Of a stretch of 64,000 nt of DNA, positions 1 through 64,000 are shown in pieces. Location of the stretch: positions 94,918 through 158,917 of the IMG/VR virus record IMGVR_UViG_3300021256_000062, one strand, 5' to 3'. The translations under genes were made by a program, and so were the position numbers. This DNA comes from a virus. Lineage: Duplodnaviria; Caudoviricetes. The notes below the pieces were generated by a model. It was given only the letters and a program-made list of their open reading frames with translations. It was not told the DNA's origin and did not search any database. Position 1 is the first letter of the stretch. Each line of letters begins with the position of its first letter.

Positions 1-1133
1 TCAATTTCATCTAATTCAGTTCCAGCTGTTGCAATTGCTTTTTGACCTGCATATTTAACTTTTCTATCTTGTCTAATTTTATTTAGAAGTTCTTTATTTG
101 TTTTATAATTATTACTTGAGAATTTGTATTCATCATTTACATAAACATCTCTTTTTGCAAATGCTTCTTCAACATCTTCTTCATCATATTTATATTGTTT
201 GTCATAATCTCTTTCCCAAACAACACCTTCATCATATTCATCAATTACATCTTCAGACTCAAAGTCACTCACTAATGCAAATTGCAATTGTCTATGTGTT
301 ACTGAAATTCCCCTATTCTTCTTAGCGTCTGCAATTGCTTCTTCTTTAGTTTCAAAGTATTCTTCAGTTCCATCATCATATTCTACAATATATTCATCTT
401 GCCAATCTTCTCCGGTAACTGCAAGGTCAATATCATTAATAACTCTTTCATTTTGAATTGTGATAGTAAATGTATTAGTGTCACATCCATATGGGTCTTT
501 TTCAACATCATTATAATCACCGCTGATTTCTCCTGTAAATGTTGAATGTGACCATCCACCACCTAATCCACAATCAAATTCAAACTCATTATAATATTTA
601 ACTATTTGTTCAGGACTTTCTCCTTTAAATTCACTTTCCCAATAAGTAAAATTTAATTCAATTGTAGCTGGGATTGCAGCACCATCTACTATATCTCTTC
701 CATAATAATAAGAACTAGCACTTACATTTTCAATATCACAATTTGCAGTGGCAGTTACTGTAATTTCATTTTCTCCATATTTATTTGTTTCTGATTTAGT
801 ATCTAATATTTTAATATCTCTTAAACTAGAAACTGAACCTTTAACACTATATCCTGCACCAGGACCTTCTCTTAATGGTTTTTTACTTTCCACTAATTTA
901 CCACCACATACTGTATTACAAATAGATTCAACTAATTTGTTTATTTCATTTGATTTATTAATCATTACTTTAATTGTATCTCTATTTAATTTAGATGTCC
1001 AACTTTTATCATCATCACATGCATTTAATGATTCTACAATTGCATCAACTTTATCATTAATATTTAATGAGTATTTAACTTCTTTTAAACTTTCAGTTAA
1101 TTTTGATTTTAGTAAATTCTTATTTGATATCAT
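1..1133 (-). CDS. Acidic putative internal head protein, partial (runs off window start)
   Basis: Reading frame from ATG at 1133 (AGGAG RBS), MISNKNLLKSKLTESLKE...; read by eye at both ends; repeated LTES/IVES/LVES motifs; absent from the ORF track because it has no stop in the window. Confidence 0.7.
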   Translation of the reverse strand, partial: MISNKNLLKSKLTESLKEVKYSLNINDKVDAIVESLNACDDDKSWTSKLNRDTIKVMINKSNEINKLVESICNTVCGGKLVESKKPLREGPGAGYSVKGSVSSLRDIKILDTKSETNKYGENEITVTATANCDIENVSASSYYYGRDIVDGAAIPATIELNFTYWESEFKGESPEQIVKYYNEFEFDCGLGGGWSHSTFTGEISGDYNDVEKDPYGCDTNTFTITIQNERVINDIDLAVTGEDWQDEYIVEYDDGTEEYFETKEEAIADAKKNRGISVTHRQLQFALVSDFESEDVIDEYDEGVVWERDYDKQYKYDEEDVEEAFAKRDVYVNDEYKFSSNNYKTNKELLNKIRQDRKVKYAGQKAIATAGTELDEI

Positions 1134-1149
1134 TTTCTTTTTCTCCTTA

Positions 1150-1857
1150 TTAATCGTAAACATATGTTAATTGAGAATTAATTCTCAATGTCTCTCTTAA
1201 ATTATCTAAATCAGTTTGTCCTTCTTCAAGAAGTTGTTCACCGTCATTCTCCCAAAGTGAATTTGCAAGTTTATATCTAGTTCTAACTCTACCTACATAT
1301 AATTTTGTTAATGCAATACAATATCTAACTAGTATATCAATCCAATAATCACTTTTAACATCATCAACATCTAATAATTTAGGTACACATTCAAGTGTAA
1401 TATACACTGGATTATCTAATGTATTAATGTATATTTTCTTTTCTGAACTATCCCATACAAATGCTAAGTCAGTTGATATAGTATTTCTTATTTGTAATTT
1501 TGTGTTCCAAGCACCAAATCTCTCGGTAAAATCATTCAAGTTATATAAGTTATATCCATTACTGAATAGAAGAAATGCTGAAGCATAAAATGGGTCTAAA
1601 GCACCACCTCTATATGCATCTCCATCTCCATAACTTGAAGTTCTAAATACTCTAGATACTGAACTGATATTACTATCTTTTAAATCTATACATTTAGAGT
1701 ATGGCACTGTAATAAATTTAGTGGAGTCTATATATCTTTGAAGTTCTCTCAATGCTTTATCAATTATTTGATTTAATGTTTTATCATCTAACTCCAATTC
1801 TAAAATGTTAGCAGTTAGTTCTAATCTAATTTCGGAAATTATTTCTTCTCTTGTCAT
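1150..1857 (-). CDS. Neck / head-completion protein (T4 gp13-like)
   Basis: N-term EIRLEL..ILELELDDKTLNQIIDKAL and C-term YCIALTK..GR.R...DGEQLLEEG..DLDNLRETL resemble gp13; preceded by late-type motif. Confidence 0.7.
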   Translation of the reverse strand: MTREEIISEIRLELTANILELELDDKTLNQIIDKALRELQRYIDSTKFITVPYSKCIDLKDSNISSVSRVFRTSSYGDGDAYRGGALDPFYASAFLLFSNGYNLYNLNDFTERFGAWNTKLQIRNTISTDLAFVWDSSEKKIYINTLDNPVYITLECVPKLLDVDDVKSDYWIDILVRYCIALTKLYVGRVRTRYKLANSLWENDGEQLLEEGQTDLDNLRETLRINSQLTYVYD

Positions 1858-1894
1858 TTTGCATATAACTCCTTTACATCAAATTATATCTATA

Positions 1895-1904
1895 TAATTT
1901 AGCT
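1895..1904 (-). promoter_or_regulatory. Putative late promoter motif AGCTAAATTA (also 20390, 30577, 47865, 48435, 57825)
   Basis: Identical 10-mer in six intergenic regions upstream of virion/lysis-type genes. Confidence 0.65.
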
Positions 1905-2004
1905 CACTTATTTTTATAAACTTTAAAATATTGATAATCAGTAGTTTCCTACATACTATTATACAATTTTTTAATTATAAAATGACAAAAAAGACTAATA
2001 TAAA

Positions 2005-2232
2005 TTAGTCTTTACCTAGTACCCTATGAGTACCTTTAAATACATTACCTATTTGTTCACATTGTAGTGTAATTACATCATCACTAATAGTATGTTCTTT
2101 AAATAATTTAAATTCATTAAATCTATCAGATAATGATATCTTAATTTCAGTTAAATCGCATCCATCAAATTCAGCAACTAAATCATTAACTAAATTTTGT
2201 AAATCTTGTAAATTATTAATCAATACTACCAC
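2005..2232 (-). CDS. Hypothetical protein
   Basis: 75 aa ORF overlapping the upstream gene end; codon style matches neighbours. Confidence 0.55.
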   Translation of the reverse strand: MVVLINNLQDLQNLVNDLVAEFDGCDLTEIKISLSDRFNEFKLFKEHTISDDVITLQCEQIGNVFKGTHRVLGKD

Positions 2233-2830
2233 CCCTATTTAATTTCTTTTCAGTTGCTTTATCAATAGTTATTCTATGAATATCTTCTACTGATTTAAAG
2301 TATCCATTCTTGAATAATGATAATAAATTTATTGGAGTATAGTTAATATGTTCTGCACATACATTTAAATGATTTTCTCCAACAAACCAATTTGAATGGT
2401 CGTGTCCATGTATATTGAATATACAATTAGGTAAATTCAATGGTTCATGTGATAACATTACCTTTTCACTAATCATTAATGGTCCTTCATATATTTCATC
2501 AAATAAATGATTATCATAATTTTCATTAATTTCTCTTTTATATTTTGAACTACCTACATCATGATTACCTTTAATCAATACCTTATAACTAGCTCTTAAT
2601 TTAGATACAAAAGATATATCTCCAACATCTCCTAAACAAATTAATGTTGATTTTTTACCACATACTGAATTAATTCTTTTAATTTGTTCTTCATCAGATA
2701 TATAATTCTTTCTTATATATTTCATATCTGGGTCATTAAAATGTGGGTCTGAAATTATATAAACATCATTAGAATTATTAAACCATTTATCAAAACAATG
2801 ATATAAAAATTTATTCTCCATTAAAATCAC
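2216..2830 (-). CDS. Calcineurin-like metallophosphoesterase
   Basis: SDPH, LGD, GNHD, SHEP, HGHDH motifs. Confidence 0.85.
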   Translation of the reverse strand: MILMENKFLYHCFDKWFNNSNDVYIISDPHFNDPDMKYIRKNYISDEEQIKRINSVCGKKSTLICLGDVGDISFVSKLRASYKVLIKGNHDVGSSKYKREINENYDNHLFDEIYEGPLMISEKVMLSHEPLNLPNCIFNIHGHDHSNWFVGENHLNVCAEHINYTPINLLSLFKNGYFKSVEDIHRITIDKATEKKLNRGGSID

Positions 2831-2848
2831 CCTTTCATTATAAGTAAC

Positions 2849-2948
2849 AAGACAGTGTTCTTTGCTTGGGATTTGAACCCAAAATTGATTTCTTGGAAGG
2901 AAATTGACTTACCGTTTGTCTAGCATTTAGAATTGCTGTAACTGTCTT
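2849..2948 (-). ncRNA. Clamp RNA 1 enclosing a mini tRNA-Gly(TCC)-like cloverleaf
   Basis: AAGACAGT-TACAGCAA ... ACTGTCTT; interior D arm GAC-AAACGGTAA-GTC, anticodon arm ATTTC-CTTCCAA-GAAAT, T arm TTGGG-TTCAAAT-CCCAA; no full acceptor or CCA. Confidence 0.75.
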
Positions 2949-2958
2949 TAATTTTATT

Positions 2959-3032
2959 TGGCAGGGGCGGAGAGATTCGAACTCCCGTTGATGGTGTTGG
3001 AGACCATAGTCCTACCACTGAACGACACCCCT
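2959..3032 (-). tRNA. tRNA-Trp(CCA)
   Basis: Cloverleaf, ATGGT-CTCCAAC-ACCAT, encoded CCA. Confidence 0.95.
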
Positions 3033-3033
3033 A

Positions 3034-3413
3034 TGGTGGAGATGAGGGGAATTGAACCCCTGTATTGAAATCAGTCCATTTGACTTTCTACATATTATCT
3101 TATTTATGTCCTCGTACAAATTACATCATCAGTAAATAAGCAAATTAGAAATGTAATTCAATTAGTTTCTATGGTCATTTCGATTTCCTTTCGACTACTA
3201 ATAAATGCAAAGTTCATCTACCCCTATATCGATTAACTACTAATTAGTATAGGTATCCTAATTTTCGTTTCCTAATTTATCTAATTAGGCAAATGCATAT
3301 GCTCTAGGAGCATTGTTTAAAGTTGCGGTTATTTAAACCTCGACGTTGATAACCCAGTCTACTGGATATGCTTATCATCTTTCATAACTCCAAGCGAATC
3401 CATAAACATCCCC
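3034..3413 (-). ncRNA. ssrA: tmRNA; tag peptide ATLNNAPRAYAFA* (3285-3326)
   Basis: 5' GGGGATG..GGATTCG, 3' GGGGTTCAATTCCCCTCATCTCCACCA with G3-U70; resume context AATAACC-GCA. Confidence 0.93.
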
Positions 3414-3426
3414 ATATTTAATTTAT

Positions 3427-3501
3427 TGGCGGGTCCTGAGAGATTCGAACTCCCCTATGGCAGCTTAACAGGCTGCTGCCCAACCACTAGGCCAAGGACC
3501 C
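3427..3501 (-). tRNA. tRNA-Asn(GTT)
   Basis: GCAGC-CTGTTAA-GCTGC, CCA. Confidence 0.95.
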
Positions 3502-3918
3502 TTTTAATATATTATCAATTAAATAATCTTTTTCATACTTAATATTTGATTTTTGACCATTTTTTGGGTTATCATATCTAATATTAAGTCCACTTGTAGG
3601 TGCATCATCAATACTGATTAATAAAATAACATCTCTTGTTACATTATAACAAGCGAAATAATCAATTTCAGTAGCATTATAAATATGTCTAACACCTTTT
3701 GTACAATGAAGAGTTGATGATACTAAACTAAATTTCATAACTCCATTCTCAGCTTTAACTGATGTTTTAACTTGGATTTTATTTAATTTACCATTAAATT
3801 CTGCAATTAAGTCAGCCTTTTCATTATCACCGAAAGGTACATAAACAGGTATACCTAACTCCACAAATTTACATAATACTTTAGCCTCTCCAATATTCCC
3901 TATTGACTTACTATTCAT
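3487..3918 (-). CDS. PD-(D/E)XK endonuclease (free-standing homing-endonuclease type)
   Basis: GNIGE..., PFGDNEKADLI, KIQVKT, IDYFACY; probable start ATG 3918 after AGGAG; stop lies inside the tRNA-Asn 5' end. Confidence 0.85.
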   Translation of the reverse strand: MNSKSIGNIGEAKVLCKFVELGIPVYVPFGDNEKADLIAEFNGKLNKIQVKTSVKAENGVMKFSLVSSTLHCTKGVRHIYNATEIDYFACYNVTRDVILLISIDDAPTSGLNIRYDNPKNGQKSNIKYEKDYLIDNILKGSLA

Positions 3919-3938
3919 AATGTTACTCCTAATTATAA

Positions 3939-4015
3939 TGGTTCCACCTAGCGGACTCGAACCGCTCATCTACCGCGTGAAAGGCGGGTGTCTTAACCAA
4001 CTCGACTAAGGTGGA
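3939..4015 (-). tRNA. tRNA-Glu(TTC)
   Basis: CCGC-CTTTCAC-GCGG, CCA. Confidence 0.93.
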
Positions 4016-4053
4016 ATATACTGATTATCTTTTACAATAATCAAAAATATTAA

Positions 4054-4129
4054 TGGTGGACAGGCTTGGAATCGAACCAAGATATCTAGTTCTTCAGACT
4101 AGCGCACAGACCACATATGCCATCTGTCC
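4054..4129 (-). tRNA. tRNA-Phe(GAA)
   Basis: CTAGT-CTGAAGA-ACTAG, CCA. Confidence 0.9.
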
Positions 4130-4130
4130 A

Positions 4131-4207
4131 TGGTCTCCTAAATTGGATTTGAACCAATACTTTGTAAGGTTTGAGCTTACTACCTCTTCCAATTGGGTTA
4201 TTAGGAG
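4131..4207 (-). tRNA. tRNA-Leu(CAA), short variable arm
   Basis: GTAAG-CTCAAAC-CTTAC, CCA. Confidence 0.9.
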
Positions 4208-4213
4208 TTGTAA

Positions 4214-4289
4214 TGGAGGTCTCTCTCGGATTTGAACCGAGGTTCATGGTGTTGCAGACCATTGCCTTAATCCACTTGGCTAAGAGACC
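4214..4289 (-). tRNA. tRNA-Cys(GCA)
   Basis: ATGGT-CTGCAAC-ACCAT, U73, CCA. Confidence 0.93.
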
Positions 4290-4294
4290 TATAT

Positions 4295-4371
4295 TGGTGG
4301 ACCCTACAGGACTTGAACCTGTGACAACTCGGTTATGAGCCGAGAGTTCTAACCAACTGAACTAAAGGTCC
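4295..4371 (-). tRNA. tRNA-Ile2/Met(CAT), Ile2-like body
   Basis: GGACCTTTAGTTCAGTTGGTTAGA start typical of Bacillota Ile2; CTCGG-CTCATAA-CCGAG. Confidence 0.88.
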
Positions 4372-4377
4372 ATTTAC

Positions 4378-4446
4378 TAGATACATATTATAATCGGACA
4401 AATTTTCAGTTCGTAGATTTTAATAGTAATTTGCTGTTAGTATCTA
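4378..4446 (-). ncRNA. Clamp RNA 2 displaying a Phe(GAA) anticodon stem-loop
   Basis: TAGATAC-TAACAGCAA ... GTATCTA; apical ACGAA-CTGAAAA-TTTGT. Confidence 0.7.
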
Positions 4447-4511
4447 AATGTTCCTAATATTCTTTTAATGATGTATGATAGATTGCAACACAATTGATGA
4501 TTTATTTTTGC

Positions 4512-4636
4512 AAGTCACTTTCTCTATCAATTACTGATACACAATCCTTCATCATACATCCTGCATATTTTTAAATAATTTTCTTCATTGTAGTTGTTCT
4601 TTTAAATATTTATAAATTATTTGCAGTTCGTGACTT
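4512..4636 (-). ncRNA. Clamp RNA 3 (AT-rich interior, no tRNA mimic seen)
   Basis: AAGTCAC-GAACTGCAA ... GTGACTT-G. Confidence 0.55.
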
Positions 4637-4686
4637 AATGTGATTTTGTTTAAAATTGTTCACCAACAACTTTTCATTATTAAATA

Positions 4687-4762
4687 TGGTGAGTCCGACG
4701 AGGTTCGAACTCGTGACCCCATGATTAAAAGTCATGTGCTCTACCAGCTGAGCTACGGACTC
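4687..4762 (-). tRNA. tRNA-Lys(TTT)
   Basis: CATGA-CTTTTAA-TCATG, CCA. Confidence 0.95.
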
Positions 4763-4766
4763 ATCT

Positions 4767-4843
4767 TGGCACACCGTAAGAGATTCGAACTCCTAACTTA
4801 TCGCTTAGAAGGCGATTACTCTAATCCGTTGAGTTAACGGTGT
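4767..4843 (-). tRNA. tRNA-Arg(TCT)
   Basis: ATCGC-CTTCTAA-GCGAT, CCA. Confidence 0.95.
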
Positions 4844-4854
4844 ATTCACATATT

Positions 4855-4883
4855 ATTATACAACATATTTATTTAATTGTCAA
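4855..4883 (-). promoter_or_regulatory. sigmaA-type promoter
   Basis: TTGACA-17-TATAAT. Confidence 0.85.
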
Positions 4884-4921
4884 GTAGGACTAATTTAATA
4901 GCCCTACTTTTATTATTACAA

Positions 4922-6145
4922 TTAAATTAAATAGTGAATATTCTTTCCATAACTTCTCTTAAATACTAAATATTTTATTCCTTTAGAGATTAGAATATTA
5001 TTCTTACATCTATTGTAATTATCCTTATAAGTTGTTACAGCATTCTTATATTCATCTTCATTCTCAAAATCACATCTATCTGGTTGATAGATTGATTCTT
5101 TACGTAATTCACTTGAAACCAATTCATCATAGTCTATATGTAAATCATTAGAATTAATGATATTTAACATCAACTTTGTGTCAAACTGAATATCTTGTGT
5201 ATTAAATCTTATATAGTAACCATCGTAATCATAACAAGCATCTTGTTCACTAAATATATCTAGTCTTAATTTTGAAGTTGTTGTTTGTGTACCATCATTT
5301 AATATTGCATAAACATTGTAATAAACAGGTTCAATATTCACAATATTTAAATCTTTAATGGCTTCTTCAAATGGTATTCCTTGAGATAATTCAAATGATA
5401 TTGCTCTTAAACAATCATAGTTTATATCAACTTTATTTGCGAAATTAATTACTTTAGATATTTCACCATAATATTTAGGTTCTAATTTATCTTCCATATA
5501 TTCTCTAATTTCATCAGCTGTAGGATAATCAAATCTAAAATGATAATGAAATCTACCAGGTCTATTGATTAAGAAATCATTTAAACCATTTAAATCATTA
5601 CATGTTACTACAAATAATTTCTTACTATTTGCAAGACCATCAAATAAAGTTAATAATGTAGTTTGGGAACTTGATGATGAGCCATCTCTATCTTCATCTG
5701 TAAATTTCAAATTACCTCTACCACTTTGAGCTTGTGCAAAAGTTTTATCAAATTCATCAAATAAAACTACACACTCTTGTTCAATTTCAGTTAGGTAATC
5801 AGCTATACCTGGGATATACTTATTAACAACTATAACAGGTAAGTTTTCCTCTAAAGATTTTTTTGCAATTAATTTTGCACAAATTGATTTTCCTATTCCC
5901 TTATCTCCTGATAAAATAACACCAAGATTTCTGTTCATAAGTTTATAGGCATTTAATACCTTATTTACTTTAGATAAATGTGGACCATAAATCTTTTCAT
6001 TAACATCAATCATTGGATAAAGTTGTAAGAAAAATCCAGATAATGGAGAGAATTCTACAGTATAACACTTATTAGGTAATACATCATAAGTTCTCAAATC
6101 ATCATCATAAATTCTGTAAATATTTCCTGTATTTACAATTTTCAA
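4922..6145 (-). CDS. AAA+ ATPase
   Basis: Walker A GDKGIGKS, Walker B VLFDEFDK, TCN, RPGRF. Confidence 0.9.
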   Translation of the reverse strand: MKIVNTGNIYRIYDDDLRTYDVLPNKCYTVEFSPLSGFFLQLYPMIDVNEKIYGPHLSKVNKVLNAYKLMNRNLGVILSGDKGIGKSICAKLIAKKSLEENLPVIVVNKYIPGIADYLTEIEQECVVLFDEFDKTFAQAQSGRGNLKFTDEDRDGSSSSSQTTLLTLFDGLANSKKLFVVTCNDLNGLNDFLINRPGRFHYHFRFDYPTADEIREYMEDKLEPKYYGEISKVINFANKVDINYDCLRAISFELSQGIPFEEAIKDLNIVNIEPVYYNVYAILNDGTQTTTSKLRLDIFSEQDACYDYDGYYIRFNTQDIQFDTKLMLNIINSNDLHIDYDELVSSELRKESIYQPDRCDFENEDEYKNAVTTYKDNYNRCKNNILISKGIKYLVFKRSYGKNIHYLI

Positions 6146-6168
6146 TTAAATCACCCTTTCATTTTTTA

Positions 6169-6245
6169 TGGTGCCATCTCTGGGATTCGAACCCAGACTT
6201 AAGGGCTTTTAAGACCCTTGCCTCTGCCAATTGGGCTAAGGTGGC
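6169..6245 (-). tRNA. tRNA-Leu(TAA), short variable arm
   Basis: AGGGT-CTTAAAA-GCCCT, CCA. Confidence 0.92.
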
Positions 6246-6251
6246 ATTTAT

Positions 6252-6328
6252 TGGTTCGCCAAAGTGGATTTGAACCACTGACCTCTCGATTATCGGTCGA
6301 GTGCTCTAACCAACTGAGCTACTGGCGA
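6252..6328 (-). tRNA. tRNA-Ile(GAT) (C at position 33)
   Basis: CTCGA-CCGATAA-TCGAG, CCA. Confidence 0.9.
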
Positions 6329-6331
6329 ATA

Positions 6332-6460
6332 TGGTACCCACAAAAGGACTTGCACCTAATACTGTATTGCGTTCATCTCGGTGGCCATCTCCAAGATTCA
6401 TCCTCATCTCCTTATTTCAGTTTGCAACCATCCATAAATCAATGTGACTATAACGTGAGC
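6332..6460 (-). ncRNA. Oversized tRNA-like RNA (acceptor, T arm and CCA around a long non-tRNA interior)
   Basis: GCTCACG/TGTGGGT-A-CCA; T-like arm AGG-TGCAAGT-CCT. Confidence 0.45.
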
Positions 6461-6474
6461 ATATATAAGTTTAA

Positions 6475-6564
6475 TGGCGGTGCGTGTAGGATTTGAACCT
6501 ACGGGTGGAGAACCACCGCCGGTTTTCAAGACCGGTGCAATAAACCAGACTCTGCCAACGCACC
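6475..6564 (-). tRNA. tRNA-Ser(TGA)
   Basis: CCGGT-CTTGAAA-ACCGG, long variable arm, G73, CCA. Confidence 0.95.
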
Positions 6565-6571
6565 ATCTATT

Positions 6572-6647
6572 TGGCGACCCCAGTGAGACTTGAACTCACG
6601 ACACCGGCGTGACAGGCCAGCATTATAACCAGCTTAACTATGAGGCC
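6572..6647 (-). tRNA. tRNA-Asp(GTC)
   Basis: CTGGC-CTGTCAC-GCCGG, CCA. Confidence 0.93.
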
Positions 6648-6703
6648 AAAAATAACTTGGTATCTTCCTAACCATGGCTTGTGTAGATACCAGAACCGTA
6701 ACC

Positions 6704-6812
6704 TGGTGGATGAAGACAAGAATTTCACTTGCAAAGACCTTTAATTAACTAGTATACTGTATCAGTCACCATTGTTACAGAATGGCTACTTTTTATAATT
6801 GTATATTCATCC
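6704..6812 (-). ncRNA. Oversized tRNA-like RNA with Tyr(GTA)-type anticodon hairpin
   Basis: GGATGAA/TTCATCC-A-CCA; CCATT-CTGTAAC-AATGG; T-like GCAAG-TGAAATT-CTTGT; no canonical D arm. Confidence 0.5.
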
Positions 6813-6833
6813 ATTTACTAAATATTAAATTAA

Positions 6834-6910
6834 TGGTCGGAGTAGCAGGATTCGAACCTGCGACGTCTAGTTCCCAAAACTAGTGACCTAACCAGCTGGC
6901 CTATACCCCG
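6834..6910 (-). tRNA. tRNA-Pro(TGG)
   Basis: CTAGT-TTTGGGA-ACTAG, CCA. Confidence 0.95.
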
Positions 6911-7119
6911 ATATTATAAAGATTTCCCTGTTTTATATCTCTATCAATCCCAATGACTCATACTACATTTTCCGAAATTTTATAAACACTCTCATCTAAA
7001 CTACTACCAATGCTTAATGGTTCAGTTGTAACGTACTCTCAACGTTATATTACCAACTATATCTGTCTTTATCTTTTTCAACCCATATTTTACAGCCAGG
7101 ACTATAGCTATTTAATTAT

Positions 7120-7205
7120 TGGTGGTTGGGGTAGGATTCGAACCTACGTACCGATTAAGGAACAGATTTACAGTCTGTCGCGTTTAACCACTTCGCTACC
7201 CAACC
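7120..7205 (-). tRNA. tRNA-Tyr(GTA)
   Basis: ACAGA-CTGTAAA-TCTGT, variable arm, CCA. Confidence 0.95.
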
Positions 7206-7218
7206 ATATTATTTATTT

Positions 7219-7295
7219 TGGTGTGATGTGGGAGATTTGAACTCCCGACCCCTTGAGCCACAATCAAGTGTTCTACCAACTGAACTAACACCACC
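7219..7295 (-). tRNA. tRNA-His(GTG) with A73
   Basis: CTTGA-TTGTGGC-TCAAG; G-1 encoded; ACATCAC-A-CCA. Confidence 0.93.
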
Positions 7296-7300
7296 ATGTA

Positions 7301-7376
7301 TGGTGCAGTATACAGGACTTGAACCTATAACCTTTAGTTTGTAAGACTAACACTCTCCCAATTGAGTTAATACTGC
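7301..7376 (-). tRNA. tRNA-Val(TAC)
   Basis: TTAGT-CTTACAA-ACTAA, CCA. Confidence 0.93.
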
Positions 7377-7380
7377 ATAT

Positions 7381-7455
7381 TGGCAGGACCGGAAGGAATC
7401 GAACCTTCATAATTCGGGTCAAAGCCGAATGCACTAACCGTTGTGCTACAGTCCT
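7381..7455 (-). tRNA. tRNA-Gln(TTG)
   Basis: TTCGG-CTTTGAC-CCGAA, CCA. Confidence 0.93.
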
Positions 7456-7462
7456 ATAACTA

Positions 7463-7553
7463 TGGCGGTTGCTGAGGGACTTGAACCCCCGCGGGCTTTC
7501 ACACCCCTATCGCGTTAGCAATGCGACCTCTTCACCAACTTGAGTAAGCAACC
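7463..7553 (-). tRNA. tRNA-Ser(GCT)
   Basis: TCGCA-TTGCTAA-CGCGA, long variable arm, CCA. Confidence 0.92.
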
Positions 7554-7562
7554 ATCAAATAT

Positions 7563-7591
7563 ATTATACAATTATTTGTTTTAAATGTCAA
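7563..7591 (-). promoter_or_regulatory. sigmaA-type promoter
   Basis: TTGACA-17-TATAAT. Confidence 0.85.
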
Positions 7592-7612
7592 CTTTTTTAT
7601 ATTATTTTTTTT

Positions 7613-7688
7613 TGGCACATCCAGATGGATTCGAACCATCAATACCAGGTTCGTAGCCTGGTGGTTTAATCCATTAGCCTATGGATGT
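7613..7688 (-). tRNA. tRNA-Arg(ACG)
   Basis: CCAGG-CTACGAA-CCTGG, CCA. Confidence 0.93.
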
Positions 7689-7692
7689 ATAG

Positions 7693-7767
7693 TGGTACCA
7701 CCTACCAGACTTGAACTGATATTATTCGGGTATGAACCGAACTTCCTAACCATTGAAAGAAAGTGGC
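7693..7767 (-). tRNA. tRNA-Met(CAT), elongator-like
   Basis: TTCGG-TTCATAC-CCGAA, CCA. Confidence 0.8.
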
Positions 7768-7824
7768 ATAAAAAATATCAGTTTTCTTTTTAATTAGTCC
7801 TCTAAAACTGATAAAACCTGAACT

Positions 7825-7901
<77 letters not shown>

Positions 7902-7909
7902 ATATAAGT

Positions 7910-7987
7910 AATCAAACTCAATTGTGGAGGTGATTTAAGGTGAATGTTTTTTGGAGGAAAAAAATATTATTTCAATTGAGTTTGATT
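7910..7987 (-). ncRNA. Hairpin RNA with anti-Shine-Dalgarno-like loop
   Basis: 15 bp inverted repeat AATCAAACTCAATTG/CAATTGAGTTTGATT; loop has TTCCTCC, TTCACCTT, ATCACCTCC. Confidence 0.5.
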
Positions 7988-8062
7988 TGGAGCGGATGAT
8001 GGGAATCGAACCCACATATCCAGCTTGGAAGGCTGGAGTTCTAACCATTGAACTACATCCGC
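7988..8062 (-). tRNA. tRNA-Gly(TCC)
   Basis: CCAGC-CTTCCAA-GCTGG, U73, CCA. Confidence 0.95.
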
Positions 8063-8101
8063 ATTTGAAGGTTTCAAGTCTTATTATACCTACAACTTAT
8101 T

Positions 8102-8178
8102 TGGTGGGGATGGAGGGAGTCGAACCCACACTGTCTAGTTTCTAAAACTAGTTCCTCTGCCAATTGGGATACATCCCC
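8102..8178 (-). tRNA. tRNA-Leu(TAG), short variable arm
   Basis: CTAGT-TTTAGAA-ACTAG, CCA. Confidence 0.92.
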
Positions 8179-8185
8179 AAAATAC

Positions 8186-8302
8186 AAGACTCATTTATCA
8201 TGGGTTTTGCAGGACTTGAACCTGCTACTTTCAAATTAGAAGTTTGACGCTCTACCAAATGAGCTAAAAATCCTAGAATGGAGTATTTGCAGTATGAGTC
8301 TT
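8186..8302 (-). ncRNA. Clamp RNA 4 enclosing a near-complete tRNA-Arg(TCT)-like cloverleaf (8201-8273)
   Basis: AAGACTC-ATACTGCAA ... GAGTCTT-G; GGATTTT/AAAACCC acceptor with one mismatch, TCAAA-CTTCTAA-TTTGA, no discriminator+CCA tail. Confidence 0.8.
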
Positions 8303-8378
<76 letters not shown>

Positions 8379-8531
8379 ATTTTAAGTGTTGATTTTCCTA
8401 GGTTCAACACTAGCTTATAAGCTATCCCACCCATCGGAAGGAGATAAGTCACCACTTTATCTTTCTTTCATTTATCAGATGAACGCTTTATATCTATTAT
8501 AACTGTTCTATAGTAACAGATATAAACTATA

Positions 8532-8607
8532 TGGTGGAGCTAGTCGGGTTCGAACCGACGACTTTCAACTTGCAAAGCTGACACTCTCCCAACTGAGTTA
8601 TAGCCCC
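8532..8607 (-). tRNA. tRNA-Ala(TGC)
   Basis: GGGGCTA start with G3-U70, TCAGC-TTTGCAA-GTTGA, CCA. Confidence 0.95.
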
Positions 8608-8694
8608 AAACATGTCCAAGCTTAAAGTACGAGGACAGAATCCTACTAGAAGATAACTTAATATATTATACAATAATTGTTTTTAATTTTATAC

Positions 8695-8758
8695 AAGACT
8701 CTATTTTGGGTATTATGATTAAAAGTCATAGCCTAAAATAAATTGCGGTATAAGTCTT
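8695..8758 (-). ncRNA. Clamp RNA 5 displaying a Lys(TTT) anticodon stem-loop
   Basis: AAGACT-TATACCGCAA ... AGTCTT-G; TATTTTAGG/CCCAAAATA stem capped by TATGA-CTTTTAA-TCATA. Confidence 0.8.
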
Positions 8759-8792
8759 TTTAAATTGTTCTTTATATTATTTTAAATGATTC

Positions 8793-8898
8793 AAGACACT
8801 TCTTTTTGCGTATACCATTTCGCCACTTAGCACATGCTGCTGAGATAGGATTCGAACCTATAATAATCTAAAAGATTAAGGTTTGCTGTATGTGTCTT
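8793..8898 (-). ncRNA. Clamp RNA 6: YrlA-like permuted tRNA (variable arm, T arm, loop-closed acceptor, D arm)
   Basis: AAGACAC-ATACAGCAA ... GTGTCTT-G; ATAGG-TTCGAAT-CCTAT, CTCAGCA-GCATG-TGCTAAG, TG-GCGAAATGGTATACGC. Confidence 0.8.
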
Positions 8899-8932
8899 TA
8901 TATCAGTAAAATTATTTATTTTATAAGTAATC

Positions 8933-9072
8933 AAGACATTCTTGTTGATTTTAAGTGTGATACCATTACACCACTCCCCTATATAATTAAATATATGGCA
9001 GGGGAGGAATGGATTCGAACCATCATCACTGGAGTTGCAGTCCCTATCATTTAGAATTGCAGTAAATGTCTT
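8933..9072 (-). ncRNA. Clamp RNA 7: circularly permuted tRNA with Cys(GCA) anticodon arm and internal CCA
   Basis: AAGACAT-TTACTGCAA ... ATGTCTT-G; order GGA-CTGCAAC-TCC, GATGG-TTCGAAT-CCATT, CTCCCCT-G-CCA, AT hairpin, AGGGGAG-TG-GTG-TAATGGTAT-CAC. Confidence 0.8.
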
Positions 9073-9081
9073 TATTTTATT

Positions 9082-10713
9082 TTATAACCAAGAAGGTTTA
9101 TCCATCTTTGATATAGTATTTCCAGACCACTTAATTCCAGCTTTAGTGACATTCTCTAAATATGGAATTGAATCATATGTCTTAACATCTAATTCCTTAA
9201 CTAGTGCTAAGAATGGGTCAGTCTCACCATTTAACACCATATTTAAAGTATTAACTGAGAATCCTGATACTAATACAACACCATTTTCATTTTGTGTTAA
9301 TGGAATAGTGTTTGTTCTAGAACATACATTCCAGAATACTAATTTAGGTAATTTATATCCTGCACTAGCATATTTTGTTTGCGCATTTCTAAATACATTA
9401 CTATCACTATTAAAATGATTATAACCATATGAAGAATCAAATTCCATATCTGAAATAATTAAAATTTGTTCAGGCATATCTTCAGGTTTAACCTTACCTT
9501 CAACAGCTGTCTTTAAGATTAAATTGAATACATTCTCAATATTAGTGTTTGAACAATCACTATAACAAAGACAAGTTTGTAATTTAGAATGTAATGATTG
9601 ACACATAGATAAATCTACTAATTTAGCTTGAGATGAGAAAGTAATAAACTTATCTTTAAATGTATCATTTAATCTTTCTGAACAATAAATTGCCAATGCA
9701 GTTGATACATCTAATGCGGTTGTATTACCAGAACCTACTTTTGACGTCATTGAACCTGAACCATCTCTAACAACGATTGTGTTATTTAAACCATCTTTTT
9801 GTTTTAGGTTCTTCCATAATTGTTCTAATGCTTCATCATAATCAGTTAAATGTGAATACCATCCATCACAATTAAAGTATTTAGTAACAATTTCGTGTGG
9901 GAAGTTAACTGAAGAATTAATCTTTACTTCCTTACCATCCTTATCTACACCTACTCTTAATGCAGCTAAGAAATCTCTACGTCTTTCTTCATCGTGTCTT
10001 AAGAAAGCATCCTTATACTTTAAGTTTGCTTTTGATGGAACTTGATTATAATCAATCTTACTCCATTCATTTGCAGATGTATAAGTTTCAATTACCTTTA
10101 AGTATGCTCTTAACTTTGATAAAAGTTGTCTATACTCTTTAGATGTTGCACCAAATGATTTGATGAAAATCTTTGCCAATTTCTTTGTTTTAGGAGATGA
10201 TGCATTTTCAGATGGCATCCACTTAGCTAATAATGAAATTGGTTTGTTATTATTCATATTAGTGAAATCTTGTTTTAATTGACTTAAAACAGTTTGTACC
10301 ATAAAATCTTGATATTCAGTACCAATGAAAACAAATAAGTCATCATATCTACCAAATTCAACTATTTGAGTCTTAATTAAGTCTTTAACAATTTCATCTT
10401 TATTCTTGAAATCTGAAACCTTAATTAAATGATTTAAGGCTACTCTAAATAATCTTCTTTCACCTAATCCTTCTCTTACTCCTCTTACATAGAATAAGAA
10501 TTTTAATAAGTATCTAGCATCACCTTGTTCAGCTAATACTAAATCAATATCCTTACAAATATCAGCATCTGTAAGTTTACGATATGAAGTTACCTTGAAA
10601 TTCATATCTAGTAATGGGTGGAAAGTAGTCTTATATCCCTCCATACCATTTTCAGTAATTGATACATTGTTTTGTACCTTTTTCATAGTTCCATAAAAAT
10701 CCATATTATCCAT
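9082..10713 (-). CDS. DUF2828-family protein (TROVE/Ro60-like helical domain + C-terminal vWA)
   Basis: TENG..., FYVRGVREGLGERRLF, FGRYDDL, LLAKWMPSE, IDYNQVPSKA, MIDAS VRDGSGSM, IISDMEFD, FWNV, VSGFS. Confidence 0.85.
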   Translation of the reverse strand: MDNMDFYGTMKKVQNNVSITENGMEGYKTTFHPLLDMNFKVTSYRKLTDADICKDIDLVLAEQGDARYLLKFLFYVRGVREGLGERRLFRVALNHLIKVSDFKNKDEIVKDLIKTQIVEFGRYDDLFVFIGTEYQDFMVQTVLSQLKQDFTNMNNNKPISLLAKWMPSENASSPKTKKLAKIFIKSFGATSKEYRQLLSKLRAYLKVIETYTSANEWSKIDYNQVPSKANLKYKDAFLRHDEERRRDFLAALRVGVDKDGKEVKINSSVNFPHEIVTKYFNCDGWYSHLTDYDEALEQLWKNLKQKDGLNNTIVVRDGSGSMTSKVGSGNTTALDVSTALAIYCSERLNDTFKDKFITFSSQAKLVDLSMCQSLHSKLQTCLCYSDCSNTNIENVFNLILKTAVEGKVKPEDMPEQILIISDMEFDSSYGYNHFNSDSNVFRNAQTKYASAGYKLPKLVFWNVCSRTNTIPLTQNENGVVLVSGFSVNTLNMVLNGETDPFLALVKELDVKTYDSIPYLENVTKAGIKWSGNTISKMDKPSWL

Positions 10714-10720
10714 CCTTTCT

Positions 10721-10782
10721 AGACACTACCATGTATATCCAACAACCATTAGACTTTACACTATTTGTTGCTGTATGTGTCT
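10721..10782 (-). promoter_or_regulatory. Clamp RNA 8 in the 5' leader of the DUF2828 gene, abutting its RBS
   Basis: AGACAC-ATACAGCAA ... GTGTCT immediately followed by AGAAAGG-ATG. Confidence 0.75.
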
Positions 10783-10802
10783 TATGTATTTTTACAAGTT
10801 CT

Positions 10803-10831
10803 ATTATACCATTATTTAATTACTTTGTCAA
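10803..10831 (-). promoter_or_regulatory. sigmaA-type promoter of the DUF2828/clamp-RNA operon
   Basis: TTGACA-17-TATAAT. Confidence 0.85.
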
Positions 10832-10864
10832 CCCCTTAAAATTGACTAATTAATTTTTTATAAT

Positions 10865-12030
10865 TAAGATGTCCATGTAATACCTACTCATAGGTGTTAA
10901 CAACTCCTTAGGACTGAAGGGGAAGTGGTTTACATCCTTCGTATACTCCTCAAAGTATACCCGCTATTAATTAACTAAATTAAGGCTCAATATTATCTAT
11001 GGATAATATTGGAATAACTTGTGCTATTCTTTTACGCACTTAACCGCACGATTTATCTGTCGCCATCAAGGTTTATGGGTGCGACCCTGAGTTTGCTCTC
11101 TTCTACGCTGTATTCAGACTTCGCACTTATGGTAGCGAGGCACCAATAATTTTAACTGAACAAGGGTCGTTGTATTTCACATTCAGACCCTCAAAACTGT
11201 CAAGTGAATGATATTCTAGGTGTCATTCCCACTATTAATTTGTATTCAACAAGATACTCATCTAAGAGTACCTTGTGTTTTTGAATGTTTTCAGGCTAAC
11301 ATACAACCTTTCGCTAATCTAATAGCACTTTGTGAGGCTCAACCTCACTTGTCTTGAATAATAATTTGGTTGGACTTGAACCAACAATGGCTTTTAACCG
11401 ATAGGCTATGTGTTGCCAATCCCTATCTCATCGTTTCACCCATAAGGCATCTTTTTATTGGATTGAACGCTTGTGATTTCCCTCATTAATCTACAAATTA
11501 TTATTTTATATCAAGAGTTCCCTTTGCTAACGTGTCAGGTGGGTAGACCTATAATGTCGCAGCTCACATCTGCTAGACATTTACTTTTCGAACTGCTTAA
11601 GTCAGTTATTCCTACTTCGCAACTCAGTCCATTACGCTGTTTAATTTTTTCTACATTATAGGCCAAACGGGTTTAAATGCTACTTATGGTTCTCACATAA
11701 TCTTTCCGAAACTAAGTCGGTGCTTCGCATACTAGGAATAGTAAACATAATGTAAACTATTACGCTATTTGATGTATATCCCACATGATTAGGAGTTCTC
11801 ATTTAAATTGTAGTCACTATATAGTTTTCCTTCTAAGATTTCATTTTATATAGCGAAAAAATCAAATCCGCTAGTGTGTGATTAAAACCACATCCACCGC
11901 CACCTTATTTTTCTAAATAAGGAAAATATTTGCTCTTATTCTATGTTCTTTATATCGAGCTAACTTTTAGGAGTTTTTCATCCAATATATTTCAAGGACT
12001 AAAGTTAATTGAAATAATTAAGTTTCTCTA
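10865..12030 (-). ncRNA. Large (~1.15 kb) structured ncRNA candidate (GOLLD/ROOL-like class, family unassigned); ends approximate
   Basis: No credible ORF, raised GC, many hairpins and long-range complementarities, embedded tRNA-elbow domain, TGTATAAT -10 at ~12043-12050. Confidence 0.7.
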
Positions 12031-12060
12031 TTGAGATATTATATTATACAATATTTATTT

Positions 12061-12714
12061 TTAATTTTGTCTATAGGCATATAAGTCATCACCTAGATAT
12101 AATTCCTTACCATCATAACCAGAAAGAAAATGACCTCTTCCATCTAATGATAGACATTCTTCTACTATGGCATCAGTATCTAGACCAATAGTTCCATCTT
12201 TAATTAATCTTCTAACTTGTTCTTGTCCAAAATTAGATACAAACCATTGATAAGGGTCTCCTGCATTTTCAACTAAATATGCAGTATATTGTTCTTTTGC
12301 ATCATCTAAATCAACATCATCATTTAAAATAGGATATTCTTCATCTTCATCATCTGAATCATAATGAATATCATCACCTCTAATGAATCCATTTTGTAAT
12401 AATTCTTGAATAAGTTCATCTTCTTCCATTTCATCTACATAGTATTCCATGTCTTCTTGTAGAGCTTCTTCAAACCAATTCTCATTATCTAATGCATTTT
12501 CAACAATCCAATCTTGGAATGATGGAGTAAATGCTTCTAATCCCATTTCATCTATTGAGTTTTCAATATCATTATATGCAGCGTCATCGGCTTCTGAATC
12601 AGTATATACAGCATATTCTTGGTCACCATATTCAAAATGGTCTTCATCATATCCTTCAACGATGTCTTCAACATCACATTCTAAAAATTTTGCCAATTCT
12701 TCAATCTTTTCCAT
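12061..12714 (-). CDS. Highly acidic hypothetical protein
   Basis: 217 aa, D/E rich, own promoter at 12744-12771 (16 nt spacer). Confidence 0.75.
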   Translation of the reverse strand: MEKIEELAKFLECDVEDIVEGYDEDHFEYGDQEYAVYTDSEADDAAYNDIENSIDEMGLEAFTPSFQDWIVENALDNENWFEEALQEDMEYYVDEMEEDELIQELLQNGFIRGDDIHYDSDDEDEEYPILNDDVDLDDAKEQYTAYLVENAGDPYQWFVSNFGQEQVRRLIKDGTIGLDTDAIVEECLSLDGRGHFLSGYDGKELYLGDDLYAYRQN

Positions 12715-12785
12715 AAATCATACCTCTTTCTTAAGATAATTCCATTATACCATTAAAAATTGATTTGTCAATACTCTTGATATAA

Positions 12786-15725
12786 TTATTTTAAATCTTT
12801 ATCTAAAATTATATCATCATCAGTTAAATCATCTAAATCTAGATAATCATCAACATCAATTTCTTCAATTTCATCATCATCTTCATCTTTAATAATTTTA
12901 ACATTATTTAAATCATAATTATAAATTAAAGTACCATCAATATCATCATTGTACATTGAAATCTCTAAAGTATTACCTTCAGTAGATAGTATGATATCTG
13001 AACTTCCAATATAATCTTCTAATTTTCTCATTAATTCATCATAGAATTCATCATAATCATAAAATTCCCAACCATCTAAATATCTGATTGCCTTTTCTAC
13101 ATTATCATTAAATTTATTTTGTGCATAATTTCTTTCAATTCTTTTTTGTTTCTCTTGGTCATAAGTCTTTATAACTAACACAGGGAACTTTGTATCCCAT
13201 CCAAATAAATCCCCAGCTACCATCATTCTATGAAGACCCTCTTGTCCTGGATAATATGATAAATCAAGAACTGCAATAGGGAATTTCTTCTTCTTATCAG
13301 TGATAACTGTCTTAAGATAATCCAATGTCTTCTTATCATATTCTCTTTGTTGTTTTAAGTCGTTTGCAGTAACTTTCTTATGTTTCTTACTACTGAACAT
13401 ATCTGCACAAGCCTCATAATATTCTTGTGGAGACATTTGAACTATTTCACCAACTAAATTCTTTTTATTCTTATAATAATCAACATCATTACCTAATAAT
13501 AAATCTTTCCATGAACCAGTGGTACCTGTAGTTGATGTATCAAATATATCACTACCATTTACATCTCCTGTACCATAGTCAAAATCATCACTTTCCTTTA
13601 ATTTAGTTCTAAAGTTTTCAATGAACTCTAAACGTTTAGGATTTCCACCTAATACATCAAATAATTTAAAGTTTTTAATGTCTTGATATCTTGAATAGAT
13701 ATATCCATCATCAGTTTTATATTTAAAGTTATAATCATCTCCTACCACATCATATATCTCAAATTCATTAGTATGGTATGAATCAGGACAATAAATAGCA
13801 CATACTTGGTTCTTATCAAAATCATTTACTAAATCAGTACTTAAGTAACCATTTTGATATGCTGCATTTTTCATATCAGTATGAACACAATCATATGCAT
13901 TTGCAACTAAATATAAATTACCTTCAATATATAATCTTTGTGGTTCAGTTTTTGATAATAGGAAATTCTTAACTTGATATGGACTTTCAAACATATATAC
14001 ATCAAAAGCATCTTCATCAAATTTAACCATTTCAGTAAGTGATTCTTTTTTATCCCAATATGAATAGGCAACAGCTAATCTTTGTTTTTGATTTGGATAT
14101 TCTTTTTCAGTTGCACTCATAAATCTTGATATGAAATCTTTTTTAGTTTCATTATCTTTAGGATAAATTTCCAATAATTTACTTTCATTTATGTTATTAC
14201 TATTACTTGGATTCTTATTATCTATTAATTTTATTTGGTTAGGGTAAAAGGTAATGATTTGAGTATCAATACCTGCATTCATCATAGAATTGTATAAAAT
14301 AATTCCATCATAATCTCCCTCGCCTTGAACAGCGTCTATTACATCATAATATGATGTATCATTACTAAAATCATAAGCACCTAATAATGTGAAATACAAA
14401 TCTGGTGTATTTATTCCAAATTCATTGACTATATCTAATTCATTTTCAAAATAATCTTCACCATTGTCGTGTGCTTCTACAAAGTCCCATAACTTATCAT
14501 AGTCTATAATAAAAGGCTTTTCTAAATTTAGATAACATTCTTTTATCTTATTTCCATAGCCTAAAGAGAATTGTTTATTTGGAGTAAAAAATGTAGCATA
14601 TTTAAAAACATCGAAATCTTTATTTGTGGAATGATAACAAACTAATAATCTACCTTGATTATCTCTTACTTTACTATTCTTAAAAAACTCTACTTGCTCA
14701 TTACTAAGTGGGTTTCCTTCGCTATCTACTTCTTGTGATAAGTCTTCATTAAGTTCTTCATTTACAACACAATTATCAAAATCAACCAAACCATAAGTAA
14801 TAACACCACCTTCATCAGCCTTAATGCCGTCATATCCTAGAGATTGAATTAATACATAAAATGGGTATTCTGATGTTATATCGTAAATGTAATTTGAACT
14901 TTCTAACCTAAAACCAAATTGTGAAAGGAATTGTTTTAATTGTGTAGGTGTCATCTCAATTAACTTACAAAAGTTAAGAAATTCTTTGCTGTATTTACCT
15001 TTTACATTCCATATAGATGAACCTATATACCCTACATCTAGCAATTCACATTTAGAAAAATCTATATCTTTACTAAAGACCTTATTACCATATTCTTGAG
15101 CATATTTTTTATTTGGTGTAAACCAAGTAAGTCTATCTTTAGAATTAATTAATTTATCACTATCTTGACCATGATAGACAAGTTCTTCATCTAAACTTGT
15201 ATGTTCACCTACTATGTCAAAGTATCTATCTTCCCACTCATCAAATTGTTTTTCTAACTCATCATAATCTATTTCAGGTATTTCAGTTCTAACAGGTTTT
15301 TTTATCCATCCAGTATATAGAGAATAAACACCATTTGATTTAGCTGGTTGGTTTACATCTTCTACATATAATTCAACTTCTCTACCCTTTACTTTTATTT
15401 CATATTTACTGTTAAATAATGATTTATAGGCATTACAAAGTAATTGCATTATCTTTATGTCATCAGTAGTTCCTAAATCTGCTACTATATGTAAATCAAT
15501 ATCAGACATGTCAGTATAGTTATAATTTGCACTTGAACCTAATAATCTTATATCAACTACATCAAGAGTTAATCCATCTTCTTTTAGGTCATCTAAAAAA
15601 CTATCAGCTATATCTAATAATCTTTCTTTTACATCATCTCTTAATTCATCATCTTCATTCCATAATTTAGGATTAAGTGTATCATTAACTTTTATTTCTT
15701 CATTTAAATTTTTATCTATTTTCAT
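12786..15725 (-). CDS. Polyvalent protein: N-half of a nucleotidyltransferase + 2 ART-PolyVal-like + unknown module + ParB-like domain
   Basis: LNPKLW, GSSANYNY..SDIDLH, ELYVED, GVYS..W; YHG/YHS..FT...A..YG..GYDGI; EGLHR; LxE[ESD] linkers. Confidence 0.75.
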   Translation of the reverse strand: MKIDKNLNEEIKVNDTLNPKLWNEDDELRDDVKERLLDIADSFLDDLKEDGLTLDVVDIRLLGSSANYNYTDMSDIDLHIVADLGTTDDIKIMQLLCNAYKSLFNSKYEIKVKGREVELYVEDVNQPAKSNGVYSLYTGWIKKPVRTEIPEIDYDELEKQFDEWEDRYFDIVGEHTSLDEELVYHGQDSDKLINSKDRLTWFTPNKKYAQEYGNKVFSKDIDFSKCELLDVGYIGSSIWNVKGKYSKEFLNFCKLIEMTPTQLKQFLSQFGFRLESSNYIYDITSEYPFYVLIQSLGYDGIKADEGGVITYGLVDFDNCVVNEELNEDLSQEVDSEGNPLSNEQVEFFKNSKVRDNQGRLLVCYHSTNKDFDVFKYATFFTPNKQFSLGYGNKIKECYLNLEKPFIIDYDKLWDFVEAHDNGEDYFENELDIVNEFGINTPDLYFTLLGAYDFSNDTSYYDVIDAVQGEGDYDGIILYNSMMNAGIDTQIITFYPNQIKLIDNKNPSNSNNINESKLLEIYPKDNETKKDFISRFMSATEKEYPNQKQRLAVAYSYWDKKESLTEMVKFDEDAFDVYMFESPYQVKNFLLSKTEPQRLYIEGNLYLVANAYDCVHTDMKNAAYQNGYLSTDLVNDFDKNQVCAIYCPDSYHTNEFEIYDVVGDDYNFKYKTDDGYIYSRYQDIKNFKLFDVLGGNPKRLEFIENFRTKLKESDDFDYGTGDVNGSDIFDTSTTGTTGSWKDLLLGNDVDYYKNKKNLVGEIVQMSPQEYYEACADMFSSKKHKKVTANDLKQQREYDKKTLDYLKTVITDKKKKFPIAVLDLSYYPGQEGLHRMMVAGDLFGWDTKFPVLVIKTYDQEKQKRIERNYAQNKFNDNVEKAIRYLDGWEFYDYDEFYDELMRKLEDYIGSSDIILSTEGNTLEISMYNDDIDGTLIYNYDLNNVKIIKDEDDDEIEEIDVDDYLDLDDLTDDDIILDKDLK

Positions 15726-15907
15726 ATATCTATCCCTCTCCTAAATTATACAATTTTCAATTATCACATTGACAAATTGTTTTCAAATAATTAACCAATA
15801 CACACATCTCATAGATAGATAAAGAAGATGTATTGTGGTTTTCAATTACATCTTCTATAATATTACTATCTAAATACTTATTAAATTTAATAGTATAATC
15901 ATTTTAA

Positions 15908-16273
15908 TTAATCATCTTGTTTTTTGAATGGATATAATTTATTACCTGGTTTTTGAATAATATGTGCAGATGTATATATTCCAGATGAATCATCTTCTTT
16001 CATATCTTCAGGTTCATATGTAATTATATCTATTCCTTTTTGTTTAAAGAATTTAACTATCTCATTATCAAAGAATTGATGGTCATGGATTTTATCTCCC
16101 TCATCAATATGTGCAATCAAAACAAAGTTAGAATTATCTCCATCACTTTCAGCTGTTACACTGTAGTATTTAGGTATATCTAATTCTTTAAAATATGTTT
16201 CGATTTCTTTTGGTAATGTTTTAATTTCACTCTTTGTAAAAGCTGGATTACTATCTTCTTTCGATTCTTTTAG
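15908..16273 (-). CDS. Probable -1 frame C-terminal extension of the 16270-20352 gene (track ORF 15908-16120 is its distal part)
   Basis: Open frame from the A9 run, starting LKESKEDS...; no convincing start or RBS of its own. Confidence 0.6.
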   Translation of the reverse strand, partial: LKESKEDSNPAFTKSEIKTLPKEIETYFKELDIPKYYSVTAESDGDNSNFVLIAHIDEGDKIHDHQFFDNEIVKFFKQKGIDIITYEPEDMKEDDSSGIYTSAHIIQKPGNKLYPFKKQDD

Positions 16274-19200
16274 TTTTTTTTTACGCTAACTGATTCATTA
16301 AATTGAGATATACTATATTTATTATAAATTGATTTACCTCTTCTTAATAGTTTCTTTGCTTCTTCACTATTATCTTTCTTTAAATCAATTAAGACATCCC
16401 ACATTGTAATAAACCAATCATCTATTACTTCTGGGTCATCTAATGTATCTAAATCAATACTATTATTGTAGTAATCATCAACATCTCTCCACCATTTTCT
16501 TATCTTTAAGATATCTGGTTTTGAGAAATTAAATAATTCACTATTTTCATTCAATGATTCATTTGTATTGTCTTTATCTACATATTTTTTAACTTCTTCA
16601 ATACTATTAAAATAGATTGGTTCATATTGATTATTTCTTCCTATTCTAGATAGAGGTCTATTTGAATTAGTTGACCAAATAGTATACTTATCTCTATCTT
16701 CATCATAAACAATTACTGCATTTTTATAAGTTTCTTTATATTCAACTCCCCAATCATTATATACTTGAATATCTCCATCACAATCTTTATAAGTATGTCT
16801 TGATTCATTAACTTTCTTCTTATTGATTGCATTATCAACCTCATTGTATAAATCAGATAGGTCTACAGCTCTAGGGTCATCTTCATCTAACCCTTCAGTT
16901 TCATTAATTATATCAGTAAATATATCTCTCAATTCATCTAATGAATAATTATTTAAATTCTTTCTAATATTATCAATATCTAATGATTCATCTATTGAAC
17001 CATATTTACCTTGTTTAACTAATTTTAAATATCTATCGAATGCTTTTTTAGCATCTTCTTTTGTTGCATATTCTTTTTTTACAACAGTTTTATAAACATC
17101 ATTTGGTCCTTTTTCATATACTCCTACTGAATAATAACCACCTTGATATCCTTTATCCCATCTATATTCTACATTAAATTTTCCAACATTTTCTTGTTTT
17201 AATGTAACTGATGATTCAGTTAAACTTTCTTCAATGATAGGGTCTCCAAGTTCACTTACAAATTTAGTAGTATCTTTACCAAATAAGTCTTCAACTACAT
17301 CTGGAGTAGTTAATGAACCATCTTCAACGCCCTTCTTAATATCTTCTAATTCATCTTCTTTTATTCCTGCAGCTTTTAGGAAATTGTAGAATGGTTCAAA
17401 TGCACCATCTTTCCATCCAGCTTCATCCCAGAATTTAGTTATGAATTCTTTATCACCTAATTTGTAAGTTATCTTATTATGTTTAGGGTCATAGATTGCT
17501 TCTACATTTCCTTTTGTAGATTTATCCTTTGACTCATCTAAATCATCAGTCTTATTTATATCAATAAAGTATCCATCAGCTGGATTACCACCATAGTGAT
17601 TATCATCAATATTTAATTCTTTTGCAATGGCTAACATTTCTTTTCTATTTGCACAAGAAACATATCCTTCATCTTCTAAATAAACACTGTTGTCATATTT
17701 ATCTACAACTTCTTTTACTTTATCAATTGATACGTTATTACTTTCCTTAAGACTTTCCATAAACCATTCACTAGGTATATCTTCAGGTTCTTGAACATCA
17801 TCTGGACTTAATTTATGGAAATTATTTACTCTAACATAATTTCCTTTTTGTAATAAATCCCAAACATATTCAAATGCCTTATCTGGGTCATCAAATGTTT
17901 CTGAATTTGCAAGACCTCTATATTTATCATCATAGTAACCATCAACAGTGAATTTAGTTGGTTGTGAACCTACTACTTGTTCTTTTGCTTTCTTTGACCA
18001 TTTATTAGAATAGTCATCTAAAGTACTTTCTTCTAATTCTTTACCATCAAACTTGTAATTTAATGCACGAATAATATCTCTCTTTTCAAGACCATATCTC
18101 TTCATTAATAATTGAATAGAATAATTATCACCTAATAAAGAATCATTATATCCTTTACTTCTCTTAATATCATCAATTGCATGGTCTAATGTAATATCAT
18201 ACTTATTATCAGTCATTGCTAGTAAATCCTTAACAGGAATTGAAGATTCTTTTAAATTTTCCCAAAGATTACTTTCAGGTGTTACTTCTTCTATATCAAT
18301 TTCAATTTTTGGTGAAAGATTACGTTTTGCATATTCAGAGTTGAGTACTGCCATTGCTTTTTCCCTAGTATCATATACTTTTGCATCAATTAAAGAATCA
18401 TCTTCTCTATTTCTATAAACAACTGCATACTTTACACTATCTTTATAATAATCTTCGAAATCTTCTTTTAAACTTTCATCTAATTTACAATCAGTATAAA
18501 CTTGACAAATATAATTTGCTAAATCTTTTACACTATATTCATCATTTGCACCATAAGTATCTTGGTCTAACTCTAATGTGGTATTATTAGAAAAACCATC
18601 ATTAATTCCATCAATCAATGCTAAATCATTATAATATAGTTGAAATGCTAAATCATAACCTCCTCTAGCAATTTTCCAAGAACCTTGTTTTGCAAATTTT
18701 CCATTAGAATTGTATCTATCTAAAACCTTTTTTAAACTTGCTTTCTCTGGAATATTGTTTTTACTTTCCTTTAAACTTTCATCTAAATTTAATTCTACTT
18801 TAAATAATCCTTTTTTAGTAGTTCTATTTTTACCATAAGCTTTTGCAAGTAATTTCCAAGCATTTTCAGCGTCATCATCATCTACAAATTCAAATGTAGT
18901 TCCTTCAACATCAAATCTAATATTTGCATTATCTAAAATTCTATAGGCATCTTTTAATAATTCATTGTAGTTAACTGATTCTTTTAATTGTGCCTTTGGA
19001 ATCCAAATTTTAGTCATCTTCTTAACTTTATCAGTTCTTTCTTTATTCCATCTATAGTAAGTAACTGAAACTAATAATCCCTTATCAGTTTGTTCCATAA
19101 CAGTTCCTGTTGGTTCTATCTTTGTTGCATAGTTAAAATCGGCTTTTTCATCTCTACTTAACCATCTACCACCTTTTGCTAATTTCTTTAAGAAACTAGT

Positions 19201-20352
19201 TTCATATTTTGATAAATCAATCTTTTGTCCCTTTTCATAATTCTTTGATTCTTCTACAACTTGTGGTAACTCGTTTTTATTAGGTGACTTTCTAATTTTC
19301 TTATTATCAACATAGTCATAATGATATTCTATTGGTTTTACATCAGCACCTTTTAATCTACTTGCAATCATTAAAGTTAAATCTTCAAAATCTTCCCAGA
19401 ACTTATATGTTGCACAAACATCTGACCAATAATCATGTTCACCTTGAGTTGCAAATGGTAACATATCTTCAATATCAATGATTAATTGATTTTGTTCATC
19501 AATTGTATCTTCATTGTCTACATTATCAAAATATTCACCAACTAGTTTAGATAATCTTTTCCACTTATTTAAGAATTCTTTGTATTTATTCTTATCTACA
19601 TAATTCTTTTTTACTGATTCTAAAAATTCAGGTTTTTCAAATGGGTTATCAGTTTGTTGAACTAATAAGTCTAAACTTCTACCATCTTCAGTAGAATATG
19701 CATCTACAACTTCAGTCATTTCATAGTAAGCATCATCATAATCATTGAATCTTTTTGCTTCACTCTTATTAGTTGTAAATGTGTAGTAAGGTTCATCATT
19801 AGTTACATCATCAGCTAGGTACATACCATTCTTAATATTGTCATATAAACCATTATCACTATCAACTATAATGTAATAGTAATTGTATTCATCACTTTCT
19901 AACCATTCTTCAGCTTTCTTTAATTTATCTGGGTCAGATGTAATGAATTTTACTTGTTCTCCATATTCACCTACGTAACCAAGTTTACCATCACTAAACT
20001 TTACAAAATCAGGTGCATCTTTAGCAACTACATAATCTAATGCAGTTAAGTAACTATCAATACTATATTTTACATTACCATCAATATCAGTATATTTGCA
20101 CAATATTTCATCAAGGTCTATATCATTATCTATTAGAATTTGTTCTTCTTTTTCTTGCATATTTTGTTCAGGATAATCAATACCATCATCAGATTGATAT
20201 TCTTCTCCTGAGATAATTATTTCATAGTCAAGTGGTTTATCTACATCTTCACTTATCATACCACCACCCATAATGTTATTGAAAGTATTCATATTTCCTA
20301 ATGGGTCACCAAACATATTTATGCCGTTATACTTTTCTTTCTTATTTTTCAT
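16270..20352 (-). CDS. Large acidic modular protein, putative internal head polyprotein
   Basis: 1360 aa; small modules separated by ~15-20 LKES/LDES/VNES-type linkers; late motif upstream. Confidence 0.75.
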   Translation of the reverse strand: MKNKKEKYNGINMFGDPLGNMNTFNNIMGGGMISEDVDKPLDYEIIISGEEYQSDDGIDYPEQNMQEKEEQILIDNDIDLDEILCKYTDIDGNVKYSIDSYLTALDYVVAKDAPDFVKFSDGKLGYVGEYGEQVKFITSDPDKLKKAEEWLESDEYNYYYIIVDSDNGLYDNIKNGMYLADDVTNDEPYYTFTTNKSEAKRFNDYDDAYYEMTEVVDAYSTEDGRSLDLLVQQTDNPFEKPEFLESVKKNYVDKNKYKEFLNKWKRLSKLVGEYFDNVDNEDTIDEQNQLIIDIEDMLPFATQGEHDYWSDVCATYKFWEDFEDLTLMIASRLKGADVKPIEYHYDYVDNKKIRKSPNKNELPQVVEESKNYEKGQKIDLSKYETSFLKKLAKGGRWLSRDEKADFNYATKIEPTGTVMEQTDKGLLVSVTYYRWNKERTDKVKKMTKIWIPKAQLKESVNYNELLKDAYRILDNANIRFDVEGTTFEFVDDDDAENAWKLLAKAYGKNRTTKKGLFKVELNLDESLKESKNNIPEKASLKKVLDRYNSNGKFAKQGSWKIARGGYDLAFQLYYNDLALIDGINDGFSNNTTLELDQDTYGANDEYSVKDLANYICQVYTDCKLDESLKEDFEDYYKDSVKYAVVYRNREDDSLIDAKVYDTREKAMAVLNSEYAKRNLSPKIEIDIEEVTPESNLWENLKESSIPVKDLLAMTDNKYDITLDHAIDDIKRSKGYNDSLLGDNYSIQLLMKRYGLEKRDIIRALNYKFDGKELEESTLDDYSNKWSKKAKEQVVGSQPTKFTVDGYYDDKYRGLANSETFDDPDKAFEYVWDLLQKGNYVRVNNFHKLSPDDVQEPEDIPSEWFMESLKESNNVSIDKVKEVVDKYDNSVYLEDEGYVSCANRKEMLAIAKELNIDDNHYGGNPADGYFIDINKTDDLDESKDKSTKGNVEAIYDPKHNKITYKLGDKEFITKFWDEAGWKDGAFEPFYNFLKAAGIKEDELEDIKKGVEDGSLTTPDVVEDLFGKDTTKFVSELGDPIIEESLTESSVTLKQENVGKFNVEYRWDKGYQGGYYSVGVYEKGPNDVYKTVVKKEYATKEDAKKAFDRYLKLVKQGKYGSIDESLDIDNIRKNLNNYSLDELRDIFTDIINETEGLDEDDPRAVDLSDLYNEVDNAINKKKVNESRHTYKDCDGDIQVYNDWGVEYKETYKNAVIVYDEDRDKYTIWSTNSNRPLSRIGRNNQYEPIYFNSIEEVKKYVDKDNTNESLNENSELFNFSKPDILKIRKWWRDVDDYYNNSIDLDTLDDPEVIDDWFITMWDVLIDLKKDNSEEAKKLLRRGKSIYNKYSISQFNESVSVKKN

Positions 20353-20636
20353 ATTATTTCTCCTTAATAAATAAAATCTATTAACTATATAATTTAGCTA
20401 TTATATTCTAATAATTTATTATTCTATTTAACTTATATTACTCTTTATTACTATTTATTAATATTATTTTATAGATAGTATAATACTATCTAGTTGAAAA
20501 AGAGATGAAAGTCAAAAAGAAAATAAATAAAAGAAAAAGGAAAGCAGAGAAAAAGAATATTGTAATTTTACAAAATCTTTAGTATTAAGTTTTAACTATT
20601 TAATAAAACTTGCTACTATTTGCAAATTCCTATTAT

Positions 20637-20665
20637 ATTATACAATTTTTTAATTTACTTGTCAA
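20637..20665 (-). promoter_or_regulatory. sigmaA-type promoter (others at 25593-25621, 52825-52853, 55328-55356, 59914-59942)
   Basis: TTGACA-17-TATAAT in each case. Confidence 0.8.
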
Positions 20666-20779
20666 CTCTTTAGATATTTAAATAAAAATATCCCCTATTT
20701 TCAATCTTTATCTAAATGTAGTATAAGTTATCACTTTTTAATAAAAAATGAAAATAAGGGCAAATTTAATATGGTTTAA

Positions 20780-21004
20780 TTAATATTTAACTTCTTTCCA
20801 CCAATAATAACCATTATCTCTAAAGAATCTAAAATGTCTTTTAGTAGAGAATGAATATATCTCAACTGTAAACTCGTTTAATGGTGGTTTAAAATCTTCT
20901 TCAATCTCTTTTATTGCATAATGATTATCATTGTACTTATAAACAAATAAATCTCCAGGATTTAATTCTACAAATAAAAAATCGGATAATTGTAAAGTAT
21001 ACAT
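20780..21004 (-). CDS. Hypothetical protein
   Basis: 74 aa ORF with AAGGAG RBS. Confidence 0.6.
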   Translation of the reverse strand: MYTLQLSDFLFVELNPGDLFVYKYNDNHYAIKEIEEDFKPPLNEFTVEIYSFSTKRHFRFFRDNGYYWWKEVKY

Positions 21005-21039
21005 ACTACTCTCCTTAACTATCCTTTCTTTTATTTTCT

Positions 21040-21315
21040 TTACATTAATTTTATTACTTTTGCATAATCACAAACAAATTCAGTTTCATTTTGTGATATT
21101 ATTTCATTTGGTTCACATAAATATATAACAGGATTACCACCAAATTTACTACAACATTTTTGTGCATAATTATATGCAGATATTGGAGAGATGGTTAACC
21201 ATACAAAATTATCTTTACCTACTCTAAAATCTTCTCTCAATATGTTTGTTTCAGTTGGTGGTAATATTTCTGCTAATTTACCAAATATATCAGATGTTCC
21301 ATGATATAAGTTCAT
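21040..21315 (-). CDS. Small ADP-ribosyltransferase-fold protein (Arr-like)
   Basis: LYHGT ... VWLT.S..SAYNYA ... GNPVIYLCEP. Confidence 0.6.
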   Translation of the reverse strand: MNLYHGTSDIFGKLAEILPPTETNILREDFRVGKDNFVWLTISPISAYNYAQKCCSKFGGNPVIYLCEPNEIISQNETEFVCDYAKVIKLM

Positions 21316-21325
21316 ATTAGATTAC

Positions 21326-21559
21326 CTAGATTGATTCATGAATTGTACGACTAATTACATCATCCTGTTGTTCTTTTGTAAGCTTGATGAAGTTTACAGC
21401 ATAACCAGATACTCTAATAGTTAATTGAGGGTATTTTTCAGGATGAGCTTGTGCATCTAATAATGTTTCACGATTGAAAACATTAACATTTAAATGATAG
21501 CCGCCATCTGATACATATGTATCTAACATTTGAACTAAATTATTAACTCTATTACTCAT
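21326..21559 (-). CDS. grcA: Autonomous glycyl radical cofactor (PFL spare part)
   Basis: [31 protein letters not shown]. Confidence 0.92.
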
Positions 21560-21635
21560 TTAAGTTCTCCTTTAAATTATCATTGCTACTATAGATAGAA
21601 CTAAAACTGATGTCAATAACATTAATTTAAAAATA

Positions 21636-22280
21636 CTATGTAAGGTCTTTATCATCATACTTACCTTCTTTCATATTACAAAACATTTTAAAGTATGGTA
21701 AATTCTCAAGTGTTTTACAAAATTGTTGCCATTCTTCTAATCTATGGTTCTTTCTTTGATAATACATTGTCATTAGTTCTTCATAGTTTGTATCCACAGT
21801 TCTCTTTTGTAAGAATGATTCTGGTAATAATTTTTTAGCTCTTCTTAATAATTCATTCTTATTAGGACAATCTTTCTTAATGTACTCTTTTCTAATATTC
21901 TCTATTCTATCAACTGTAAAAGATAAAATTGTTGCATCTTCCTCATTATAAGAGAACATATCTAATGTGATGGGTTTATTACTTAATAACTTGTGCATAG
22001 TTGAACAGCTATTCTTTGTATTGAAATGATATGTATCAAATTCAGACCAAAAATATCTAGGTGCATTTAAATCAAACTGAACGTGAATCATTCTTAAGAA
22101 TTTTCTATGTTCAGGTCCTGACTTAATTAATTTATTAATTAACTTTAAATCATTTGGACCAATATCAATTACACCATTATTTAAATTACTATCACTTAAT
22201 TCCCAACTATCCATTGGGTTTCTCATACCACGAATAGCACCTTTAAATCCCCATACTTCTATTTCATTCATATTATTCAT
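21636..22280 (-). CDS. ThyX-like (flavin-dependent thymidylate synthase-related) phage protein
   Basis: HRKFLR, APRYFWSEFDTY, SCSTMHK, LPESFLQKRT, QRKNHRLEEW. Confidence 0.6.
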   Translation of the reverse strand: MNNMNEIEVWGFKGAIRGMRNPMDSWELSDSNLNNGVIDIGPNDLKLINKLIKSGPEHRKFLRMIHVQFDLNAPRYFWSEFDTYHFNTKNSCSTMHKLLSNKPITLDMFSYNEEDATILSFTVDRIENIRKEYIKKDCPNKNELLRRAKKLLPESFLQKRTVDTNYEELMTMYYQRKNHRLEEWQQFCKTLENLPYFKMFCNMKEGKYDDKDLT

Positions 22281-23368
22281 TAATTATCACCTCTTAATTT
22301 ATTTACTTTATCATTACCCCAATGATTTAATAATGTACAAACACTATTTACTTTTTCAAGTTGAGTAAAACAATATCCTTCTGGAAATTGATTGTATAAA
22401 CAAGTACCACTCACAACTGGTATAAATACTAACTCAGGAGTTAATAACATAGTTAGTAATACTCTCATGAATTCTCCATCTTGTTTAAATTGTAGATAAT
22501 CATTATCAATAAATGGCATTACCTTGTTTCCATAATTATTCTTATTAGAATAACTGTGTTGGATTATTTTAGTTATGTACTCAGGGTCATTTGGATTATC
22601 ATATGAGTTTGCATTCTCGTTAAACATACCACTCATAGTATACTTATCATCTAACTTTTCAACTCTAGTAGCATTGATTCCTAATTTATGTATTACTTGT
22701 TCGGCAATACTGACTTCTAGATTACCTTTATCAACATCTGATTTTCCATCAGGTTTAACACTCTTTAGATAGTAGTATTCAATATCTTTCTCTCTACCTT
22801 TAAATAATCCTGTAAGATATCTAGTATCTAATCCACCTGTTATTGATGGAATGAATAATTTATCATTAATTAAATTTCCAATATACTTTCTATACTTACT
22901 TATAAATAAATTTAACTTTGTATAGAATTCTTTATCATTGAATCCACATTTAAATAAATTATCAATAGGAAATCTTTCTAAAAGTGTGACATTACCTTTG
23001 TTATCAATTGTCACAGTTTCCCAATCATCAATATATGATACATTGTACTTATAATTCTTCATTACTGATGTTTTTATGTGAGCTCTAATATTTTTATCAA
23101 TGTCTTCTAAATTATCGAAAGTATCAGTTAATTTGATATCATGTTCATTTGCAAAATTAACAACACTATCAACATCAAAACTATAACAGAATAAATCATT
23201 TGACTTGACATAATATATACAAGGACAAGCTATAAAATTTGATTTAAATATAATTTCATCATTTATCTTTTTAATAGAATAATCTCTACTAGGACAGTCT
23301 TTTGGTTTTGGACCAATAAACTCACTGAACTCATTAATATTAAAATTTGTAATTACAGGAAATTCCAT
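22280..23368 (-). CDS. Asparagine synthetase-like (PP-loop) protein
   Basis: ITGGLDTR PP-loop-like motif; MPFID. Confidence 0.5.
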   Translation of the reverse strand: MEFPVITNFNINEFSEFIGPKPKDCPSRDYSIKKINDEIIFKSNFIACPCIYYVKSNDLFCYSFDVDSVVNFANEHDIKLTDTFDNLEDIDKNIRAHIKTSVMKNYKYNVSYIDDWETVTIDNKGNVTLLERFPIDNLFKCGFNDKEFYTKLNLFISKYRKYIGNLINDKLFIPSITGGLDTRYLTGLFKGREKDIEYYYLKSVKPDGKSDVDKGNLEVSIAEQVIHKLGINATRVEKLDDKYTMSGMFNENANSYDNPNDPEYITKIIQHSYSNKNNYGNKVMPFIDNDYLQFKQDGEFMRVLLTMLLTPELVFIPVVSGTCLYNQFPEGYCFTQLEKVNSVCTLLNHWGNDKVNKLRGDN

Positions 23369-24924
23369 TAGAATAATCTCCTTTCTTCAGTAGATAATTC
23401 ATAAACATATTTATAACCATCAGCTTCTCTAATTTGATTTGTTACGAAATTTACATTATAAAATAAATTTGAATGTGAATCAATTTTCTCAATAAATGAA
23501 TATCTATTATGTAAGAAATTTACTATAACACTGATTGTTGAATTATGAGTATCATTATTTAATAATTTATATGTTGAATAGAATTCTACAATATTTTCAG
23601 TATATCCAAACATAATTGAATCATTAATATACTTATAATTTCCCATACATAATTCATCACTACCTAAATAGTTTACATTATTTAGATTGTTAGTATTTGA
23701 ACCACTGAAAACATATTCAGTATCTAAAGATGTAAATTTATCAATAAATGAATCAGTTAAATCGTTTACAATTACACTAGGTTGTTTTACTATGAGTGTA
23801 TATTTTTTATTTATTTTCTTAAGTGTTTCATATAATTTATCTTCAGTTGTTTTATAATATAAAACATTATTGTTTTGTAACTGTTTTAATAATAGATGTT
23901 CATCATCTTGTAAAGTTGTTACAATTGCAATATCCTTACTGATATTTATCTCTCTATCTTTTTCATAATCAAACAATTGATATGAAACCTTATTCATCAC
24001 ATCTTGCATAGTTAACATATACAATTCATTTCCATCTCTATTGATGTACTTATCTTTTAATAATGAAAAATTAATTTTAGGTTGATTAACCTCACAATTA
24101 AATTCAAGTGGGATTGGTTCATAGTTATTACTGTTGATTACAGTATGGTAATACCCATCATACATTACATCATTATGATTTAATTCAAAGCTAATATTCT
24201 TTAAATCTTCTTGTGTTACTACATATGCCTTACCATTATTAACTAAAGAGTTTAATTCTAAATTAAGTGATTTTTCTAACTCTACTTTATCTTTTATTGT
24301 ATTTGTAAACTGATATACATTTCCATCAGATAATGGTAATAATAATCCTTGTTCCTTTTTAACTCTTACCATCTCATATAAATTATCAGTTAACAATTTA
24401 TCTCTAATAGCGTGTAATTCGAAATCTGCACTTTGATATTTTGGACAACTTATAAAATATAGTAATTCAAATCCATTTCTAATTTGTATTCTTGGTAGGT
24501 AATAATCACCTAAATGTTCATTAACTACTATGTTATTCAATCCTATACCGTTTATCATATTGGCAGTATATCCATTAATTTCAATTGAATAAAACTTATC
24601 ATGACTATTAACTTTAAAATATTCAATACTAACTATTTTATTGTGATTTGATATGACTGCATAGGTTCTTCTAAAATGACCCATTTTCTCCATTACATCA
24701 ATTAATTCAACATTTACACCATCAATCACTGCAATATAATTATCAGGATAATCAAAAATAGGTTTATCTAGTGGTGTGTGATTCTCATCATATACTAAAT
24801 AATATAAGTCTAGTTTATCTTCAAATTTTTCTTTAGTTTTCTTATTATATACATACTCAATACCTAATCCCTTAAAATCAATTGATAGGTATTTTTCTCT
24901 TTGTGCTCCACTTGTTAATACCAT
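23368..24924 (-). CDS. Hypothetical protein, possible degenerate PLOD-type glycosyltransferase C-terminus
   Basis: YVFSG...YKYINDSIMFGY...IDSHSNLF. Confidence 0.4.
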   Translation of the reverse strand: MVLTSGAQREKYLSIDFKGLGIEYVYNKKTKEKFEDKLDLYYLVYDENHTPLDKPIFDYPDNYIAVIDGVNVELIDVMEKMGHFRRTYAVISNHNKIVSIEYFKVNSHDKFYSIEINGYTANMINGIGLNNIVVNEHLGDYYLPRIQIRNGFELLYFISCPKYQSADFELHAIRDKLLTDNLYEMVRVKKEQGLLLPLSDGNVYQFTNTIKDKVELEKSLNLELNSLVNNGKAYVVTQEDLKNISFELNHNDVMYDGYYHTVINSNNYEPIPLEFNCEVNQPKINFSLLKDKYINRDGNELYMLTMQDVMNKVSYQLFDYEKDREINISKDIAIVTTLQDDEHLLLKQLQNNNVLYYKTTEDKLYETLKKINKKYTLIVKQPSVIVNDLTDSFIDKFTSLDTEYVFSGSNTNNLNNVNYLGSDELCMGNYKYINDSIMFGYTENIVEFYSTYKLLNNDTHNSTISVIVNFLHNRYSFIEKIDSHSNLFYNVNFVTNQIREADGYKYVYELSTEERRLF

Positions 24925-24961
24925 ATTATCATTCCTTTCATTATCTATATATTATACAATA

Positions 24962-25210
24962 TTATCTCCATACATTCTCTAAAATCAATTCACATTTACG
25001 AGATATAGCATAACCAGTTTCTAAAAATCTAGGACCATATCTTTTCTTTAAATCAAACTCAAGATGTAACTCAACTTTAGCAATTGCATTACTTTCACTA
25101 ATTGACCACACATTCATTTCACAAGTATAATCAGGATTACTTTCACCAGGATGATATCCACCTACTTGACCAATTGTTACACTTACCTTATACACATTAC
25201 CTTGTTTCAT
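24962..25210 (-). CDS. Hypothetical protein
   Basis: 82 aa ORF with GGAGG RBS. Confidence 0.6.
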   Translation of the reverse strand: MKQGNVYKVSVTIGQVGGYHPGESNPDYTCEMNVWSISESNAIAKVELHLEFDLKKRYGPRFLETGYAISRKCELILENVWR

Positions 25211-25211
25211 A

Positions 25212-25583
25212 TTAAAATTCCTCCTTTAGTAATCCTTTAAGATATTCAATTCTTTCTTGACATTGACTTATACGACATTTCATATAATTACTTATTTCAG
25301 TACTGATGATATCCTTTTTTAATTCAGACTCATAATATTCAATACCATTATTTAAATCAGTTATCTCTTTATCTACCTTATTTTTAATTGCTTCCTTCAT
25401 TCTATCTCGGTAGAAAAGATAATCTACACTACCAAGTAATTTAATTGCACTGATACAATTTGTTATTGCATACATATTTTCAAAATCAATATTACCTGAT
25501 TCAAAATCAGCTACTGCACCATCTAAATAATTTTCTAAAACTAATACTGCACCATTATACTTATCCATAAAGTACACCTCCAT
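25212..25583 (-). CDS. Hypothetical coiled-coil protein
   Basis: 123 aa ORF after a sigmaA promoter. Confidence 0.6.
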   Translation of the reverse strand: MEVYFMDKYNGAVLVLENYLDGAVADFESGNIDFENMYAITNCISAIKLLGSVDYLFYRDRMKEAIKNKVDKEITDLNNGIEYYESELKKDIISTEISNYMKCRISQCQERIEYLKGLLKEEF

Positions 25584-25639
25584 TCTAATGATATTATATC
25601 ATTATAACTATTAAATGTCAATAAAAAAGACAAGAAGTG

Positions 25640-26275
25640 TTAATTCTTGTCTATATCTTTAAATTTTTCTTTCATTAGGTTAGTTAGTTTGATTTTATTT
25701 TCAGGTGTATTAGCATCTTTATAATCAATGTTTAATTCATCTAAATAATCTATAAAATAAGGACTTCTTCTATTTGAAGGATTATTTTGAATTAGTGTAT
25801 CGTAATCAATATGTTGCACTAAGCAAGGGCGATACCTAACACTTGGTATATTTAAGTTATACATAGCCAAATTTTCTAATGTATCATATTGATTATATGG
25901 CTTACGTATTTTTTCCATTTCTTCTGCTAGTCTCTTACTTATACCTTTTGGATAATAAGTACATTGATTATATACGAAATGTCCAATAGTTGAAAATGAA
26001 GTGAACCACTCATGTGGTAATGTAAAGAAGTTTATTATTTGATTAGGCCATTCGGATATGGCCTTTTCAATATTTACTAAAAAATCCTTACATAATATGA
26101 CATCATCTTCTAATAATATGCTATCATACTTATCTATTTCTTTTAATTGTTTTATAAAAGAATCTACTGGTTTATGCTCTTTATCCACTAGCAATGTATA
26201 ATTGCCTTTTAGTTCTATATCAATAGATTCGTGAAGTTTGCGTTCACCAGTAGTTCTTATGAAAATCTTAATCAT
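25640..26275 (-). CDS. Glycosyltransferase family 25-like protein (paralog of 40247-40894)
   Basis: ILLEDD, YRPCLVQH. Confidence 0.65.
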   Translation of the reverse strand: MIKIFIRTTGERKLHESIDIELKGNYTLLVDKEHKPVDSFIKQLKEIDKYDSILLEDDVILCKDFLVNIEKAISEWPNQIINFFTLPHEWFTSFSTIGHFVYNQCTYYPKGISKRLAEEMEKIRKPYNQYDTLENLAMYNLNIPSVRYRPCLVQHIDYDTLIQNNPSNRRSPYFIDYLDELNIDYKDANTPENKIKLTNLMKEKFKDIDKN

Positions 26276-27386
26276 TTGAAGGAATAACTTTTAAGAATGA
26301 TTGCATATCTTCTAATGAGCAGTCATACCAAGTAGTATCGTTACTTGAAGAACCAGTTTTTATACCAATTCTTGGTGCTAAAACAGTATTTCTATAATTA
26401 GATAAGTTTGCGCCTTCTGTTATGCAAACGTCTCCTAATGCTTCTACTAACTTCTTAATAGTAAATGGCTCTTCTATGGTATAGGCATCACTGCTATATG
26501 CAATTGGCTCATAATCACCAGCCATTAAACTAAAGAATGTTTCACTATTTCCGCTTCCTTCGGTTGCGTAAATTGTAGCATAAAATGCATCGGCATTATG
26601 TCCTTCAGAAGAAGCATAACTTAAAGCACCAGAACCAATATATATTCCACCACTTGTTGAATAATCAAGCATAGTTTCCATTTCTGCGTCAATGTCTATA
26701 TTTAATTTTACAAGAACATCTAAAAACTTTTGTGGATAGAATTCAAGTTTAAATGTTTCTTCATTAGGGAATTCAAAATATTTATTTTTTCCACCTAACT
26801 CTTCCCAAGTGGAAGTAGTAATTGTCTCAGTATGTGAGCCACCTTCAAATAAGAATGCTATGTCTAATAATTCCAAATTTTCATTTGTTAGATTATCTAC
26901 AAAATATTGAGTAATTGTAGCTGAAGGGATTTCAGTAAATCCTTCTAATGTAGGTTCAATTAAATCTTCTGGTAAACTATTAGATGTACAGTGATATTCT
27001 ATACTATCATTGTCTCCTTCGTCATAGTTTATATAATATTCTGTAGGTCGGTCATCTTCATATGTGATTTTTTCAAGGTTAAGTAGGCTATAGCCTTCCT
27101 CATCAAAATAAAGTCCAACTATTGCCTGACCACTAGATAAAAGACTAGTAATATCTCCTGCAGTAACCTTATCTTTCAACTTAAAACTTTTACCTACTTT
27201 TAAATCACTAATCACTTTTTCTTCAGTAGTATTAGTACAAGTATAATATTTTCCATCTGGTGTTTTGTATAATACACCTTCTTTACCAACTTCTGGAAGT
27301 GTGTCAACTTTGATTAGGTCTCCACCACCTACTATCTTTCTTATTTCTGCTACTGCTTTACTATCTAAAATAATCTCATTATTCAT
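26268..27386 (-). CDS. Fibre/decoration-like protein, NNEIxLD family
   Basis: Shares VDTLPEVGKE..LYKTPDGK and AFLFEGGSHTE..TSTW with 40897 and 43821; directly follows the capsid gene. Confidence 0.55.
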   Translation of the reverse strand: MNNEIILDSKAVAEIRKIVGGGDLIKVDTLPEVGKEGVLYKTPDGKYYTCTNTTEEKVISDLKVGKSFKLKDKVTAGDITSLLSSGQAIVGLYFDEEGYSLLNLEKITYEDDRPTEYYINYDEGDNDSIEYHCTSNSLPEDLIEPTLEGFTEIPSATITQYFVDNLTNENLELLDIAFLFEGGSHTETITTSTWEELGGKNKYFEFPNEETFKLEFYPQKFLDVLVKLNIDIDAEMETMLDYSTSGGIYIGSGALSYASSEGHNADAFYATIYATEGSGNSETFFSLMAGDYEPIAYSSDAYTIEEPFTIKKLVEALGDVCITEGANLSNYRNTVLAPRIGIKTGSSSNDTTWYDCSLEDMQSFLKVIPSND

Positions 27387-27409
27387 CTTTCTTTCTCCTT
27401 ATTAAAATA

Positions 27410-27440
27410 TAAGGGAGTAACTTTTATATTACTCCCTATA
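27410..27440 (-). terminator. Hairpin after the major capsid gene
   Basis: AGGGAGTAA ... TTACTCCCT inverted repeat followed by T-rich sequence. Confidence 0.55.
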
Positions 27441-27460
27441 AATTAAAACTAGTTAATTAA

Positions 27461-28981
27461 TTATTCTTGTGCAGAAATATTAATAACTTGTGGTTCTTCA
27501 ACAATCTTACCAGCGATTAATAAGTCCTTATTTAATAATTGTAATGCATAAACAGAACTATAACCTTTAGTATTTGTTCCATCTGGAGTTTCTAGAGATG
27601 CAGTTGGAGTGATTGCTAAGAATGGAGCCCATACAGCAGCACTTGTTCCTAGGTCATTTCCATTAACACCTAAAACATATCTATCAGCTGGCATATTTGG
27701 AGTGATATATACTTTCATTCCATTATATGTACCAAAGTAGTAAGGACCATTTACAGATGCTAAGTTTGCAGCTTGTTTGAATCCTTCGCATAGAGGTAAA
27801 ATTGACATAAATTCAGTACCTGCTAACATATAGTTAGGAGTGAATTTTTGAGTTGCTTCGTATACTTTTTGTTGACCTTGTAATACTTTTCTAGCAAATC
27901 CAGCAAAGTGTTGAGCTAAGCTGATTCCTGTAGGAACAGCAATATTGAATGTTAGAGAGTCATCAAGTCTTGCATTTTTAACTAATAGATTAGTTACTTC
28001 TACGTCTGTTTCATATTTTAAAGTATGAATTGCAACTTGTTCTAATCTTGCACCTAAATTTTCACCATATTCTTTCTTATATTGATAAGCAGCCATTTGT
28101 GAATATTCGATAGCAATCTTTCTTGCTTCGCAAGTTACATAAATACCTTTTTGTTGAACAGTGATGTAAGGAATTTCATGTTGATTAATTGCAATGTTAT
28201 TGTATAAGTAGTTAACTTTAACAGGTGCAGTTACACCAACTAATGCAGTATCAAATACGATTGCAGCAGGTTCTTCATCATAGATGTCTCCTGTTACTGA
28301 TTTTGCTTTCTTATAACCATAAGTAATTGTACCTACTTTTGTAGCTGTACCAGCATCAACGATAAATCTACCAGCTACTCCTTCAATGTGTCCATTTGCA
28401 TCTTTTTGTTCAGCTGTGAATACTTTAGATGCGAATGTACCTTGATAGATTTTACCATCTCCACCATCGAAGAATGTGTTATCTCCAATTGTGAATTCTA
28501 CAGTACCAGGAATAATTGGGTCCCATTTTAATGCTAAAGTTTTATTATCTTCACCTAATGTAGCATTTTCAATAACTGTTTGGCTAGTGTAATTAGGGTC
28601 AACTTTACCATTTCTGAATGGGTTAACAATCATATCACCTACTGAAGATTCACCTTTGTTAGATGCTTTTGAGTATTCATAGTAAGTAATATAACCATTG
28701 AAATTGTCGATAGGTTTAGTTAATACTAAATCTGGAGCGATAAAGTTAGGTAATGCTAAAGTGGCAACGTCCATAACGAATTTCTTCATCATACCAATGT
28801 CACTTCTTTGAGTTGAAACTGATTGGTCACCATAAGTTTCAGTTAAATATTTGTTTTGGTTTTCAAGGATTTGTGCAGTAATGATTTTTCTATCCATAGG
28901 GATAACAGCACCATTATTATACTTTGCATATAATCCTTCAGAGATTGCTAATCTCTTTTTATACTTTTCTAATAAAGTCAT
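27461..28981 (-). CDS. Major capsid protein (T4 gp23-like)
   Basis: ILENQ..L.E, PNFIAPDLV.TKP, EARKI..EYS, G.YNGMKVY..P, AVWAPF; position after the protease. Confidence 0.85.
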   Translation of the reverse strand: MTLLEKYKKRLAISEGLYAKYNNGAVIPMDRKIITAQILENQNKYLTETYGDQSVSTQRSDIGMMKKFVMDVATLALPNFIAPDLVLTKPIDNFNGYITYYEYSKASNKGESSVGDMIVNPFRNGKVDPNYTSQTVIENATLGEDNKTLALKWDPIIPGTVEFTIGDNTFFDGGDGKIYQGTFASKVFTAEQKDANGHIEGVAGRFIVDAGTATKVGTITYGYKKAKSVTGDIYDEEPAAIVFDTALVGVTAPVKVNYLYNNIAINQHEIPYITVQQKGIYVTCEARKIAIEYSQMAAYQYKKEYGENLGARLEQVAIHTLKYETDVEVTNLLVKNARLDDSLTFNIAVPTGISLAQHFAGFARKVLQGQQKVYEATQKFTPNYMLAGTEFMSILPLCEGFKQAANLASVNGPYYFGTYNGMKVYITPNMPADRYVLGVNGNDLGTSAAVWAPFLAITPTASLETPDGTNTKGYSSVYALQLLNKDLLIAGKIVEEPQVINISAQE

Positions 28982-28994
28982 AATATTTCTTCTC

Positions 28995-30512
28995 CTATAA
29001 TAAATTTTTTAATTCTTCTAAACCAGAAACATCATCAGCTAAAGATGGTTCTTCATACTGACTTTCTTTTGATTCAGTAATTCTTACTCTTGGTTTCTTA
29101 CCAACGTTAAATGGTAATTTACCTATACGTAAGTTATATTGTTGTAAACTTTCACATATCTTATCAATGTCATCAAGTGTAAAATCATCTTCTAATCTAT
29201 TTTTAATTTCACTAGAACTGATTCCCAACATTGTTGCCTTTGAATTAATATATTTGTTTACTACTGATTTAATATCATTCTTGTATTTTTCAGTCAATTT
29301 ACGACTCTTATTTAAAGATGATTCTAATTCAGCACATTTCTTATTATTAATTTCAGATTGTTCTAATTTTTCCTTTAAGGATTTAATTTCATTTTGAGCA
29401 TTTTTTAATGATTCATTTAAGGTATTAATCTTACTATCTCTACTAGTTGTAGATTCAGTTAATGTCTTATTTGATTTAACACTCTCATTTAATTTCTTTC
29501 TTAAAATACTAATGTTAGAATTTTTCCCAATTAATTCAATATCCTTTTGTTTTAGTTGTTCTTGTAAAGATTGATTCTCTTGTTTCAAGTTTTTACTTTC
29601 AGATAACTTAGCACTCAAACGAACTGATGTCTTTTTGTATCTATCAAGTTCTTCTTCTAAACTATTAACTTTAGTATTACTAACTGCCAATTGTTCTTGA
29701 AGTTCTTGTACTTGTTTTTCTAAAGCCACTCTACTTCTTAAAGATTCAGTTAAACTCTTAACTAATGATTTAGAATCAACATCATTGACTTCCTTATCTT
29801 GGTTAACAGTCTCTTTAGTATCTTCAACTTTTTTATTTATATTATCACTCTCTTGAGTGTTAATATCTTCATTTAATTTCTTTTCTACTGCTTTAATTGT
29901 ATTTTTCATTGATTCCTTAACTGAAGAATCTGCATCATCTACTAATTTAGCAAGTGATTCTCTTAAAGATTTACCATTTAATGATTCTTTAACATATTTC
30001 ATTCTTGCCTTTTTAACAGCTGGTAAAATTACAGCATCCCAACAAGTTAAATCAAATGTATCAGGTTCAACACTTGAGTTGCCATCATAATCTTCAGTTA
30101 CATCTCCATTACCTCTTGAACTAACACCAATTACAGTTCCATAGTCACATAATGTTTTTAGGATACGACCATTAGGTAAGTCTAGTATATGGAATTCCCC
30201 ATATAACATACCATCATCACCAATTTTTGGTGTACTTGCTAAACACATACATGCTTCTTGTGGTTTTATCTCTTCTCTATCTGTAGGGTGTTCTAGTTCA
30301 CCTAGTACAGCTTTGTTTTGTAATTGTTCTTGGAAGATTGGGTCATTAATTGCTTTCTCCCATGCTTCTCTTGGATATAGTCTACCATTTCTAGTTGGCT
30401 GTTTAGTATCAGCAATAGGACCATATAATGTACCTAATATTCCTCTTTCTTTTTGTTCTTCTGGAGATAATTTTGTATATTCAAATTTATTTCCTACAAA
30501 TGTTTCTAACAT
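28995..30512 (-). CDS. Prohead protease fused to a coiled-coil scaffold (gp21+gp22-like)
   Basis: RNGRLYP, GELEHP, LPNGRIL, IGVSSRGNG, WDAV..PA; long coiled coil rich in LxES; start 30512 after GGAGG. Confidence 0.88.
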   Translation of the reverse strand: MLETFVGNKFEYTKLSPEEQKERGILGTLYGPIADTKQPTRNGRLYPREAWEKAINDPIFQEQLQNKAVLGELEHPTDREEIKPQEACMCLASTPKIGDDGMLYGEFHILDLPNGRILKTLCDYGTVIGVSSRGNGDVTEDYDGNSSVEPDTFDLTCWDAVILPAVKKARMKYVKESLNGKSLRESLAKLVDDADSSVKESMKNTIKAVEKKLNEDINTQESDNINKKVEDTKETVNQDKEVNDVDSKSLVKSLTESLRSRVALEKQVQELQEQLAVSNTKVNSLEEELDRYKKTSVRLSAKLSESKNLKQENQSLQEQLKQKDIELIGKNSNISILRKKLNESVKSNKTLTESTTSRDSKINTLNESLKNAQNEIKSLKEKLEQSEINNKKCAELESSLNKSRKLTEKYKNDIKSVVNKYINSKATMLGISSSEIKNRLEDDFTLDDIDKICESLQQYNLRIGKLPFNVGKKPRVRITESKESQYEEPSLADDVSGLEELKNLL

Positions 30513-30628
30513 TATAATACCTCCCAAATTGGTTGTGTATATAACTATATCACTGAATTAGTTACTCTAATTCATTTAATTTAGCTATATTATTTTTTTA
30601 AAAAATTTTAAATTTTTCACAGTTTTCA

Positions 30629-31084
30629 CTATTTTATTTGTTCTAGTGCCTTTAAATCAGCCTTAATTAATCTTAATAATTCCATACATTTAGTAATATC
30701 ATATGTTGTAAAGTAATTATTAAGTACTTTTGTAATATCACTTGCTCTAGAATGTTTTAAGAATAATGTTTTATTATCATCTAACTTTTTAGCAAATAAA
30801 AGAATCTGAGTTAGTAACGCAGACAAGGTAGTTAATACCTCATCTGGTTTCTCTATCTCTTTAACTATATTAATATAAATATTTGATTTTTTCTTGTTGT
30901 AATTTTTTCTTAATAGTTCATAGAAATTTAATACTTCTAATGGTCTATTTTTATTAATAAATTTTAATACACTTAAATCCACATTGGATTTACTTGCAAC
31001 TTTTTCAATTAATTCTCCTGCTTCACTATTTCCTTGTTCTTCTAGTTCTGCAAGTAATAATATGCAATCAGTATTTGTAATCAT
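30629..31084 (-). CDS. Hypothetical protein in head module
   Basis: 151 aa between portal and protease. Confidence 0.7.
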   Translation of the reverse strand: MITNTDCILLLAELEEQGNSEAGELIEKVASKSNVDLSVLKFINKNRPLEVLNFYELLRKNYNKKKSNIYINIVKEIEKPDEVLTTLSALLTQILLFAKKLDDNKTLFLKHSRASDITKVLNNYFTTYDITKCMELLRLIKADLKALEQIK

Positions 31085-31110
31085 AAAATTATCCTTTCAT
31101 TAAATCAATC

Positions 31111-32994
31111 TTAAACTTCTTGGTTATTATAATCTACACCAAGTTCAGCGAATGATGGAAGATAGTCTTCTCCACCTTGAGATTGTTCTATTTCAACTTG
31201 TCCTTCTTCCCCTGTAGGTTCTTGTTCTTGTGGTTCTTCTCCACCTAATCCTAGTTCTTGACCTATATCAGCCATTGGAGAGTTTCCACCAGAAGGACCT
31301 CTTCCACTTGGACCACTTGGACTTTCATTTCCACCTTGTGGATTTGGTTGTTGTGGTTGTTGTTTTTCTTGTTCTTCAACATACTCAATTTCATCTTGGA
31401 TATATTGAATAACATCAGGACTGTTAGTGATATCTTGCATTAAAACTTTAACGATTTTTAATCTTGTAGATTTTCTATCAATATCTCCTAATACATCCAT
31501 AGTATCTCTTAACATACCAAGTGCATTTGTTTGTGCTTCTCTTCTATCAATTTCTTCCTTTGTAACTGGAGCTTGCATTCTTAATGTAAAGTTATTTACA
31601 TAAGATAATAATCCTCTATCAATTAAAAGGATGTTAATTAAATCTCTAGTCATTGATATAAATGCTTGTTGAATTCTTTTAATTCTCTTAGCATATTTAG
31701 CTGAAATTAATGTTAATGATGTACCACCATTGAATCCTGTTTGGTCATCAGTAAATCCTACATATGACTTTGGAATACCTGTTGATGAGAAGAATCTATC
31801 TCTAAAGTATTCAAGGTCTGTTAATTGTTTAGGGTCATATTCTCCACCTACATTTGATACTGATAAATTACCAATTGTTCCATGTGTAGGTACATAAATA
31901 TTATTCTCTACAGGTCCTGGATTTGTATAGTTACCACTAGATATTCCAGTATCTATAGATGTCTTTTGTTCCATCATTGATTTAATACCTTGTAAATGGT
32001 TTGCAATCATTTCTTTAGGCATATCACCGACTTCTACTTGAATTACCCTAATTAAACTTGATTTAGTTAATCTTGTTAAAATAATTGCATTCTCTAGAAG
32101 TGTCATTTCTCTCCAAGATTTGAACCAATCATATAACAAAGATTTACCTCTTTTAACATCATAAGAATGAGAATTAGTACCAGTCTTATAATCATCATCA
32201 TTATCAAATAAATCTACAGTTTCTTTAGTTCTTCCTGTATCATCAAATAGATATCCATGTACATAATCAGTTGCACTAAATACATTGATATCTCCTTTAG
32301 CTACTTTATAGTTTTGAATAAAGTTATATTCAGTTTGATTATAATCATTTACATTTAAGGTATTAAATACATTATATGGAGCATTAATATATCCTTGTGT
32401 TTTACCCTTACTAGTAAGTTCAAACATCTCAGCAGGATTTGATACTTTCTCTACGAAATTAACATAATGTTCACTTTTATCTTCAATGTGTAAAATAACA
32501 TCTTCATGTAATCTACTCTTCTTATTTATAGCGTCATTGTCAAATATACTACTTTCTTCATATTCACTTTCTTTAAATAGTTTTAGATATAAGTCACCAT
32601 ATTTGATTAATGAGTTAACCCATCCATATGCATTTTCATTTATTTGTAAAGTAGATAATAAGAATGTAACATATTTTACTACATCCGCATCTTCTGATTC
32701 TACCCACATTACATTTCCATCTGGGTTAGTTTCAGTAGCATCTTCAGCATATGACTCAATGATAGATGCCACAGTACCATCTTGTGACATCATATCAATT
32801 AATCTATATACATTCTCTCTATTTTGTGCTACTGATAGGAAATTCTCTAATTCACTTAAATTAAGAGTATCATTGATTGCTGCATTAACAATATTTTCAG
32901 CAAAATGCCCTTCAGTATCCATTCCTACATTTACAGGTTCTTTAGGCACTGCTGTTATTTTCTTACCTACTAAATCATTTTCTTTATTTTCCAT
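31111..32994 (-). CDS. Portal protein (T4 gp20-like)
   Basis: LIKYGDLY, LLENAIILTRL..S..IRVIQVEVGDMP, DLEYFRDRFFSSTGIPKSY, YAKRIKRIQ. Confidence 0.88.
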   Translation of the reverse strand: MENKENDLVGKKITAVPKEPVNVGMDTEGHFAENIVNAAINDTLNLSELENFLSVAQNRENVYRLIDMMSQDGTVASIIESYAEDATETNPDGNVMWVESEDADVVKYVTFLLSTLQINENAYGWVNSLIKYGDLYLKLFKESEYEESSIFDNDAINKKSRLHEDVILHIEDKSEHYVNFVEKVSNPAEMFELTSKGKTQGYINAPYNVFNTLNVNDYNQTEYNFIQNYKVAKGDINVFSATDYVHGYLFDDTGRTKETVDLFDNDDDYKTGTNSHSYDVKRGKSLLYDWFKSWREMTLLENAIILTRLTKSSLIRVIQVEVGDMPKEMIANHLQGIKSMMEQKTSIDTGISSGNYTNPGPVENNIYVPTHGTIGNLSVSNVGGEYDPKQLTDLEYFRDRFFSSTGIPKSYVGFTDDQTGFNGGTSLTLISAKYAKRIKRIQQAFISMTRDLINILLIDRGLLSYVNNFTLRMQAPVTKEEIDRREAQTNALGMLRDTMDVLGDIDRKSTRLKIVKVLMQDITNSPDVIQYIQDEIEYVEEQEKQQPQQPNPQGGNESPSGPSGRGPSGGNSPMADIGQELGLGGEEPQEQEPTGEEGQVEIEQSQGGEDYLPSFAELGVDYNNQEV

Positions 32995-33004
32995 TATTAT
33001 TCTC

Positions 33005-35044
33005 CTACCAAACCATTATTCCATTTTTAACATTCATATAGTTCTTTGCAGCTTCTAACCTATCTTGTTTAGTAACTTCTTTTTCTCTATTGAATAAATG
33101 GGTATTTAATAATGTTTCTTTAAGTTCATCTTCAAAATTAACTACATATTGTTGTTTAACTTGATTTACATATGAGAATGGATTATTTGCTTCTAAAATA
33201 GTTTTTAATGATTCACCATAATCATATGCATATTGTTCCGCGTGTAGAGATGCATTATATAGAGAACCTGTTATACTATCTATGGCATCCTTTGAACCAT
33301 ATTTACCATTTTCAGGGTGCTCTATTTTACCACTAGATTCTCTTTCAAGTCCTAATACTTCTTCAGTTAAGAAATCACAATCTTTATATACTTCTATTCT
33401 CTTGTCATATAAAGTTGATTTAAAGTATGCATAAGGTAAGCATTGTTTTGCTTTAGAATCAATAACATCCACTGATATTTGTTTTACATCAAAACCATCA
33501 GCTATAAGTTGTTGTTGTATTTGAGCTGAGTTGTAACTATCACAACTTACTCCTTTTACTGCAAAACCTTGTTCTTTTAACCATCTAATAAACATTCTAG
33601 ATTTATCAAAAGATAACTCATATCCTTTAGGTGCTTTAACTGATACACTGAATGCAACCTTAAAATATAATTCTCTAGAACTTTCTTCTCCCTCTACTTT
33701 AGGTTTTTTACCCATTACATATACACCTGCAATACCTGTCTTGTCTCCTGATTTTGATAAGTCGAGATGTACATATAAAGGTTTAGATTTTAACTCTAGA
33801 GGAACTCTTGATAAATCAAAGAAATCTTTGTATTGTGTATCATCATTTGTTCCTACTTCAATTATTTCTTTTACAAATGGATTCTTGTAGGTATCTACTT
33901 TAACTTCATTCCATCTAACACCTGAAATATATTTTAATCCAGATGTAGATGATATACCTGCAATATCCATTAATGCACCATCAATGTTTTCTTGGAAATT
34001 CTCTAAATAACCAATAGGAACTTCTAATATATTGTATCCTCTTGCCCTATAGAATGATAATTCTTCTTGTGTAACTGATAAAGGTAATAATTCATTTGCT
34101 AAGAATTTATTACCAATTGCAACAAAGAATTTAACTGCACTATCTTTTCTTGAGTCTACAACCCATTGTGGCTCATCTACAATTAATGTATTCTTACTTT
34201 CATTTTTCTTTTTAGTATCAATATATTCATCCAAGAATGATTGGTCACTGTTCTTACTTGATGCAATAATATTTAATGTAGGTAAGTAAGTACCAGTTTC
34301 TCTTTCTCTCATAAATCTTGATTTCATTCTGGCATCAATTTGAGATACTAATTGTTTATATTTCTTCTTTAATTTTTCAGTATCATTGGTGATACCCCAG
34401 TTAACTTCATCTGAGAAGTTAGCAAATACGGCACGTCCAATTACTTGGTTATTACTTGATGCTGTAATTAATTCAATGTGTTTATTTGGTTTATATTCTA
34501 GATTAGTTGTACCACTCATTGAACCATGACTCATAAACCATTCACTAGATAGAATCATTTGATTCATTTTATCTAGTGCAACACCTTTGGCATTTTGAAT
34601 AGTAATATTCATTAGAGATATTGTTATTTTATCAATAGGTTGCATTCCATAATAAAGATATGGGTCTTTTAAACATAACAATCTATATAACATATATAAT
34701 AAACTAACTACTGCAACAGTTGATTTACCAATACCAATCGCACCTGTTAAGATGATAGTATTATAAGCTGTTGTAGTATTTGTAGGGAATATCTCTTTTA
34801 ACTTATCTTCCCAATAAGGGAATAATGTAAATCTTCCATCAGCATCATAAAGTGCATTTCCTAAATATTTTCTATCATGTAAAAATGTATGTATATCTAC
34901 AGGTATTTCATCATAGTCAGAATATTTAAGAGTGTCTAATAATTCAGATGAACCTTCTGTTGCCATTTGGTTTAATATCTTTAATACATAATCCTTTTCT
35001 TCTGGAGAAAGGTTATTAAATTTTTCTATTTTAGTATAATCCAT
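33005..35044 (-). CDS. terL: Terminase large subunit
   Basis: TGAIGIGKS, FSDE, HLDLSKSGDKTGI, KIEHP...SKD..D. Confidence 0.9.
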   Translation of the reverse strand: MDYTKIEKFNNLSPEEKDYVLKILNQMATEGSSELLDTLKYSDYDEIPVDIHTFLHDRKYLGNALYDADGRFTLFPYWEDKLKEIFPTNTTTAYNTIILTGAIGIGKSTVAVVSLLYMLYRLLCLKDPYLYYGMQPIDKITISLMNITIQNAKGVALDKMNQMILSSEWFMSHGSMSGTTNLEYKPNKHIELITASSNNQVIGRAVFANFSDEVNWGITNDTEKLKKKYKQLVSQIDARMKSRFMRERETGTYLPTLNIIASSKNSDQSFLDEYIDTKKKNESKNTLIVDEPQWVVDSRKDSAVKFFVAIGNKFLANELLPLSVTQEELSFYRARGYNILEVPIGYLENFQENIDGALMDIAGISSTSGLKYISGVRWNEVKVDTYKNPFVKEIIEVGTNDDTQYKDFFDLSRVPLELKSKPLYVHLDLSKSGDKTGIAGVYVMGKKPKVEGEESSRELYFKVAFSVSVKAPKGYELSFDKSRMFIRWLKEQGFAVKGVSCDSYNSAQIQQQLIADGFDVKQISVDVIDSKAKQCLPYAYFKSTLYDKRIEVYKDCDFLTEEVLGLERESSGKIEHPENGKYGSKDAIDSITGSLYNASLHAEQYAYDYGESLKTILEANNPFSYVNQVKQQYVVNFEDELKETLLNTHLFNREKEVTKQDRLEAAKNYMNVKNGIMVW

Positions 35045-35125
35045 AATGACACTCCTTTCTATATATTATACAATAATGTTTACTATTATTGACAAAAAGT
35101 GTTATTTTGTTTACTATAGTAAACA

Positions 35126-36961
35126 TTATTTATTTTCTTCAAGGTTCTCTAAACTCATTTTTTTAGATTGTAATTTTGTTTTTAAATTTTTAAGATTATC
35201 TAGATATCCCATATTTCTAAATTCTTTAAATACTAAATTACCAATACCAAATTCACCATCTTGTTGAATAGATTGTTGTCTTAATGCATATATATCATCA
35301 ATTAATTTATCTATCTCATCTAGTTGTTCTTGTTCTTGTGAATCTAAATCTTCTTTAACATCTATGATAGTATTTTGTGGAGTGATAGATTCTATTTGAT
35401 TATGAATAATCTCATCTAACTCATCTACTGAATTAAACTTTTGTCTATCTACTTCTTTACCATCTAATATGTTTTTATTAAATCCTTTATAAGTTGCAAC
35501 TGTATTGTAATCTAAATTAGCTCTAATGAAATAATAAATATCATTATCTTTAGTTAATTCTTTTTTACCACTATACACTACAAATCCATATCCTTGACCT
35601 GGATTATCATATGTCCATACACCATATCCTTCTCTTTGTATCTTTTCAAGTAATTCATCTAATGCATACTCATCTATTTCAGTAACATCAGTATCTACCT
35701 TTTTAATTTGATAAGATTCTTCTTGAATAAGTGGTCTACTACCATCACTTGACCATCCATATCTTGTTCTTATTTTATTAGGTTTAGGTAAAACTTTATA
35801 TAGTGGACATTCTTTAAAATTGCAATGTCTTGATGTTATTACTCCAAAGTCATAATAATATTCAGTATCATAATCATCTTCAGGAATTTTAGCACCATAT
35901 GTATCATCAATTAAATGTGTAGGTGCAAATATTAAATAGAATAGTTTATCTTCATCTTCAGCTTCATCTAAATAACCACTTACATTATATCTATTTACAT
36001 CTAATTGAGGTGGATAGTAATAGTTATCAATTGCAGCATCAATCATATTTCTATGAATTATATTATTATGATAACATACCATATATTTTTTAATATTATC
36101 ATCATATAATATTCTTAATGAATCTGGTGTACTTTTAATTCTATCAGCTACTTGTGGAGCACTAGTTGTAATTAAAATTCTAGAACCTGTATCTTCATCA
36201 TAAATATAATCTTCATTTAATGATTCAGTCATACTTTCATGTAATCCTAGTTCTTTTAATGTCTTATCTCCACCTTGTCTATGTATAGGTTCAATACCAT
36301 TTTGTTTTAGAATCTCATTTACTTGATAATCATCTAGTAATTTATCCACTTTAATTTGACCTGTAATAACCCAAGGAACTGTGTCTGGATTAGGATTAGT
36401 TCTATACTTATAAAAACCTTTTACAGGCAATTTTTTAAGTCCTGCAAGGGAATGTTGATATTTATCAGATTTATAAGTAATGACATTTCCATTATCATCT
36501 ACTTTAGTTCTCATATATCCTTGTTCATCAGCTTCAGGTTGATAATCAATATCCATTGCATATTCACATTCTGCCCATACAAAATCTTTAGGAAATTCGT
36601 ATTCACCTGTTTCTTTATTTAATCTATCAAATTGTTTTGCTCTAGGGATGTCACCAAGGTGCCAGCCTGGGCGATAAGCAAGTACTCCAGAATTATTTGC
36701 TCTTTTAACTTGAGGTCTACCTGTCTTTGAATTACCTGCAAATTCTCCTTCTTCTGCATCAATCCATACTCCAACAGGTGTATCCTTACCACCACTATTT
36801 GCAACCATAGGTGGATATAATTTACCATTTTTAACTCTAAATACTTTATAAGCTCTACCTGTTTTAGTAGGGATGTTTGAATTAGGAGAGACAGCCTCTT
36901 TAATTTCATCATCAGTTGATAACAATCCCATATCTATATATTTCTTATCTTCTCTATCCAT
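35126..36961 (-). CDS. Polyvalent protein ending in the C-terminal half of a nucleotidyltransferase
   Basis: AYKVF..KLYPP..LAYRPGWH module; module shared with the 12786 gene; C-term IYALRQQSI..DGEFGIGNLVFKEFRNMGY. Confidence 0.7.
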   Translation of the reverse strand: MDREDKKYIDMGLLSTDDEIKEAVSPNSNIPTKTGRAYKVFRVKNGKLYPPMVANSGGKDTPVGVWIDAEEGEFAGNSKTGRPQVKRANNSGVLAYRPGWHLGDIPRAKQFDRLNKETGEYEFPKDFVWAECEYAMDIDYQPEADEQGYMRTKVDDNGNVITYKSDKYQHSLAGLKKLPVKGFYKYRTNPNPDTVPWVITGQIKVDKLLDDYQVNEILKQNGIEPIHRQGGDKTLKELGLHESMTESLNEDYIYDEDTGSRILITTSAPQVADRIKSTPDSLRILYDDNIKKYMVCYHNNIIHRNMIDAAIDNYYYPPQLDVNRYNVSGYLDEAEDEDKLFYLIFAPTHLIDDTYGAKIPEDDYDTEYYYDFGVITSRHCNFKECPLYKVLPKPNKIRTRYGWSSDGSRPLIQEESYQIKKVDTDVTEIDEYALDELLEKIQREGYGVWTYDNPGQGYGFVVYSGKKELTKDNDIYYFIRANLDYNTVATYKGFNKNILDGKEVDRQKFNSVDELDEIIHNQIESITPQNTIIDVKEDLDSQEQEQLDEIDKLIDDIYALRQQSIQQDGEFGIGNLVFKEFRNMGYLDNLKNLKTKLQSKKMSLENLEENK

Positions 36962-39900
36962 TATTTACTGTCCTCCGTTTTAACAAACTTAATCTTTTCG
37001 CCAGTATCTTTATAACATTTAGTACAATACCATCTAGGACTACCATTAGGTAAATCATCACCATATGTTTTAACAAATGGAGTTTGTCTTGCATATCTTA
37101 ATGTACTACCACAACCTGGACATGCAAATTTATATGGGAATTCATCTTTAGTGACCTCTTTCCAATTCTCACTATCAGATAGTCTAGAGAATGGAATACC
37201 ACTTACTGCACTAATTTTATTCATAATATCTTTCCATACTTTTCCATGACCAGATAATTTACCTTTATATTTCTTATCTCTATATTTACATTTTTGAGAT
37301 TCTCCATCATAATAGATATAATTCTCAAAATCATTTTGATAAGCAATAACGTGTCCTAATTCATGTAGGACTGTATCTTTAATTTCATCTTCTGGTAACT
37401 CTTCTAGGTGTTTACTAAATGTAACCATAGTATATCCATATTCAGGATAATAAGCTGAACCTAAATTATTTATTCTAGATGATTCAGTCCAGAATCTTAA
37501 TGGATAATTATATAGGTAATGAGTATATTCATTATTCATATAATCCATTAAATCATACCCAGCTTCTTTTACTATACCAATACATTCTTCTACAATCTTT
37601 TTCATTTTAGGAGATAGTGCTGATTTAGTATCTACATTAAAAGCTTCTTCTAAACTACTATTTAAATCTATATCTTTTAAATCAACTTGAGATAGATTAA
37701 ATACACAATAACAATTGCTGCCATCTTCTATTGATTTAATTCCATCATATCCATTCTTAATGCATAACTCTTTAAATGATTTTAATTGTACTATAGATAA
37801 TATTCTTTGTGCATTCTTATCTAAATTTGCAAGTTCTTTTGGTTCTACATTTAATTTATTTGCAATATCAATAAATTCTTTTCTAAATTTAGTAGGTATT
37901 ATATCTCTAATATATAAATCAGTATTACCAACATCTATTGGATTATGTAAAGATATATCTGCAATAAATATATTATCTCCATATATAAATCCATATCCAA
38001 TATCTTCAGTAAACCATAACATTGTTTCAGATTTATTTACATCTATTTCTTTACTTGGTGTACAGTGATATACATTCTTAATATTAAATTCATTATCTAA
38101 TGATTCTTCTATAATTACAGGTAGTTCTACAAACTCATATCCATCATTATATAATGCTCTAGTTCTATGTCTACCATCACCTAGTTCTAATCTTCCATCT
38201 TTCTTTCTAACTGCATAAGGTACTTCACTCATTCTCCACTTACTTGCTTTATCTTTATCAATAGAGAATTCACTTGCAGATTTATTATCCCATTGTCTTT
38301 GATGATATGAATTTAAGTCATCATCATCTAATAAATTATTATCATCTACTAATTTTTTAATAGGTACTCTTTCAACACTAGCTTTTCTATCTTTCCAATA
38401 GTAGTCAATAGATGCTTGTGAATTAGGGAAAGTAAAGACTTTAGATTCATTTATATTGGATGAGTTAGTAGGGTCAGTATTGTCTATATTTTTTATTTGG
38501 TCTTGATACATTACACCAATTGTCATACTACCCATCTCTATTGCTATTTGACCATCATATCCTCTTTCTTTTAGGATGTCTCTAAATCCACTTGTTCTTG
38601 TTATATCAAATAGTTCGATACCAAAAAAGAATTCAGTACCAAAATTAGTTTCCTCTTGTCCTATTTCAATTAAATCCTCCACATCTACATTTAATCTATT
38701 TGCAAGGTCTATAAGATATTTAGTAGGTGTCTTGCCATCATCTTCTACTGCAGGTTGATGTGTATCTCCTGTATCGAATGGGTTCTTAACATTTAAATAA
38801 ACATTGAATGTATAACTATTAATTCCCTTATATCCATCATTAGAATAGTTTTTAGTGTATTCTTTATCTGGACTGAACCAAGCAAATTCATCTCTTCCTA
38901 CATATCTACCAAGTTCAAACACATCAAACTTACCATTCATAGTTCCATGATGACATAATAATAATTTACCATTATTGTCTCTAATTTTACTGTCTTTAAA
39001 GTAGTTAACTTGTTCTTGAGATAATGGATTTCCTGCTGAATCAGTTTCTTGTGTTAAATCTTCATTAATATTATTTGAATTAGTAGGCTTAGTATTATTA
39101 ACTGATTTAATTTGATTCTCATTAAATACAACATAAACATCCATAGGTATTGATTTACCTCTTGGATTGTCTATTACATTCTTTACAATAATTCCATCAC
39201 AATTATTTTTATGTGCATCTTCAAATGCTTTAGGATACACATTATAGAAATAATCTCCATTTGCATCTAATATAAATGGTTGTTTAATATTAAGATAGCA
39301 AGTTTTTAATGTTCCTAATCTTTCAGTATTATTTTCATAATCTTCATCATTTAATAAATCAGATAACTTGTTTGTTCCTGTATAATCCATAAATGCTTTT
39401 TTAGTTTCATCATTAGGATTATCAGTAAATTTCTTTAGTAATTCATCTTTATCTTTTGTATATTTCTTAACTCTTTCATCAGTCATTGTATCAACTGAAT
39501 AACCTTGAGCTTTAGATTTATTATTTGTAAAATAGAACGCCTTGCCAAAGTCCTGTCCTGTTTGATGGTTAGGGTCATATATAAAAGTATCAAAATCAGT
39601 CTTTGACTTACTACCGTGATATAACACTAATAAGTGACCACTATCATCTCTTGCCTTTGAATCTTTAAAGAATTCTATTTGTTCTGGAGTAAGATTGTTT
39701 CCTTGTGAATCTGTTTGTACTGATTCATCTAATACAGTTTCATCTCCTAAATCACATAAAGGACATTCTCCTGCATCATTTAATTCAGTTCCACAATTAG
39801 GACACTTTGGATTTCTAATTGGTTCACTTGCATTATAATCAGTTCCATTCTTTAATTCATCTTCAGTATATAAATATATAGGATTTAGAAAAATCTTTGC

Positions 39901-40059
39901 CTTTCTAGGGTCAAGTCCTAATTTAGGTTTTATTTTAAATTGTAAATTCTTTAATGCCTCTTCATCACTTTTAGCATGAGTGTCTTCATTTACATTATAG
40001 CTATTTCCATTGACATCCTTTACAATGCCTATGTAGTAATATTGTTTTTTATCATCCAT
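36961..40059 (-). CDS. Polyvalent protein: Zn ribbon, 3 ART-PolyVal-like, ParB-like, SprT-like metallopeptidase
   Basis: CPNC/CPLC; YHGS, HHGT, YHCT; GDGRHR; HELGH..GHGKVW + CPGC/CTKC. Confidence 0.78.
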   Translation of the reverse strand: MDDKKQYYYIGIVKDVNGNSYNVNEDTHAKSDEEALKNLQFKIKPKLGLDPRKAKIFLNPIYLYTEDELKNGTDYNASEPIRNPKCPNCGTELNDAGECPLCDLGDETVLDESVQTDSQGNNLTPEQIEFFKDSKARDDSGHLLVLYHGSKSKTDFDTFIYDPNHQTGQDFGKAFYFTNNKSKAQGYSVDTMTDERVKKYTKDKDELLKKFTDNPNDETKKAFMDYTGTNKLSDLLNDEDYENNTERLGTLKTCYLNIKQPFILDANGDYFYNVYPKAFEDAHKNNCDGIIVKNVIDNPRGKSIPMDVYVVFNENQIKSVNNTKPTNSNNINEDLTQETDSAGNPLSQEQVNYFKDSKIRDNNGKLLLCHHGTMNGKFDVFELGRYVGRDEFAWFSPDKEYTKNYSNDGYKGINSYTFNVYLNVKNPFDTGDTHQPAVEDDGKTPTKYLIDLANRLNVDVEDLIEIGQEETNFGTEFFFGIELFDITRTSGFRDILKERGYDGQIAIEMGSMTIGVMYQDQIKNIDNTDPTNSSNINESKVFTFPNSQASIDYYWKDRKASVERVPIKKLVDDNNLLDDDDLNSYHQRQWDNKSASEFSIDKDKASKWRMSEVPYAVRKKDGRLELGDGRHRTRALYNDGYEFVELPVIIEESLDNEFNIKNVYHCTPSKEIDVNKSETMLWFTEDIGYGFIYGDNIFIADISLHNPIDVGNTDLYIRDIIPTKFRKEFIDIANKLNVEPKELANLDKNAQRILSIVQLKSFKELCIKNGYDGIKSIEDGSNCYCVFNLSQVDLKDIDLNSSLEEAFNVDTKSALSPKMKKIVEECIGIVKEAGYDLMDYMNNEYTHYLYNYPLRFWTESSRINNLGSAYYPEYGYTMVTFSKHLEELPEDEIKDTVLHELGHVIAYQNDFENYIYYDGESQKCKYRDKKYKGKLSGHGKVWKDIMNKISAVSGIPFSRLSDSENWKEVTKDEFPYKFACPGCGSTLRYARQTPFVKTYGDDLPNGSPRWYCTKCYKDTGEKIKFVKTEDSK

Positions 40060-40246
40060 AAATTGTATCTCCTTAATAAAATAGGAGTAACATTTAGCAA
40101 CCGATTAAGTGTTACTATCTTGTTACTCCTTCTCATCACATAATTAACACTCAAGAAATATCTAAAAGTATTATCGTTTATTGTTCTCTTTATTATACAA
40201 TATTTTCATTATATTATTTTAATAAAATTAAGAATGTTCCCTATAA

Positions 40247-40894
40247 TTATTTAATATTGTTCTTATTAAATTTAGAATTCATTAATGCTATTAATTTCTT
40301 TTTATTTTCTTTTGTCCAAGCATCTTCATAAGATATATCAAGTTCTTCTAGATAATCTATAAAAAATGGTGATGAACGTGGAAAATCAAACTGAGGTTTA
40401 TTATCATTACCTAATAAACTTTTATTATCATTATGTTGTACTAATACTGGTCTGTAATTTATAATATCTATTTTTAACTTATGTAATGCAATATTCTCAA
40501 TAGTATCATACTGTCTATATCTATCCTTATTTTCCCACATTATTTTTGCAATAAGTTTACCGAATCCTTTCGGATAATAAGTTCCAACATTACTACTGAA
40601 TATACTGGCTTTAGTTGTAGTGAACCATATGTAAGGCTCAGTAAAGAAATTAATTACCTTATCAGGATACTCACTAATTGCTTTCTCTATGTGCTTTTTA
40701 AAATTCTTACACAAAATCGCATCATCTTCTAATAATATGCTATCATAATCAGATATAGTTTCTAATTGCTCAATAAAACTCTTAACTGGTTGATGTTCAT
40801 AGTCAACTAGGAGAGTATAATCCTCCCCTAGTTCTCTACTCACGCTCTCATCCAATTCACGCTCTAAAGTAGTTCTTATAAAGTATTTAATCAT
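40247..40894 (-). CDS. Glycosyltransferase family 25-like protein
   Basis: ILLEDD, YRPVLVQH; close paralog of 25640-26275. Confidence 0.65.
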   Translation of the reverse strand: MIKYFIRTTLERELDESVSRELGEDYTLLVDYEHQPVKSFIEQLETISDYDSILLEDDAILCKNFKKHIEKAISEYPDKVINFFTEPYIWFTTTKASIFSSNVGTYYPKGFGKLIAKIMWENKDRYRQYDTIENIALHKLKIDIINYRPVLVQHNDNKSLLGNDNKPQFDFPRSSPFFIDYLEELDISYEDAWTKENKKKLIALMNSKFNKNNIK

Positions 40895-40896
40895 TT

Positions 40897-41946
40897 TTAA
40901 TCTTTAAACATAGAGAAAGTTTCTTCAAATGAGATATACTCTTTACTTCCAGAATGCCAGTCATATATAGAGTTAACAAAAATATCTTCTGAAGGTGTAT
41001 TATGAATATTATCTCTAGATAATACTATAGATTCAATTTTTTCTTTATTAAGAGTTAATACTCCTCTATATGTATTAGATGAAACTAAGTCTTCTAATCG
41101 AGTGCCAAATAAATAAATATCGGAACCTCCTACACATACATTATATCCAAATCTAATAACAGTCCAGTCTTCTCCAGAATCATTGTTATATCCTATATGG
41201 ATTGTTTTTTGGTCTTCTGGTGAAATAGGTTCGTCAATATTGAAATTGTATTTTTCAAGTAATGCAATAACAGCATCTACATCAAAATGCTTACCAAATA
41301 CTGAGTTAAAATCATAGAAAGTACAAACATACTTACTACTTGAGCTACTTCCACTACCTACTTCAGTCCAAGTAGAAGTTGTTATTTCTTCAGTATGTGA
41401 ACCACCTTCAAATAAGAATGCTATATTTAATAAATCCGTATTCACATCTTCTAGATTATCTACAAAAGTTTGAGTAATTGTAACTGAAGGTATTTCAGTG
41501 AATTCATACATACTAAATTCAGCCAAATCTTCTGGTAAACTTTCAAATAAACATTCGTAGGATATAGACCTGTTTCCATTATCAGCATAATAGTGTATAG
41601 TGTATTCTACAGGTTGTTTTCCAGGGTTGTACTTGTTGAATTCAAAATAAGTTTCATCATCAACCTCGACTGTAACTATACCACTAATGCCAGTTAAATG
41701 ATTTCTAATATCTTTTACTAAGATTTCATCCTTAAATTTATAACTCTTGCCTACTTCTAAATCACTAATTACTTTTTCCTCCACAGTAGTAGTATAACTC
41801 CAAATTTTACCATCTGGTGTTTTATAAAGAGTATTTTCATTACCGACTTCTGGTAAGGTATCTACTAATTGTACACCACCTTTACTAAATTTACCTTTTA
41901 AATAATCTGTAGCCTTTTTATCTAATTTTATTTCATTATTTGTCAT
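40897..41946 (-). CDS. Fibre-like protein, NNEIxLD family
   Basis: Conserved blocks shared with 26268 and 43821. Confidence 0.55.
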   Translation of the reverse strand: MTNNEIKLDKKATDYLKGKFSKGGVQLVDTLPEVGNENTLYKTPDGKIWSYTTTVEEKVISDLEVGKSYKFKDEILVKDIRNHLTGISGIVTVEVDDETYFEFNKYNPGKQPVEYTIHYYADNGNRSISYECLFESLPEDLAEFSMYEFTEIPSVTITQTFVDNLEDVNTDLLNIAFLFEGGSHTEEITTSTWTEVGSGSSSSSKYVCTFYDFNSVFGKHFDVDAVIALLEKYNFNIDEPISPEDQKTIHIGYNNDSGEDWTVIRFGYNVCVGGSDIYLFGTRLEDLVSSNTYRGVLTLNKEKIESIVLSRDNIHNTPSEDIFVNSIYDWHSGSKEYISFEETFSMFKD

Positions 41947-42258
41947 TTTTTATTTTATTCTCCTTTTTATTATTTTTATAATTCAAAATCTAAATCTAAC
42001 GAACTGATAGTTTCAAAATTATACCAAATAACTTTCTATTGAAACACCACCATTTGGAATATTATCCCTTTTAATATTAGGATAAATATTAATAGATGAA
42101 TCACCCTTCTTTTTTAATGTTGTAATTGTATCTGACATAATTAATCACCTTCCTTATTGTATTTGAATAGTATTATCATAGAATGACACTAAATTACTTG
42201 CGATGAAGAATGAGTTTTCTTTTTCGTTATAATATTTCATAGGCTTTTCCTTTTCTAA

Positions 42259-42798
42259 TTAAAATAATTGTATCACAATATCTTCAAACATTCCGTTATA
42301 ATCATCTAAATCTTTTTGAGTGATATAATCAGTTTTAAGTTCATACATTTGGTCATCGTAACAAATTCCTAACTTAGTTAAATCATTTTCATCATCATTG
42401 TAAACACCTGTTATAACATACCCATTCTCACTACCACTAGCATTTATACACTTAGGTTTTCCATTATTATATTCGAAGCCGTTATCGTATAAATATCTTA
42501 CTAATGTGTTTAAAGTAAGTGGAGTGTTTGAAGTGGTAATTATAGATGTAGTTAAGAAAAAACTTTGTTCTGCATCTTCCGGTCCAATTATTGCATTTAA
42601 TGTAATATTATGTTGATAAAGTGTAGGTCCACTAGATGAAATAACATACTTAACACCATCTACTTCTAAACCAGTTAAAGATTCTTCATCACCACTTAAT
42701 GTAGGATTAGCAACTACTGTAGTTCCACCTTGTCCACCTATCTTATCCTTTAGGTAGTTTGTCGCTTTTTGGTCTAGTTTAATTTCATTTGTTGCCAT
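42259..42798 (-). CDS. Short fibre-like protein, NEIKLD family
   Basis: Same N-terminal anchor; VVANPTLSG...LYQH.I motif. Confidence 0.55.
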   Translation of the reverse strand: MATNEIKLDQKATNYLKDKIGGQGGTTVVANPTLSGDEESLTGLEVDGVKYVISSSGPTLYQHNITLNAIIGPEDAEQSFFLTTSIITTSNTPLTLNTLVRYLYDNGFEYNNGKPKCINASGSENGYVITGVYNDDENDLTKLGICYDDQMYELKTDYITQKDLDDYNGMFEDIVIQLF

Positions 42799-42874
42799 TT
42801 TTTATTTTTCCTTCCTTTTTTATATTTTAAAAATGGACGAATGATTTAACACTCATCCTTATAATTTAATCATA

Positions 42875-43276
42875 TTAGTTTCCTAAATATGTAATTGAGA
42901 AATTTTCATCATCAATAATTTTTATTGGATTTCCACTTGTATTCACTACAATTAAATTATGTTCATTCGCAAAAGGTGTACTAACTGATTGACTTGCTAT
43001 TGCAATAAAAATTTCATCACCATTGGAATTAGTACCAAATGTAGAAATGAATGTAGCATCATTTGTCCTAATACCTTTATTATATAAGTAATTATATAAA
43101 TCTTCATAAGTTTCTAGTGTATTATCATCAACTTGAATTGTCACATCCATCGTATAATCGTTAATAGAACCATAAATATCAATATATTGTATTTGTGAAC
43201 CACCTGAACCTCCTCCACCTAACTTATCTTTTAGGTAGTTAGTTGCTTTACTATCTAATTTAATCTCGTTATTCAT
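42875..43276 (-). CDS. Short fibre-like protein, NEIKLD family
   Basis: MNNEIKLDSKATNYLKDKLGGGG anchor. Confidence 0.55.
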   Translation of the reverse strand: MNNEIKLDSKATNYLKDKLGGGGSGGSQIQYIDIYGSINDYTMDVTIQVDDNTLETYEDLYNYLYNKGIRTNDATFISTFGTNSNGDEIFIAIASQSVSTPFANEHNLIVVNTSGNPIKIIDDENFSITYLGN

Positions 43277-43296
43277 ACTTTAAGTTTCTCCTTTAT

Positions 43297-43671
43297 TTAT
43301 TTCTTTAAACTATAAATTACGCTTTCAATCTTATTCTTTAAGTATTCTTGAACATCTCCAAAATTAGCCTTAATATAATCTACTAATTCTGTTGTTAATT
43401 GAGAATTAATGATTGCTAATGCTCTTTCTTTTGCTTCTTCCTGTTTCTCTTTTGTAAATGCTCCTTGTTTCTTTAATACATCAACGAATGATTGAAATAC
43501 TGATTGAACTGCATTCATTGTTATTGTGGTAATATCTGTTGAAATCTTAGCCATCTTTTTATCTTTAATTTTACTATTAAAGAAATTAGTTATTACTATT
43601 GTTAGCCAAGATAATAATCCTGTAATAAATGTTCCAACAGCTGTCCACAATATTGCATAAAATTGTTCCAT
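43297..43671 (-). CDS. Putative holin (LL-H-like)
   Basis: N-terminal TM helix; AVQSVFQ.FVD.LKK.G.F, KIES.IY.LK. Confidence 0.6.
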   Translation of the reverse strand: MEQFYAILWTAVGTFITGLLSWLTIVITNFFNSKIKDKKMAKISTDITTITMNAVQSVFQSFVDVLKKQGAFTKEKQEEAKERALAIINSQLTTELVDYIKANFGDVQEYLKNKIESVIYSLKK

Positions 43672-43820
43672 ATATTCTCTTTCTCCTTTTAATAAAATAA
43701 AATTATGTAAGTAGATGCTTAGTTAAGTGTTACCCTACTTACATAAGTATTATACAAGAAAATATTAATTAAGTGATGAGAAATTCCACTATTTTTTCTA
43801 ACACTTTCTTTCTCTTTTAA

Positions 43821-44762
43821 TTATTCTACTGCTTTAAAACGCCATTCACCATCTTGTTGACTATATTCAATTTGATAAGTATATTGTCCAGCATCTGTAT
43901 TTACATCATAATCATTAATAATTACAAATGTATAAGGCGATATCTCTGTCTCATCTTCGTAATAATCAGCACTTGTAATGACTGAATTAATATATGCGTG
44001 ATGAGTTTCAGGACCTGCATTTGCGATATAGCCATTAATAAATACAGGACCATTTTTTAACATATTATATATTTCTTCATTAGTTTTATTTAATGTTAAT
44101 TTAAGTGTGGCTATGTCAACACTTAATATTTTAACTAATTGCATACCACTAGAACCTCCTACTTCAGACCAAGTAGAAATAGTAGTTGTTTCAGTATGTG
44201 AACCACCCTTAAATAAGAATGCAAATTCTATAAGTTCTGCATCTGCATTTTGAACTTGGTCTACAAAAGTTTGAGTAATTGTAACTAAAGGAATTTCAGT
44301 AAATCCATCTAATGTTATTGCAACTTTTTCTTGTGTGTATCCTTCAGGAACCGTAAAACTTGCAATATAAGATTCTTCATCAGTATCCTCAATATATTCT
44401 ATAAGATTTAGATGTATATCTTGTTCAGGAATTACACCTTCACGAACTTCAAAATGTGTATATTTCTCTCCATCATCCTTAAATTCAAAACTACAGTCAT
44501 TATATTTATTGAAAAATTGCTGAAAATCACTAAGTTCAATTTCCGAATTTAACTTATAACTCTTACCTACTTCTAAGTCGCATATAGTCTTAGTTTCAGT
44601 AGTGTTAATACAAGACCAAATCTTGCCATCTGGTGTTTTATATAATGTATCTTCTTTACCTATTTCTGGTAGTTCATCTACTAAAACCATACCTCCACCA
44701 CTACCTGTTATTTTCTTTAATTGATTTAATGCTTTATTATCAAATATTGCTTTATTATTCAT
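43821..44762 (-). CDS. Fibre-like protein, NNEIxLD family
   Basis: Conserved blocks shared with 26268 and 40897. Confidence 0.55.
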   Translation of the reverse strand: MNNKAIFDNKALNQLKKITGSGGGMVLVDELPEIGKEDTLYKTPDGKIWSCINTTETKTICDLEVGKSYKLNSEIELSDFQQFFNKYNDCSFEFKDDGEKYTHFEVREGVIPEQDIHLNLIEYIEDTDEESYIASFTVPEGYTQEKVAITLDGFTEIPLVTITQTFVDQVQNADAELIEFAFLFKGGSHTETTTISTWSEVGGSSGMQLVKILSVDIATLKLTLNKTNEEIYNMLKNGPVFINGYIANAGPETHHAYINSVITSADYYEDETEISPYTFVIINDYDVNTDAGQYTYQIEYSQQDGEWRFKAVE

Positions 44763-44783
44763 TTATTATATTCTCCTTCTTTT

Positions 44784-47060
44784 TTATATTTTTTGGTTAG
44801 TTTGCTCTGTAATAGTTAGTGTTGATGATGATGTGAAAGCAATAGCACCACCTACACCCACACTACCATTAATTGTATTAGTGAAGCAAGATTGTAATCC
44901 CTTATTGTTTTCATCTGAATTAGCCATAAAGCCCATACTACTAATAATTTCGTTTTCGACTTTTACACCAATGAAATCATATTCACAAATTGTTCTACCA
45001 TTATCTTGTTTAGCGTAAGATAAAACTAATTGAAATACTTGCTTTAATGATGTGAAATTATCACTTGTATCACTCTTTAAAGTGTCATATAGAGTTATAA
45101 CATCAGTAGGTGTTGAAAGGCTAGTTCCCATAGCAGTATTAATAGCAGTTAATAATTCACTAAACTTGCTAGGTGTTATAAAAGCATATAATCTAACATA
45201 AGGAATATCAATATCTTCATCTTCCAAAACGATTTTGTAATAACTCTCACTTGTTGATGAGCCACCACCACAGAATGAATAATCACTAACAACTACATTT
45301 GATACTCTTGTAAAAGCTTGACCTGTAAATAAAGGATACAAACCAAGTAGGTCGTATATTTCTTTTAGTGTTGCACCACGCCTTTGAGATTCTACAAATG
45401 TTCCATCAATATAATCGTATGAAAAATCAATTAATATTTTAGTTAATGAACTTGATACATATATTGCTTGTCCGTATAGTTGCAAAACATTACTATCAGT
45501 ATTTCCTAAAGTAGATATTTGTTGATTAATCATTTGTGCTATTTCATTAATGCTAGTAAAATTAGTTTGCATAGCACTATTAACCTGTGATACAATTTCT
45601 TGCTCTTGATTTTTTAGAATTATAATTTCAAAATCTCTTTTTAATGAAGCAGTTTGTGTTGTATCGTTTGTATCAGTATATGTTTCATCTTTCTCGGCAC
45701 TAAATACAATTTTATATGCGTTATTGCTATCAACACTGCTTCCACCATTTCCACCAGAAGCTGTTGTACTCTTTGATAGCTTTAAAGATACTAAATTACT
45801 TTTTGTAATATTGTAAACAGTACCTTCAAATTCAGCAAGACGTAATTTTATAATATAATCAGGAACTCCTGGATTAGGATTAAATAATAAATCCCAAGTA
45901 TTAGTATCACTATTATCTTCAAAGTAGAAACGTGCTCCTACATGGAAAACTGATTCATCACCAGGTACTCCGTCTGTGTAAGTTGTACCGCTTAGTACTC
46001 TAGCTACGCCATACATTAATACATTTCCTACAATAACTGGTCCTAGAGTATCTTTATATTGATTAGCAAGATTAATTATATCTTCTAGATTACTTACAGT
46101 AACTTGTAAACCTAAATCTGCTAATTCTTTATTAGTGAACTTAACCATAAAGTTAATTGTTCTTTCTTCGTTAGGTACTAGAGCTTTAATATAGAATCTA
46201 GTAGTTGTAGTTTCACTATCTACACTATCAAATTCTGTTTCTAGAATATAATCAGATTCTCCACTAGAACCTCCTGATTTATTAGGAAATAGTACAAACA
46301 ATACTGCAGGTTCTTGTCCTACAACATATTCTAAAAGTGTACCTCTAAAAGCATATAGTCCTGCTCCTGTTTCAGGGTCTGTTCCTACTTTAAAATTATC
46401 AATAGTTTTCTTTGTTAATAAAGGAGCACTACCTAAATAGAAGTTAGAATCCATATCTACTACAACTGTTGTCATCCCTCCTAGTGCAAATGCTAGAGGT
46501 TTATTTTCATCTAAATTAGCTATTACGTTATCTGTATCCTCATAAGCTAATGTAATAACAGATTCAGTAGCTCCTATATTTGAACTAAATACTTCGAAAC
46601 TTTCACTAAAACCTTCCTTATATTCCAGATTACCTTGTACCGAACCTTTAGTATAAGGGTATTCATTTCTACTGAATATAACATCATTATTTTCATAATA
46701 TAGTGTGAATAGTAAATCTGTGATGACAGCTGTATCTAAATGAACAAGTTTGTTATAGACAGCATAAGTATTACTACCTAAACATTTTAGATAAATTCTA
46801 TTTCCTGAGAAATGATAGTTTCCTAGTAGATTATTATCTAAATCTTCTGTATAGAATAGTAAGTCTTTATTTGCACCAATAGCACTTCTTAATTCCAAAG
46901 AGATAGTTGCTCTATAATCTTCTACTCCATCTCCAGATTGTCGATGGAATTCTATGTCTGTATGTTTTACTTGATAGACATTACTTTCTCCACTACTTCC
47001 ACCACCACCTTGTTTCAAGGCTTGTGCTGCCATACCTCTTGCAATAATATCAGTTGCCAT
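44784..47060 (-). CDS. Large fibre/receptor-binding-like protein with Gly/Ser-linked modules
   Basis: MATDIIARGMA start; repeated GG(G)SS..S.Y linkers separating related modules. Confidence 0.5.
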   Translation of the reverse strand: MATDIIARGMAAQALKQGGGGSSGESNVYQVKHTDIEFHRQSGDGVEDYRATISLELRSAIGANKDLLFYTEDLDNNLLGNYHFSGNRIYLKCLGSNTYAVYNKLVHLDTAVITDLLFTLYYENNDVIFSRNEYPYTKGSVQGNLEYKEGFSESFEVFSSNIGATESVITLAYEDTDNVIANLDENKPLAFALGGMTTVVVDMDSNFYLGSAPLLTKKTIDNFKVGTDPETGAGLYAFRGTLLEYVVGQEPAVLFVLFPNKSGGSSGESDYILETEFDSVDSETTTTRFYIKALVPNEERTINFMVKFTNKELADLGLQVTVSNLEDIINLANQYKDTLGPVIVGNVLMYGVARVLSGTTYTDGVPGDESVFHVGARFYFEDNSDTNTWDLLFNPNPGVPDYIIKLRLAEFEGTVYNITKSNLVSLKLSKSTTASGGNGGSSVDSNNAYKIVFSAEKDETYTDTNDTTQTASLKRDFEIIILKNQEQEIVSQVNSAMQTNFTSINEIAQMINQQISTLGNTDSNVLQLYGQAIYVSSSLTKILIDFSYDYIDGTFVESQRRGATLKEIYDLLGLYPLFTGQAFTRVSNVVVSDYSFCGGGSSTSESYYKIVLEDEDIDIPYVRLYAFITPSKFSELLTAINTAMGTSLSTPTDVITLYDTLKSDTSDNFTSLKQVFQLVLSYAKQDNGRTICEYDFIGVKVENEIISSMGFMANSDENNKGLQSCFTNTINGSVGVGGAIAFTSSSTLTITEQTNQKI

Positions 47061-47061
47061 A

Positions 47062-47409
47062 TTAGTATACCTCCATCATTGTAATTATAGTATCTTCTGA
47101 AAGGTTGTTTACTTTTAATCTAACTTTTTGACAACCTGCTAATGAAGCGAAATATATTCCTTTTGCTTCTGCCTTACTACTTACTGAATAATCACTAGCA
47201 TTGATTAAAGCAATTGTAGTCCATTCTAATTCACTAGTAGTGTTTACTGCTACTTGAACTTCAATGTCACAAGTATCTGTTCCTTTAATCTCTAATACTA
47301 CATCACTTAAATTAAAACAATTAAAAGATGGAGAATATTCACCATCTATCTTATTTTTCTCATCTTGAAATATTATCATTGTTGGGCTTGTTGGATTAAT
47401 ATTTTTCAT
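47062..47409 (-). CDS. Putative small structural protein
   Basis: 115 aa beta-rich, coupled to the downstream fibre-like gene. Confidence 0.5.
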   Translation of the reverse strand: MKNINPTSPTMIIFQDEKNKIDGEYSPSFNCFNLSDVVLEIKGTDTCDIEVQVAVNTTSELEWTTIALINASDYSVSSKAEAKGIYFASLAGCQKVRLKVNNLSEDTIITMMEVY

Positions 47410-47424
47410 CTTCTATTTTCTCCT

Positions 47425-47799
47425 TTACTCATTTAAAATTTTCTTTTTAGGACTTTCTTCAGGTAGTGACATAAATCTTTCGTGGATTCCATCCATTACA
47501 CCATTCTTACCTAAATTATGATATCCCATGTAAATAAATTCAAAGTCGTTCTTAACATCTATAGGTGCATATCCTTTTGGATAGTACTCATTATATATGT
47601 CGTATAACTCATGTCTTAATAATGCTTGAACAGCTCTTCTTAAATTCTCATCTCTCGCTTCTAGTTCTTTTGCAAGTATCTTAGCATTCTGTACTTTTCT
47701 TTTAGTAGAGTTTGCAATAAGATTAAATATTAGATTTACTGTAGCAGTTATTAATGCTGAACCACCCAGTGCAAGAACAATTGTTAACCATATTGGCAT
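47425..47799 (-). CDS. Membrane protein, holin-associated family
   Basis: N-terminal TM; ALLRHEL...YHNLGKNGVMD. Confidence 0.55.
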   Translation of the reverse strand: MPIWLTIVLALGGSALITATVNLIFNLIANSTKRKVQNAKILAKELEARDENLRRAVQALLRHELYDIYNEYYPKGYAPIDVKNDFEFIYMGYHNLGKNGVMDGIHERFMSLPEESPKKKILNE

Positions 47800-47932
47800 A
47801 CTATTTACCTCACTTCTATCATATTATACATTATTAAGATACAGTTATATCTTTATAATTCATATAATTTAGCTAACTCATAAATAATTTTTTACCTTTA
47901 ATTTTATTAAAAATTATAAAAAAAAAAGAAGA

Positions 47933-48409
47933 CTACCTCTTTACTATGGTAGTCCCTATATATGTAGCTGAACCTTCAAACCAAATTGAATCATAATCTG
48001 TTGGTGGTGTTACTCCTTGTTTATCATAGTTATATTCTCTATACCAATATCTTATGAATGATGGTATTGATACTAGTACTAACATAAATGGTCCTAGGAT
48101 TGCATTTTGATATGTATGTCCTAATTCATGCATTGATACATCTTCAGTTGAATCAGTATCTCTTACAAACATTAATCCTGTTTCAAATCCACCCCAACAT
48201 CTTCCTACATTAAAGTAATAGATTCCATGATATCTCTTTGGTTTCTTTCCTACTAGTAATAATCCTAATGTCACTATGAATCCTATTAAGGTTAGTGGTA
48301 ATCCCCAGGTTAAATTTAAAATGTAATATAACCATTTATGTCTTGCTAACTTTAATGATAGATTGTTAATAGTGTTGTACATAAAGTTTCCTAATATTGT
48401 TCTCTTCAT
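47933..48409 (-). CDS. Membrane zincin-like protein
   Basis: WGLP TM segment, HELGHTYQ, WFE..A. Confidence 0.65.
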   Translation of the reverse strand: MKRTILGNFMYNTINNLSLKLARHKWLYYILNLTWGLPLTLIGFIVTLGLLLVGKKPKRYHGIYYFNVGRCWGGFETGLMFVRDTDSTEDVSMHELGHTYQNAILGPFMLVLVSIPSFIRYWYREYNYDKQGVTPPTDYDSIWFEGSATYIGTTIVKR

Positions 48410-48629
48410 TTTTAATCTCTCCTATCTAATCATATAATTTAGCTTAAAGATTAAAGTGATTTTGAGCTGGAACCTTTTCTTTTTTCTTTTTATATATTTT
48501 TTCTTTATTTCTTTTAGATATTAGATAATATATTATTATTACTAGTATATATATAATTATAAATGATTTATACTAATTTATTATAAAAGATATATATCTT
48601 TTCTTTGGTTCTTTCTTTTCTAAAATATC

Positions 48630-48848
48630 CTAACCCAAAATAATGAAATCATCTTCAGATGGAATAATAGATAAACTACCCCAAGTACCAAAGAGATTAT
48701 AAGAGTCATCAATACTAGTAATTGTACCAACCTTACCATCATACTGACAAGTATCAGTCATACCTACTATCCTAACCTTATCTCCTACTTTAACACCTAA
48801 ACTCTCAACTATTTGTCTGTTCTTATCAACATCTTTTAAGAATGTCAT
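48630..48848 (-). CDS. DUF4314-like protein
   Basis: GDKVRIV.M.D....G..GTIT.IDD...L..TWGSLS. Confidence 0.65.
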   Translation of the reverse strand: MTFLKDVDKNRQIVESLGVKVGDKVRIVGMTDTCQYDGKVGTITSIDDSYNLFGTWGSLSIIPSEDDFIILG

Positions 48849-48874
48849 CTATTATTCACCTCTTCCGATTTTAA

Positions 48875-49216
48875 TTATTGCTTAACTACTTTCTTTAAAA
48901 TGCTATTAAAGATATATCCAGCATTATAGTTGTTACCTAATACGTATTTAGTAATTGCAATTGAGATTCCCTTTTCTAAATCAAAGGTATCACCATCTTG
49001 TACTTCTACCTTTGTAGTTTCACCAGTTTCCCACTTAACTACAATTACACCTTTCTTCTCATTAACATATATCTTGTCAATTAAAGGTACAAAGATGTGT
49101 CTATTGACTCTATCATTAACTTTCTTATCTTCTTCAAAATCTTTTTTCATTTCTTCAGCAATTTCATCTAGTCTTCTTTTATAAAGATTGTCAACATCCC
49201 TAAACATCATTTTCAA
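48875..49216 (-). CDS. Conserved phage hypothetical protein
   Basis: IDKIYVN..VIVVKW.TG.TTKV...GDTFDLEKG. Confidence 0.65.
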   Translation of the reverse strand: MKMMFRDVDNLYKRRLDEIAEEMKKDFEEDKKVNDRVNRHIFVPLIDKIYVNEKKGVIVVKWETGETTKVEVQDGDTFDLEKGISIAITKYVLGNNYNAGYIFNSILKKVVKQ

Positions 49217-49313
49217 TTCTCCTTTATTTATCTTTATTTTAGTTTTTATTTATAGAATGATACATTTTACCACCCTACAATAAAAATTGATTTATGAGCC
49301 AATTTTAACCTAA

Positions 49314-49592
49314 TTACTTGGTTTCAAATTGTTCTACATACTTACTGATACTCATATAAGCACCATCTTCATCAGTACCGTCTATCTCAATGTGAATCTT
49401 CTTACCATTTGCCATACATAATGACATTACACCTAAAATAGACTTAAGGTCTATAGTTAAGTTATTTGAAGAACCATCAACACTGATTGTGATATCACTG
49501 ATGAACTCACTTGCATGGTGTACCATTCCTGTACATAAATTTACCAATTTAGTTTCTTTTGGTATGTTAAGTACAAAGTCTATAGTTTTCAT
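49314..49592 (-). CDS. HPr-family protein lacking the His15 motif
   Basis: IDLKSILGVMSL (Ser46 signature), I.IDG.DE; no GLHARP. Confidence 0.75.
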   Translation of the reverse strand: MKTIDFVLNIPKETKLVNLCTGMVHHASEFISDITISVDGSSNNLTIDLKSILGVMSLCMANGKKIHIEIDGTDEDGAYMSISKYVEQFETK

Positions 49593-49664
49593 ATTTCAAC
49601 TTCCTTTCTAAAAATTAAAAAGTTTGGATTAGGTAAAGACTTATACAACTTAATTTATTTTTCT

Positions 49665-49815
49665 AGTCTCTATTAAATCATATAGTACTTACTTAAGAGC
49701 CAAACTCGACTGAGATTCTAGGTTATGCTAGTTTGCTCAGTCTCTTCCTCATTAAAAATTTGTTATCAATCTTCTTTTAAATATTTTTAAATAATTAAGA
49801 TTGCTGTGTGAGACT
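49665..49815 (-). ncRNA. Clamp RNA 9, between the RNA ligase and HPr-like genes
   Basis: AGTCTC-ACACAGCAA ... GAGACT-AG; internal GACTGAG/CTCAGTC hairpin; TGTATAAT just upstream. Confidence 0.6.
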
Positions 49816-49848
49816 TCCTATATTCATAGGTACATAATATTATACAAT

Positions 49849-51039
49849 TTATAAATTATGTTTCATTAAATATTCTGGAGATACTGCCTTGAAGGATAGC
49901 TTACCATCCTTACCTCTAAATACAATACCCTCTCTTAGAACATCCTTATTAACAACTGACTTATCAGTTGCAATCTTTAGTAACTCGTCAACTGTATCTG
50001 GTAGAATAAAGTTCTCATCTAGAATTGGAACCCAAGGGATTGGTGTATCCCATGACTCAAGTAACTTTTTAGCTGTTATTGAATCCCATCTACCATTTTT
50101 AGAATCCTTGAAGTTGAATGCTGCAAAGTGATGACCCTTTAACTTTAAAGGATTACCTTGCCATCCTTCTCCATATGATTCTCCCTGGATACATACCCAA
50201 TCTAAATCTTTATTCTCATTAAGATATTTTTTAAGTTGATTTTCTACATCATATCTAGTTGCCATTTCCCAATAGATATTATCATTACCTTGGTATGTAT
50301 GTTCATTTGAATCATTCCATAATCTAATATTTCTAGAGCATACATAGAATTCAAATTTATTCTTTCCCTTTCTTACTAGTAAGAAAGTAGTAGATGTACC
50401 ATCAATCTTTTCAGTTGCAATTAATGGTGTCTTATCTTGTAGTAAGTAAGGCATATTCTGAATTCTCTCTTCATCAGTTTTAGATACAAATTCAGTTGGG
50501 AATGCTTTCTTCATATCCTTATGACCTTTTTTCATTCCTCTTAAGAATAACCATCTAAAGAATTTATATCTCATTAACCATTTAACTAACTTATTATTAA
50601 AGAACTTCTTATGTTTAGCTTTGTACTGTTTAATAGCTTGTTCTCTAACATCAGATTTTCTATAGTTATCTTCTACTACTGAATATGTTACTCCTAACTT
50701 TTCAGTTAAATCAGTTAATATTTCAGTATTAGGGTCTATACCTAATACATCTAAAGGTAAAATTAGTCCTTGTGATATAACATTAAATTTACCTAATTTA
50801 TAAGTTTTAATCTTATAATGTTTATTAGCAAGGAATTCAAATGCAGGATTTGATTCTGGTACCTTTGAATCAATTTCAAAGAATGCACATTTATCTCCTG
50901 GTTTAAATTCTCCTTTTTTAGTAATTAATGTCCAACCTAGTACATGTGCTAATTCAATATTATCTGCACCTTCAATAGGTTCTATTGAATCAACTACTTG
51001 AACATAGGCCAACATTCTTTTTCCATCTTTATCTAACAA
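49849..51039 (-). CDS. RNA ligase (DRB0094/Rnl2-like)
   Basis: IEPIEGADNIE, FFEIDS, SQGL, KTDEERIQN, TEKIDGTS, QGE, REGIV, SFKAVS. Confidence 0.9.
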   Translation of the reverse strand: MLDKDGKRMLAYVQVVDSIEPIEGADNIELAHVLGWTLITKKGEFKPGDKCAFFEIDSKVPESNPAFEFLANKHYKIKTYKLGKFNVISQGLILPLDVLGIDPNTEILTDLTEKLGVTYSVVEDNYRKSDVREQAIKQYKAKHKKFFNNKLVKWLMRYKFFRWLFLRGMKKGHKDMKKAFPTEFVSKTDEERIQNMPYLLQDKTPLIATEKIDGTSTTFLLVRKGKNKFEFYVCSRNIRLWNDSNEHTYQGNDNIYWEMATRYDVENQLKKYLNENKDLDWVCIQGESYGEGWQGNPLKLKGHHFAAFNFKDSKNGRWDSITAKKLLESWDTPIPWVPILDENFILPDTVDELLKIATDKSVVNKDVLREGIVFRGKDGKLSFKAVSPEYLMKHNL

Positions 51040-51041
51040 GA

Positions 51042-51266
51042 TTAATCATCTCCTTTTAATTCTTTAATTCTTCTATTGATATACCAAATGGCTTTTTGTA
51101 AGTCTTCAACTTCCTTATCCTTATTTTTCTTACCAGCTCTAGATATATACTTAATTGCATTACCTAGACAAAAACCTAATTGTTTATCTTCAATATAATC
51201 AATAACTTCAATCTTACCATCAGTATAGTGTGATGGATGATTTACAACATCATTTTTAGTATCCAT
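51042..51266 (-). CDS. DUF3310 family protein
   Basis: VNHPSHY, GNAIKYISRAGKK, EDLQKAIWY. Confidence 0.88.
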   Translation of the reverse strand: MDTKNDVVNHPSHYTDGKIEVIDYIEDKQLGFCLGNAIKYISRAGKKNKDKEVEDLQKAIWYINRRIKELKGDD

Positions 51267-52314
51267 TTATTGTTCTATACCTTTCTCCATATTCTAAAAA
51301 TTTTTCCACAAACTCATCTGATTCAGAATGTTTATCACATTCACTAAGTATCTCAAGATACCATCCAAGATGTTCTCCTAATAGGTTCATATCTTTTCTT
51401 TTACTCTTGGATGAATCTTTCCAAGCTTCTAGTGGTCTCATATGGTAATTAATTAAAATTGCCATATTGTACTTATCTTCATCAGTAAATTCATTTACAA
51501 AACCTAAATGATTGACATCTTTAAAATTAGTGAAATCTATATCTAAAGATAAATAGGCACCGACATTTGCATGTTGGTAATAATGTGCAATTTCAGTTAT
51601 TTCACCTTTTCTATTTTTATAAATCTTACAAAACTTTTTACCAATATCATGAAATAATATTGCATACTTTAGATAGATATCGAAATTGTGAAATTCATAG
51701 TTATTTATAAAATAATCTAGTGCTGCAAACATATGTAAATCAATATCCATATTATGATGTGGATTATCATGTGGTTCTTGACCAACAAAATAATTTACAG
51801 CATTTAAATATGGAACTCTTGGTTTAGTTGTATATTCAACTTTAATTTTATTCCATCCCTCACCATAAACAGGTAATTCAAAATTTTGTAACATTCTATC
51901 AATAATATTTGAAGGAACTTTTCTATCCCTATTTTCATTTCTTTGTTTACAAGTATCAATATTAGTATATACTACAATACATTCTTTTTCAAATTCATTC
52001 TCTACATCTCTATCCAAGTTATTAAGTAACTCCACTCTATGTTTCCTATTAATGTTTGTAGCATCATATACTATTAAATTATACTCGTGAGTATTTAAGA
52101 AATTAACAGTTCTATCATACATAATTTTGAATACCTGTTCTGGATTGTCTTGAATACTTGCATCACCATATAACTCTTCTCTAATTTCATCTGAAGATAA
52201 TATTAATGATTCGCCATGTACTAATTTACAACTTATATAGTTATCAACAATTCTTTTTGCAAAAGTAGATTTACCTGAACCAGGTAAACCCACTAACATT
52301 ACAAAATGATTCAT
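51256..52314 (-). CDS. Polynucleotide kinase (AAA_33) fused to an HD domain
   Basis: GLPGSGKST, SSDEIR, DATN, RN..R.R.VP; HDIGK, HANVG, YHM, D. Confidence 0.85.
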   Translation of the reverse strand: MNHFVMLVGLPGSGKSTFAKRIVDNYISCKLVHGESLILSSDEIREELYGDASIQDNPEQVFKIMYDRTVNFLNTHEYNLIVYDATNINRKHRVELLNNLDRDVENEFEKECIVVYTNIDTCKQRNENRDRKVPSNIIDRMLQNFELPVYGEGWNKIKVEYTTKPRVPYLNAVNYFVGQEPHDNPHHNMDIDLHMFAALDYFINNYEFHNFDIYLKYAILFHDIGKKFCKIYKNRKGEITEIAHYYQHANVGAYLSLDIDFTNFKDVNHLGFVNEFTDEDKYNMAILINYHMRPLEAWKDSSKSKRKDMNLLGEHLGWYLEILSECDKHSESDEFVEKFLEYGERYRTINGY

Positions 52315-52326
52315 TATAACACATCC

Positions 52327-52788
52327 TTATAATTTCTTTACACTTAATGATGTTTCAGTATTTTTTGTATAGTACTCAGCTAATTTATTAGCTACACTAT
52401 CAGATTCTTTGATGACCTTATTAAGTTCAGTTTCATTAATTGTTTGTATAACATATTGTTTTAATACTTCATCATTTAAAAGTAATCCAATTAATTTAGA
52501 CTTATCTTCATACTTAATCTTGTCTTTAAATGTTATAGTTGCAGTGTAATTATCTCCAACATACTTTTTAGTTGAATAACTTTCAGTAAGTAAATTAACT
52601 AATGCAGCATTCATCTCTTTTAACTTTTTAGACTTAGTGTCTACTTCACTCTTTAGTTCAAAATATTCTCGAATGGCGACATCTAAATCATTTTCCTTTG
52701 ATGCATAGTCTTCAGCATCAGCATCTCCCCAATTCTTTCTCATATCTTCAACTAGTTCTTGTTTTGTCAATGATTCATTTAACATCAT
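52327..52788 (-). CDS. Hypothetical protein
   Basis: 153 aa after a sigmaA promoter. Confidence 0.65.
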   Translation of the reverse strand: MMLNESLTKQELVEDMRKNWGDADAEDYASKENDLDVAIREYFELKSEVDTKSKKLKEMNAALVNLLTESYSTKKYVGDNYTATITFKDKIKYEDKSKLIGLLLNDEVLKQYVIQTINETELNKVIKESDSVANKLAEYYTKNTETSLSVKKL

Positions 52789-52868
52789 ATAATTAATCCT
52801 CCTATATTTACATTTGACAAGTACATTATAACATTATAATTTTTTATTGTCAATAATTATTTGATATT

Positions 52869-53513
52869 TTATTTCATATTTTTGTGTAGGTCAATAGTAT
52901 CATCAGGTTGATACTGATTAAATTCTTTAATTTCAATAGGTTCAAACTCTTGTCTCTCAACACAAACACACCTACTATTTTCTGTAGCTGTAATGAATTG
53001 AGGTAAGGAATGAACATGACCATATATAAAATAAAATGGACTAGACATAGGGTGCATCCACTCTAAAGGATGATGTGATAACACAAAGAAATTTTTAAGT
53101 ATAACTGGATATTTAGATACAAAATTAAATCCTATATTTCTATAATACTCATCTGGAAGATTATCATGGTTTCCTCTAATTATTCTTTTATCACCATTTA
53201 ATTTACTTACACACTCTTTTAGGTATTCTTTATTTCCCATACCTAAATCACCAAGAAACCAAACAGTGTCTCCCTTTTTTACCTTTTTATTCCATTTATA
53301 TATCAGCATATCATCGTGATATTTTAAAACTTTAAAAACTAAATCTTTGTTGCTTGAATTGAAATCATTTAATACATCATCTTTTGTAAAGTCTACATAC
53401 AAACCTAGTACGTTTACCATATAATCTAAAGTAGCATCTATTCTACTAGGTTCATATCTCAATACATTCTTATGATTAAAATGTAAATCGGAAATAAAAT
53501 ATGTCTTACTCAT
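52869..53513 (-). CDS. Calcineurin-like metallophosphoesterase
   Basis: SDLHFNH, LGD, GNHD, SHHP, GHVH. Confidence 0.88.
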   Translation of the reverse strand: MSKTYFISDLHFNHKNVLRYEPSRIDATLDYMVNVLGLYVDFTKDDVLNDFNSSNKDLVFKVLKYHDDMLIYKWNKKVKKGDTVWFLGDLGMGNKEYLKECVSKLNGDKRIIRGNHDNLPDEYYRNIGFNFVSKYPVILKNFFVLSHHPLEWMHPMSSPFYFIYGHVHSLPQFITATENSRCVCVERQEFEPIEIKEFNQYQPDDTIDLHKNMK

Positions 53514-53684
53514 AATTATCTCCTACACAACTGCAAGTATAGTTATTACTAATAACATAGTTAGAAATAACATACAAATTCTACGACTAGTTTTATTTGT
53601 ATTATATTCATCTAAACATAAATTTGCAGCATACAATATTTTATGTCTTTTTGCAAATAACTCTTTATTCTTCATAATAATCTC

Positions 53685-54452
53685 CTACTTTATCAAGTCT
53701 TCAATATATGTTCTATTATCAATAAATAGAGCTGGGTCAGTTACAATAGACCATTCTGTCTTGCCATTATCCAAATCAATCTTTTTAACAACACTACCCC
53801 ATTTTTGTTCTCCTGCAAATTTTGACCAATCAATAGATTTTTCACTGATAACTTTATTTACAACTTGGTCAGCATTTAAACCATTTAATTGTTTTTGGTT
53901 GTAGAATGATTGACCTAAAGCTGATTTTGAATTTCTAATTGCATCTTGTTGTCTCCAAATAAAATAGTTTGCAACTTCTTCTTTTGGAATATTAAAACAT
54001 CTTGAATCAAATGTTGCACCAATCTTACTTGCATTATAATGTGGAGTATAGTATTCAGCACTTGCAATATGGAATTCTTTAGATACTAATTCATTAAAGA
54101 ATCTATTAAAAGCTAATGTAGCTAATGATGCTGATACTGAACATACTTTTTGAACATTATAGTCAAACCAAGCATCAGTATCTAGGTTAGTATAATCAAC
54201 TAATAATAAACTGATTTCATCTGATTGAGTATAACCTAACTTAACACCCTGGATATTCTCACATAAGTATTTAGTTGTTTGTTGCATTGCAGTTGCAAAT
54301 AACTTATCAAATGGTTTCTCAAACTTTTTACAAAATGTATGAAAATGACACCCATCAATTCTAATAATGACAGGCATTCTTCTTGTTAAATAATTCTTAC
54401 TTCTATTCTCGTAGTTTTCTTTCATACGAGTTCCTAATTTATCCTTTACCAA
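53685..54452 (-). CDS. thg1: tRNA-His guanylyltransferase / Thg1-like 3'-5' polymerase
   Basis: RMK.YE, IIRIDG..FH.F, YTQSDEISL, FDSR, YFIWRQQDA.RNS. Confidence 0.92.
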   Translation of the reverse strand: MVKDKLGTRMKENYENRSKNYLTRRMPVIIRIDGCHFHTFCKKFEKPFDKLFATAMQQTTKYLCENIQGVKLGYTQSDEISLLLVDYTNLDTDAWFDYNVQKVCSVSASLATLAFNRFFNELVSKEFHIASAEYYTPHYNASKIGATFDSRCFNIPKEEVANYFIWRQQDAIRNSKSALGQSFYNQKQLNGLNADQVVNKVISEKSIDWSKFAGEQKWGSVVKKIDLDNGKTEWSIVTDPALFIDNRTYIEDLIK

Positions 54453-54464
54453 ATTATCATCTCC

Positions 54465-54707
54465 TTATGATTTTAAATTATGAACGTATTCTAACTCATC
54501 TAAAGTAAATACTTTCATATTAATAACATATATGTCTTCTTTTCCAGTGTAATATAATACTCCTTGATATATAGTTGAATCACCTTTTAATCTTAATTCA
54601 ACTTCAAGTCCAACAAAATAACTTATATCTATATTATTCATAATTATCTTTCCACCACAATACCATTGCAAGTTAATAGAGAATATAGGTTCATACTTGG
54701 AATACAA
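54465..54707 (-). CDS. Hypothetical protein
   Basis: Short ORF; true start probably internal (MNNIDISY). Confidence 0.5.
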   Translation of the reverse strand: MYSKYEPIFSINLQWYCGGKIIMNNIDISYFVGLEVELRLKGDSTIYQGVLYYTGKEDIYVINMKVFTLDELEYVHNLKS

Positions 54708-55144
54708 TTAACTGCAGTACAAGATTTCTTAACTATAACTTTAGCCTTTGGGAACAATGACTTTAAAGCAAGTGCATTTATTAATACACTATCATATCCA
54801 TTTAATCCAACCACAGTTATTTCAATAGGGTCTCTAATTAGACTTGCCCAATTAGTATATAAAGGTGTTTCCTTTTCTAAACAATTTATCATAACACCAT
54901 CACTTATTGCAACATTTTGAATGGCGTCAACTATTTGAGCACAATATTTCCACCCATCAGTATCTCTTATACAAAAGTCTTTCCCATTTAACCATGTAGT
55001 AAATAGATACCCATAGTCTCCATCCATTACTTCAGTTACAATAGGGTTAATAATATTAAGTCCCTCTTGACCAGCCTTTTTAATAACATCTACTTGCATA
55101 TCACAAATAATTAAATACTTTTTGTTCATAATAATTCCTTTCAC
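54644..55144 (-). CDS. Isochorismatase/nicotinamidase-like protein, degenerate
   Basis: LIICDMQVD, CIRDTDGW; GLNGYDSV in place of catalytic G..TD.CV. Confidence 0.6.
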   Translation of the reverse strand: MKGIIMNKKYLIICDMQVDVIKKAGQEGLNIINPIVTEVMDGDYGYLFTTWLNGKDFCIRDTDGWKYCAQIVDAIQNVAISDGVMINCLEKETPLYTNWASLIRDPIEITVVGLNGYDSVLINALALKSLFPKAKVIVKKSCTAVNCIPSMNLYSLLTCNGIVVER

Positions 55145-55373
55145 TTTCTATATCTTTTTCTACCATCATAACAATCATCTTCATCATCTTTATTCATTCT
55201 TTTAAATGGGTATAAATCTTTTGAATAACAAATGATTCCAATAACTACTATTAATGATATAACCAATAATATTGATAATACTATAAATAACTCCATCTAC
55301 ATCACCACCTAATACTATTCTAATATAATTATACAAGTAAAAAAATATTTTGTCAATAAAAAAGAGTGAAAAA

Positions 55374-57788
55374 TTAATCTTCACTCTCATCATTATCAAA
55401 AATGCTTCTTTTTCTATATCCCTGGTTCTTGAATCTAGGTCTTGACATCTTTGGTTTACTTGTTTCTACATCTTCAGGTTCTTCAACTCCATAATCGAAA
55501 ATTGATTGTTGTTTAAATGTAGGATTATTTTGTTTTGGTTCTTGTTCAATTTGTGGTTTTTCTTCTTCTGGTTGATTATCAACTTGAGCCTCCTTATCAA
55601 ATATTGTAATTTGATTTGGATTAGGTTTGAACTTTGGTTTCTTATTTGGATTAGGTTTGAATTGTCCACGTCTCTTACCAAAGTCATTAATTGCATCAAT
55701 TACACCTTTTGAATGTCTCAAGTACATTCTATCAAACATACCCATTTGAACAGCGTCAGGATATTTAACACCATACACAGCAGGGAATATAATATCTGCA
55801 AATTGTCTTTGCATAAATGTCTCTGCATAATGAATGTAGTTATTAATTACTGATGCGACTTTCATCATCCACGATAAATTAGATAATACTAGATTACAGT
55901 GTTTACATCCACCACCCATATCATCATGACTATTTGTCCAATCAAATCTATTAGGTCTATTTTCAGGTTTTCCTGAGTTGAATCCTTGAACTGTTGCCCA
56001 ATGGTTAAATCTAAATTTGAAATCTGGACAAGAACAATTCTCGTACACATCTCCATTATTAAATACTCTAGATAATGATTGAGATATTGTTCTATAATCT
56101 AATGTATTATTGTTTGCTTGAACATTCTTTTGTAATTCCTTTAAAACCCCATTAAATTTGATTTTAACAATGTAATCATCAGTTTCCCCTTTAACTGGTA
56201 CATTGACAATTAAAACATCTTTTTTAAAGAATGCATTCATGTCAATGGAATTGAATTCTCTAGTTGATGATGCTACTCTTGACCATTTCTTTCTTTCCCA
56301 TCTATTCTTACCTAATGCTTGATTTTTAGGAGAATACTCTCTACCATTTTTAGATTTATTAATTAAGTCTCTACGACTAACCTCTAATAATAGTGCTTCA
56401 GTTAGTTTAGGGCTATTATATACTAATACCTCAGCTTTACCATATCCCATATTATATAATGCCCATAATCTATGATTACCATCCATTATTTTCAAGTCTT
56501 GTGTAAGTCTAATAGGATTTATTCTTTCATTATCTTTATCTTTAGAATACCAATATAGTTCGGGTTCTTCACCCCATACACTAGTTCTTCTGCTAAACAT
56601 TCCATGATTTGGATTATCTAGTTTATTTCTTTTAATTACATCTTTTAAATTTACTTCTTTGATTGTGTAATCGGGATAATATTTTTTAAGGTATTCTTTA
56701 TCATCATCAGATAATTTAAGTGTAACACCTCTTCTAAACTTTCTAGATTGTTCAATAGTGTCTAACATAGATTTATACCAGAAAGAATTTTTATTATTAG
56801 GTTCTTGTTCAGTTGGTTCATCTAGTTCAGTATCTTCTAAACCTTTTAAATCTAATAACTGTGTTAATTCATCTGGGTCTAAATCATATTCATAATCATC
56901 AAATTCTACTTCTTCATCAATTCTATTACTTGAGCTTGGATTCTTGTTAGATATAGATTTTATTTGATTACCTGAACTTAATGTAATTATGTCAGTAGTT
57001 ATATCACTGAACATATCTTTACTGTCGTGTATATCTTTTATGATTATACCATCATATCCTTCATCTAATGATAGTACAAATCTAACTACATCATCAGTTG
57101 AGAAATAATAATCATTAGGGTCTTCACCTACAATATCATCTTTTAATTGGTCATACATATCATCATCAAATAACTCATCAGTTGAGTATTGATATTCTAG
57201 AATATGTTCTGCACCTATGAAACTATTTCTACCTAAATTCCATAAATCAAAGTAATCTATGTCCATTGGGTCAGTATCTTCATCATACACATCACTTGGT
57301 CTTAACTCTAAATTAAGTTTACTTAAATCATTATTTAATTCATTGAATCTGAAATCAGAATAATCTAATATCTTACCTTTCCACTTATTAAATATTCTAT
57401 CAAATAGTTTTATTTGTTGTTCTCTTAATCTATCATCTTTAATATTTAAATGGGATTTAATTTCAGCTTCACTTTTATTATCTACTATATATGGATTAAC
57501 TATATTAATGTAACATTCAAATATAGTACCATCATCATATCCAAATTCAGTATATGTGGATGCTGATTTTCTATCAGTAGTAAAATAATTTACATTATGA
57601 TTTCCAAACTTGTATTTACCAAATTGTGATTTACTATCTTTAGGATTAAATTCTTTAAAACCTGGATTAGGACTTCCATGATAACAAACTAAAAGATTAT
57701 TATTACTATCTACAATTTTAGTATCTTTAAAATAATCCATTTGTTCTTTAGTTAATTCATTTCCTAAATTATCTTTATTATTTATCAT
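55374..57788 (-). CDS. Polyvalent protein: ART-PolyVal-like + ParB-like + SWIM zinc finger
   Basis: DNLGNELTKEQ..YFK..VCYHGS..GYDGII; MDGNHR; CSCPDF...CKH. Confidence 0.72.
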   Translation of the reverse strand: MINNKDNLGNELTKEQMDYFKDTKIVDSNNNLLVCYHGSPNPGFKEFNPKDSKSQFGKYKFGNHNVNYFTTDRKSASTYTEFGYDDGTIFECYINIVNPYIVDNKSEAEIKSHLNIKDDRLREQQIKLFDRIFNKWKGKILDYSDFRFNELNNDLSKLNLELRPSDVYDEDTDPMDIDYFDLWNLGRNSFIGAEHILEYQYSTDELFDDDMYDQLKDDIVGEDPNDYYFSTDDVVRFVLSLDEGYDGIIIKDIHDSKDMFSDITTDIITLSSGNQIKSISNKNPSSSNRIDEEVEFDDYEYDLDPDELTQLLDLKGLEDTELDEPTEQEPNNKNSFWYKSMLDTIEQSRKFRRGVTLKLSDDDKEYLKKYYPDYTIKEVNLKDVIKRNKLDNPNHGMFSRRTSVWGEEPELYWYSKDKDNERINPIRLTQDLKIMDGNHRLWALYNMGYGKAEVLVYNSPKLTEALLLEVSRRDLINKSKNGREYSPKNQALGKNRWERKKWSRVASSTREFNSIDMNAFFKKDVLIVNVPVKGETDDYIVKIKFNGVLKELQKNVQANNNTLDYRTISQSLSRVFNNGDVYENCSCPDFKFRFNHWATVQGFNSGKPENRPNRFDWTNSHDDMGGGCKHCNLVLSNLSWMMKVASVINNYIHYAETFMQRQFADIIFPAVYGVKYPDAVQMGMFDRMYLRHSKGVIDAINDFGKRRGQFKPNPNKKPKFKPNPNQITIFDKEAQVDNQPEEEKPQIEQEPKQNNPTFKQQSIFDYGVEEPEDVETSKPKMSRPRFKNQGYRKRSIFDNDESED

Positions 57789-57964
57789 TTAAGGACGTGC
57801 CTCCTTTACTATATATTATACAATTAATTTAGCTCATTTTATATAAAATAAAAGAGAACAAAATGTTCTCAATTATTTATTATGGAGTAATAACAGTGAT
57901 TAAACCATTTTCACCCATTTGATAAGTAGGTAACTTACCATCCCAAGTTTCAATAGTGTAAACC

Positions 57965-58147
57965 TTATTCAGTTACTCCCTTTAATTTTTGTAATCTTAA
58001 TTCTTTCTTATTTTTCCACATAGTCTTTTTATAATTATTAATATTTGATAATACATTATATCTTTGAGTGTTACTTAATTGTGACCAAACGTCAGACTTA
58101 ATGCCAACTCCTTTAGGCATCTTCATATTTCTACCATTTCTTTTCAT
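57965..58147 (-). CDS. Small basic hypothetical protein
   Basis: 60 aa ORF. Confidence 0.45.
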   Translation of the reverse strand: MKRNGRNMKMPKGVGIKSDVWSQLSNTQRYNVLSNINNYKKTMWKNKKELRLQKLKGVTE

Positions 58148-58164
58148 TTTTATATTTTCCTTTC

Positions 58165-58716
58165 CTAATCAATAATATCAATGTGACACATTTTCATTGC
58201 TTGTAATGCATTTTTATGTGAATCAACAGTAACTCCTGCACAACAAGATTCTTTAACCTTAATTGGCACATTTGGGAGTACTGATTTAATTCCTAATACA
58301 TTAGAAATAACACAAATATCTGTACAATATCCAATTACTTCGATTTCATCAATACATTCACAACAATCTATTGTATTTATGTAATAACCATCAAGTAATT
58401 CTTTCCAACCATCAAATCCAAATGTAGGCTTAGTTACAATTTCAAACTTATTTGATGTATTGTACAATTCATCTACAACTTCCTTGCATAATTTCCATCC
58501 CCATGTATCCCTAATACAATGTGGGATAGGTAATTTTTGTCCTTCAATTGAGTAGGAATAAGTCTCATCATAGTGAGTATCTTTAGTTAATATAATTGGT
58601 CCTTTCCAATCCCTAATCTCTTTACATACATTAGGTAATTTCTTAATAGCTTCTTCATTTCTTAATGAACCTGTGACAAAATCATTCTGTACATCTATCA
58701 CTACTAATAGTTTCAT
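58165..58716 (-). CDS. pncA: Nicotinamidase (isochorismatase family)
   Basis: VIDVQNDF, DTH, PHC..GW, KPTFG, GYCTDICV. Confidence 0.85.
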   Translation of the reverse strand: MKLLVVIDVQNDFVTGSLRNEEAIKKLPNVCKEIRDWKGPIILTKDTHYDETYSYSIEGQKLPIPHCIRDTWGWKLCKEVVDELYNTSNKFEIVTKPTFGFDGWKELLDGYYINTIDCCECIDEIEVIGYCTDICVISNVLGIKSVLPNVPIKVKESCCAGVTVDSHKNALQAMKMCHIDIID

Positions 58717-59311
58717 CCTTTTCTTCCTCCTTTTCTAAATTTCTATTATCTTTCATTCTAATAATACTACCCATAGAACGTACATAAGGATGTAATAATT
58801 TATTTAAACAATCCTTAGCTTTACATTCACTAGAAAATCCATATTCAGCTAAATAGCATCTAACCATTGATGCATTGATAGGAATTAAATTTCTACTTAT
58901 AGTTAATTCAGTTAAATTATCATATACATTTTTATCAATCCAATCATTTCTATCAACTTCAGTACCATTGATTACAAAGTCTGGATATTCTCCACAATAA
59001 TATTTAATTGTGTTCATCAAATAATTACCCCATTCAGGAACATAACCAATTCCAATATTAATTATAGGATATATCTCAACTTTGTCTCCATAGATTTCTT
59101 TGATTAGTGTTTTTCTCTCTTCAAATGTAAATGGATTATTTTTAGTTCTAGATGTTTCAGCATTACCTAATAGAATTACAAACCTATCACATAAGGATAG
59201 ACCTAAATCAATTAATTGTTCATGACCTTTGTGTATAGGTTGCATTCTTCCTACCATAAATCCTAGTTTAAACTTATTATTCATTACAATCAACTCCTTT
59301 CTTAACAGCAT
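58682..59311 (-). CDS. NadM-like NMN/NaMN adenylyltransferase
   Basis: GRMQPIHKGH, NPFTFEER, INASMVR. Confidence 0.82.
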   Translation of the reverse strand: MLLRKELIVMNNKFKLGFMVGRMQPIHKGHEQLIDLGLSLCDRFVILLGNAETSRTKNNPFTFEERKTLIKEIYGDKVEIYPIINIGIGYVPEWGNYLMNTIKYYCGEYPDFVINGTEVDRNDWIDKNVYDNLTELTISRNLIPINASMVRCYLAEYGFSSECKAKDCLNKLLHPYVRSMGSIIRMKDNRNLEKEEEKDETISSDRCTE

Positions 59312-59314
59312 TTC

Positions 59315-59725
59315 TTAAATATGTTGTATATTCTTAAATCTATCTAATTCATCTATATGTTTAAGTTCATCATAAATTTCTAGCATCCCTAGATAGTTAT
59401 AATATATGAAAAAGGATACTTGTGGATAATCTGAATAAATTCTAGATGCTACATCCAATAATGAAACTGGTGTTTGATTAGTCATCATAGTCATACATGA
59501 ATAAACGTCAGGAATATCACCTAAATATGACATAATTTTAACATATTCATCTCTAAATTTACAACACATATGAATATTTACATCACAAGTTAAAAATAGT
59601 CGGCCTAATTTTTCATTAAAATGACAAGTAAACCCTGCACTTAAAGGTTTACTTTTTAAATAAGATATTACTCCATCCACTGATAATAATATAGGTTTAC
59701 CTTCATCCTTTTTAAAGTAGACCAT
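59315..59725 (-). CDS. Hypothetical protein
   Basis: 136 aa ORF. Confidence 0.6.
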   Translation of the reverse strand: MVYFKKDEGKPILLSVDGVISYLKSKPLSAGFTCHFNEKLGRLFLTCDVNIHMCCKFRDEYVKIMSYLGDIPDVYSCMTMMTNQTPVSLLDVASRIYSDYPQVSFFIYYNYLGMLEIYDELKHIDELDRFKNIQHI

Positions 59726-60099
59726 TATGCTTCCACCTCTCTAAATTCCATTTGCCAATTATCACATTCTTGGTATATTATACCTGTAATGAAATTAATA
59801 TTATCTAAACTCCAATCAGATAAATTGTACCAACTAGTTTTAAGACCATTTTTTCTTATAATTCTAAATTGTTTTTTCATAATAAATACCTCCAAATTTG
59901 TATTTCTACACTAATTATATCATTGAGATATTAATATGTCAATAATTTTTTTTATAATACTAAAAAATAAAATCATAAATACAATAATTACAACATCTAA
60001 AAGAATCTTAATAAGTCTACACTGATACTTATTTCATTAGAGTGTTCTTTATTTGCAATTATTTTATCTATGATTGATGGGCATCTAAATTATACTTTT

Positions 60100-60465
60100 T
60101 TATTTTTCATTTAATATCAACCCTTTACCATCAATTTCTATTGCTACATAATTTAATGCAGTTTCAGTTTCTATTACACCATATAGTATACAAGTTGTAT
60201 TTTGCTTATCGTGGTCATAAACGTACTTAGCATCCTCGTATGTATCGTATGCAGAAAATGTATTGCTTTCTACAAACTTAATGATAAAGCAGTCGCATAA
60301 CTCATCTATTGAATCGGCTGTTTTCAATGCTTTTGAAAATCCGTTTACATCATTGTCAAACTTTGCTACAAGTGTTATTCTTCCATCATCATAACAACAC
60401 TTATAGTATCTTTCATTTTCTTCAACTACTTCATATACTTTTTCTTTTGTTCTTACATATTTCAT
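60100..60465 (-). CDS. Hypothetical protein (tandem paralog of 60462-60815)
   Basis: YVRT..VYE, DELCD.F, YG.I.T...L.Y.A. Confidence 0.65.
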   Translation of the reverse strand: MKYVRTKEKVYEVVEENERYYKCCYDDGRITLVAKFDNDVNGFSKALKTADSIDELCDCFIIKFVESNTFSAYDTYEDAKYVYDHDKQNTTCILYGVIETETALNYVAIEIDGKGLILNEK

Positions 60466-60815
60466 AGTAATTCAAACTCACCTTTCTCATTTAGTTTTGC
60501 TGCATAGATAAGTCCTTTATCAGTCCATATTGCGCCTTTAATAGTTGATATTGCTTTAAGTGAAAAAGAAATATCAATATCAGTATCATAATCGTACCAC
60601 ATATCAGTATTGCTATCTCTCCAGCATTTTTCGTGTTTTAAAAAATTGTTAAATTCATATCTAAACTCATCACATAAATCAGCTAAGTTGTCGGATTGTT
60701 TAAGTATTTCAAATGAAGATATATATTTATTTTTGTTACCATTATTACAATAACAAGAACCATCTCCCAAACATTTAATAGTTTCATATATTCCATTTTC
60801 AGTTCTTACAAACAT
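60462..60815 (-). CDS. Hypothetical protein (tandem paralog)
   Basis: FVRT..IYE, DLCDEF, GAIWT.KGL.Y.A. Confidence 0.65.
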   Translation of the reverse strand: MFVRTENGIYETIKCLGDGSCYCNNGNKNKYISSFEILKQSDNLADLCDEFRYEFNNFLKHEKCWRDSNTDMWYDYDTDIDISFSLKAISTIKGAIWTDKGLIYAAKLNEKGEFELL

Positions 60816-60830
60816 CTTTACTCACCAACC

Positions 60831-61103
60831 TTACTCAACTTGATTTCCTAAAGAACAAGTTTCACGCTTTGATATATACAAACTAACATTATTAGTAGTC
60901 CATATAGATAATTCAATATCAATTTTTCTAGCATATTTTTCTAAAAGACAAATAACCTCATCAAAAGAATCAACATTCAATTCTAACTTTATGCCAAATA
61001 CATCTTCTTCAATAGTGAGTAGATGTTTATTTCTAAGTTCATCAACTAAACTTTTTAAAAATTGTTCTTCTTTATAATCATAAACTTTAATTTCAACTAT
61101 CAT
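60831..61103 (-). CDS. Hypothetical protein
   Basis: 90 aa ORF in a tightly packed small-gene array. Confidence 0.55.
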   Translation of the reverse strand: MIVEIKVYDYKEEQFLKSLVDELRNKHLLTIEEDVFGIKLELNVDSFDEVICLLEKYARKIDIELSIWTTNNVSLYISKRETCSLGNQVE

Positions 61104-61106
61104 TAT

Positions 61107-61349
61107 TTATTCACCAACTTTCTTAATCTTACATACTAGCCAACTAAACTTAATGAAAATAGGCTTACCATCATCATCTTTACCATCATAATCATAATAA
61201 CCATCTTCATAGATTTCATTTTTAAATGTTCCTGATATAACCTTTAAACCATCTATTTCCTTTTTGTGATAACTTTTACCATTATACTCAAACTTTTTAA
61301 TATCTGGATTCTTTTCCAACTGCTCTTTGCAGTAATCAAATAATGTCAT
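61107..61349 (-). CDS. Hypothetical protein
   Basis: 80 aa ORF. Confidence 0.55.
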   Translation of the reverse strand: MTLFDYCKEQLEKNPDIKKFEYNGKSYHKKEIDGLKVISGTFKNEIYEDGYYDYDGKDDDGKPIFIKFSWLVCKIKKVGE

Positions 61350-61978
61350 CCCATCATCTCCTTTAACACTTTCTTTCTAATTTCAATAGTTTTTTCTTTA
61401 TTTAAGATTTTGCATAGCCATTGTGGTTGTATTGAGATTAAGATTTTATCTTCTACATCCCATTCACACACTTTCATCATATTTTGAGGTGCTTTCATAA
61501 CTTGTTGATAATCATAAAAACTACTGCATTTCTTACAATCAAAACCAAAATTATTGCAACTATCACAAATGATTGAATCATAAGTTTGTGGTTTTCTAGT
61601 TGTATAATCACTTAAATCTCTTGGCTCATCAAATATATGTAAGTTTTTAATGTGGATGGCATAACCTTTGTTATACCCTAGATACTCCTCTACTTGTTGA
61701 TGATTTAAGCAACTTTTATCATAGAATTTATCTACAAATGTATTTTGTGGCTCGTAATAGTGATATGGCTTATTGTTAGCAACTATTAAACTGTATTCTA
61801 TTTCCTCAACCTCAAAATCACATTCACCTACGATTTTGCCATTTAATAAGTAATCTTGTTTTTCGTGAAATTTATGAGTAGATGTTATATATTTACTTTC
61901 ATAAAATTCATAAACGTTTTGATTAAATAAATAAGGCTTTGCTTTAGTGCAGTATAGTAATAGTTTCATCCTAACCAC
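61346..61978 (-). CDS. Circularly permuted ASCH-domain protein
   Basis: YCTK..NGKIVGEC..GYAIHI..L.IFDEP..APQ precedes ILISIQPQW..KIL..EKTIEIRK. Confidence 0.6.
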   Translation of the reverse strand: MVRMKLLLYCTKAKPYLFNQNVYEFYESKYITSTHKFHEKQDYLLNGKIVGECDFEVEEIEYSLIVANNKPYHYYEPQNTFVDKFYDKSCLNHQQVEEYLGYNKGYAIHIKNLHIFDEPRDLSDYTTRKPQTYDSIICDSCNNFGFDCKKCSSFYDYQQVMKAPQNMMKVCEWDVEDKILISIQPQWLCKILNKEKTIEIRKKVLKEMMG

Positions 61979-62550
61979 CTCTTTAATAAATCATATTCAT
62001 TATCAGTAAGCTCGGTAGTTTCACCAGTTTTATGCTTTACTCTTGTATAATAATCAAGCCAACTTGTAGATTTTTTTAATAATTTTATATCGACATCTTT
62101 TTCCTTAATAATCTCTAACACCTTTTCTTGCTCTTGTGCTTTTTCATATTCAAGAAAGGCATTCATTAGTTCACTATATTTTGCTAATTGCATACAAACT
62201 AAATTTTTATTTTTATAGGTAAAATGAGAACTAGATTGTTCATCCGGTAATCTTAATGACAAATCCAATCTTCTAAATTCAAGCAAGGCTTGTTTAATAG
62301 GTAAAATTAAGTTATCAACATAATCGTTAATAGAATCATTTATACCATTACCGATTAACATATCTTTTAGTGTTTCTAATACTTTATCAGGCTTTGCTTC
62401 CTTAATTGCTTTTAGTTCAAGTAAAGCATTATTTACAATATCAAGTTCTTCTTTTAATGGATTCTCAACATATTCACTACCCATATCGTGTATGATTTCA
62501 TCATTATAATGATATATAGTAGTCCACGCTTCATCTAATTCTTTATTCAT
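61966..62550 (-). CDS. Hypothetical protein
   Basis: 194 aa; LEIIKEKDVD...LT..EYDLLK.WL C-terminus. Confidence 0.6.
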   Translation of the reverse strand: MNKELDEAWTTIYHYNDEIIHDMGSEYVENPLKEELDIVNNALLELKAIKEAKPDKVLETLKDMLIGNGINDSINDYVDNLILPIKQALLEFRRLDLSLRLPDEQSSSHFTYKNKNLVCMQLAKYSELMNAFLEYEKAQEQEKVLEIIKEKDVDIKLLKKSTSWLDYYTRVKHKTGETTELTDNEYDLLKRWLG

Positions 62551-62714
62551 CTTTCTTCACCACTATCATAAATACACTATTAAAAGCATAATCAACTTTA
62601 ATGATAATATAACCTTTTTCTAAAAATTCTTTTTGAATATTTGATAAATCACTTTCGTGAAATATTTCTATTAATAATTCATCTTCATTTTCATCAATTT
62701 TCCAAATTCTATAA

Positions 62715-62948
62715 TTACTCATTATCTTCTACCTCGATTTTTTCTTTTGTTTTTTTCTTATTTACCTTTGCTCCCAAGAAAGCAATACCTAATATTAAAG
62801 ATACAGTTGCTACTGTGATTATTAATACTTGACTAGCAAATATAATTAAATCTTCTTCATCTCTAATGATTATTAGCCGAACAACTAATAGTATCGATAC
62901 TGCCACTAATAACAAACCCATTAGTTTTAATAAAATCTTATCTATCAT
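62715..62948 (-). CDS. Small two-TM membrane protein
   Basis: Two hydrophobic stretches. Confidence 0.55.
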   Translation of the reverse strand: MIDKILLKLMGLLLVAVSILLVVRLIIIRDEEDLIIFASQVLIITVATVSLILGIAFLGAKVNKKKTKEKIEVEDNE

Positions 62949-63162
62949 CTATTGCTTTCCTCAATTCATCTATTATTTGTTTATCTATTATGTTGTAATC
63001 ATAATATGTTCCTAATACTATCATTTTGCCATCTTTTGTCTTATAGCAAACAAGAGCAGTTGTAAAATCTCTACCATCACTCTCATCTATTCCTACTAGA
63101 CAAGTGATTTCTTTTACCTTTACTGCATTACGCTTGATTTTATCTATGTCTAGTTTTGGCAT
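62938..63162 (-). CDS. Hypothetical protein
   Basis: 74 aa ORF. Confidence 0.55.
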   Translation of the reverse strand: MPKLDIDKIKRNAVKVKEITCLVGIDESDGRDFTTALVCYKTKDGKMIVLGTYYDYNIIDKQIIDELRKAIDDR

Positions 63163-63164
63163 AT

Positions 63165-63578
63165 CTATTCACTCTTATCCTTTTTAAACTTAATTCCGTT
63201 TATAATTAAATAGTCAATTTGTTCTATTTTTTCATTAGAAACTTCAATTTTTAAATCCATTGAAGTTTGGTTTAAATAAATATGTTCACATTCAATTGTT
63301 AAAATGTTGTCTGCTGGATTATGTAATGTATATTCTTCCGTTATCTTTGGCATTACTCGATTTTCCTCCATATAAAAATTAATTTTATCATAAGTATTTT
63401 TATCGACTATATATAAATCATCAATCACAGGCTCTGATGTTATTTTAATACTATCTATAATCTCATTATCATCATTTAAAATATAATATTCTATATGATT
63501 TATGCATTGATAATTTGGTCGCCTACAATGTATTTTATCAAAGCATTTTAAATCTATCACATATTCATCATCTCTCAT
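63165..63578 (-). CDS. Hypothetical protein
   Basis: 137 aa ORF. Confidence 0.55.
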   Translation of the reverse strand: MRDDEYVIDLKCFDKIHCRRPNYQCINHIEYYILNDDNEIIDSIKITSEPVIDDLYIVDKNTYDKINFYMEENRVMPKITEEYTLHNPADNILTIECEHIYLNQTSMDLKIEVSNEKIEQIDYLIINGIKFKKDKSE

Positions 63579-64000
63579 TTTAGCAATTCCTCCTGTTGCT
63601 TTATTTTCTTTACTTCTTCTTCTGGTATGAATCTTATAATCTTGATTCGGTTACTTAATAAGGCTCCGTTATGTTCTACTACTGCTCCTAATGGCTCTAT
63701 TTCACAATAGCAAGTAGGACTATAATGTTTTGATATCTCGGTTATACTTTCACAAAAATGAAATACCTTATCAGTAGCATTACATTTTTCACCACCTAGA
63801 ACATTGATTTCATCATTACTGAATTTTGTTTCATAGGTTTTGCCAATCTCGAACTTGAAATCGTTCCAACCTTTAAACTGTGTATCAGATAACTTATGAT
63901 AGAATCCTTTGTAGTAGTGAATATTTCTCTTTGGTGCTTTTTCCTTTATTGGTTTGAAGTTCTTAAACCATTCATTAAATGCAGCTTGAACTTCATCGCT
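63575..64000 (-). CDS. Hypothetical protein, 5'-truncated
   Basis: Open frame ...FKFEIGKTYE...FHFCES...YCEIEPLG...; TGA overlaps the next ATG. Confidence 0.6.
   Translation of the reverse strand, partial: SDEVQAAFNEWFKNFKPIKEKAPKRNIHYYKGFYHKLSDTQFKGWNDFKFEIGKTYETKFSNDEINVLGGEKCNATDKVFHFCESITEISKHYSPTCYCEIEPLGAVVEHNGALLSNRIKIIRFIPEEEVKKIKQQEELLK

Follow-up and report, generated by a model that had tools for sequence, protein, structure and literature searches.

We consider the 118-nt element at 8185-8302, on the minus strand of the window analysed here (a stretch of 64,000 nucleotides, positions 94,918 to 158,917 of the virus record IMGVR_UViG_3300021256_000062), to be probably a Y-RNA-like handle RNA that carries an unpermuted tRNA mimic as its effector, and not a working tRNA. 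It consists of a closing stem of 7-9 bp between its two ends, an unpaired motif, linkers and a tRNA-shaped cargo, and fits a family of handle RNAs in its covarying stem (6-8 bp family-wide), in the motif UACNGCAA right after the 5' arm and in its co-occurrence with a DUF2828 gene. The handle (UACNGCAA) RNAs of DUF2828 phages are an undescribed family: Rfam scans at permissive thresholds returned no family for the handle, and in the literature and Rfam we found no paper or family describing such RNAs.

Results

The element is closed by a stem of 9 bp, in which AAGACTCAT (8302-8294) pairs perfectly with ATGAGTCTT (8194-8186). The 5' arm AAGACUCAU (8294-8302; AGACUCA, at 8301-8295, at the family level) is invariant in six orthologs, and its complement, the 3' arm AUGAGUCUU, ends together with a terminal G at 8185 (8185-8194), the 3' end of the family being CU(U/A)G. 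Next to the 5' arm lies the unpaired handle motif UACUGCAA (8287-8294, family consensus UACNGCAA), which is kept in relatives and in distant DUF2828 loci. A 5' linker of 13 nt, AUACUCCAUUCUA (8274-8286), leads from the handle to G1 of the tRNA body, and a 3' linker of 6 nt, UGAUAA (8195-8200), leads from the body to the 3' arm. The cargo itself (8201-8273, 73 nt) is called tRNA-Arg(tct) by ARAGORN and scores 68.5 bits with the Rfam tRNA model, a value that many genuine tRNAs of the array do not reach. It comprises a 7-bp acceptor, a D arm, an anticodon arm (loop CUUCUAA, with UCU at 8240-8238), a T arm and A73; the nucleotides for tertiary interactions are intact (G18, G19, T-loop), and the anticodon loop has the canonical 7 nt, U33 and A37 included. 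The acceptor is weak, with four A-U pairs and A3.C70 as its one non-standard pair, and is absent from minimum-free-energy and consensus folds. The sequence-only reading had described a near-canonical cloverleaf with an acceptor mismatch, flanked by clamp arms, and all of this holds. It had further stated that discriminator and CCA are both missing: CCA is indeed not encoded, the 3' end reading ...AAAACCC-A and then UGAUAA, but an A is present at the discriminator position (8201). The CCA tail that it had ascribed to the 26 normal tRNAs is encoded in all 26 other ARAGORN calls of the window, whereas the cargo and all its orthologs lack it.

The element is tightly packed between genuine tRNA genes of the same strand. 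Upstream, the CCA of tRNA-Thr(UGU) (8303-8378) directly abuts the 5' arm with zero spacer, and the orthologs of the element always come after a tRNA-Thr(UGU). Downstream, tRNA-Leu(UAG) (8102-8178) begins 6 nt past the terminal G (7 nt past the 3' arm), and in every ortholog the following tRNA begins 5-9 nt past that G. No promoter or terminator of the element's own was found, and upstream of tRNA-Thr there is a weak sigma-70-like site. We suggest that the element is transcribed within the polycistronic tRNA array and that processing of the neighbouring tRNAs generates both its ends: because the 3' end of tRNA-Thr adjoins the 5' arm, its maturation would define the 5' end, and because the next tRNA starts so shortly after the terminal G, an RNase P cut there would define the 3' end. 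Two animal-gut metatranscriptome runs cover the region in part, as assembled contigs only, with a depth of 3-11 that is alike over ORF and RNAs; the contig spanning 8090-8303 belongs to a UGU-bearing relative, and such an assembly cannot tell a 118-nt from a 76-nt species or RNA from contaminating DNA.

The handle module, namely a 5' arm starting with AG, the unpaired UACNGCAA and a 3' arm ending in CU(U/A)G, recurs in nine elements of this gut phage, eight of which lie within 8 kb around the DUF2828+vWA gene and the ninth beside an RNA ligase gene. The arm with its adjacent motif (AAGACNNNTACNGCAA) occurs exactly six times, always on the minus strand, and a complementary 3' arm ending in GTCT is present for every copy; forward-strand matches in the whole 159-kb record were zero, as were those of a reversed control pattern. 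The 9-mer arm alone, considered as a repeat, was not enriched (33 matches against 26.7 expected at up to one mismatch), so the repeat signal resides in arm plus motif. Under this one handle the cargo is modular, as had been proposed from the sequence: whole cloverleaves, circularly permuted YrlA-style bodies, bare anticodon-type hairpins and a 5'-UTR element are all closed by it, and the clamp joins the tRNA body in different registers. The second whole cloverleaf (2849-2948, anticodon UCC, with UCC, GCU or UGA in its orthologs) had been recognised before as another clamped tRNA; its body is tRNA-like with 41.5 bits and has a weak acceptor in which three of seven pairs are non-standard. The remaining elements, likewise on the minus strand, are a hairpin cargo with GAA in its loop (4378-4446), an element with the divergent arm AGUCAC and the handle AACUGCAA (4512-4636), an anticodon-type hairpin with a CUUUUAA loop (8695-8758), a permuted tRNA body consisting of T arm, closed acceptor and D arm (8793-8898), a permuted tRNA body that contains a CCA internally and lies immediately downstream of the DUF2828 gene (8933-9072), and an element in the 5' UTR of that gene, whose 3' arm abuts the ribosome-binding site (10721-10783). 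The ninth element (49665-49816, minus strand), which has two possible 3' partners, near 49737 and near 49668, is located about 30 nt downstream of an Rnl2-type RNA ligase ORF (49849-51039).

Arms of this kind might be a feature of the DNA rather than an RNA stem: they could be the terminal inverted repeats of a miniature mobile element, they could mark the site of a homing endonuclease, or they could be inverted repeats by chance. Short inverted repeats are common in this AT-rich DNA (55 pairs in 6.5 kb), and endonuclease genes are present in the tRNA array. Yet the arms vary between copies by compensatory changes, G-U pairs included, the unpaired motif is asymmetric and stands next to the 5' arm only, every copy lies on one strand, the transcribed one, target-site duplications are absent and the ends differ among the copies, all of which renders a DNA-level origin exceedingly improbable. 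Covariation points the same way. The 15 elements that join a handle to a tRNA body show G-C (eight), U-A (six) or A-U (one) at arm pair 6 and C-G (14) or G-C (one) at arm pair 7, with none broken; the arm covariation score of 0.207 compares with 0.074 in shuffles (0 of 500 reach 0.207) and at most 0.058 in slid controls. Across 23 distinct arm pairs of the family, positions 3-6 show two to four pair types with zero mismatches. The closing stem is selected as RNA.

The conserved unit is the whole 118-nt element and not the 73-nt body. Across six ortholog variants, the arms have identities of 1.0 and 0.97, handle plus linker 0.94, the 3' linker 1.0 and the tRNA body 0.91, and the value falls to just 0.27-0.44 in the flanking 60 nt on either side. 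Between two of the loci (L001 and L004), the genuine tRNA-Thr neighbour differs at 48 of 76 positions, the element at two of 118.

A different account would make the cargo a decaying pseudo-tRNA, functionless and enclosed by chance in an element of which the handle alone matters. The A3.C70 mismatch, the missing CCA and the drifting anticodon would suit such decay, as would the loss of the acceptor or anticodon arm in some relatives (L038, L039). Against this, changes in the D arm, anticodon stem and T arm, where there are any, are compensatory across the 15 sequences (98.7-100% of cells paired, with covariation in the T stem), and acceptor pairing is maintained through changes in the 3' strand, A.C having become A-U in L007 and L015. 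Moreover, cargo of this type extends to phages with a DUF2828 protein of no more than about 33% identity, a distance over which a neutral remnant would not have retained an L-shape; we therefore regard mere decay as quite improbable. Since the cargo is found with such distant DUF2828 proteins, it represents an old lineage and not a recent capture; the earlier notion that clamps capture tRNA genes is not supported.

The same notion had taken the cargo for a duplicate of the normal Arg(TCT) gene, which ARAGORN confirmed at 4767-4843. A recent copy of that gene or of the adjacent tRNA-Thr was rejected as its source, as the cargo shares 63-68% identity with every tRNA of the array, which equals background, and its alignment with the normal Arg(TCT) is poor. 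Both genuine phage tRNA-Arg carry A20 and G73 where the cargo has U20 and A73, and genuine tRNA-Thr has C2-G71 instead of G2-C71. In E. coli, positions 20, 73 and 2-71 are determinants for aminoacyl-tRNA synthetases. In the other five ortholog variants the anticodon on the same body is UGU, and over a larger set one conserved anticodon stem presents loops with UGU (seven sequences), UCU (the window only), GUU, UAU or 8 nt (five sequences), the last three kinds stemming from more distant relatives. The 'Arg(UCU)' label would accordingly reflect a derived single-base change, G35 to C, in a UGU-bearing mimic, as the distribution of anticodons suggests. When ARAGORN was applied to 18 further handle-plus-tRNA-body elements, a normal three-base anticodon was reported in only three. 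We also considered whether the anticodon has more substitutions than the rest of the unpaired positions and discarded this; because the D, variable and T loops vary too, we call the anticodon unprotected, not enriched for change.

These observations bear on the possibility that the cargo is a tRNA gene proper that lacks CCA, read as Thr(UGU) in the relatives and as Arg(UCU) in this phage, with a handle that merely guides or gates its maturation. By this route, RNase P and RNase Z would free the 73-nt tRNA, the phage CCA-adding enzyme would complete it and AGA would be decoded; in a variant, the element would be a 'pro-tRNA' held by the Ro60-like protein. In many Firmicutes, RNase Z matures precursors without CCA, and a CCA-adding enzyme then supplies the tail of such tRNAs. 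The element resembles these genes by a cloverleaf without encoded CCA, by a U after the discriminator and by the CCA-adding-type enzyme encoded by the phage, and the high tRNA score with the full set of tertiary interactions speaks for the same idea. AGA makes up 90% of the Arg codons (ACA 43% of the Thr codons), so a second UCU tRNA could be useful. In addition, YrlA of M. smegmatis can be cut by RNase P and gain CCA (PMC4201824), so that Y-RNA and tRNA fates need not exclude each other. Unlike in CCA-less tRNA genes, however, the flanks of the element are conserved, base-paired and equipped with a family-wide motif, the leader and trailer being conserved as well as or better than the body, which is unexpected for a processing leader. 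Besides, the amino-acid meaning of the anticodon shifts on an unchanged body, five relatives have 8-nt loops, the identity nucleotides of the genuine isoacceptors are missing, the cargo is the sole CCA-less call among 27 tRNA calls, and normal isoacceptors already exist in each genome. A decoding tRNA is thus unlikely, and we prefer the Y-RNA-like handle RNA.

The presumed partner of the handle RNAs is encoded by the DUF2828+DUF7788 (vWA) gene at 9082-10713, on the same strand, with the element 780 nt downstream of it. By sequence, no Ro60/TROVE match is apparent: Pfam gives DUF2828 and DUF7788 only, and phmmer and hmmsearch against PDB sequences returned no Ro60, so that fold comparison alone revealed the likeness. 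An AF2 model of the protein (pLDDT 86) was compared with the PDB by Foldseek, and the 12 best matches, 1yvr with E 1.4e-7 among them, were all Ro60/TROVE and included a phage Ro60; full-length matches were 1yvr, 9kop, 9l5y and 2nvo, with TM values of 0.4-0.6. The protein as modelled is a HEAT-repeat ring plus a vWA domain with a MIDAS, a Ro60-like fold, and the MIDAS residues D314, S316 and S318 are invariant. Handles flank the DUF2828 genes in every locus fetched via the protein, down to 51% identity, and also that of the cultured Enterococcus phage EfV12-phi1, in which four candidate handle elements, three of them with a clear closing arm, lie just upstream of DUF2828. Conversely, DUF2828 is encoded in all five further viral records with handle-plus-tRNA elements versus none of 14 control genomes. 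A search of viral contigs with a single DUF2828 protein as query gave no match. In GenBank, 701 phage records contain DUF2828, including those of cultured Enterococcus phages and others listed under Listeria, Staphylococcus, Bacillus and Escherichia. The RNA-repair genes Tpt1 and RtcB are absent from the record of the phage. Tpt1 adjoins DUF2828 in relatives.

Discussion

Bacterial and phage Y RNAs are encoded on the strand of the Ro60 gene and no more than 4 kb from it, and combine a terminal stem and a conserved unpaired motif with tRNA-like domains in either orientation (PMC4201824; PMC12135203). In comparison with YrlA (Rfam RF02553), D. radiodurans Yrn1 and Yrl1/Yrl2 of Thermus phage phiLo (PMC4201824; PMC12135203), the handle RNAs share the pairing of both ends in a terminal stem beside a conserved unpaired motif, a tRNA-like effector module, genes that lie a few kb from a Ro60-fold gene on the same strand and are often multicopy, and their occurrence in phages with tRNA and RNA-repair genes. 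Yrn1 already has its domains in unpermuted order (D-like, anticodon-like arm, T arm). On the other hand, the handle motif is UACNGCAA instead of the Ro60-binding GNCGAA/CGAA, the partner is by sequence DUF2828+DUF7788 and not Pfam TROVE, and the cargo is a complete cloverleaf that retains its own 7-bp acceptor and a canonical loop at the anticodon, single-stranded linkers connecting it with the stem. Searched over the genome, RF02553 reached 18.8 bits at best versus a cut-off of 69, its sub-threshold matches falling on ordinary tRNAs.

Gene neighbourhood and this analogy suggest that the handle may bind the DUF2828 protein. In our model, stem and UACNGCAA would dock on the Ro60-like ring in the way that a Y RNA docks on Ro60 by its stem and bulge, and the tRNA-shaped body would serve as the effector module, a tRNA mimic shown to tRNA-recognising proteins, of which the anticodon triplet would not be used in decoding. 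Towards tRNA-targeting nucleases of the host, the body might act as a decoy or inhibitor. Alternatively, it might be a tether for enzymes of repair and maturation, for instance the phage RNA ligase and the CCA-adding enzyme. A bolder version, speculative and on balance doubtful, is that handle RNAs with whole tRNA bodies, bound by the Ro60-like protein, serve as decoys for the tRNA-targeting defence nucleases of the host or inhibit them, and that their anticodon loops are quickly retargeted. Were it true, the change from UGU to UCU here would be an adaptive target switch, and retargeting elsewhere would have given GUU, UAU and 8-nt loops that cannot be cleaved. Many tRNAs annotated as 'extra' or 'pseudo' in large phages would then be counter-defence RNAs. 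A related arrangement is that of coliphage Bas63, in which the Ro60-like protein gp130, encoded upstream of tRNA genes, counters the host defence ppl, and whose authors guessed that 'some tRNA genes ... are possibly Y RNAs' (preprint PMC11482910). There, as here, a Ro60-fold phage protein adjoins a tRNA array, but that work described no RNA element, motif or structure (PMC11482910).

As foreseen in the sequence-only reading, tRNA scanners call the cargo and miss the clamp; this element and its counterparts, which occur in at least 24 further contigs, appear in their output as tRNA-Arg, Thr, Asn, Gly, Ser or 'tRNA-???'. Since handle cargo is reported in this manner, phage tRNA repertoires and the codon-supply arguments built upon them are inflated by RNAs that probably do not decode. 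Furthermore, the Y-RNA idea is extended, as DUF2828, a Ro60-fold family of unknown function, gains a candidate RNA partner, one that can carry a complete tRNA as its cargo. A testable question follows, for which cultured phages exist: do the tRNA-like modules of Y RNAs engage tRNA enzymes or anti-tRNA defence nucleases?

The dictyostelid Class I RNAs (RF01414; PMC7919456) follow the same design, with a covarying terminal stem of 6 bp and a variable interior. Unlike the handle RNAs, they are eukaryotic and 42-65 nt long, come without a described tRNA cargo and are bound by an RRM protein (PMC7919456). RF01414 scored at most 16.5 bits on the phage versus a cut-off of 41.5, and its best full-length match (15.1 bits) coincided with the ninth handle, at 49738-49814. 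Class I RNAs begin with AAG and end with CUGU (PMC7919456), and the 5' arm is followed by an unstructured 11-nt motif with U, C, C, A and A fixed at positions 3, 6, 9, 10 and 11 (PMC7919456); judged by those positions, the motif fits NNUUACAGCAA.

Results

The IMG/VR virus record comprises 158,917 bp, the window being its final 64 kb, in which ARAGORN calls a minus-strand array of 27 tRNAs and a tmRNA (2950–8610). One of these calls, a 73-nt tRNA-Arg(tct) at 8201–8273 (-), scores 68.5 bits against the Rfam tRNA model, with A3.C70 as its single non-standard acceptor pair; whereas the 26 other tRNAs of the array all encode a 3'-terminal CCA, this one has none, its discriminator A being followed by UGAUAA. 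The flanking arms AAGACTCAT (8302–8294) and ATGAGTCTT (8194–8186), both on the minus strand, pair as a 9-bp closing stem (the "clamp") when the 117-nt stretch is folded by minimum free energy, a fold from which the weak acceptor stem of the cloverleaf is absent. The sequence-only reading had described a clamped cloverleaf with an acceptor mismatch, lacking discriminator and CCA; since the ARAGORN and Rfam calls, the CCA comparison and the fold agree, that description is correct except for the discriminator, which is present.

Elsewhere in the array, the spacer between two tRNAs contains a perfect 15-bp hairpin (7910–7987 (-)) with AUCACCUCC, an anti-Shine-Dalgarno look-alike resembling the 3' end of 16S rRNA, in its 48-nt loop. 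The phage tmRNA (3034–3413 (-)) encodes the tag peptide ATLNNAPRAYAFA, which is longer in relatives, and genes for a PD-(D/E)XK endonuclease (3487–3969 (-)) and an AAA/STAND-like ATPase (4922–6145 (-)) interrupt the array.

By itself, the 9-mer clamp arm is not over-represented. Together with its following eight bases, AAGACNNNTACNGCAA, it occurs in six exact copies between 2948 and 10783, all six on the minus strand, and the whole record holds neither a copy on the other strand nor any match to a reversed control pattern. Looser pattern forms add 4446, 4636 and 49816, giving nine handle elements (a closing stem plus an unpaired motif 3' of its 5' arm), each with a complementary 3' arm ending in CU(U/A)G. 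The clamp is a family feature rather than a chance repeat. As had been proposed, the cargo enclosed by the arms is modular: whole cloverleaves (2849–2948 and 8186–8302), circularly permuted bodies in the order T-arm, closed-acceptor, D-arm (8793–8898 and 8933–9072), anticodon-type hairpins (8695–8758 and 4378–4446) and a 5'-UTR element (10721–10783), all on the minus strand. The ninth element (49665–49816 (-)), remote from the other eight, follows the ORF of an Rnl2-type RNA ligase (49849–51039 (-)), ~30 nt downstream.

Orthologs of the Arg-like element came from viral and metagenome contigs, scanned by pattern, and from loci of DUF2828, the gene of its presumed protein partner. They comprise six distinct variants, named here by locus: the window (identical to L020), L027, L007, L015, L004 (identical to L032) and L001 (identical to L002). 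Pairwise identity among them, anchored on the element, is 1.0 for the 5' arm, 0.94 for handle and linker, 0.91 for the tRNA body, 1.0 for the 3' linker and 0.97 for the 3' arm, as against 0.27–0.44 for the 60-nt flanks on each side; the unit of conservation is the 118-nt element (8185–8302 (-)). For instance, L001 and L004 differ at 48/76 positions of the adjoining genuine tRNA-Thr, but at only 2/118 of the element. Furthermore, its T stem covaries (GCAGG/CCUGC versus GUUGG/CCAAC), and the acceptor stays paired while its 3' strand changes from AAAACCC to AGAAUCU, A.C becoming A-U. In every variant the next tRNA starts 5–9 nt past the terminal G of the element, and in the window the 5' arm begins immediately after the CCA of tRNA-Thr. 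Because the element lies this close to both tRNAs and no promoter or terminator of its own is evident, the maturation of these tRNAs probably defines the ends of its RNA.

UCU is limited to the window and its identical copy among these variants; in the other five the same body has UGU, which differs at position 35 alone, and UGU also stands in a metatranscriptome contig from a relative. A wider scan, which required a tRNA D arm after the handle, recovered 19 viral loci. Of these, 18 are new, every one of them closed by a 3' arm; ARAGORN reports a normal three-base anticodon in only 3/18 of the new elements, and DUF2828 is encoded in all five of their records that were tested. Across the 15 aligned sequences of the subfamily with the common anticodon stem UCAAA/UUUGA, the anticodon loop is CUUGUAA in seven, CUUCUAA in the window, CUGUUAA (7-nt, GUU) in L055 and CUUAUAA in L038, while five (L049, L051, L052, L054 and L041) have 8-nt loops, for which ARAGORN reports a four-base anticodon. 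Clamp pair 6 in this alignment is G-C in eight sequences, U-A in six and A-U in one, and for pair 7, 14 have C-G and one has G-C, neither pair ever being broken; the clamp covariation score of 0.207 compares with 0.074 in shuffles, is reached by 0/500 of them, and slid controls stay at or below 0.058. This is a stronger test than the 23 distinct arm pairs from phage and relatives, in which positions 3–6 occur as two to four pair types and are never mismatched, as that set was chosen for pairing. Orthologs of the other whole-cloverleaf element (2849–2948) behave in the same way, reading UCC, GCU or UGA.

The cargo had also been taken for a duplicate of the normal Arg(TCT) gene, a view we abandon, as it is 63–68% identical to each tRNA of the array, that gene included, and is a copy of none of them. 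Could the element nevertheless be matured into a working tRNA? Its body (8201–8273) is an excellent tRNA, the phage encodes a CCA-adding-type enzyme, AGA accounts for 90% of Arg codons, and YrlA itself can be cleaved by RNase P and receive CCA (PMC4201824). However, anticodon loops shift and expand among relatives, the flanks of the tRNA body are conserved, and identity bases are missing from the body, whose U20 and A73 contrast with A20 and G73 in both genuine phage tRNA-Arg, and whose G2-C71 contrasts with C2-G71 in the genuine tRNA-Thr; we regard a working tRNA as unlikely. The window's "tRNA-Arg" is rather, in our judgement and with reasonable confidence, a conserved handle RNA whose non-decoding anticodon derives from one base change.

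Amid the handle elements lies an ORF (9082–10713 (-)) matching Pfam DUF2828 and DUF7788/vWA. A sequence search against solved structures found nothing for its protein; an AlphaFold model built with 40 homologues (mean pLDDT 86.3, pTM 0.85) has Ro60/TROVE proteins as all twelve of its best PDB matches by structure, with full-length matches to Xenopus Ro60 (1yvr, E 1.4e-7), D. radiodurans Rsr (2nvo) and the Ro60 of Thermus phage phiLo (9kop, 9l5y). MIDAS residues D314, S316 and S318 are invariant. Handles flank the DUF2828 gene in every locus fetched via the protein, both in close relatives (L001–L006, 74–78% identity) and in more distant ones (L034–L036, 51–56%), where the arm sequence differs and UACAGCAA is retained. 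The cultured Enterococcus phage EfV12-phi1 (L037, NC_048087) carries four candidate, unannotated handle elements at 5289–5880, three with a clear closing arm and two with permuted tRNA-like cargo, directly upstream of a DUF2828 gene annotated "RNA-binding protein", and thus offers a system in which handle elements could be studied experimentally.

The window's handle in the 5' UTR of the DUF2828 gene (10721–10783 (-)) follows a TTGACA-N17-TATAAT promoter and extends, with its 3' arm, right up to the ribosome-binding site, suggesting that the DUF2828 protein autoregulates its own translation; such canonical promoters may also point to a Firmicute-like host. The same 5'-UTR layout recurs in L001 and L004 with compensatory arm changes. 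In relatives, a Tpt1 RNA 2'-phosphotransferase gene lies immediately upstream of DUF2828. In the window, a 979-aa protein that combines an ART-PolyVal ADP-ribosyltransferase domain with a weak match to nucleotidyltransferase (12786–15725 (-)) is encoded ~2 kb upstream of that gene, past a 217-aa ORF and a 1.2-kb stretch without ORFs (10850–12050 (-)) that precedes the DUF2828 promoter. This noncoding stretch, which matches no Rfam family, may be a large structured RNA; its part 10850–11560 (-) has a far stronger fold than shuffled sequence (z = -5.5) and includes a weak tRNA match with a large insertion (11361–11500, 30.5 bits).

Discussion

Y RNAs combine a terminal stem, a neighbouring conserved unpaired motif and a tRNA-like effector module, and their genes, found in phages too, share a strand with Ro60 and are no more than a few kb from it (PMC4201824; PMC12135203). 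The element at 8185–8302 follows this anatomical plan, and we therefore read it as probably a Y-RNA-like handle RNA with a tRNA mimic for cargo. The mimic might act on tRNA-targeting nucleases as a decoy or inhibitor, or it might tether enzymes of tRNA repair and maturation. YrlA has its tRNA-like domain permuted, as do four elements of this phage, whereas Yrn1 and 8186–8302 have it unpermuted; with its full acceptor stem and canonical anticodon loop retained, 8186–8302 takes the unpermuted type to its extreme.

DUF2828-associated RNAs are not described in the searchable literature. For coliphage Bas63 it was guessed that some tRNA genes beside the Ro60-like gp130 might be Y RNAs (PMC11482910), and a review mentions TROVE proteins, accompanied by a tRNA-like partner, in some jumbo phages (PMC7824862). 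Against the phage, the Rfam YrlA model reaches at most 18.8 bits (cut-off 69) and the dictyostelid Class I RNA model at most 16.5 bits (cut-off 41.5), and no other Rfam family matches the handle. Class I RNAs share the design of handle RNAs: they start with AAG, end with CUGU, and have a 6-bp covarying stem and an 11-nt unstructured motif with U, C, C, A and A fixed at positions 3, 6, 9, 10 and 11 (PMC7919456). The best full-length match to the Dictyostelium Class I model, at a sub-threshold 15.1 bits, is the ninth handle RNA (49665–49816).

What the first reader, a model, noticed from the sequence alone, without database searches (positions are those of the whole stretch)
8695..8758. Isolated anticodon stem-loops (Lys-UUU here, Phe-GAA at 4378-4446) presented on clamp stems: anticodon-nuclease decoys?
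Seen: clamp 5 is a long rod capped by TATGA-CTTTTAA-TCATA, nearly identical to the anticodon arm of the phage's own tRNA-Lys (CATGA-CTTTTAA-TCATG), with no D, T or acceptor parts. Clamp 2 is capped by ACGAA-CTGAAAA-TTTGT. Known: tRNA-Lys(UUU) is the target of anti-phage anticodon nucleases such as PrrC and PARIS AriB. Inference: protein-stabilised decoys that titrate tRNA-cleaving defences, or baits for anticodon-recognising enzymes.
Basis: partly seen in the sequence, partly recalled or inferred. Interest (0 to 1): 0.8.

Follow-up and report, generated by a model that had tools for sequence, protein, structure and literature searches.

The report
Anticodon-loop mimics on phage Y-like RNAs
Two small hairpin RNAs in this phage's tRNA region are real members of a widespread RNA family that travels with a Ro60-like ring protein, and they display a bare copy of a tRNA anticodon arm (lysine, phenylalanine), which makes them plausible baits for enzymes that read or cut tRNA anticodons.

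Summary
At 8695-8758 (minus strand) a 6-bp closing stem and the unpaired motif ACNGCAA enclose a rod capped by a 5-bp stem and the loop CUUUUAA. This cap matches 15 of 17 bases of the phage's own tRNA-Lys anticodon arm, and the two differences form one compensatory pair. The element at 4377-4447 is built the same way with a Phe-type loop.

Nine such "clamps" lie in the window. The neighbouring DUF2828 protein folds like Ro60, so these are Y-RNA analogues.

In 220 unique clamps from 74 of 80 related viral loci, C/U-U-NNN-R-A loops on 5-bp stems occur 48 times against 2.6 in shuffles. CUUUUAA occurs 17 times against 0.06, on at least seven different stems. The window and each of four close relatives carry exactly one clamped Lys-UUU loop, but in three different clamp positions.

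A tRNA-repair cassette lies in the window (RNA ligase, kinase, a ninth clamp). The displayed anticodons overlap the published targets of the PARIS nuclease AriB. This fits a bait, decoy or sensor role, but no binding or cleavage has been shown.

The scan has reported this RNA family before on other genomes. It matches no Rfam model.

The parts
8695..8758 (-). Clamp E4 (the finding): P1 stem 8758-8753 with 8700-8695, ACCGCAA at 8749-8743, second helix, and a Lys-UUU anticodon-arm mimic at 8730-8714 (loop 8725-8719)
4377..4447 (-).
10721..10782 (-). Clamp E1 in the 5' leader of the DUF2828 gene; ends a few bases before the ribosome-binding site; 6-nt apical loop that is not anticodon-like
10803..10831 (-). 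Consensus promoter (12 of 12 hexamer matches, extended -10) directly upstream of E1
9082..10713 (-). DUF2828 + DUF7788 (vWA) protein, 543 aa, Ro60-like fold; the presumed protein partner of the clamps
8933..9072 (-). Clamp E2: circularly permuted tRNA-like cargo (T arm, 3' acceptor strand with G-CCA, linker, 5' acceptor strand, D arm)
8793..8898 (-). Clamp E3: YrlA-like cargo (hairpin, T arm, closed acceptor stem, D arm)
8186..8302 (-). Clamp E5 enclosing a whole tRNA-like sequence (ARAGORN calls tRNA-Arg UCU at 8201-8273); orthologues carry UGU or UUU
4511..4637 (-). Clamp E6 (handle one mismatch from the pattern), AU-rich 102-nt cargo
2849..2948 (-). Clamp E8: anticodon-type arm (loop CUUCCAA) plus a T arm; weak Rfam tRNA hit at 2858-2929
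49665..49815 (-). Clamp E9 (handle one mismatch from the pattern), immediately downstream of the RNA ligase gene
49849..51039 (-). RNA ligase (PHA02142 OB domain + PF09414)
51256..52314 (-). P-loop kinase (AAA_33 / KTI12-like), candidate polynucleotide kinase of an RNA-repair cassette
4687..4762 (-). The phage's own tRNA-Lys(UUU), whose anticodon arm E4 copies
4054..4129 (-). The phage's own tRNA-Phe(GAA), loop CUGAAGA (G37), which differs from the E7 loop

Best explanation
E4 and E7 are small non-coding RNAs of a Y-RNA-like family. A 6-9 bp stem closes the RNA. Together with the adjacent single-stranded ACNGCAA it forms a constant 'handle', which is the presumed docking site for the Ro60-like DUF2828 ring protein encoded next door. 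The variable part is a rod that ends in a faithful anticodon arm: a 5-bp stem and a 7-nt C-U-NNN-A-A loop. One base on the 5' side and 2-4 bases on the 3' side separate this arm from the next helix, much as nucleotide 26 and the variable loop do in a tRNA. That much is shown or strongly supported (about 0.85-0.9). Inferred: the particle presents the anticodon arm to a factor that recognises tRNA anticodon arms, most likely a host tRNA-cutting defence nuclease. It would then act as a competitive bait (decoy or sponge), or as a cleavable sensor that links tRNA attack to the phage's RNA-repair enzymes. The confidence given is for the whole statement, including this inferred function.
For: The family is real. 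The handle pattern occurs at 7 exact places in the window, all on the gene strand inside the tRNA/DUF2828 region, and nowhere else in the 158,917-bp genome. In 80 viral loci with a DUF2828 gene it occurs only on the gene strand. A strict clamp finder gives 284 clamps forward against 8 on the reverse strand, in 74 of 80 loci. The protein model's 13 best PDB matches are all Ro60/TROVE over the full length (E from 2e-8 to 3e-5). The D-x-S-x-S metal site of the vWA domain is invariant. Anticodon mimicry is conserved. In 220 unique cargos, Y-U-NNN-R-A loops on 5-bp stems occur 48 times against 2.6 in shuffles (maximum 7) and 0 in the reverse complement. CUUUUAA occurs 17 times against 0.06. In short cargos the 7-mer occurs 20 times where 1.05 is expected, and 14 of those 20 are flanked by 5 pairs, against 63 of 681 in the loci overall. 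At least seven different stems carry the same loop. 23 of 74 loci have a clamped Lys loop and 40 of 74 have some anticodon-type loop. The window and four close relatives each have exactly one clamped Lys-UUU loop, but in three different clamp positions. Context. The window holds an RNA ligase, a P-loop kinase and a ninth clamp. Relatives have Tpt1 or RNA ligase genes beside DUF2828, and Listeria phage LP-125 has RtcB and an RNA ligase. AriB of PARIS cleaves tRNA-Lys(UUU), Thr(UGU), Asn(GUU) and Thr(CGU) in the anticodon stem after U36-A-A-U-C (PMC12409363). The clamps display UUU, GUU and UGU, and E4 reads U-A-A-U-C-A at that place. The same paper raises competition by over-expressed viral tRNAs as a possibility. 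A Ro60-like protein (gp130) of phage Bas63, which the paper places in Felixounavirus, is encoded directly upstream of that phage's tRNA genes and counters the Ppl defence (PMC11482910). Felix O1 has a DUF2828 homologue in the same position, followed by four clamps.
Against: Folding energies of E4 and E7 are not better than those of shuffles. Only 31 of 129 short clamps carry an anticodon-type cap, and the rest carry other hairpins. Some leader clamps swap the Lys loop for loops that are not anticodon-like. Bas63 gp130 alone, without phage RNAs, protected T7 from Ppl, so the protein can act without these RNAs. That gp130 is a DUF2828 homologue is my inference, not checked. The displayed anticodons are mostly NNU or NNA followed by A-A, which AT-rich composition, or shared t6A/i6A modification determinants, would also favour. 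The hosts and their defence nucleases are unknown. The stems of the mimics are AU-rich and differ from the phages' own tRNA-Lys stems. A nuclease that reads the stem might therefore ignore them.
Confidence: 0.42

Rival explanations
1. Adaptor or tether, as for classical Y RNAs. The anticodon arm recruits a friendly tRNA-binding enzyme to the Ro60-like ring, or regulates it, rather than engaging a host nuclease. Candidates are the phage RNA ligase and kinase, lysyl-tRNA synthetase, or a position-34/37 modification enzyme.
For: Y RNAs tether Ro60 to effectors, and YrlA mimics tRNA and is a substrate of tRNA enzymes (PMC4201824). A clamp sits directly after the RNA ligase gene. Repair genes neighbour DUF2828 in relatives. 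Most displayed anticodons end in U36 or A36 followed by A37-A38. From general knowledge, that is the context of t6A and i6A modification enzymes.
Against: No partner is identified. The predominance of Lys-UUU over all other anticodons is not predicted by a general modification-enzyme model.
Confidence: 0.25
2. The loop is read by the DUF2828 protein itself. The anticodon-like cap is a second contact for the ring. The RNAs then serve as storage or autoregulatory operators that set the amount of free protein, with no third party involved.
For: A clamp lies in the gene's own leader next to the ribosome-binding site, in the window and in relatives. In L010, L096, L098, L026, L027 and L049 that leader clamp carries the Lys loop.
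Against: Leader clamps of close relatives carry loops that are not anticodon-like (window E1, L094). Cargos range from bare hairpins to whole tRNAs, while the handle is the only constant part. This argues that the handle, not the loop, is the protein's site.
Confidence: 0.15
3. Evolutionary debris or processing punctuation. The caps are leftovers of tRNA genes that were trapped between clamp stems, and the clamps merely guide cutting of the polycistronic tRNA transcript.
For: The clamps lie among tRNA genes. Some enclose whole tRNAs or tRNA halves. E4 is nearly identical to the phage's own tRNA-Lys arm.
Against: The same loop sits on at least seven unrelated stems with full pairing. The one-Lys-loop-per-phage pattern persists while its position changes. 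Clamps occur next to DUF2828 in phages with few or no neighbouring tRNA genes, such as Staphylococcus phage 6ec and Enterococcus phage A2.
Confidence: 0.06

Closest known systems
Ro60 (Rsr) with Y RNAs, especially bacterial and mycobacteriophage YrlA / YrlB (Chen et al. 2014, PMC4201824)
   Same: A ring protein with a TROVE-like fold plus a vWA domain is encoded next to small RNAs on the same strand. The ends of each RNA form a stem, with a short conserved motif on the 5' side. The variable module mimics tRNA. E2 and E3 have the YrlA order: hairpin, T arm, closed acceptor stem, D arm.
   Different: Pfam assigns the protein to DUF2828/DUF7788, not TROVE. The handle motif is ACNGCAA, not the published GNCGAAN0-1G. 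No Rfam model, YrlA included, matches at E up to 10. There are up to ten RNAs per phage. A cargo that is only an anticodon arm, the one tRNA part that YrlA replaces with the Ro-binding stem, is not described there.
Dictyostelium Class I RNAs (Rfam RF01414; Kjellin et al. 2021, PMC7919456; search pattern in PMC5054030)
   Same: Short RNAs closed by a 6-bp covarying stem, followed on the 5' side by a conserved unpaired motif ending in ACAGCAA, with a variable remainder. The published pattern is a stem, then CCTTACAGCAA, then up to 120 nt, then the 3' stem plus TG.
   Different: They are eukaryotic and described as confined to dictyostelids. The spacing between stem and motif is about two bases longer. 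No anticodon-like cargo is reported. The known binder is an RRM protein. The Rfam model does not hit the window. Homology is an open lead, not a result.
Phage tRNAs that defeat tRNA-cutting defences (T5 tRNA-Lys/Thr/Asn against PARIS AriB: PMC11464382, PMC12409363)
   Same: The same anticodons are involved (UUU, UGU, GUU). The RNAs are phage-encoded and sit in tRNA clusters. The authors raise the possibility that over-expressed viral tRNAs compete for the nuclease.
   Different: Those are complete, decoding tRNAs that escape cleavage through changes near the cut site. E4 and E7 cannot be aminoacylated or decode, and they keep the target-like sequence.
Anticodon-arm mimicry in mRNA operators (E. 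coli thrS leader bound by ThrRS; recalled from general knowledge, not checked here)
   Same: A hairpin that copies a tRNA anticodon arm is used as a protein-binding site, in some cases in a 5' leader next to the ribosome-binding site.
   Different: That is a single cis-acting operator for a synthetase. There is no clamp handle, no Ro60-like partner and no multi-copy family.

Membership tests
Y RNA / Ro60 ribonucleoprotein | A Ro60 (TROVE + vWA) protein is encoded nearby on the same strand | tested here: met
   Met at fold level only. The 13 best Foldseek PDB matches are all full-length Ro60/TROVE. The Pfam TROVE model does not match; DUF2828 and DUF7788 do. The vWA metal-site residues are invariant.
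Y RNA / Ro60 ribonucleoprotein | The RNA ends pair into a stem that carries a conserved protein-binding motif, and the rest of the RNA is variable | tested here: met
   P1 is 98% paired and 4 of its 7 pairs covary. ACNGCAA is invariant in 15 of 15 aligned members. It is strand-specific next to the gene in 74 of 80 loci.
Y RNA / Ro60 ribonucleoprotein | The RNA is physically bound by the Ro60 protein | not testable with these tools
   Needs immunoprecipitation or a gel-shift assay.
YrlA (Rfam RF02553) | Match to the covariance model, and the Rsr motif GNCGAAN0-1G near the 5' end | tested here: not met
   No YrlA hit at E up to 1 over 1-14000, nor at E up to 10 over 8680-9090. The motif here is ACNGCAA.
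tRNA | Cloverleaf with acceptor, D, anticodon and T arms | tested here: not met
   ARAGORN and Rfam make no tRNA call at 8695-8758 or 4377-4447. The cargo is only 42 and 46 nt.
tRNA anticodon arm (mimicry, not membership) | A 5-bp stem and a 7-nt loop with pyrimidine 32, U33, purine 37 and A38 | tested here: met
   E4 and E7 read directly. E4 matches the phage's own tRNA-Lys arm at 15 of 17 bases. The pattern is enriched 18-fold over shuffles in homologues.
Dictyostelium Class I RNA (Rfam RF01414) | Match to the covariance model; a 6-bp terminal stem plus an 11-nt motif ending in ACAGCAA | tested here: inconclusive
   The core motif and the architecture agree with the published pattern. The Rfam model gives no hit and the spacing differs.
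Decoy or bait for anticodon nucleases | Bound or cut by the nuclease, and protects the cognate tRNA or the phage | not testable with these tools
   Only circumstantial: overlap of the displayed anticodons with AriB targets and the repair-gene context.

The most novel reading that the evidence does not exclude
The Ro60-like ring and its clamp RNAs form a 'bait rack'. A constant handle lets the phage mount exchangeable tRNA parts: anticodon arm alone, anticodon plus T arm, whole tRNA, or permuted tRNA. The bare Lys-UUU arm is a dedicated inhibitor or trip-wire for host nucleases that attack the anticodon arm of tRNA-Lys. When the bait is cut, the ring is freed, or its mRNA leader is opened, and the phage's ligase and kinase repair pathway is engaged. 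Anticodon swaps between near-identical relatives would then record an arms race with nucleases of different specificity.
Probability: 0.3. Interest if true: 0.85.

Novelty: new variant of a known kind. Interest (0 to 1): 0.7.

Why it matters
tRNA-cutting nucleases (PrrC, PARIS and others) are a major layer of bacterial immunity. The known phage answers are repair enzymes and resistant tRNA copies. A protein-held RNA that shows only the targeted anticodon arm would be a third kind of answer. It would also give the long-puzzling bacterial and phage Ro60/Y-RNA particles a concrete job.

The family is large. More than 7,900 protein relatives were scored, and 701 deposited phage genomes carry the gene. 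These include culturable phages of Salmonella/E. coli (Felix O1), Listeria, Staphylococcus, Enterococcus, Bacillus and Mycobacterium. The idea can therefore be tested directly.

The shared 'stem + ACAGCAA' handle also offers a lead to the unexplained Class I RNAs of social amoebae.

Tried and rejected
- Thermodynamic support: E4 and E7 do not fold better than dinucleotide shuffles, so energy alone cannot carry the claim.
- The bare CUUUUAA 7-mer is common in this AT-rich window (51 copies), so it was rejected as evidence by itself.
- Rfam: no YrlA, Class I or other family fits the clamps.
- A single-protein scan of viral contigs found nothing. The alignment-based scan worked.
- Nucleotide search of deposited phages found only short pieces of the gene. 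The close relatives came from metagenome contigs. One look-up returned no DNA.
- Loop-focused divergence between near-identical orthologues. L012 and L013 differ at 2 of 66 bases, both in the loop. E8 orthologues vary at 3 of 7 loop columns against 10 of 98 other columns. E5 orthologues vary at 2 of 7 loop columns. There are too few independent events for a test, so this is reported only as suggestive.
- The 100% pairing of the cap helix in alignment A2 is partly by construction, because members were chosen for a paired stem.
- Literature search for 'DUF2828' gave no functional study.
- Tpt1 (PF01885) is absent from this genome, although it is present in relatives.

Full report
WHAT IS THERE

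The window is part of a 158,917-bp viral record. Between 2858 and 8607 the minus strand carries 28 tRNA genes and a tmRNA.

Read on the minus strand, the finding at 8695-8758 has four parts. There is a 6-bp closing stem (8758-8753 with 8700-8695), the unpaired heptamer ACCGCAA (8749-8743), a second helix, and a cap (8730-8714) made of a 5-bp stem and the loop CUUUUAA.

The phage's own tRNA-Lys has the same loop, and its stem differs by one compensatory pair. A search for that 17-mer with up to two mismatches finds only the tRNA and this element (expected 0.07).

The second element (4377-4447) has the same layout, with the cap ACGAA / CUGAAAA / UUUGU. Neither element contains D, T or acceptor parts.

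Folding energies alone are unremarkable (z = -1.7 and -1.0). The bare 7-mer is common in this AT-rich DNA. The case therefore rests on context and comparison.

THE CLAMP FAMILY

All the elements share a fixed-spacing handle: a stem beginning A-G-A-Y, four bases, then ACNGCAA.

- The pattern matches exactly at seven places in the window, all on the minus strand between 2933 and 10782, and two further copies have one mismatch.
- In the whole genome there are seven matches on that strand, none on the other, and none for the reversed control.
- The nine elements have different cargos. One sits in the leader of the DUF2828 gene behind a perfect promoter. Two are circularly permuted, YrlA-like tRNA mimics. 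One encloses a whole tRNA-like sequence. One carries an anticodon arm plus a T arm. One follows the RNA ligase gene. The remaining three are an AU-rich 102-nt cargo (E6) and the two bare anticodon-arm rods of this finding.

THE PROTEIN

The 543-aa ORF at 9082-10713 matches the Pfam families DUF2828 and DUF7788. It has thousands of relatives. An AlphaFold model built on 24 sequences (pLDDT 75) finds Ro60/TROVE structures as its 13 best PDB matches, aligned over the whole length. These include the Ro60 of Thermus phage phiLo and Deinococcus Rsr. The metal-site residues of the vWA domain are invariant. The clamps are therefore best read as Y-RNA analogues of a divergent Ro60.

COMPARATIVE TEST OF THE ANTICODON CLAIM

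- I fetched 80 viral loci that encode relatives of the protein. The handle pattern occurs in most of them, only on the gene strand, mostly just before or just after the gene.
- A strict finder gives 284 clamps against 8 on the control strand, in 74 of 80 loci, with 220 unique sequences. Cargo length peaks at 30-50 nt, with a second peak near 100 nt.
- In these cargos, hairpins with a 5-bp stem and a 7-nt loop are 2.6-fold more frequent than in shuffles. Apart from T-loops, the commonest loops are anticodon-type. C/U-U-NNN-R-A occurs 48 times against 2.6 (maximum 7 in 50 shuffles) and 0 in the reverse complement. CUUUUAA occurs 17 times against 0.06.
- Among 129 short clamps, 31 are anticodon arm only. 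These comprise Lys-UUU (14, on seven stems), Ser-UGA (7, on four stems), and then GUU, CAU, GCU, GAA and GCC types.
- A count that does not presuppose pairing: the 7-mer occurs 20 times in 4,880 nt of short cargo (1.05 expected), and 14 of those 20 are flanked by five pairs, against 9% in the loci overall.
- An alignment of 15 Lys-type clamps shows an invariant ACAGCAA and loop, and covarying P1, P2 and cap helices. One base on the 5' side and 2-4 bases on the 3' side lie between the cap and P2.

CLOSE RELATIVES

Contigs whose protein is 74-80% identical share orthologous clamps that differ in their loops.

- The E5-type clamp carries UCU here, UGU in two relatives and UUU in one.
- The E8-type clamp carries UCC or GCU.
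- The leader clamp carries the Lys loop in three relatives, but loops that are not anticodon-like here and in a fourth.
- The window and each of the four relatives has exactly one clamped Lys-UUU loop, in three different clamp positions.
- L012 and L013 differ at two of 66 bases, both in the loop, which turns UUU into GUU.
- These points suggest that the displayed anticodon is what selection acts on. The events are too few for statistics.

BREADTH

- tblastn finds the protein in 701 deposited phage genomes.
- Clamps with the same handle flank the gene in Felix O1, Bacillus PK-3 (including a Lys-type cap), Listeria LP-125, Staphylococcus 6ec, Enterococcus A2 and mycobacteriophage Kingsolomon (including a Ser-GCU cap).
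- In 80 loci from prokaryotic assemblies, 58 carry clamps, again with anticodon-type caps. Many of these contigs are probably phage or prophage; I did not check.

FUNCTION

Shown: the conserved structure and the linkage to the protein gene. Everything beyond that is inferred.

Points that favour a role in the conflict over tRNA integrity:
- The window encodes an RNA ligase and a P-loop kinase, with a clamp right behind the ligase gene.
- Relatives place Tpt1 or RNA ligase genes next to the gene, and Listeria phages place RtcB and an RNA ligase there.
- Bacterial Ro60 and YrlA sit in an RNA-repair operon that is induced by damaged tRNA (PMC7790460, abstract seen).
- PARIS AriB cleaves tRNA-Lys(UUU), Thr(UGU), Asn(GUU) and Thr(CGU) in the anticodon stem after U36-A-A-U-C. 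The first three anticodons are among those displayed, and E4 has that very sequence.
- A Ro60-like protein of phage Bas63, encoded directly upstream of its tRNA genes, counters the Ppl defence.

Points against:
- That protein worked without phage RNAs.
- Most short clamps do not show anticodon arms.
- Composition and shared modification determinants could bias the anticodon list.
- The hosts are unknown.

I put the bait reading (decoy or sensor) at about 0.4, an adaptor for a friendly tRNA enzyme at 0.25, recognition by the ring itself or autoregulation at 0.15, and debris at about 0.05.

COMPARISON WITH KNOWN SYSTEMS

The system works like Ro60 with Y RNAs, and E2 and E3 have the YrlA architecture. 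It fails the sequence-level membership tests: there is no Pfam TROVE match, no Rfam YrlA match, and the handle motif is different.

The handle resembles that of Dictyostelium Class I RNAs. Their published search pattern is a 6-bp stem followed by CCTTACAGCAA. The Rfam model does not match, so this stays a lead.

What this report adds:
- a quantitative test of the anticodon-loop claim;
- the one-Lys-loop-per-phage pattern with positional turnover;
- the repair cassette with a ninth clamp;
- the overlap with the AriB target set.

VERDICT

This is a new variant of a known kind of ribonucleoprotein, of high interest because it is widespread and directly testable.

Noticed in passing
window 10865-12030 (minus strand): About 1.15 kb without ORFs between the DUF2828 promoter and the next gene. 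It is GC-richer than its flanks and visibly structured. No Rfam family matches except a weak tRNA hit at 11361-11500, which needs an insertion of about 70 nt. It may be a large ornate non-coding RNA or an intron-bearing tRNA.
   Followed up: no
window 4054-4129 (minus strand): The phage's own tRNA-Phe has the loop CUGAAGA (G37), whereas the clamp E7 shows CUGAAAA. If the host tRNA-Phe has A37, the mimic would copy the host's loop and the functional phage tRNA would be the variant.
   Followed up: partly
window 8201-8273 inside clamp 8186-8302: This tRNA-Arg(UCU) call is a second copy (the other is at 4767-4843). It lies inside a clamp and has an A-C mismatch in the acceptor stem. It is probably a tRNA-shaped Y-like RNA rather than a decoding tRNA.
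   Followed up: partly
L094:11166-11285 and L013:11611-11676: Clamped anticodon loops with a non-U base at position 33 (CGUUUAA, CCGUUAA). This is unusual for decoding tRNAs and consistent with display rather than decoding.
   Followed up: partly
window 49849-53513 (minus strand): A possible RNA-repair cassette: an RNA ligase with an N-terminal OB domain, an AAA_33/KTI12-type kinase, and a weak metallophosphoesterase match at 52869-53513. An HPr-like ORF at 49314-49592 lies below the ninth clamp.
   Followed up: partly
window 12786-15725 (minus strand): A 979-aa protein combining a nucleotidyltransferase domain with an ADP-ribosyltransferase of the polyvalent-protein type, two genes upstream of the DUF2828 operon.
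   Followed up: no
L094:9012-9090: The leader clamp of this close relative keeps the same cap stem as its relatives, but the loop reads AUGGUAC. This resembles the D-loop motif of the permuted tRNA mimics, so clamps may also display D-arm-like hairpins.
   Followed up: no
L010:3759-3834 and L096:17223-17298: ARAGORN calls a tRNA with anticodon UCA (reads UGA) in two related phages. This could be a suppressor tRNA.
   Followed up: no
window 3034-3413 (minus strand): A phage-encoded tmRNA lies within the tRNA array (tag ending ...APRAYAFA). A similar tmRNA occurs in relatives L094 and L096.
   Followed up: no

What the first reader, a model, noticed from the sequence alone, without database searches (positions are those of the whole stretch)
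8793..8898. YrlA-architecture RNA built on a class II (Leu-like) tRNA elbow
Seen: a hairpin TAATC-TTTTA-GATTA (variable-arm-like), a T arm with TTCGAAT, an acceptor stem closed by a 5-nt loop, then a Leu-type D arm GCGAAATGGTATACGC. The clamp occupies the anticodon-stem position. Known: this T, closed-acceptor, D topology with the protein-binding stem replacing the anticodon arm is the hallmark of YrlA Y RNAs. It is the strongest single link between the clamp family and Ro/Y biology.
Basis: partly seen in the sequence, partly recalled or inferred. Interest (0 to 1): 0.8.

Follow-up and report, generated by a model that had tools for sequence, protein, structure and literature searches.

The report
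Phage Y-RNA-like tRNA-elbow mimic
A 106-base phage RNA gene is a rearranged leucine tRNA without its anticodon arm, held shut by a conserved stem; it lies just after a gene for a Ro60-shaped protein, so it looks like a new, widespread phage cousin of the bacterial Ro60/Y-RNA particle.

Summary
On the minus strand, 8898->8793 holds a 7-bp terminal stem, an unpaired ACAGCAA, a variable-arm hairpin, a canonical T arm, a 7-bp acceptor closed by 5 nt, and a Leu-type D arm. Four independent orthologs keep all five helices, with compensatory changes and invariant elbow nucleotides.

Two orthologs still carry a Leu(UAA) anticodon arm. When re-permuted in silico, ARAGORN calls them tRNA-Leu. The element is therefore a circularly permuted class II tRNA-Leu that lost its anticodon arm.

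The gene 184 nt upstream (DUF2828+DUF7788) is predicted to have the Ro60 fold (Z 18.9 over 419 residues). ACAGCAA stems cluster on its strand in 77 of 80 related viral loci. They also occur in cultured Bacillus, E. coli and Mycobacterium phages.

It has the YrlA architecture but is not a YrlA member. The Rfam YrlA model does not match it, the GNCGAA motif is replaced by ACAGCAA, and the protein is not Pfam TROVE. A canonical TROVE phage control (Bxz1) does give a YrlA hit.

Best reading: it is an adaptor RNA of a sister Ro60-like RNP that acts on tRNA. Binding and expression are inferred, not shown. The scan had already noted this locus and family in other notes on this genome.

Verdict: new variant of a known kind.

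The parts
8892..8898 (-). 5' arm of the terminal stem ('clamp'), pairs with 8793-8799
   Evidence: 7/7 pairs; two positions change on both sides among orthologs. In 73 family members 98.8% of cells are paired and all 7 pairs show compensatory change.
8883..8889 (-). Unpaired ACAGCAA motif, two bases after the 5' arm; proposed protein-recognition element
   Evidence: C, G, C and the last A are invariant in 73/73 aligned family members. ACWGCAA occurs 503 times on the gene strand against 44 on the other strand in 80 DUF2828 loci.
8864..8878 (-). Variable-arm hairpin (5 bp, 5-nt loop) of the class II tRNA body
   Evidence: Predicted; conserved in 5 orthologs.
8845..8861 (-). T arm (5 bp, 7-nt loop UUCGAAU)
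   Evidence: One pair switches U-A to C-G among orthologs. T54, T55, C56 and A58 equivalents are invariant.
8826..8844 (-). Acceptor stem closed by a 5-nt loop (7 positions, one C.A mismatch kept in all orthologs); no CCA
8808..8825 (-). U8-G9 linker and Leu-type D arm (3 bp, 10-nt loop with GG)
   Evidence: GG, A14, A15 and A21 equivalents are invariant.
8800..8807 (-). A-rich 3' linker. In orthologs L010 and L012 a Leu(UAA) anticodon arm sits here.
   Evidence: Alignment A2; ARAGORN on re-permuted orthologs; A-rich consensus in the family.
8792..8799 (-). 3' arm of the terminal stem, plus the conserved G that follows it
   Evidence: The G after the stem is present in 71/73 family members.
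9082..10713 (-). Gene for a 543-aa DUF2828+DUF7788 protein with predicted Ro60 fold (helical-repeat ring plus vWA with MIDAS); proposed protein partner
   Evidence: Pfam. AF2 pLDDT 86. Foldseek top 13 hits are all Ro60/TROVE, E 6.6e-9. VIA Z 18.9, rmsd 3.9 A over 419 residues. PHROG 850 'RNA-binding protein'.
10720..10831 (-). Perfect sigma-70-type promoter (10831-10803), then a clamp element in the 5' UTR (about 10783-10720) that ends just before the ribosome-binding site of the DUF2828 gene; possible autoregulatory site
   Evidence: The same 5' UTR element occurs in L008, L010 and L012. Clamps peak within 250 nt upstream of the gene in 80 loci.
8932..9072 (-). Sister element B: a clamp enclosing a permuted class I tRNA-like body with an encoded G-CCA and a 15-nt AU linker in the acceptor
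   Evidence: (z -2.75).
8693..8758 (-). Sister element C: a clamp carrying only a Lys(UUU)-like anticodon stem-loop
8186..8302 (-). Clamp enclosing an unpermuted tRNA-Arg(UCU)-like body
2849..2948 (-). Clamp enclosing an unpermuted Gly(UCC)-like tRNA mimic with a defective acceptor
49665..49815 (-). Distant family member, 33 nt downstream of an RNA ligase (PF09414) ORF at 51039-49849

Best explanation
The element is a small non-coding RNA of the Y-RNA type with two modules.

Module 1 is the 7-bp stem formed by its two ends plus the adjacent unpaired ACAGCAA and the A-rich opposite strand. It is the docking site for the Ro60-fold protein encoded 184 nt upstream (DUF2828+DUF7788).

Module 2 is a circularly permuted class II tRNA-Leu body that has lost its anticodon arm. 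It is expected to fold into the tRNA L-shape core (D-loop/T-loop elbow, closed acceptor, long variable arm).

The RNA is probably co-transcribed with the protein gene and the tRNA array, then cut out. In the particle, the tRNA elbow serves as a handle that brings a tRNA-elbow-binding factor to the ring protein, or gates the ring. This is part of a phage system that watches over, repairs or protects tRNAs during infection.

Shown: the anatomy, its conservation and covariation, its Leu-tRNA ancestry, the predicted Ro60 fold of the neighbouring protein, and the tight genomic association of the motif with that gene family.

Inferred: protein binding, transcription and processing, the L-shaped fold, and the biological role.
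For: Anatomy and conservation:
- The five helices are recovered by the MFE fold and by RNAalifold.
- They are kept in four independent orthologs, with compensatory changes and invariant elbow nucleotides.
- Orthologs L010 and L012 carry a Leu(UAA) anticodon arm, and ARAGORN calls them tRNA-Leu(taa) after re-permutation. The window and L008 copies lack that arm yet keep everything else, so the elbow is under selection, not decoding.

Partner protein:
- AF2 model with pLDDT 86 and pTM 0.85.
- The Foldseek top 13 PDB hits are all Ro60/TROVE, including a Thermus phage Ro60.
- VIA gives Z 18.9 over 419 residues, against about 10 for vWA-only hits.
- MIDAS residues D317, S319 and S321 are invariant.
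- hhalign links the vWA part to Bxz1 Ro60 (E 1.8e-4).

Association of the motif with the gene:
- In 80 viral loci holding the gene, ACWGCAA occurs 503 times on the gene strand against 44 on the other. With a fully paired 7-nt arm the counts are 263 against 5, and 77 of 80 loci have at least one.
- All 236 covariance-model hits lie on the gene strand.
- In 73 aligned members, 95.8% of cells are paired against 32-45% when slid, and all 27 pairs show compensatory change. G.U pairs occur, which points to RNA rather than DNA.
- A clamp sits in the gene's own 5' UTR beside the ribosome-binding site.

Context:
- There is no terminator between the gene and the element.
- RNA-repair genes lie beside the gene in relatives: Tpt1 and RNA ligase. 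In this genome a clamp follows the RNA ligase gene.
- The same RNA type occurs next to the same protein in cultured Bacillus, E. coli (Felixounavirus) and Mycobacterium phages.
- The architecture equals that described for YrlA (PMC4201824; bioRxiv 10.1101/312249).
Against:
- The folding energy of the single sequence is not unusual (z -0.77).
- Only four independent orthologs of this exact element were found, so its own covariation rests on three pairs.
- The large family alignment was fitted to the model, which favours pairing.
- The stem is separated from the tRNA core by a 12/8-nt internal loop, so coaxial stacking like an anticodon stem is unproven.
- The YrlA model does not recognise it, the motif differs from GNCGAA, and the protein is not TROVE by sequence. 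The Ro60 analogy therefore rests on a predicted fold.
- The effector that would read the elbow is unknown, as it is for YrlA itself.
Confidence: 0.6

Rival explanations
1. The stems are cis-acting processing or stability signals of the long tRNA-array transcript: flank-pairing helices cut by a host or phage ribonuclease, as in rRNA operons. On this view the element is a decaying tRNA-Leu pseudogene caught inside one, with no role of its own and no protein partnership.
For: The stems also enclose apparently ordinary tRNA bodies (8302-8186). They sit inside tRNA arrays in several phages. No terminators separate them. This copy has lost an arm.
Against: - The elbow nucleotides and all remaining helices are invariant or covary after loss of the anticodon arm.
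- The motif tracks the DUF2828 gene, including its 5' UTR, in 77 of 80 loci and across phages of unrelated hosts.
- Many stems carry only short hairpins and no tRNA to be released.
- One follows an RNA ligase gene far from the array.
Confidence: 0.17
2. It is a functional circularly permuted tRNA gene. As in red algae, the ends are joined and the acceptor loop is opened, giving a decoding tRNA-Leu.
For: Orthologs L010 and L012 have every tRNA part and are called tRNA-Leu(taa) once re-permuted. The phage lineage encodes an RNA ligase, and relatives encode Tpt1. Sister element B encodes G-CCA in its acceptor.
Against: - The window copy and L008 have no anticodon arm at all.
- The acceptor is closed by 4-5 nt with no CCA.
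- The ends form a 7-bp helix with a 9-nt bulge, not a bulge-helix-bulge.
- The phage already carries a tRNA-Leu(UAA) gene.
Confidence: 0.03
3. It is a stand-alone tRNA decoy that soaks up a host tRNA-directed defence or modification enzyme through its elbow. The stem only gives nuclease resistance, and the neighbouring protein is unrelated to it.
For: Sister elements display bare Lys(UUU)-like and other anticodon loops. These resemble targets of anticodon nucleases (established knowledge of PrrC-type enzymes).
Against: This copy has no anticodon loop to be cut. The invariant ACAGCAA next to the stem and the strict linkage to the Ro60-fold gene are not explained by stability alone.
Confidence: 0.15
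4. It is a DNA-level element: short inverted repeats of a mobile or recombination element that carries tRNA fragments.
For: 7-bp inverted repeats flank variable cargo, and many copies occur per genome.
Against: - The arm sequences differ between copies while pairing is kept, including G.U pairs that would be mismatches in DNA.
- The motif is strongly strand-specific and co-oriented with transcription.
- No transposase is linked to it.
Confidence: 0.05

Closest known systems
YrlA, the tRNA-like bacterial Y RNA bound by Rsr/Ro60 (Rfam RF02553; Chen 2014 PMC4201824; Wang 2018 bioRxiv 10.1101/312249)
   Same: - It has a 5'/3' terminal stem with a conserved 5'-strand motif.
- The order of the tRNA-like parts is variable arm, T arm, loop-closed acceptor, D arm.
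- The elbow nucleotides are conserved, and a class II-type long variable arm occurs in many members.
- It is encoded within 4 kb of a ring-shaped Ro60-fold protein, on the same strand and next to tRNA genes.
   Different: - The RF02553 model gives no match at E<=10.
- The motif is ACAGCAA, not GNCGAA.
- The partner is DUF2828+DUF7788, not Pfam TROVE.
- It has a 7-position acceptor.
- It belongs to a multi-copy family whose cargo ranges from bare anticodon hairpins to whole tRNAs.
- Orthologs still keep a full anticodon arm.
Phage Ro60 with Y-RNA-like RNAs (mycobacteriophage Bxz1/ET08 YrlA; Thermus phage phiLo Yrl1/Yrl2, PMC12135203)
   Same: A phage-encoded Ro60-fold protein has small stem-bulge-stem RNAs encoded beside it. 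The phiLo Ro60 structures (9kop, 9l5y) are among the best structural matches.
   Different: Those proteins are canonical TROVE proteins, and their RNAs carry the CGAA motif. Bxz1 gives TROVE plus vWA_Ro60 and a YrlA hit. The DUF2828 phages Chaser and JH2 give neither, but do give ACAGCAA-stem RNAs.
Circularly permuted tRNA genes of Cyanidioschyzon merolae and other algae and archaea (own knowledge; reviewed in PMC4090602)
   Same: The 3' part of the tRNA is encoded before the 5' part. The acceptor strands are joined by a short linker, and the pre-RNA ends pair with each other.
   Different: Those are matured into working tRNAs through a bulge-helix-bulge and a circular intermediate. Here the window copy lacks the anticodon arm, has no bulge-helix-bulge, and carries a conserved protein-type motif instead.
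Metazoan and Deinococcus Y RNAs with Ro60
   Same: The RNA is modular: a terminal stem that binds the outside of the ring, plus an effector module. In Deinococcus the effector module tethers a partner such as PNPase.
   Different: Those RNAs have no full tRNA-like core, their conserved helix sequence is different, and the protein family is different at the sequence level.

Membership tests
YrlA (Rfam RF02553) | Scores at or above the family's covariance-model threshold (69 bits) | tested here: not met
   There is no RF02553 hit on 8600-9150 at E<=10. The whole-genome search gives at best 18.8 bits, at tRNA junctions and not on this element. Positive control: Bxz1 gives 32.5 bits upstream of its Ro60 gene.
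YrlA (Rfam RF02553) | 5' GNCGAAN0-1G motif (proposed Rsr contact; PMC4201824) | tested here: not met
   The 5' strand carries ACAGCAA at 8889-8883 instead.
YrlA (Rfam RF02553) | Order V, T, closed acceptor, D, with the 5'/3' stem on the anticodon side | tested here: met
YrlA (Rfam RF02553) | Nucleotides for tRNA tertiary contacts: U8, A14, R15:Y48, G18G19, T54-A58, C56 | tested here: met
   All are present and invariant in 5 orthologs. A15:U48 holds in 4 of 5 and is A15/C48 in L010. The fold itself was not probed.
YrlA (Rfam RF02553) | Encoded within 4 kb of a TROVE-domain Ro60 ortholog, on the same strand | tested here: not met
   There is no Pfam TROVE in the 158.9-kb genome. The neighbouring gene, 184 nt away on the same strand, is DUF2828+DUF7788 with a predicted Ro60 fold.
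YrlA (Rfam RF02553) | Bound by Ro60/Rsr; T and D loops modified by TruB and DusA | not testable with these tools
   Needs immunoprecipitation and modification mapping.
Ro60 / TROVE proteins (for the neighbouring gene) | Helical-repeat ring plus C-terminal vWA domain with MIDAS | tested here: met
   The predicted model aligns over residues 13-503 to Xenopus Ro60 11-537 (Z 18.9, rmsd 3.9 A, 419 residues). D317, S319 and S321 are invariant. This is a prediction, not a solved structure.
Ro60 / TROVE proteins (for the neighbouring gene) | Sequence match to Pfam TROVE (PF05731) or to Ro60 chains | tested here: not met
   There is only a weak profile link over the vWA part (hhalign E 1.8e-4, probability 48%).
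Functional circularly permuted tRNA gene | All tRNA parts present, including the anticodon arm | tested here: not met
   The window copy goes from the D arm through an 8-nt A-rich linker straight to the stem. Orthologs L010 and L012 do have the arm.
Functional circularly permuted tRNA gene | Bulge-helix-bulge at the paired termini for splicing-endonuclease cleavage | tested here: not met
   The termini form a 7-bp helix followed by an asymmetric 12/8-nt loop, with no 3-4-3 bulge-helix-bulge. No splicing endonuclease was searched for.

The most novel reading that the evidence does not exclude
DUF2828 proteins, present in at least 701 cultured phage genomes and thousands of metagenomic ones, form a second and so far undescribed Ro60-like RNP lineage. 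Its Y-like RNAs share one docking module, the stem plus ACAGCAA. They display a library of tRNA parts: elbows, bare anticodon loops and whole tRNAs. Phages use this particle to capture, repair or shield tRNAs, or to trap host tRNA-cleaving defence nucleases. The orthologs that still carry a complete permuted tRNA-Leu would be living intermediates that show how Y RNAs arise from tRNAs.
Probability: 0.35. Interest if true: 0.85.

Novelty: new variant of a known kind. Interest (0 to 1): 0.65.

Why it matters
- The role of the tRNA-like module of bacterial Y RNAs is still unknown. This sister system shows the same design evolved on a different protein and RNA recognition pair. It sits in phages that can be grown in the laboratory (Felix O1-like coliphages, Bacillus, Listeria, Staphylococcus and Mycobacterium phages) and beside tRNA arrays and RNA-repair genes, so the question can be tested genetically.
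- It would give a function and an RNA ligand to a very large 'DUF' family that is annotated only as an RNA-binding or Ro-like protein.
- It would explain unannotated gaps in phage tRNA arrays.
- It offers a clear evolutionary series from a complete permuted tRNA-Leu to an anticodon-less Y-like RNA.

Tried and rejected
- Rfam at gathering and E-value thresholds found no YrlA, Y_RNA or other family on the element. A 20-bit 'tRNA' hit that joins B's D arm to A's T arm is an artefact.
- ARAGORN does not call the element.
- A single-protein scan of viral contigs found no relatives; the alignment-based scan did.
- An exact-pattern scan of viral contigs found only one further copy, identical to L012.
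None had an upstream T loop of the right kind.
- Sequence searches of the protein against PDB chains, as a single sequence and as a profile, and against NCBIfam found no Ro60.
- The library of open-access papers and preprints held nothing on DUF2828 with an RNA partner, or on permuted tRNAs in phages.
- Tpt1 and RtcB are absent from this genome, although Tpt1 flanks the gene in relatives.
- I considered a k-turn, a bulge-helix-bulge and a ribozyme for the stem and motif. I rejected them by inspection and because Rfam gave no hits.
- My crude cargo classifier and permuted-module scanner mix in tandem-tRNA junctions. They are used only as rough counts.

Full report
**Setting.** The window is the last 64 kb of a 158.9-kb, 94%-complete viral record. 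All relevant features lie on the minus strand. ARAGORN and Rfam find 27 tRNAs plus a tmRNA between 2959 and 8607. Just upstream in transcription order lie three unannotated elements: 9072-8932, 8898-8793 and 8758-8693. Before them is a 543-aa ORF (10713-9082), preceded by a perfect TTGACA-17-TATAAT promoter. No terminator-like site occurs down to 8100.

**Observation.** Read 5'->3' on the minus strand, 8898-8793 contains:
- a 7-nt arm
- two bases, then ACAGCAA
- a 5-bp hairpin with a 5-nt loop
- a canonical T arm with loop UUCGAAU
- a 7-position acceptor with one C.A, closed by 5 nt
- U-G
- a 3-bp D stem with a 10-nt loop containing GG
- an 8-nt A-rich linker
- the complementary 7-nt arm, then G

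The MFE fold gives these helices, but its energy is not exceptional (z -0.77).

**Conservation.** Relatives of the ORF (74-80% identity) were located on metagenomic contigs. The same element lies downstream of the gene in L008, L009, L010 and L012 (identical to L014 and L017).
- In the 5-sequence alignment, 95.6% of cells pair against 26-38% for slid partners.
- Two clamp pairs and one T-stem pair change on both sides.
- The C.A mismatch is kept in every copy.
- The U8, A14, A15, G18G19, A21, G53:C61, T54, T55, C56 and A58 equivalents are invariant.
- RNAalifold independently predicts the same five helices.

**Ancestry.** L010 and L012 carry a 5-bp stem with a 7-nt loop reading CUUAAAA between the D arm and the 3' arm. 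I cut these two orthologs in the acceptor loop, rejoined them at the stem side and added an ACCA tail. ARAGORN then calls a full-length class II tRNA-Leu(taa) at every junction offset tried. The lineage is therefore a circularly permuted tRNA-Leu broken between the anticodon stem and the variable arm. The window and L008 copies have lost the anticodon arm cleanly while keeping everything else. That argues against a decoding role and for selection on the elbow plus stem.

**The neighbouring protein.**
- Pfam gives DUF7788 (2.6e-43) and DUF2828 (1.1e-25), and no TROVE anywhere in the genome.
- PHROGs calls it an RNA-binding protein.
- An AF2 model from 40 homologs has pLDDT 86 and pTM 0.85.
- The best 13 Foldseek PDB matches are all Ro60/TROVE: Xenopus, human, Deinococcus and Thermus phage phiLo, E down to 6.6e-9 over the full length. 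After them come only vWA domains.
- VIA-align gives Z 18.9, rmsd 3.9 A and 419 aligned residues to Ro60, against about 10 for vWA-only chains.
- The MIDAS residues are invariant.
- Sequence methods see only a weak link in the vWA part.
- Actinobacteriophage annotators already label members 'Ro-like RNA binding protein'. The protein's likeness to Ro is therefore not new; its RNA partner is.

**The RNA family.** The motif with a paired arm recurs in the window, always on the minus strand. One copy lies in the 5' UTR of the protein gene, ending just before the ribosome-binding site.
- Across 80 viral loci holding the gene at 44-74% identity, ACWGCAA occurs 503 times on the gene strand against 44 on the other.
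- With a fully paired 7-nt arm at fixed spacing the counts are 263 against 5, and 77 of 80 loci have at least one. The positions peak just before and just after the gene.
- A covariance model of the element finds 236 hits at E<=1, all on the gene strand.
- In 73 aligned hits, 95.8% of cells pair against 32-45% when slid. All 27 pairs show compensatory change, and G.U pairs are present. This alignment was fitted to the model, which favours pairing.
- The cargo varies: short hairpins, often Lys(UUU)-like anticodon loops; a T arm only; a T arm plus closed acceptor plus D arm; or whole tRNAs.
- In some loci the same object appears in the other permutation: a tRNA with open acceptor ends whose anticodon arm is replaced by a loop-closed stem followed by the motif. 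This was read from the L082 sequence.

**Cultured phages.** tblastn finds the protein in 701 phage records. The model hits a stem-plus-permuted-tRNA-like RNA in three cultured phages:
- in an unannotated gap of the Bacillus phage Skywalker tRNA array
- in the tRNA region downstream of the gene in Escherichia phage JH2 (Felixounavirus)
- in the gap after the 'Ro-like' gene of Mycobacterium phage Chaser

**Is it YrlA?** Chen 2014 defines YrlA by three features: proximity to a TROVE Ro60 on the same strand, a 5' GNCGAA motif, and V, T, closed acceptor, D order with tRNA tertiary nucleotides. Wang 2018 calls most YrlAs circularly permuted tRNAs with closed acceptors, many with class II variable arms.
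- The element meets the architectural features.
- It fails the sequence-defined ones. There is no RF02553 hit, a different motif and a non-TROVE partner.
- The control works. Bxz1 gp220 is TROVE plus vWA_Ro60 and has a YrlA hit about 190 nt upstream. The DUF2828 phages Chaser and JH2 have none.
- I therefore file it as a sister system, not a member.

**Mechanism.** The best-supported reading is a Y-RNA-type adaptor. The stem and motif dock on the Ro60-fold protein, and the tRNA elbow is an effector handle.
- Context points to tRNA surveillance, repair or counter-defence. Tpt1 and RNA ligase lie next to the gene in relatives.
- An RNA ligase gene is followed by a clamp in this genome.
- The element sits beside a tRNA array and a tmRNA.
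- The 5' UTR copy suggests feedback control by mimicry.

Binding, expression, processing and the partner of the elbow are all inferred.

**Rivals.** Four alternatives are weighed in their own section, and each explains less: a processing signal with a pseudogene, a working permuted tRNA, a protein-independent decoy, and a DNA repeat.

Noticed in passing
window 8932-9072 (-): Sister element B is a complete permuted class I tRNA-like RNA. Its acceptor strands (7 bp) are separated by G-CCA plus a 15-nt AU-rich linker, so it could be opened by RNase P and 3' trimming to leave a CCA end. The L008 ortholog has a short closed acceptor without CCA instead.
   Followed up: partly
window 10865-12060 (-): A stretch of about 1.15 kb has no ORF and lies between the DUF2828 promoter and the next gene. 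It is GC-richer than its flanks. It holds a tRNA-like hit with a large insertion (11361-11500, 30.5 bits), and Rfam finds no other family. A structured-looking gap of about 350 nt occupies the same relative place in Bacillus phage Skywalker (L221, about 4650-5000, minus strand).
   Followed up: partly
window 4131-4207, 6169-6245, 8102-8178 (-): All three phage tRNA-Leu genes (CAA, UAA, UAG) are 77 nt long with a short variable loop. That is class I shape, although bacterial tRNA-Leu is normally class II. The only Leu-type class II body in the region is the anticodon-less element studied here.
   Followed up: no
window 49665-49815 (-) and ORF 51039-49849 (-): A clamp-family RNA with a long, different cargo lies 33 nt downstream of the phage's RNA ligase (PF09414) gene.
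   Followed up: partly
window 12786-15725 (-): A 979-aa protein combines a nucleotidyltransferase domain (NTP_transf_2, weak) with an ART-PolyVal ADP-ribosyltransferase domain. It lies two genes upstream of the DUF2828 gene.
   Followed up: no
window 4922-6145 (-): An AAA/STAND-like ATPase gene is embedded in the middle of the tRNA array.
   Followed up: no
window 8186-8302 (-) and 2849-2948 (-): Two clamps enclose unpermuted tRNA bodies. One is a second tRNA-Arg(UCU) with an A.C mismatch in its acceptor. The other is a Gly(UCC)-like body whose acceptor is replaced by a bulged helix that continues into the clamp.
   Followed up: partly
L082 about 2133-2318, also L074 and L078 (+): In more distant DUF2828 phages, a tRNA with normal open acceptor ends has its anticodon arm replaced by a loop-closed stem followed by the ACAGCAA motif. 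This is the same object as the element studied here, in the opposite circular permutation.
   Followed up: partly
L010 2860-3399, L012 1976-2515, L009 258-914: In close relatives the DUF2828 gene is flanked by Tpt1/KptA (RNA 2'-phosphotransferase) or an RNA ligase. This genome lacks Tpt1 and RtcB.
   Followed up: partly
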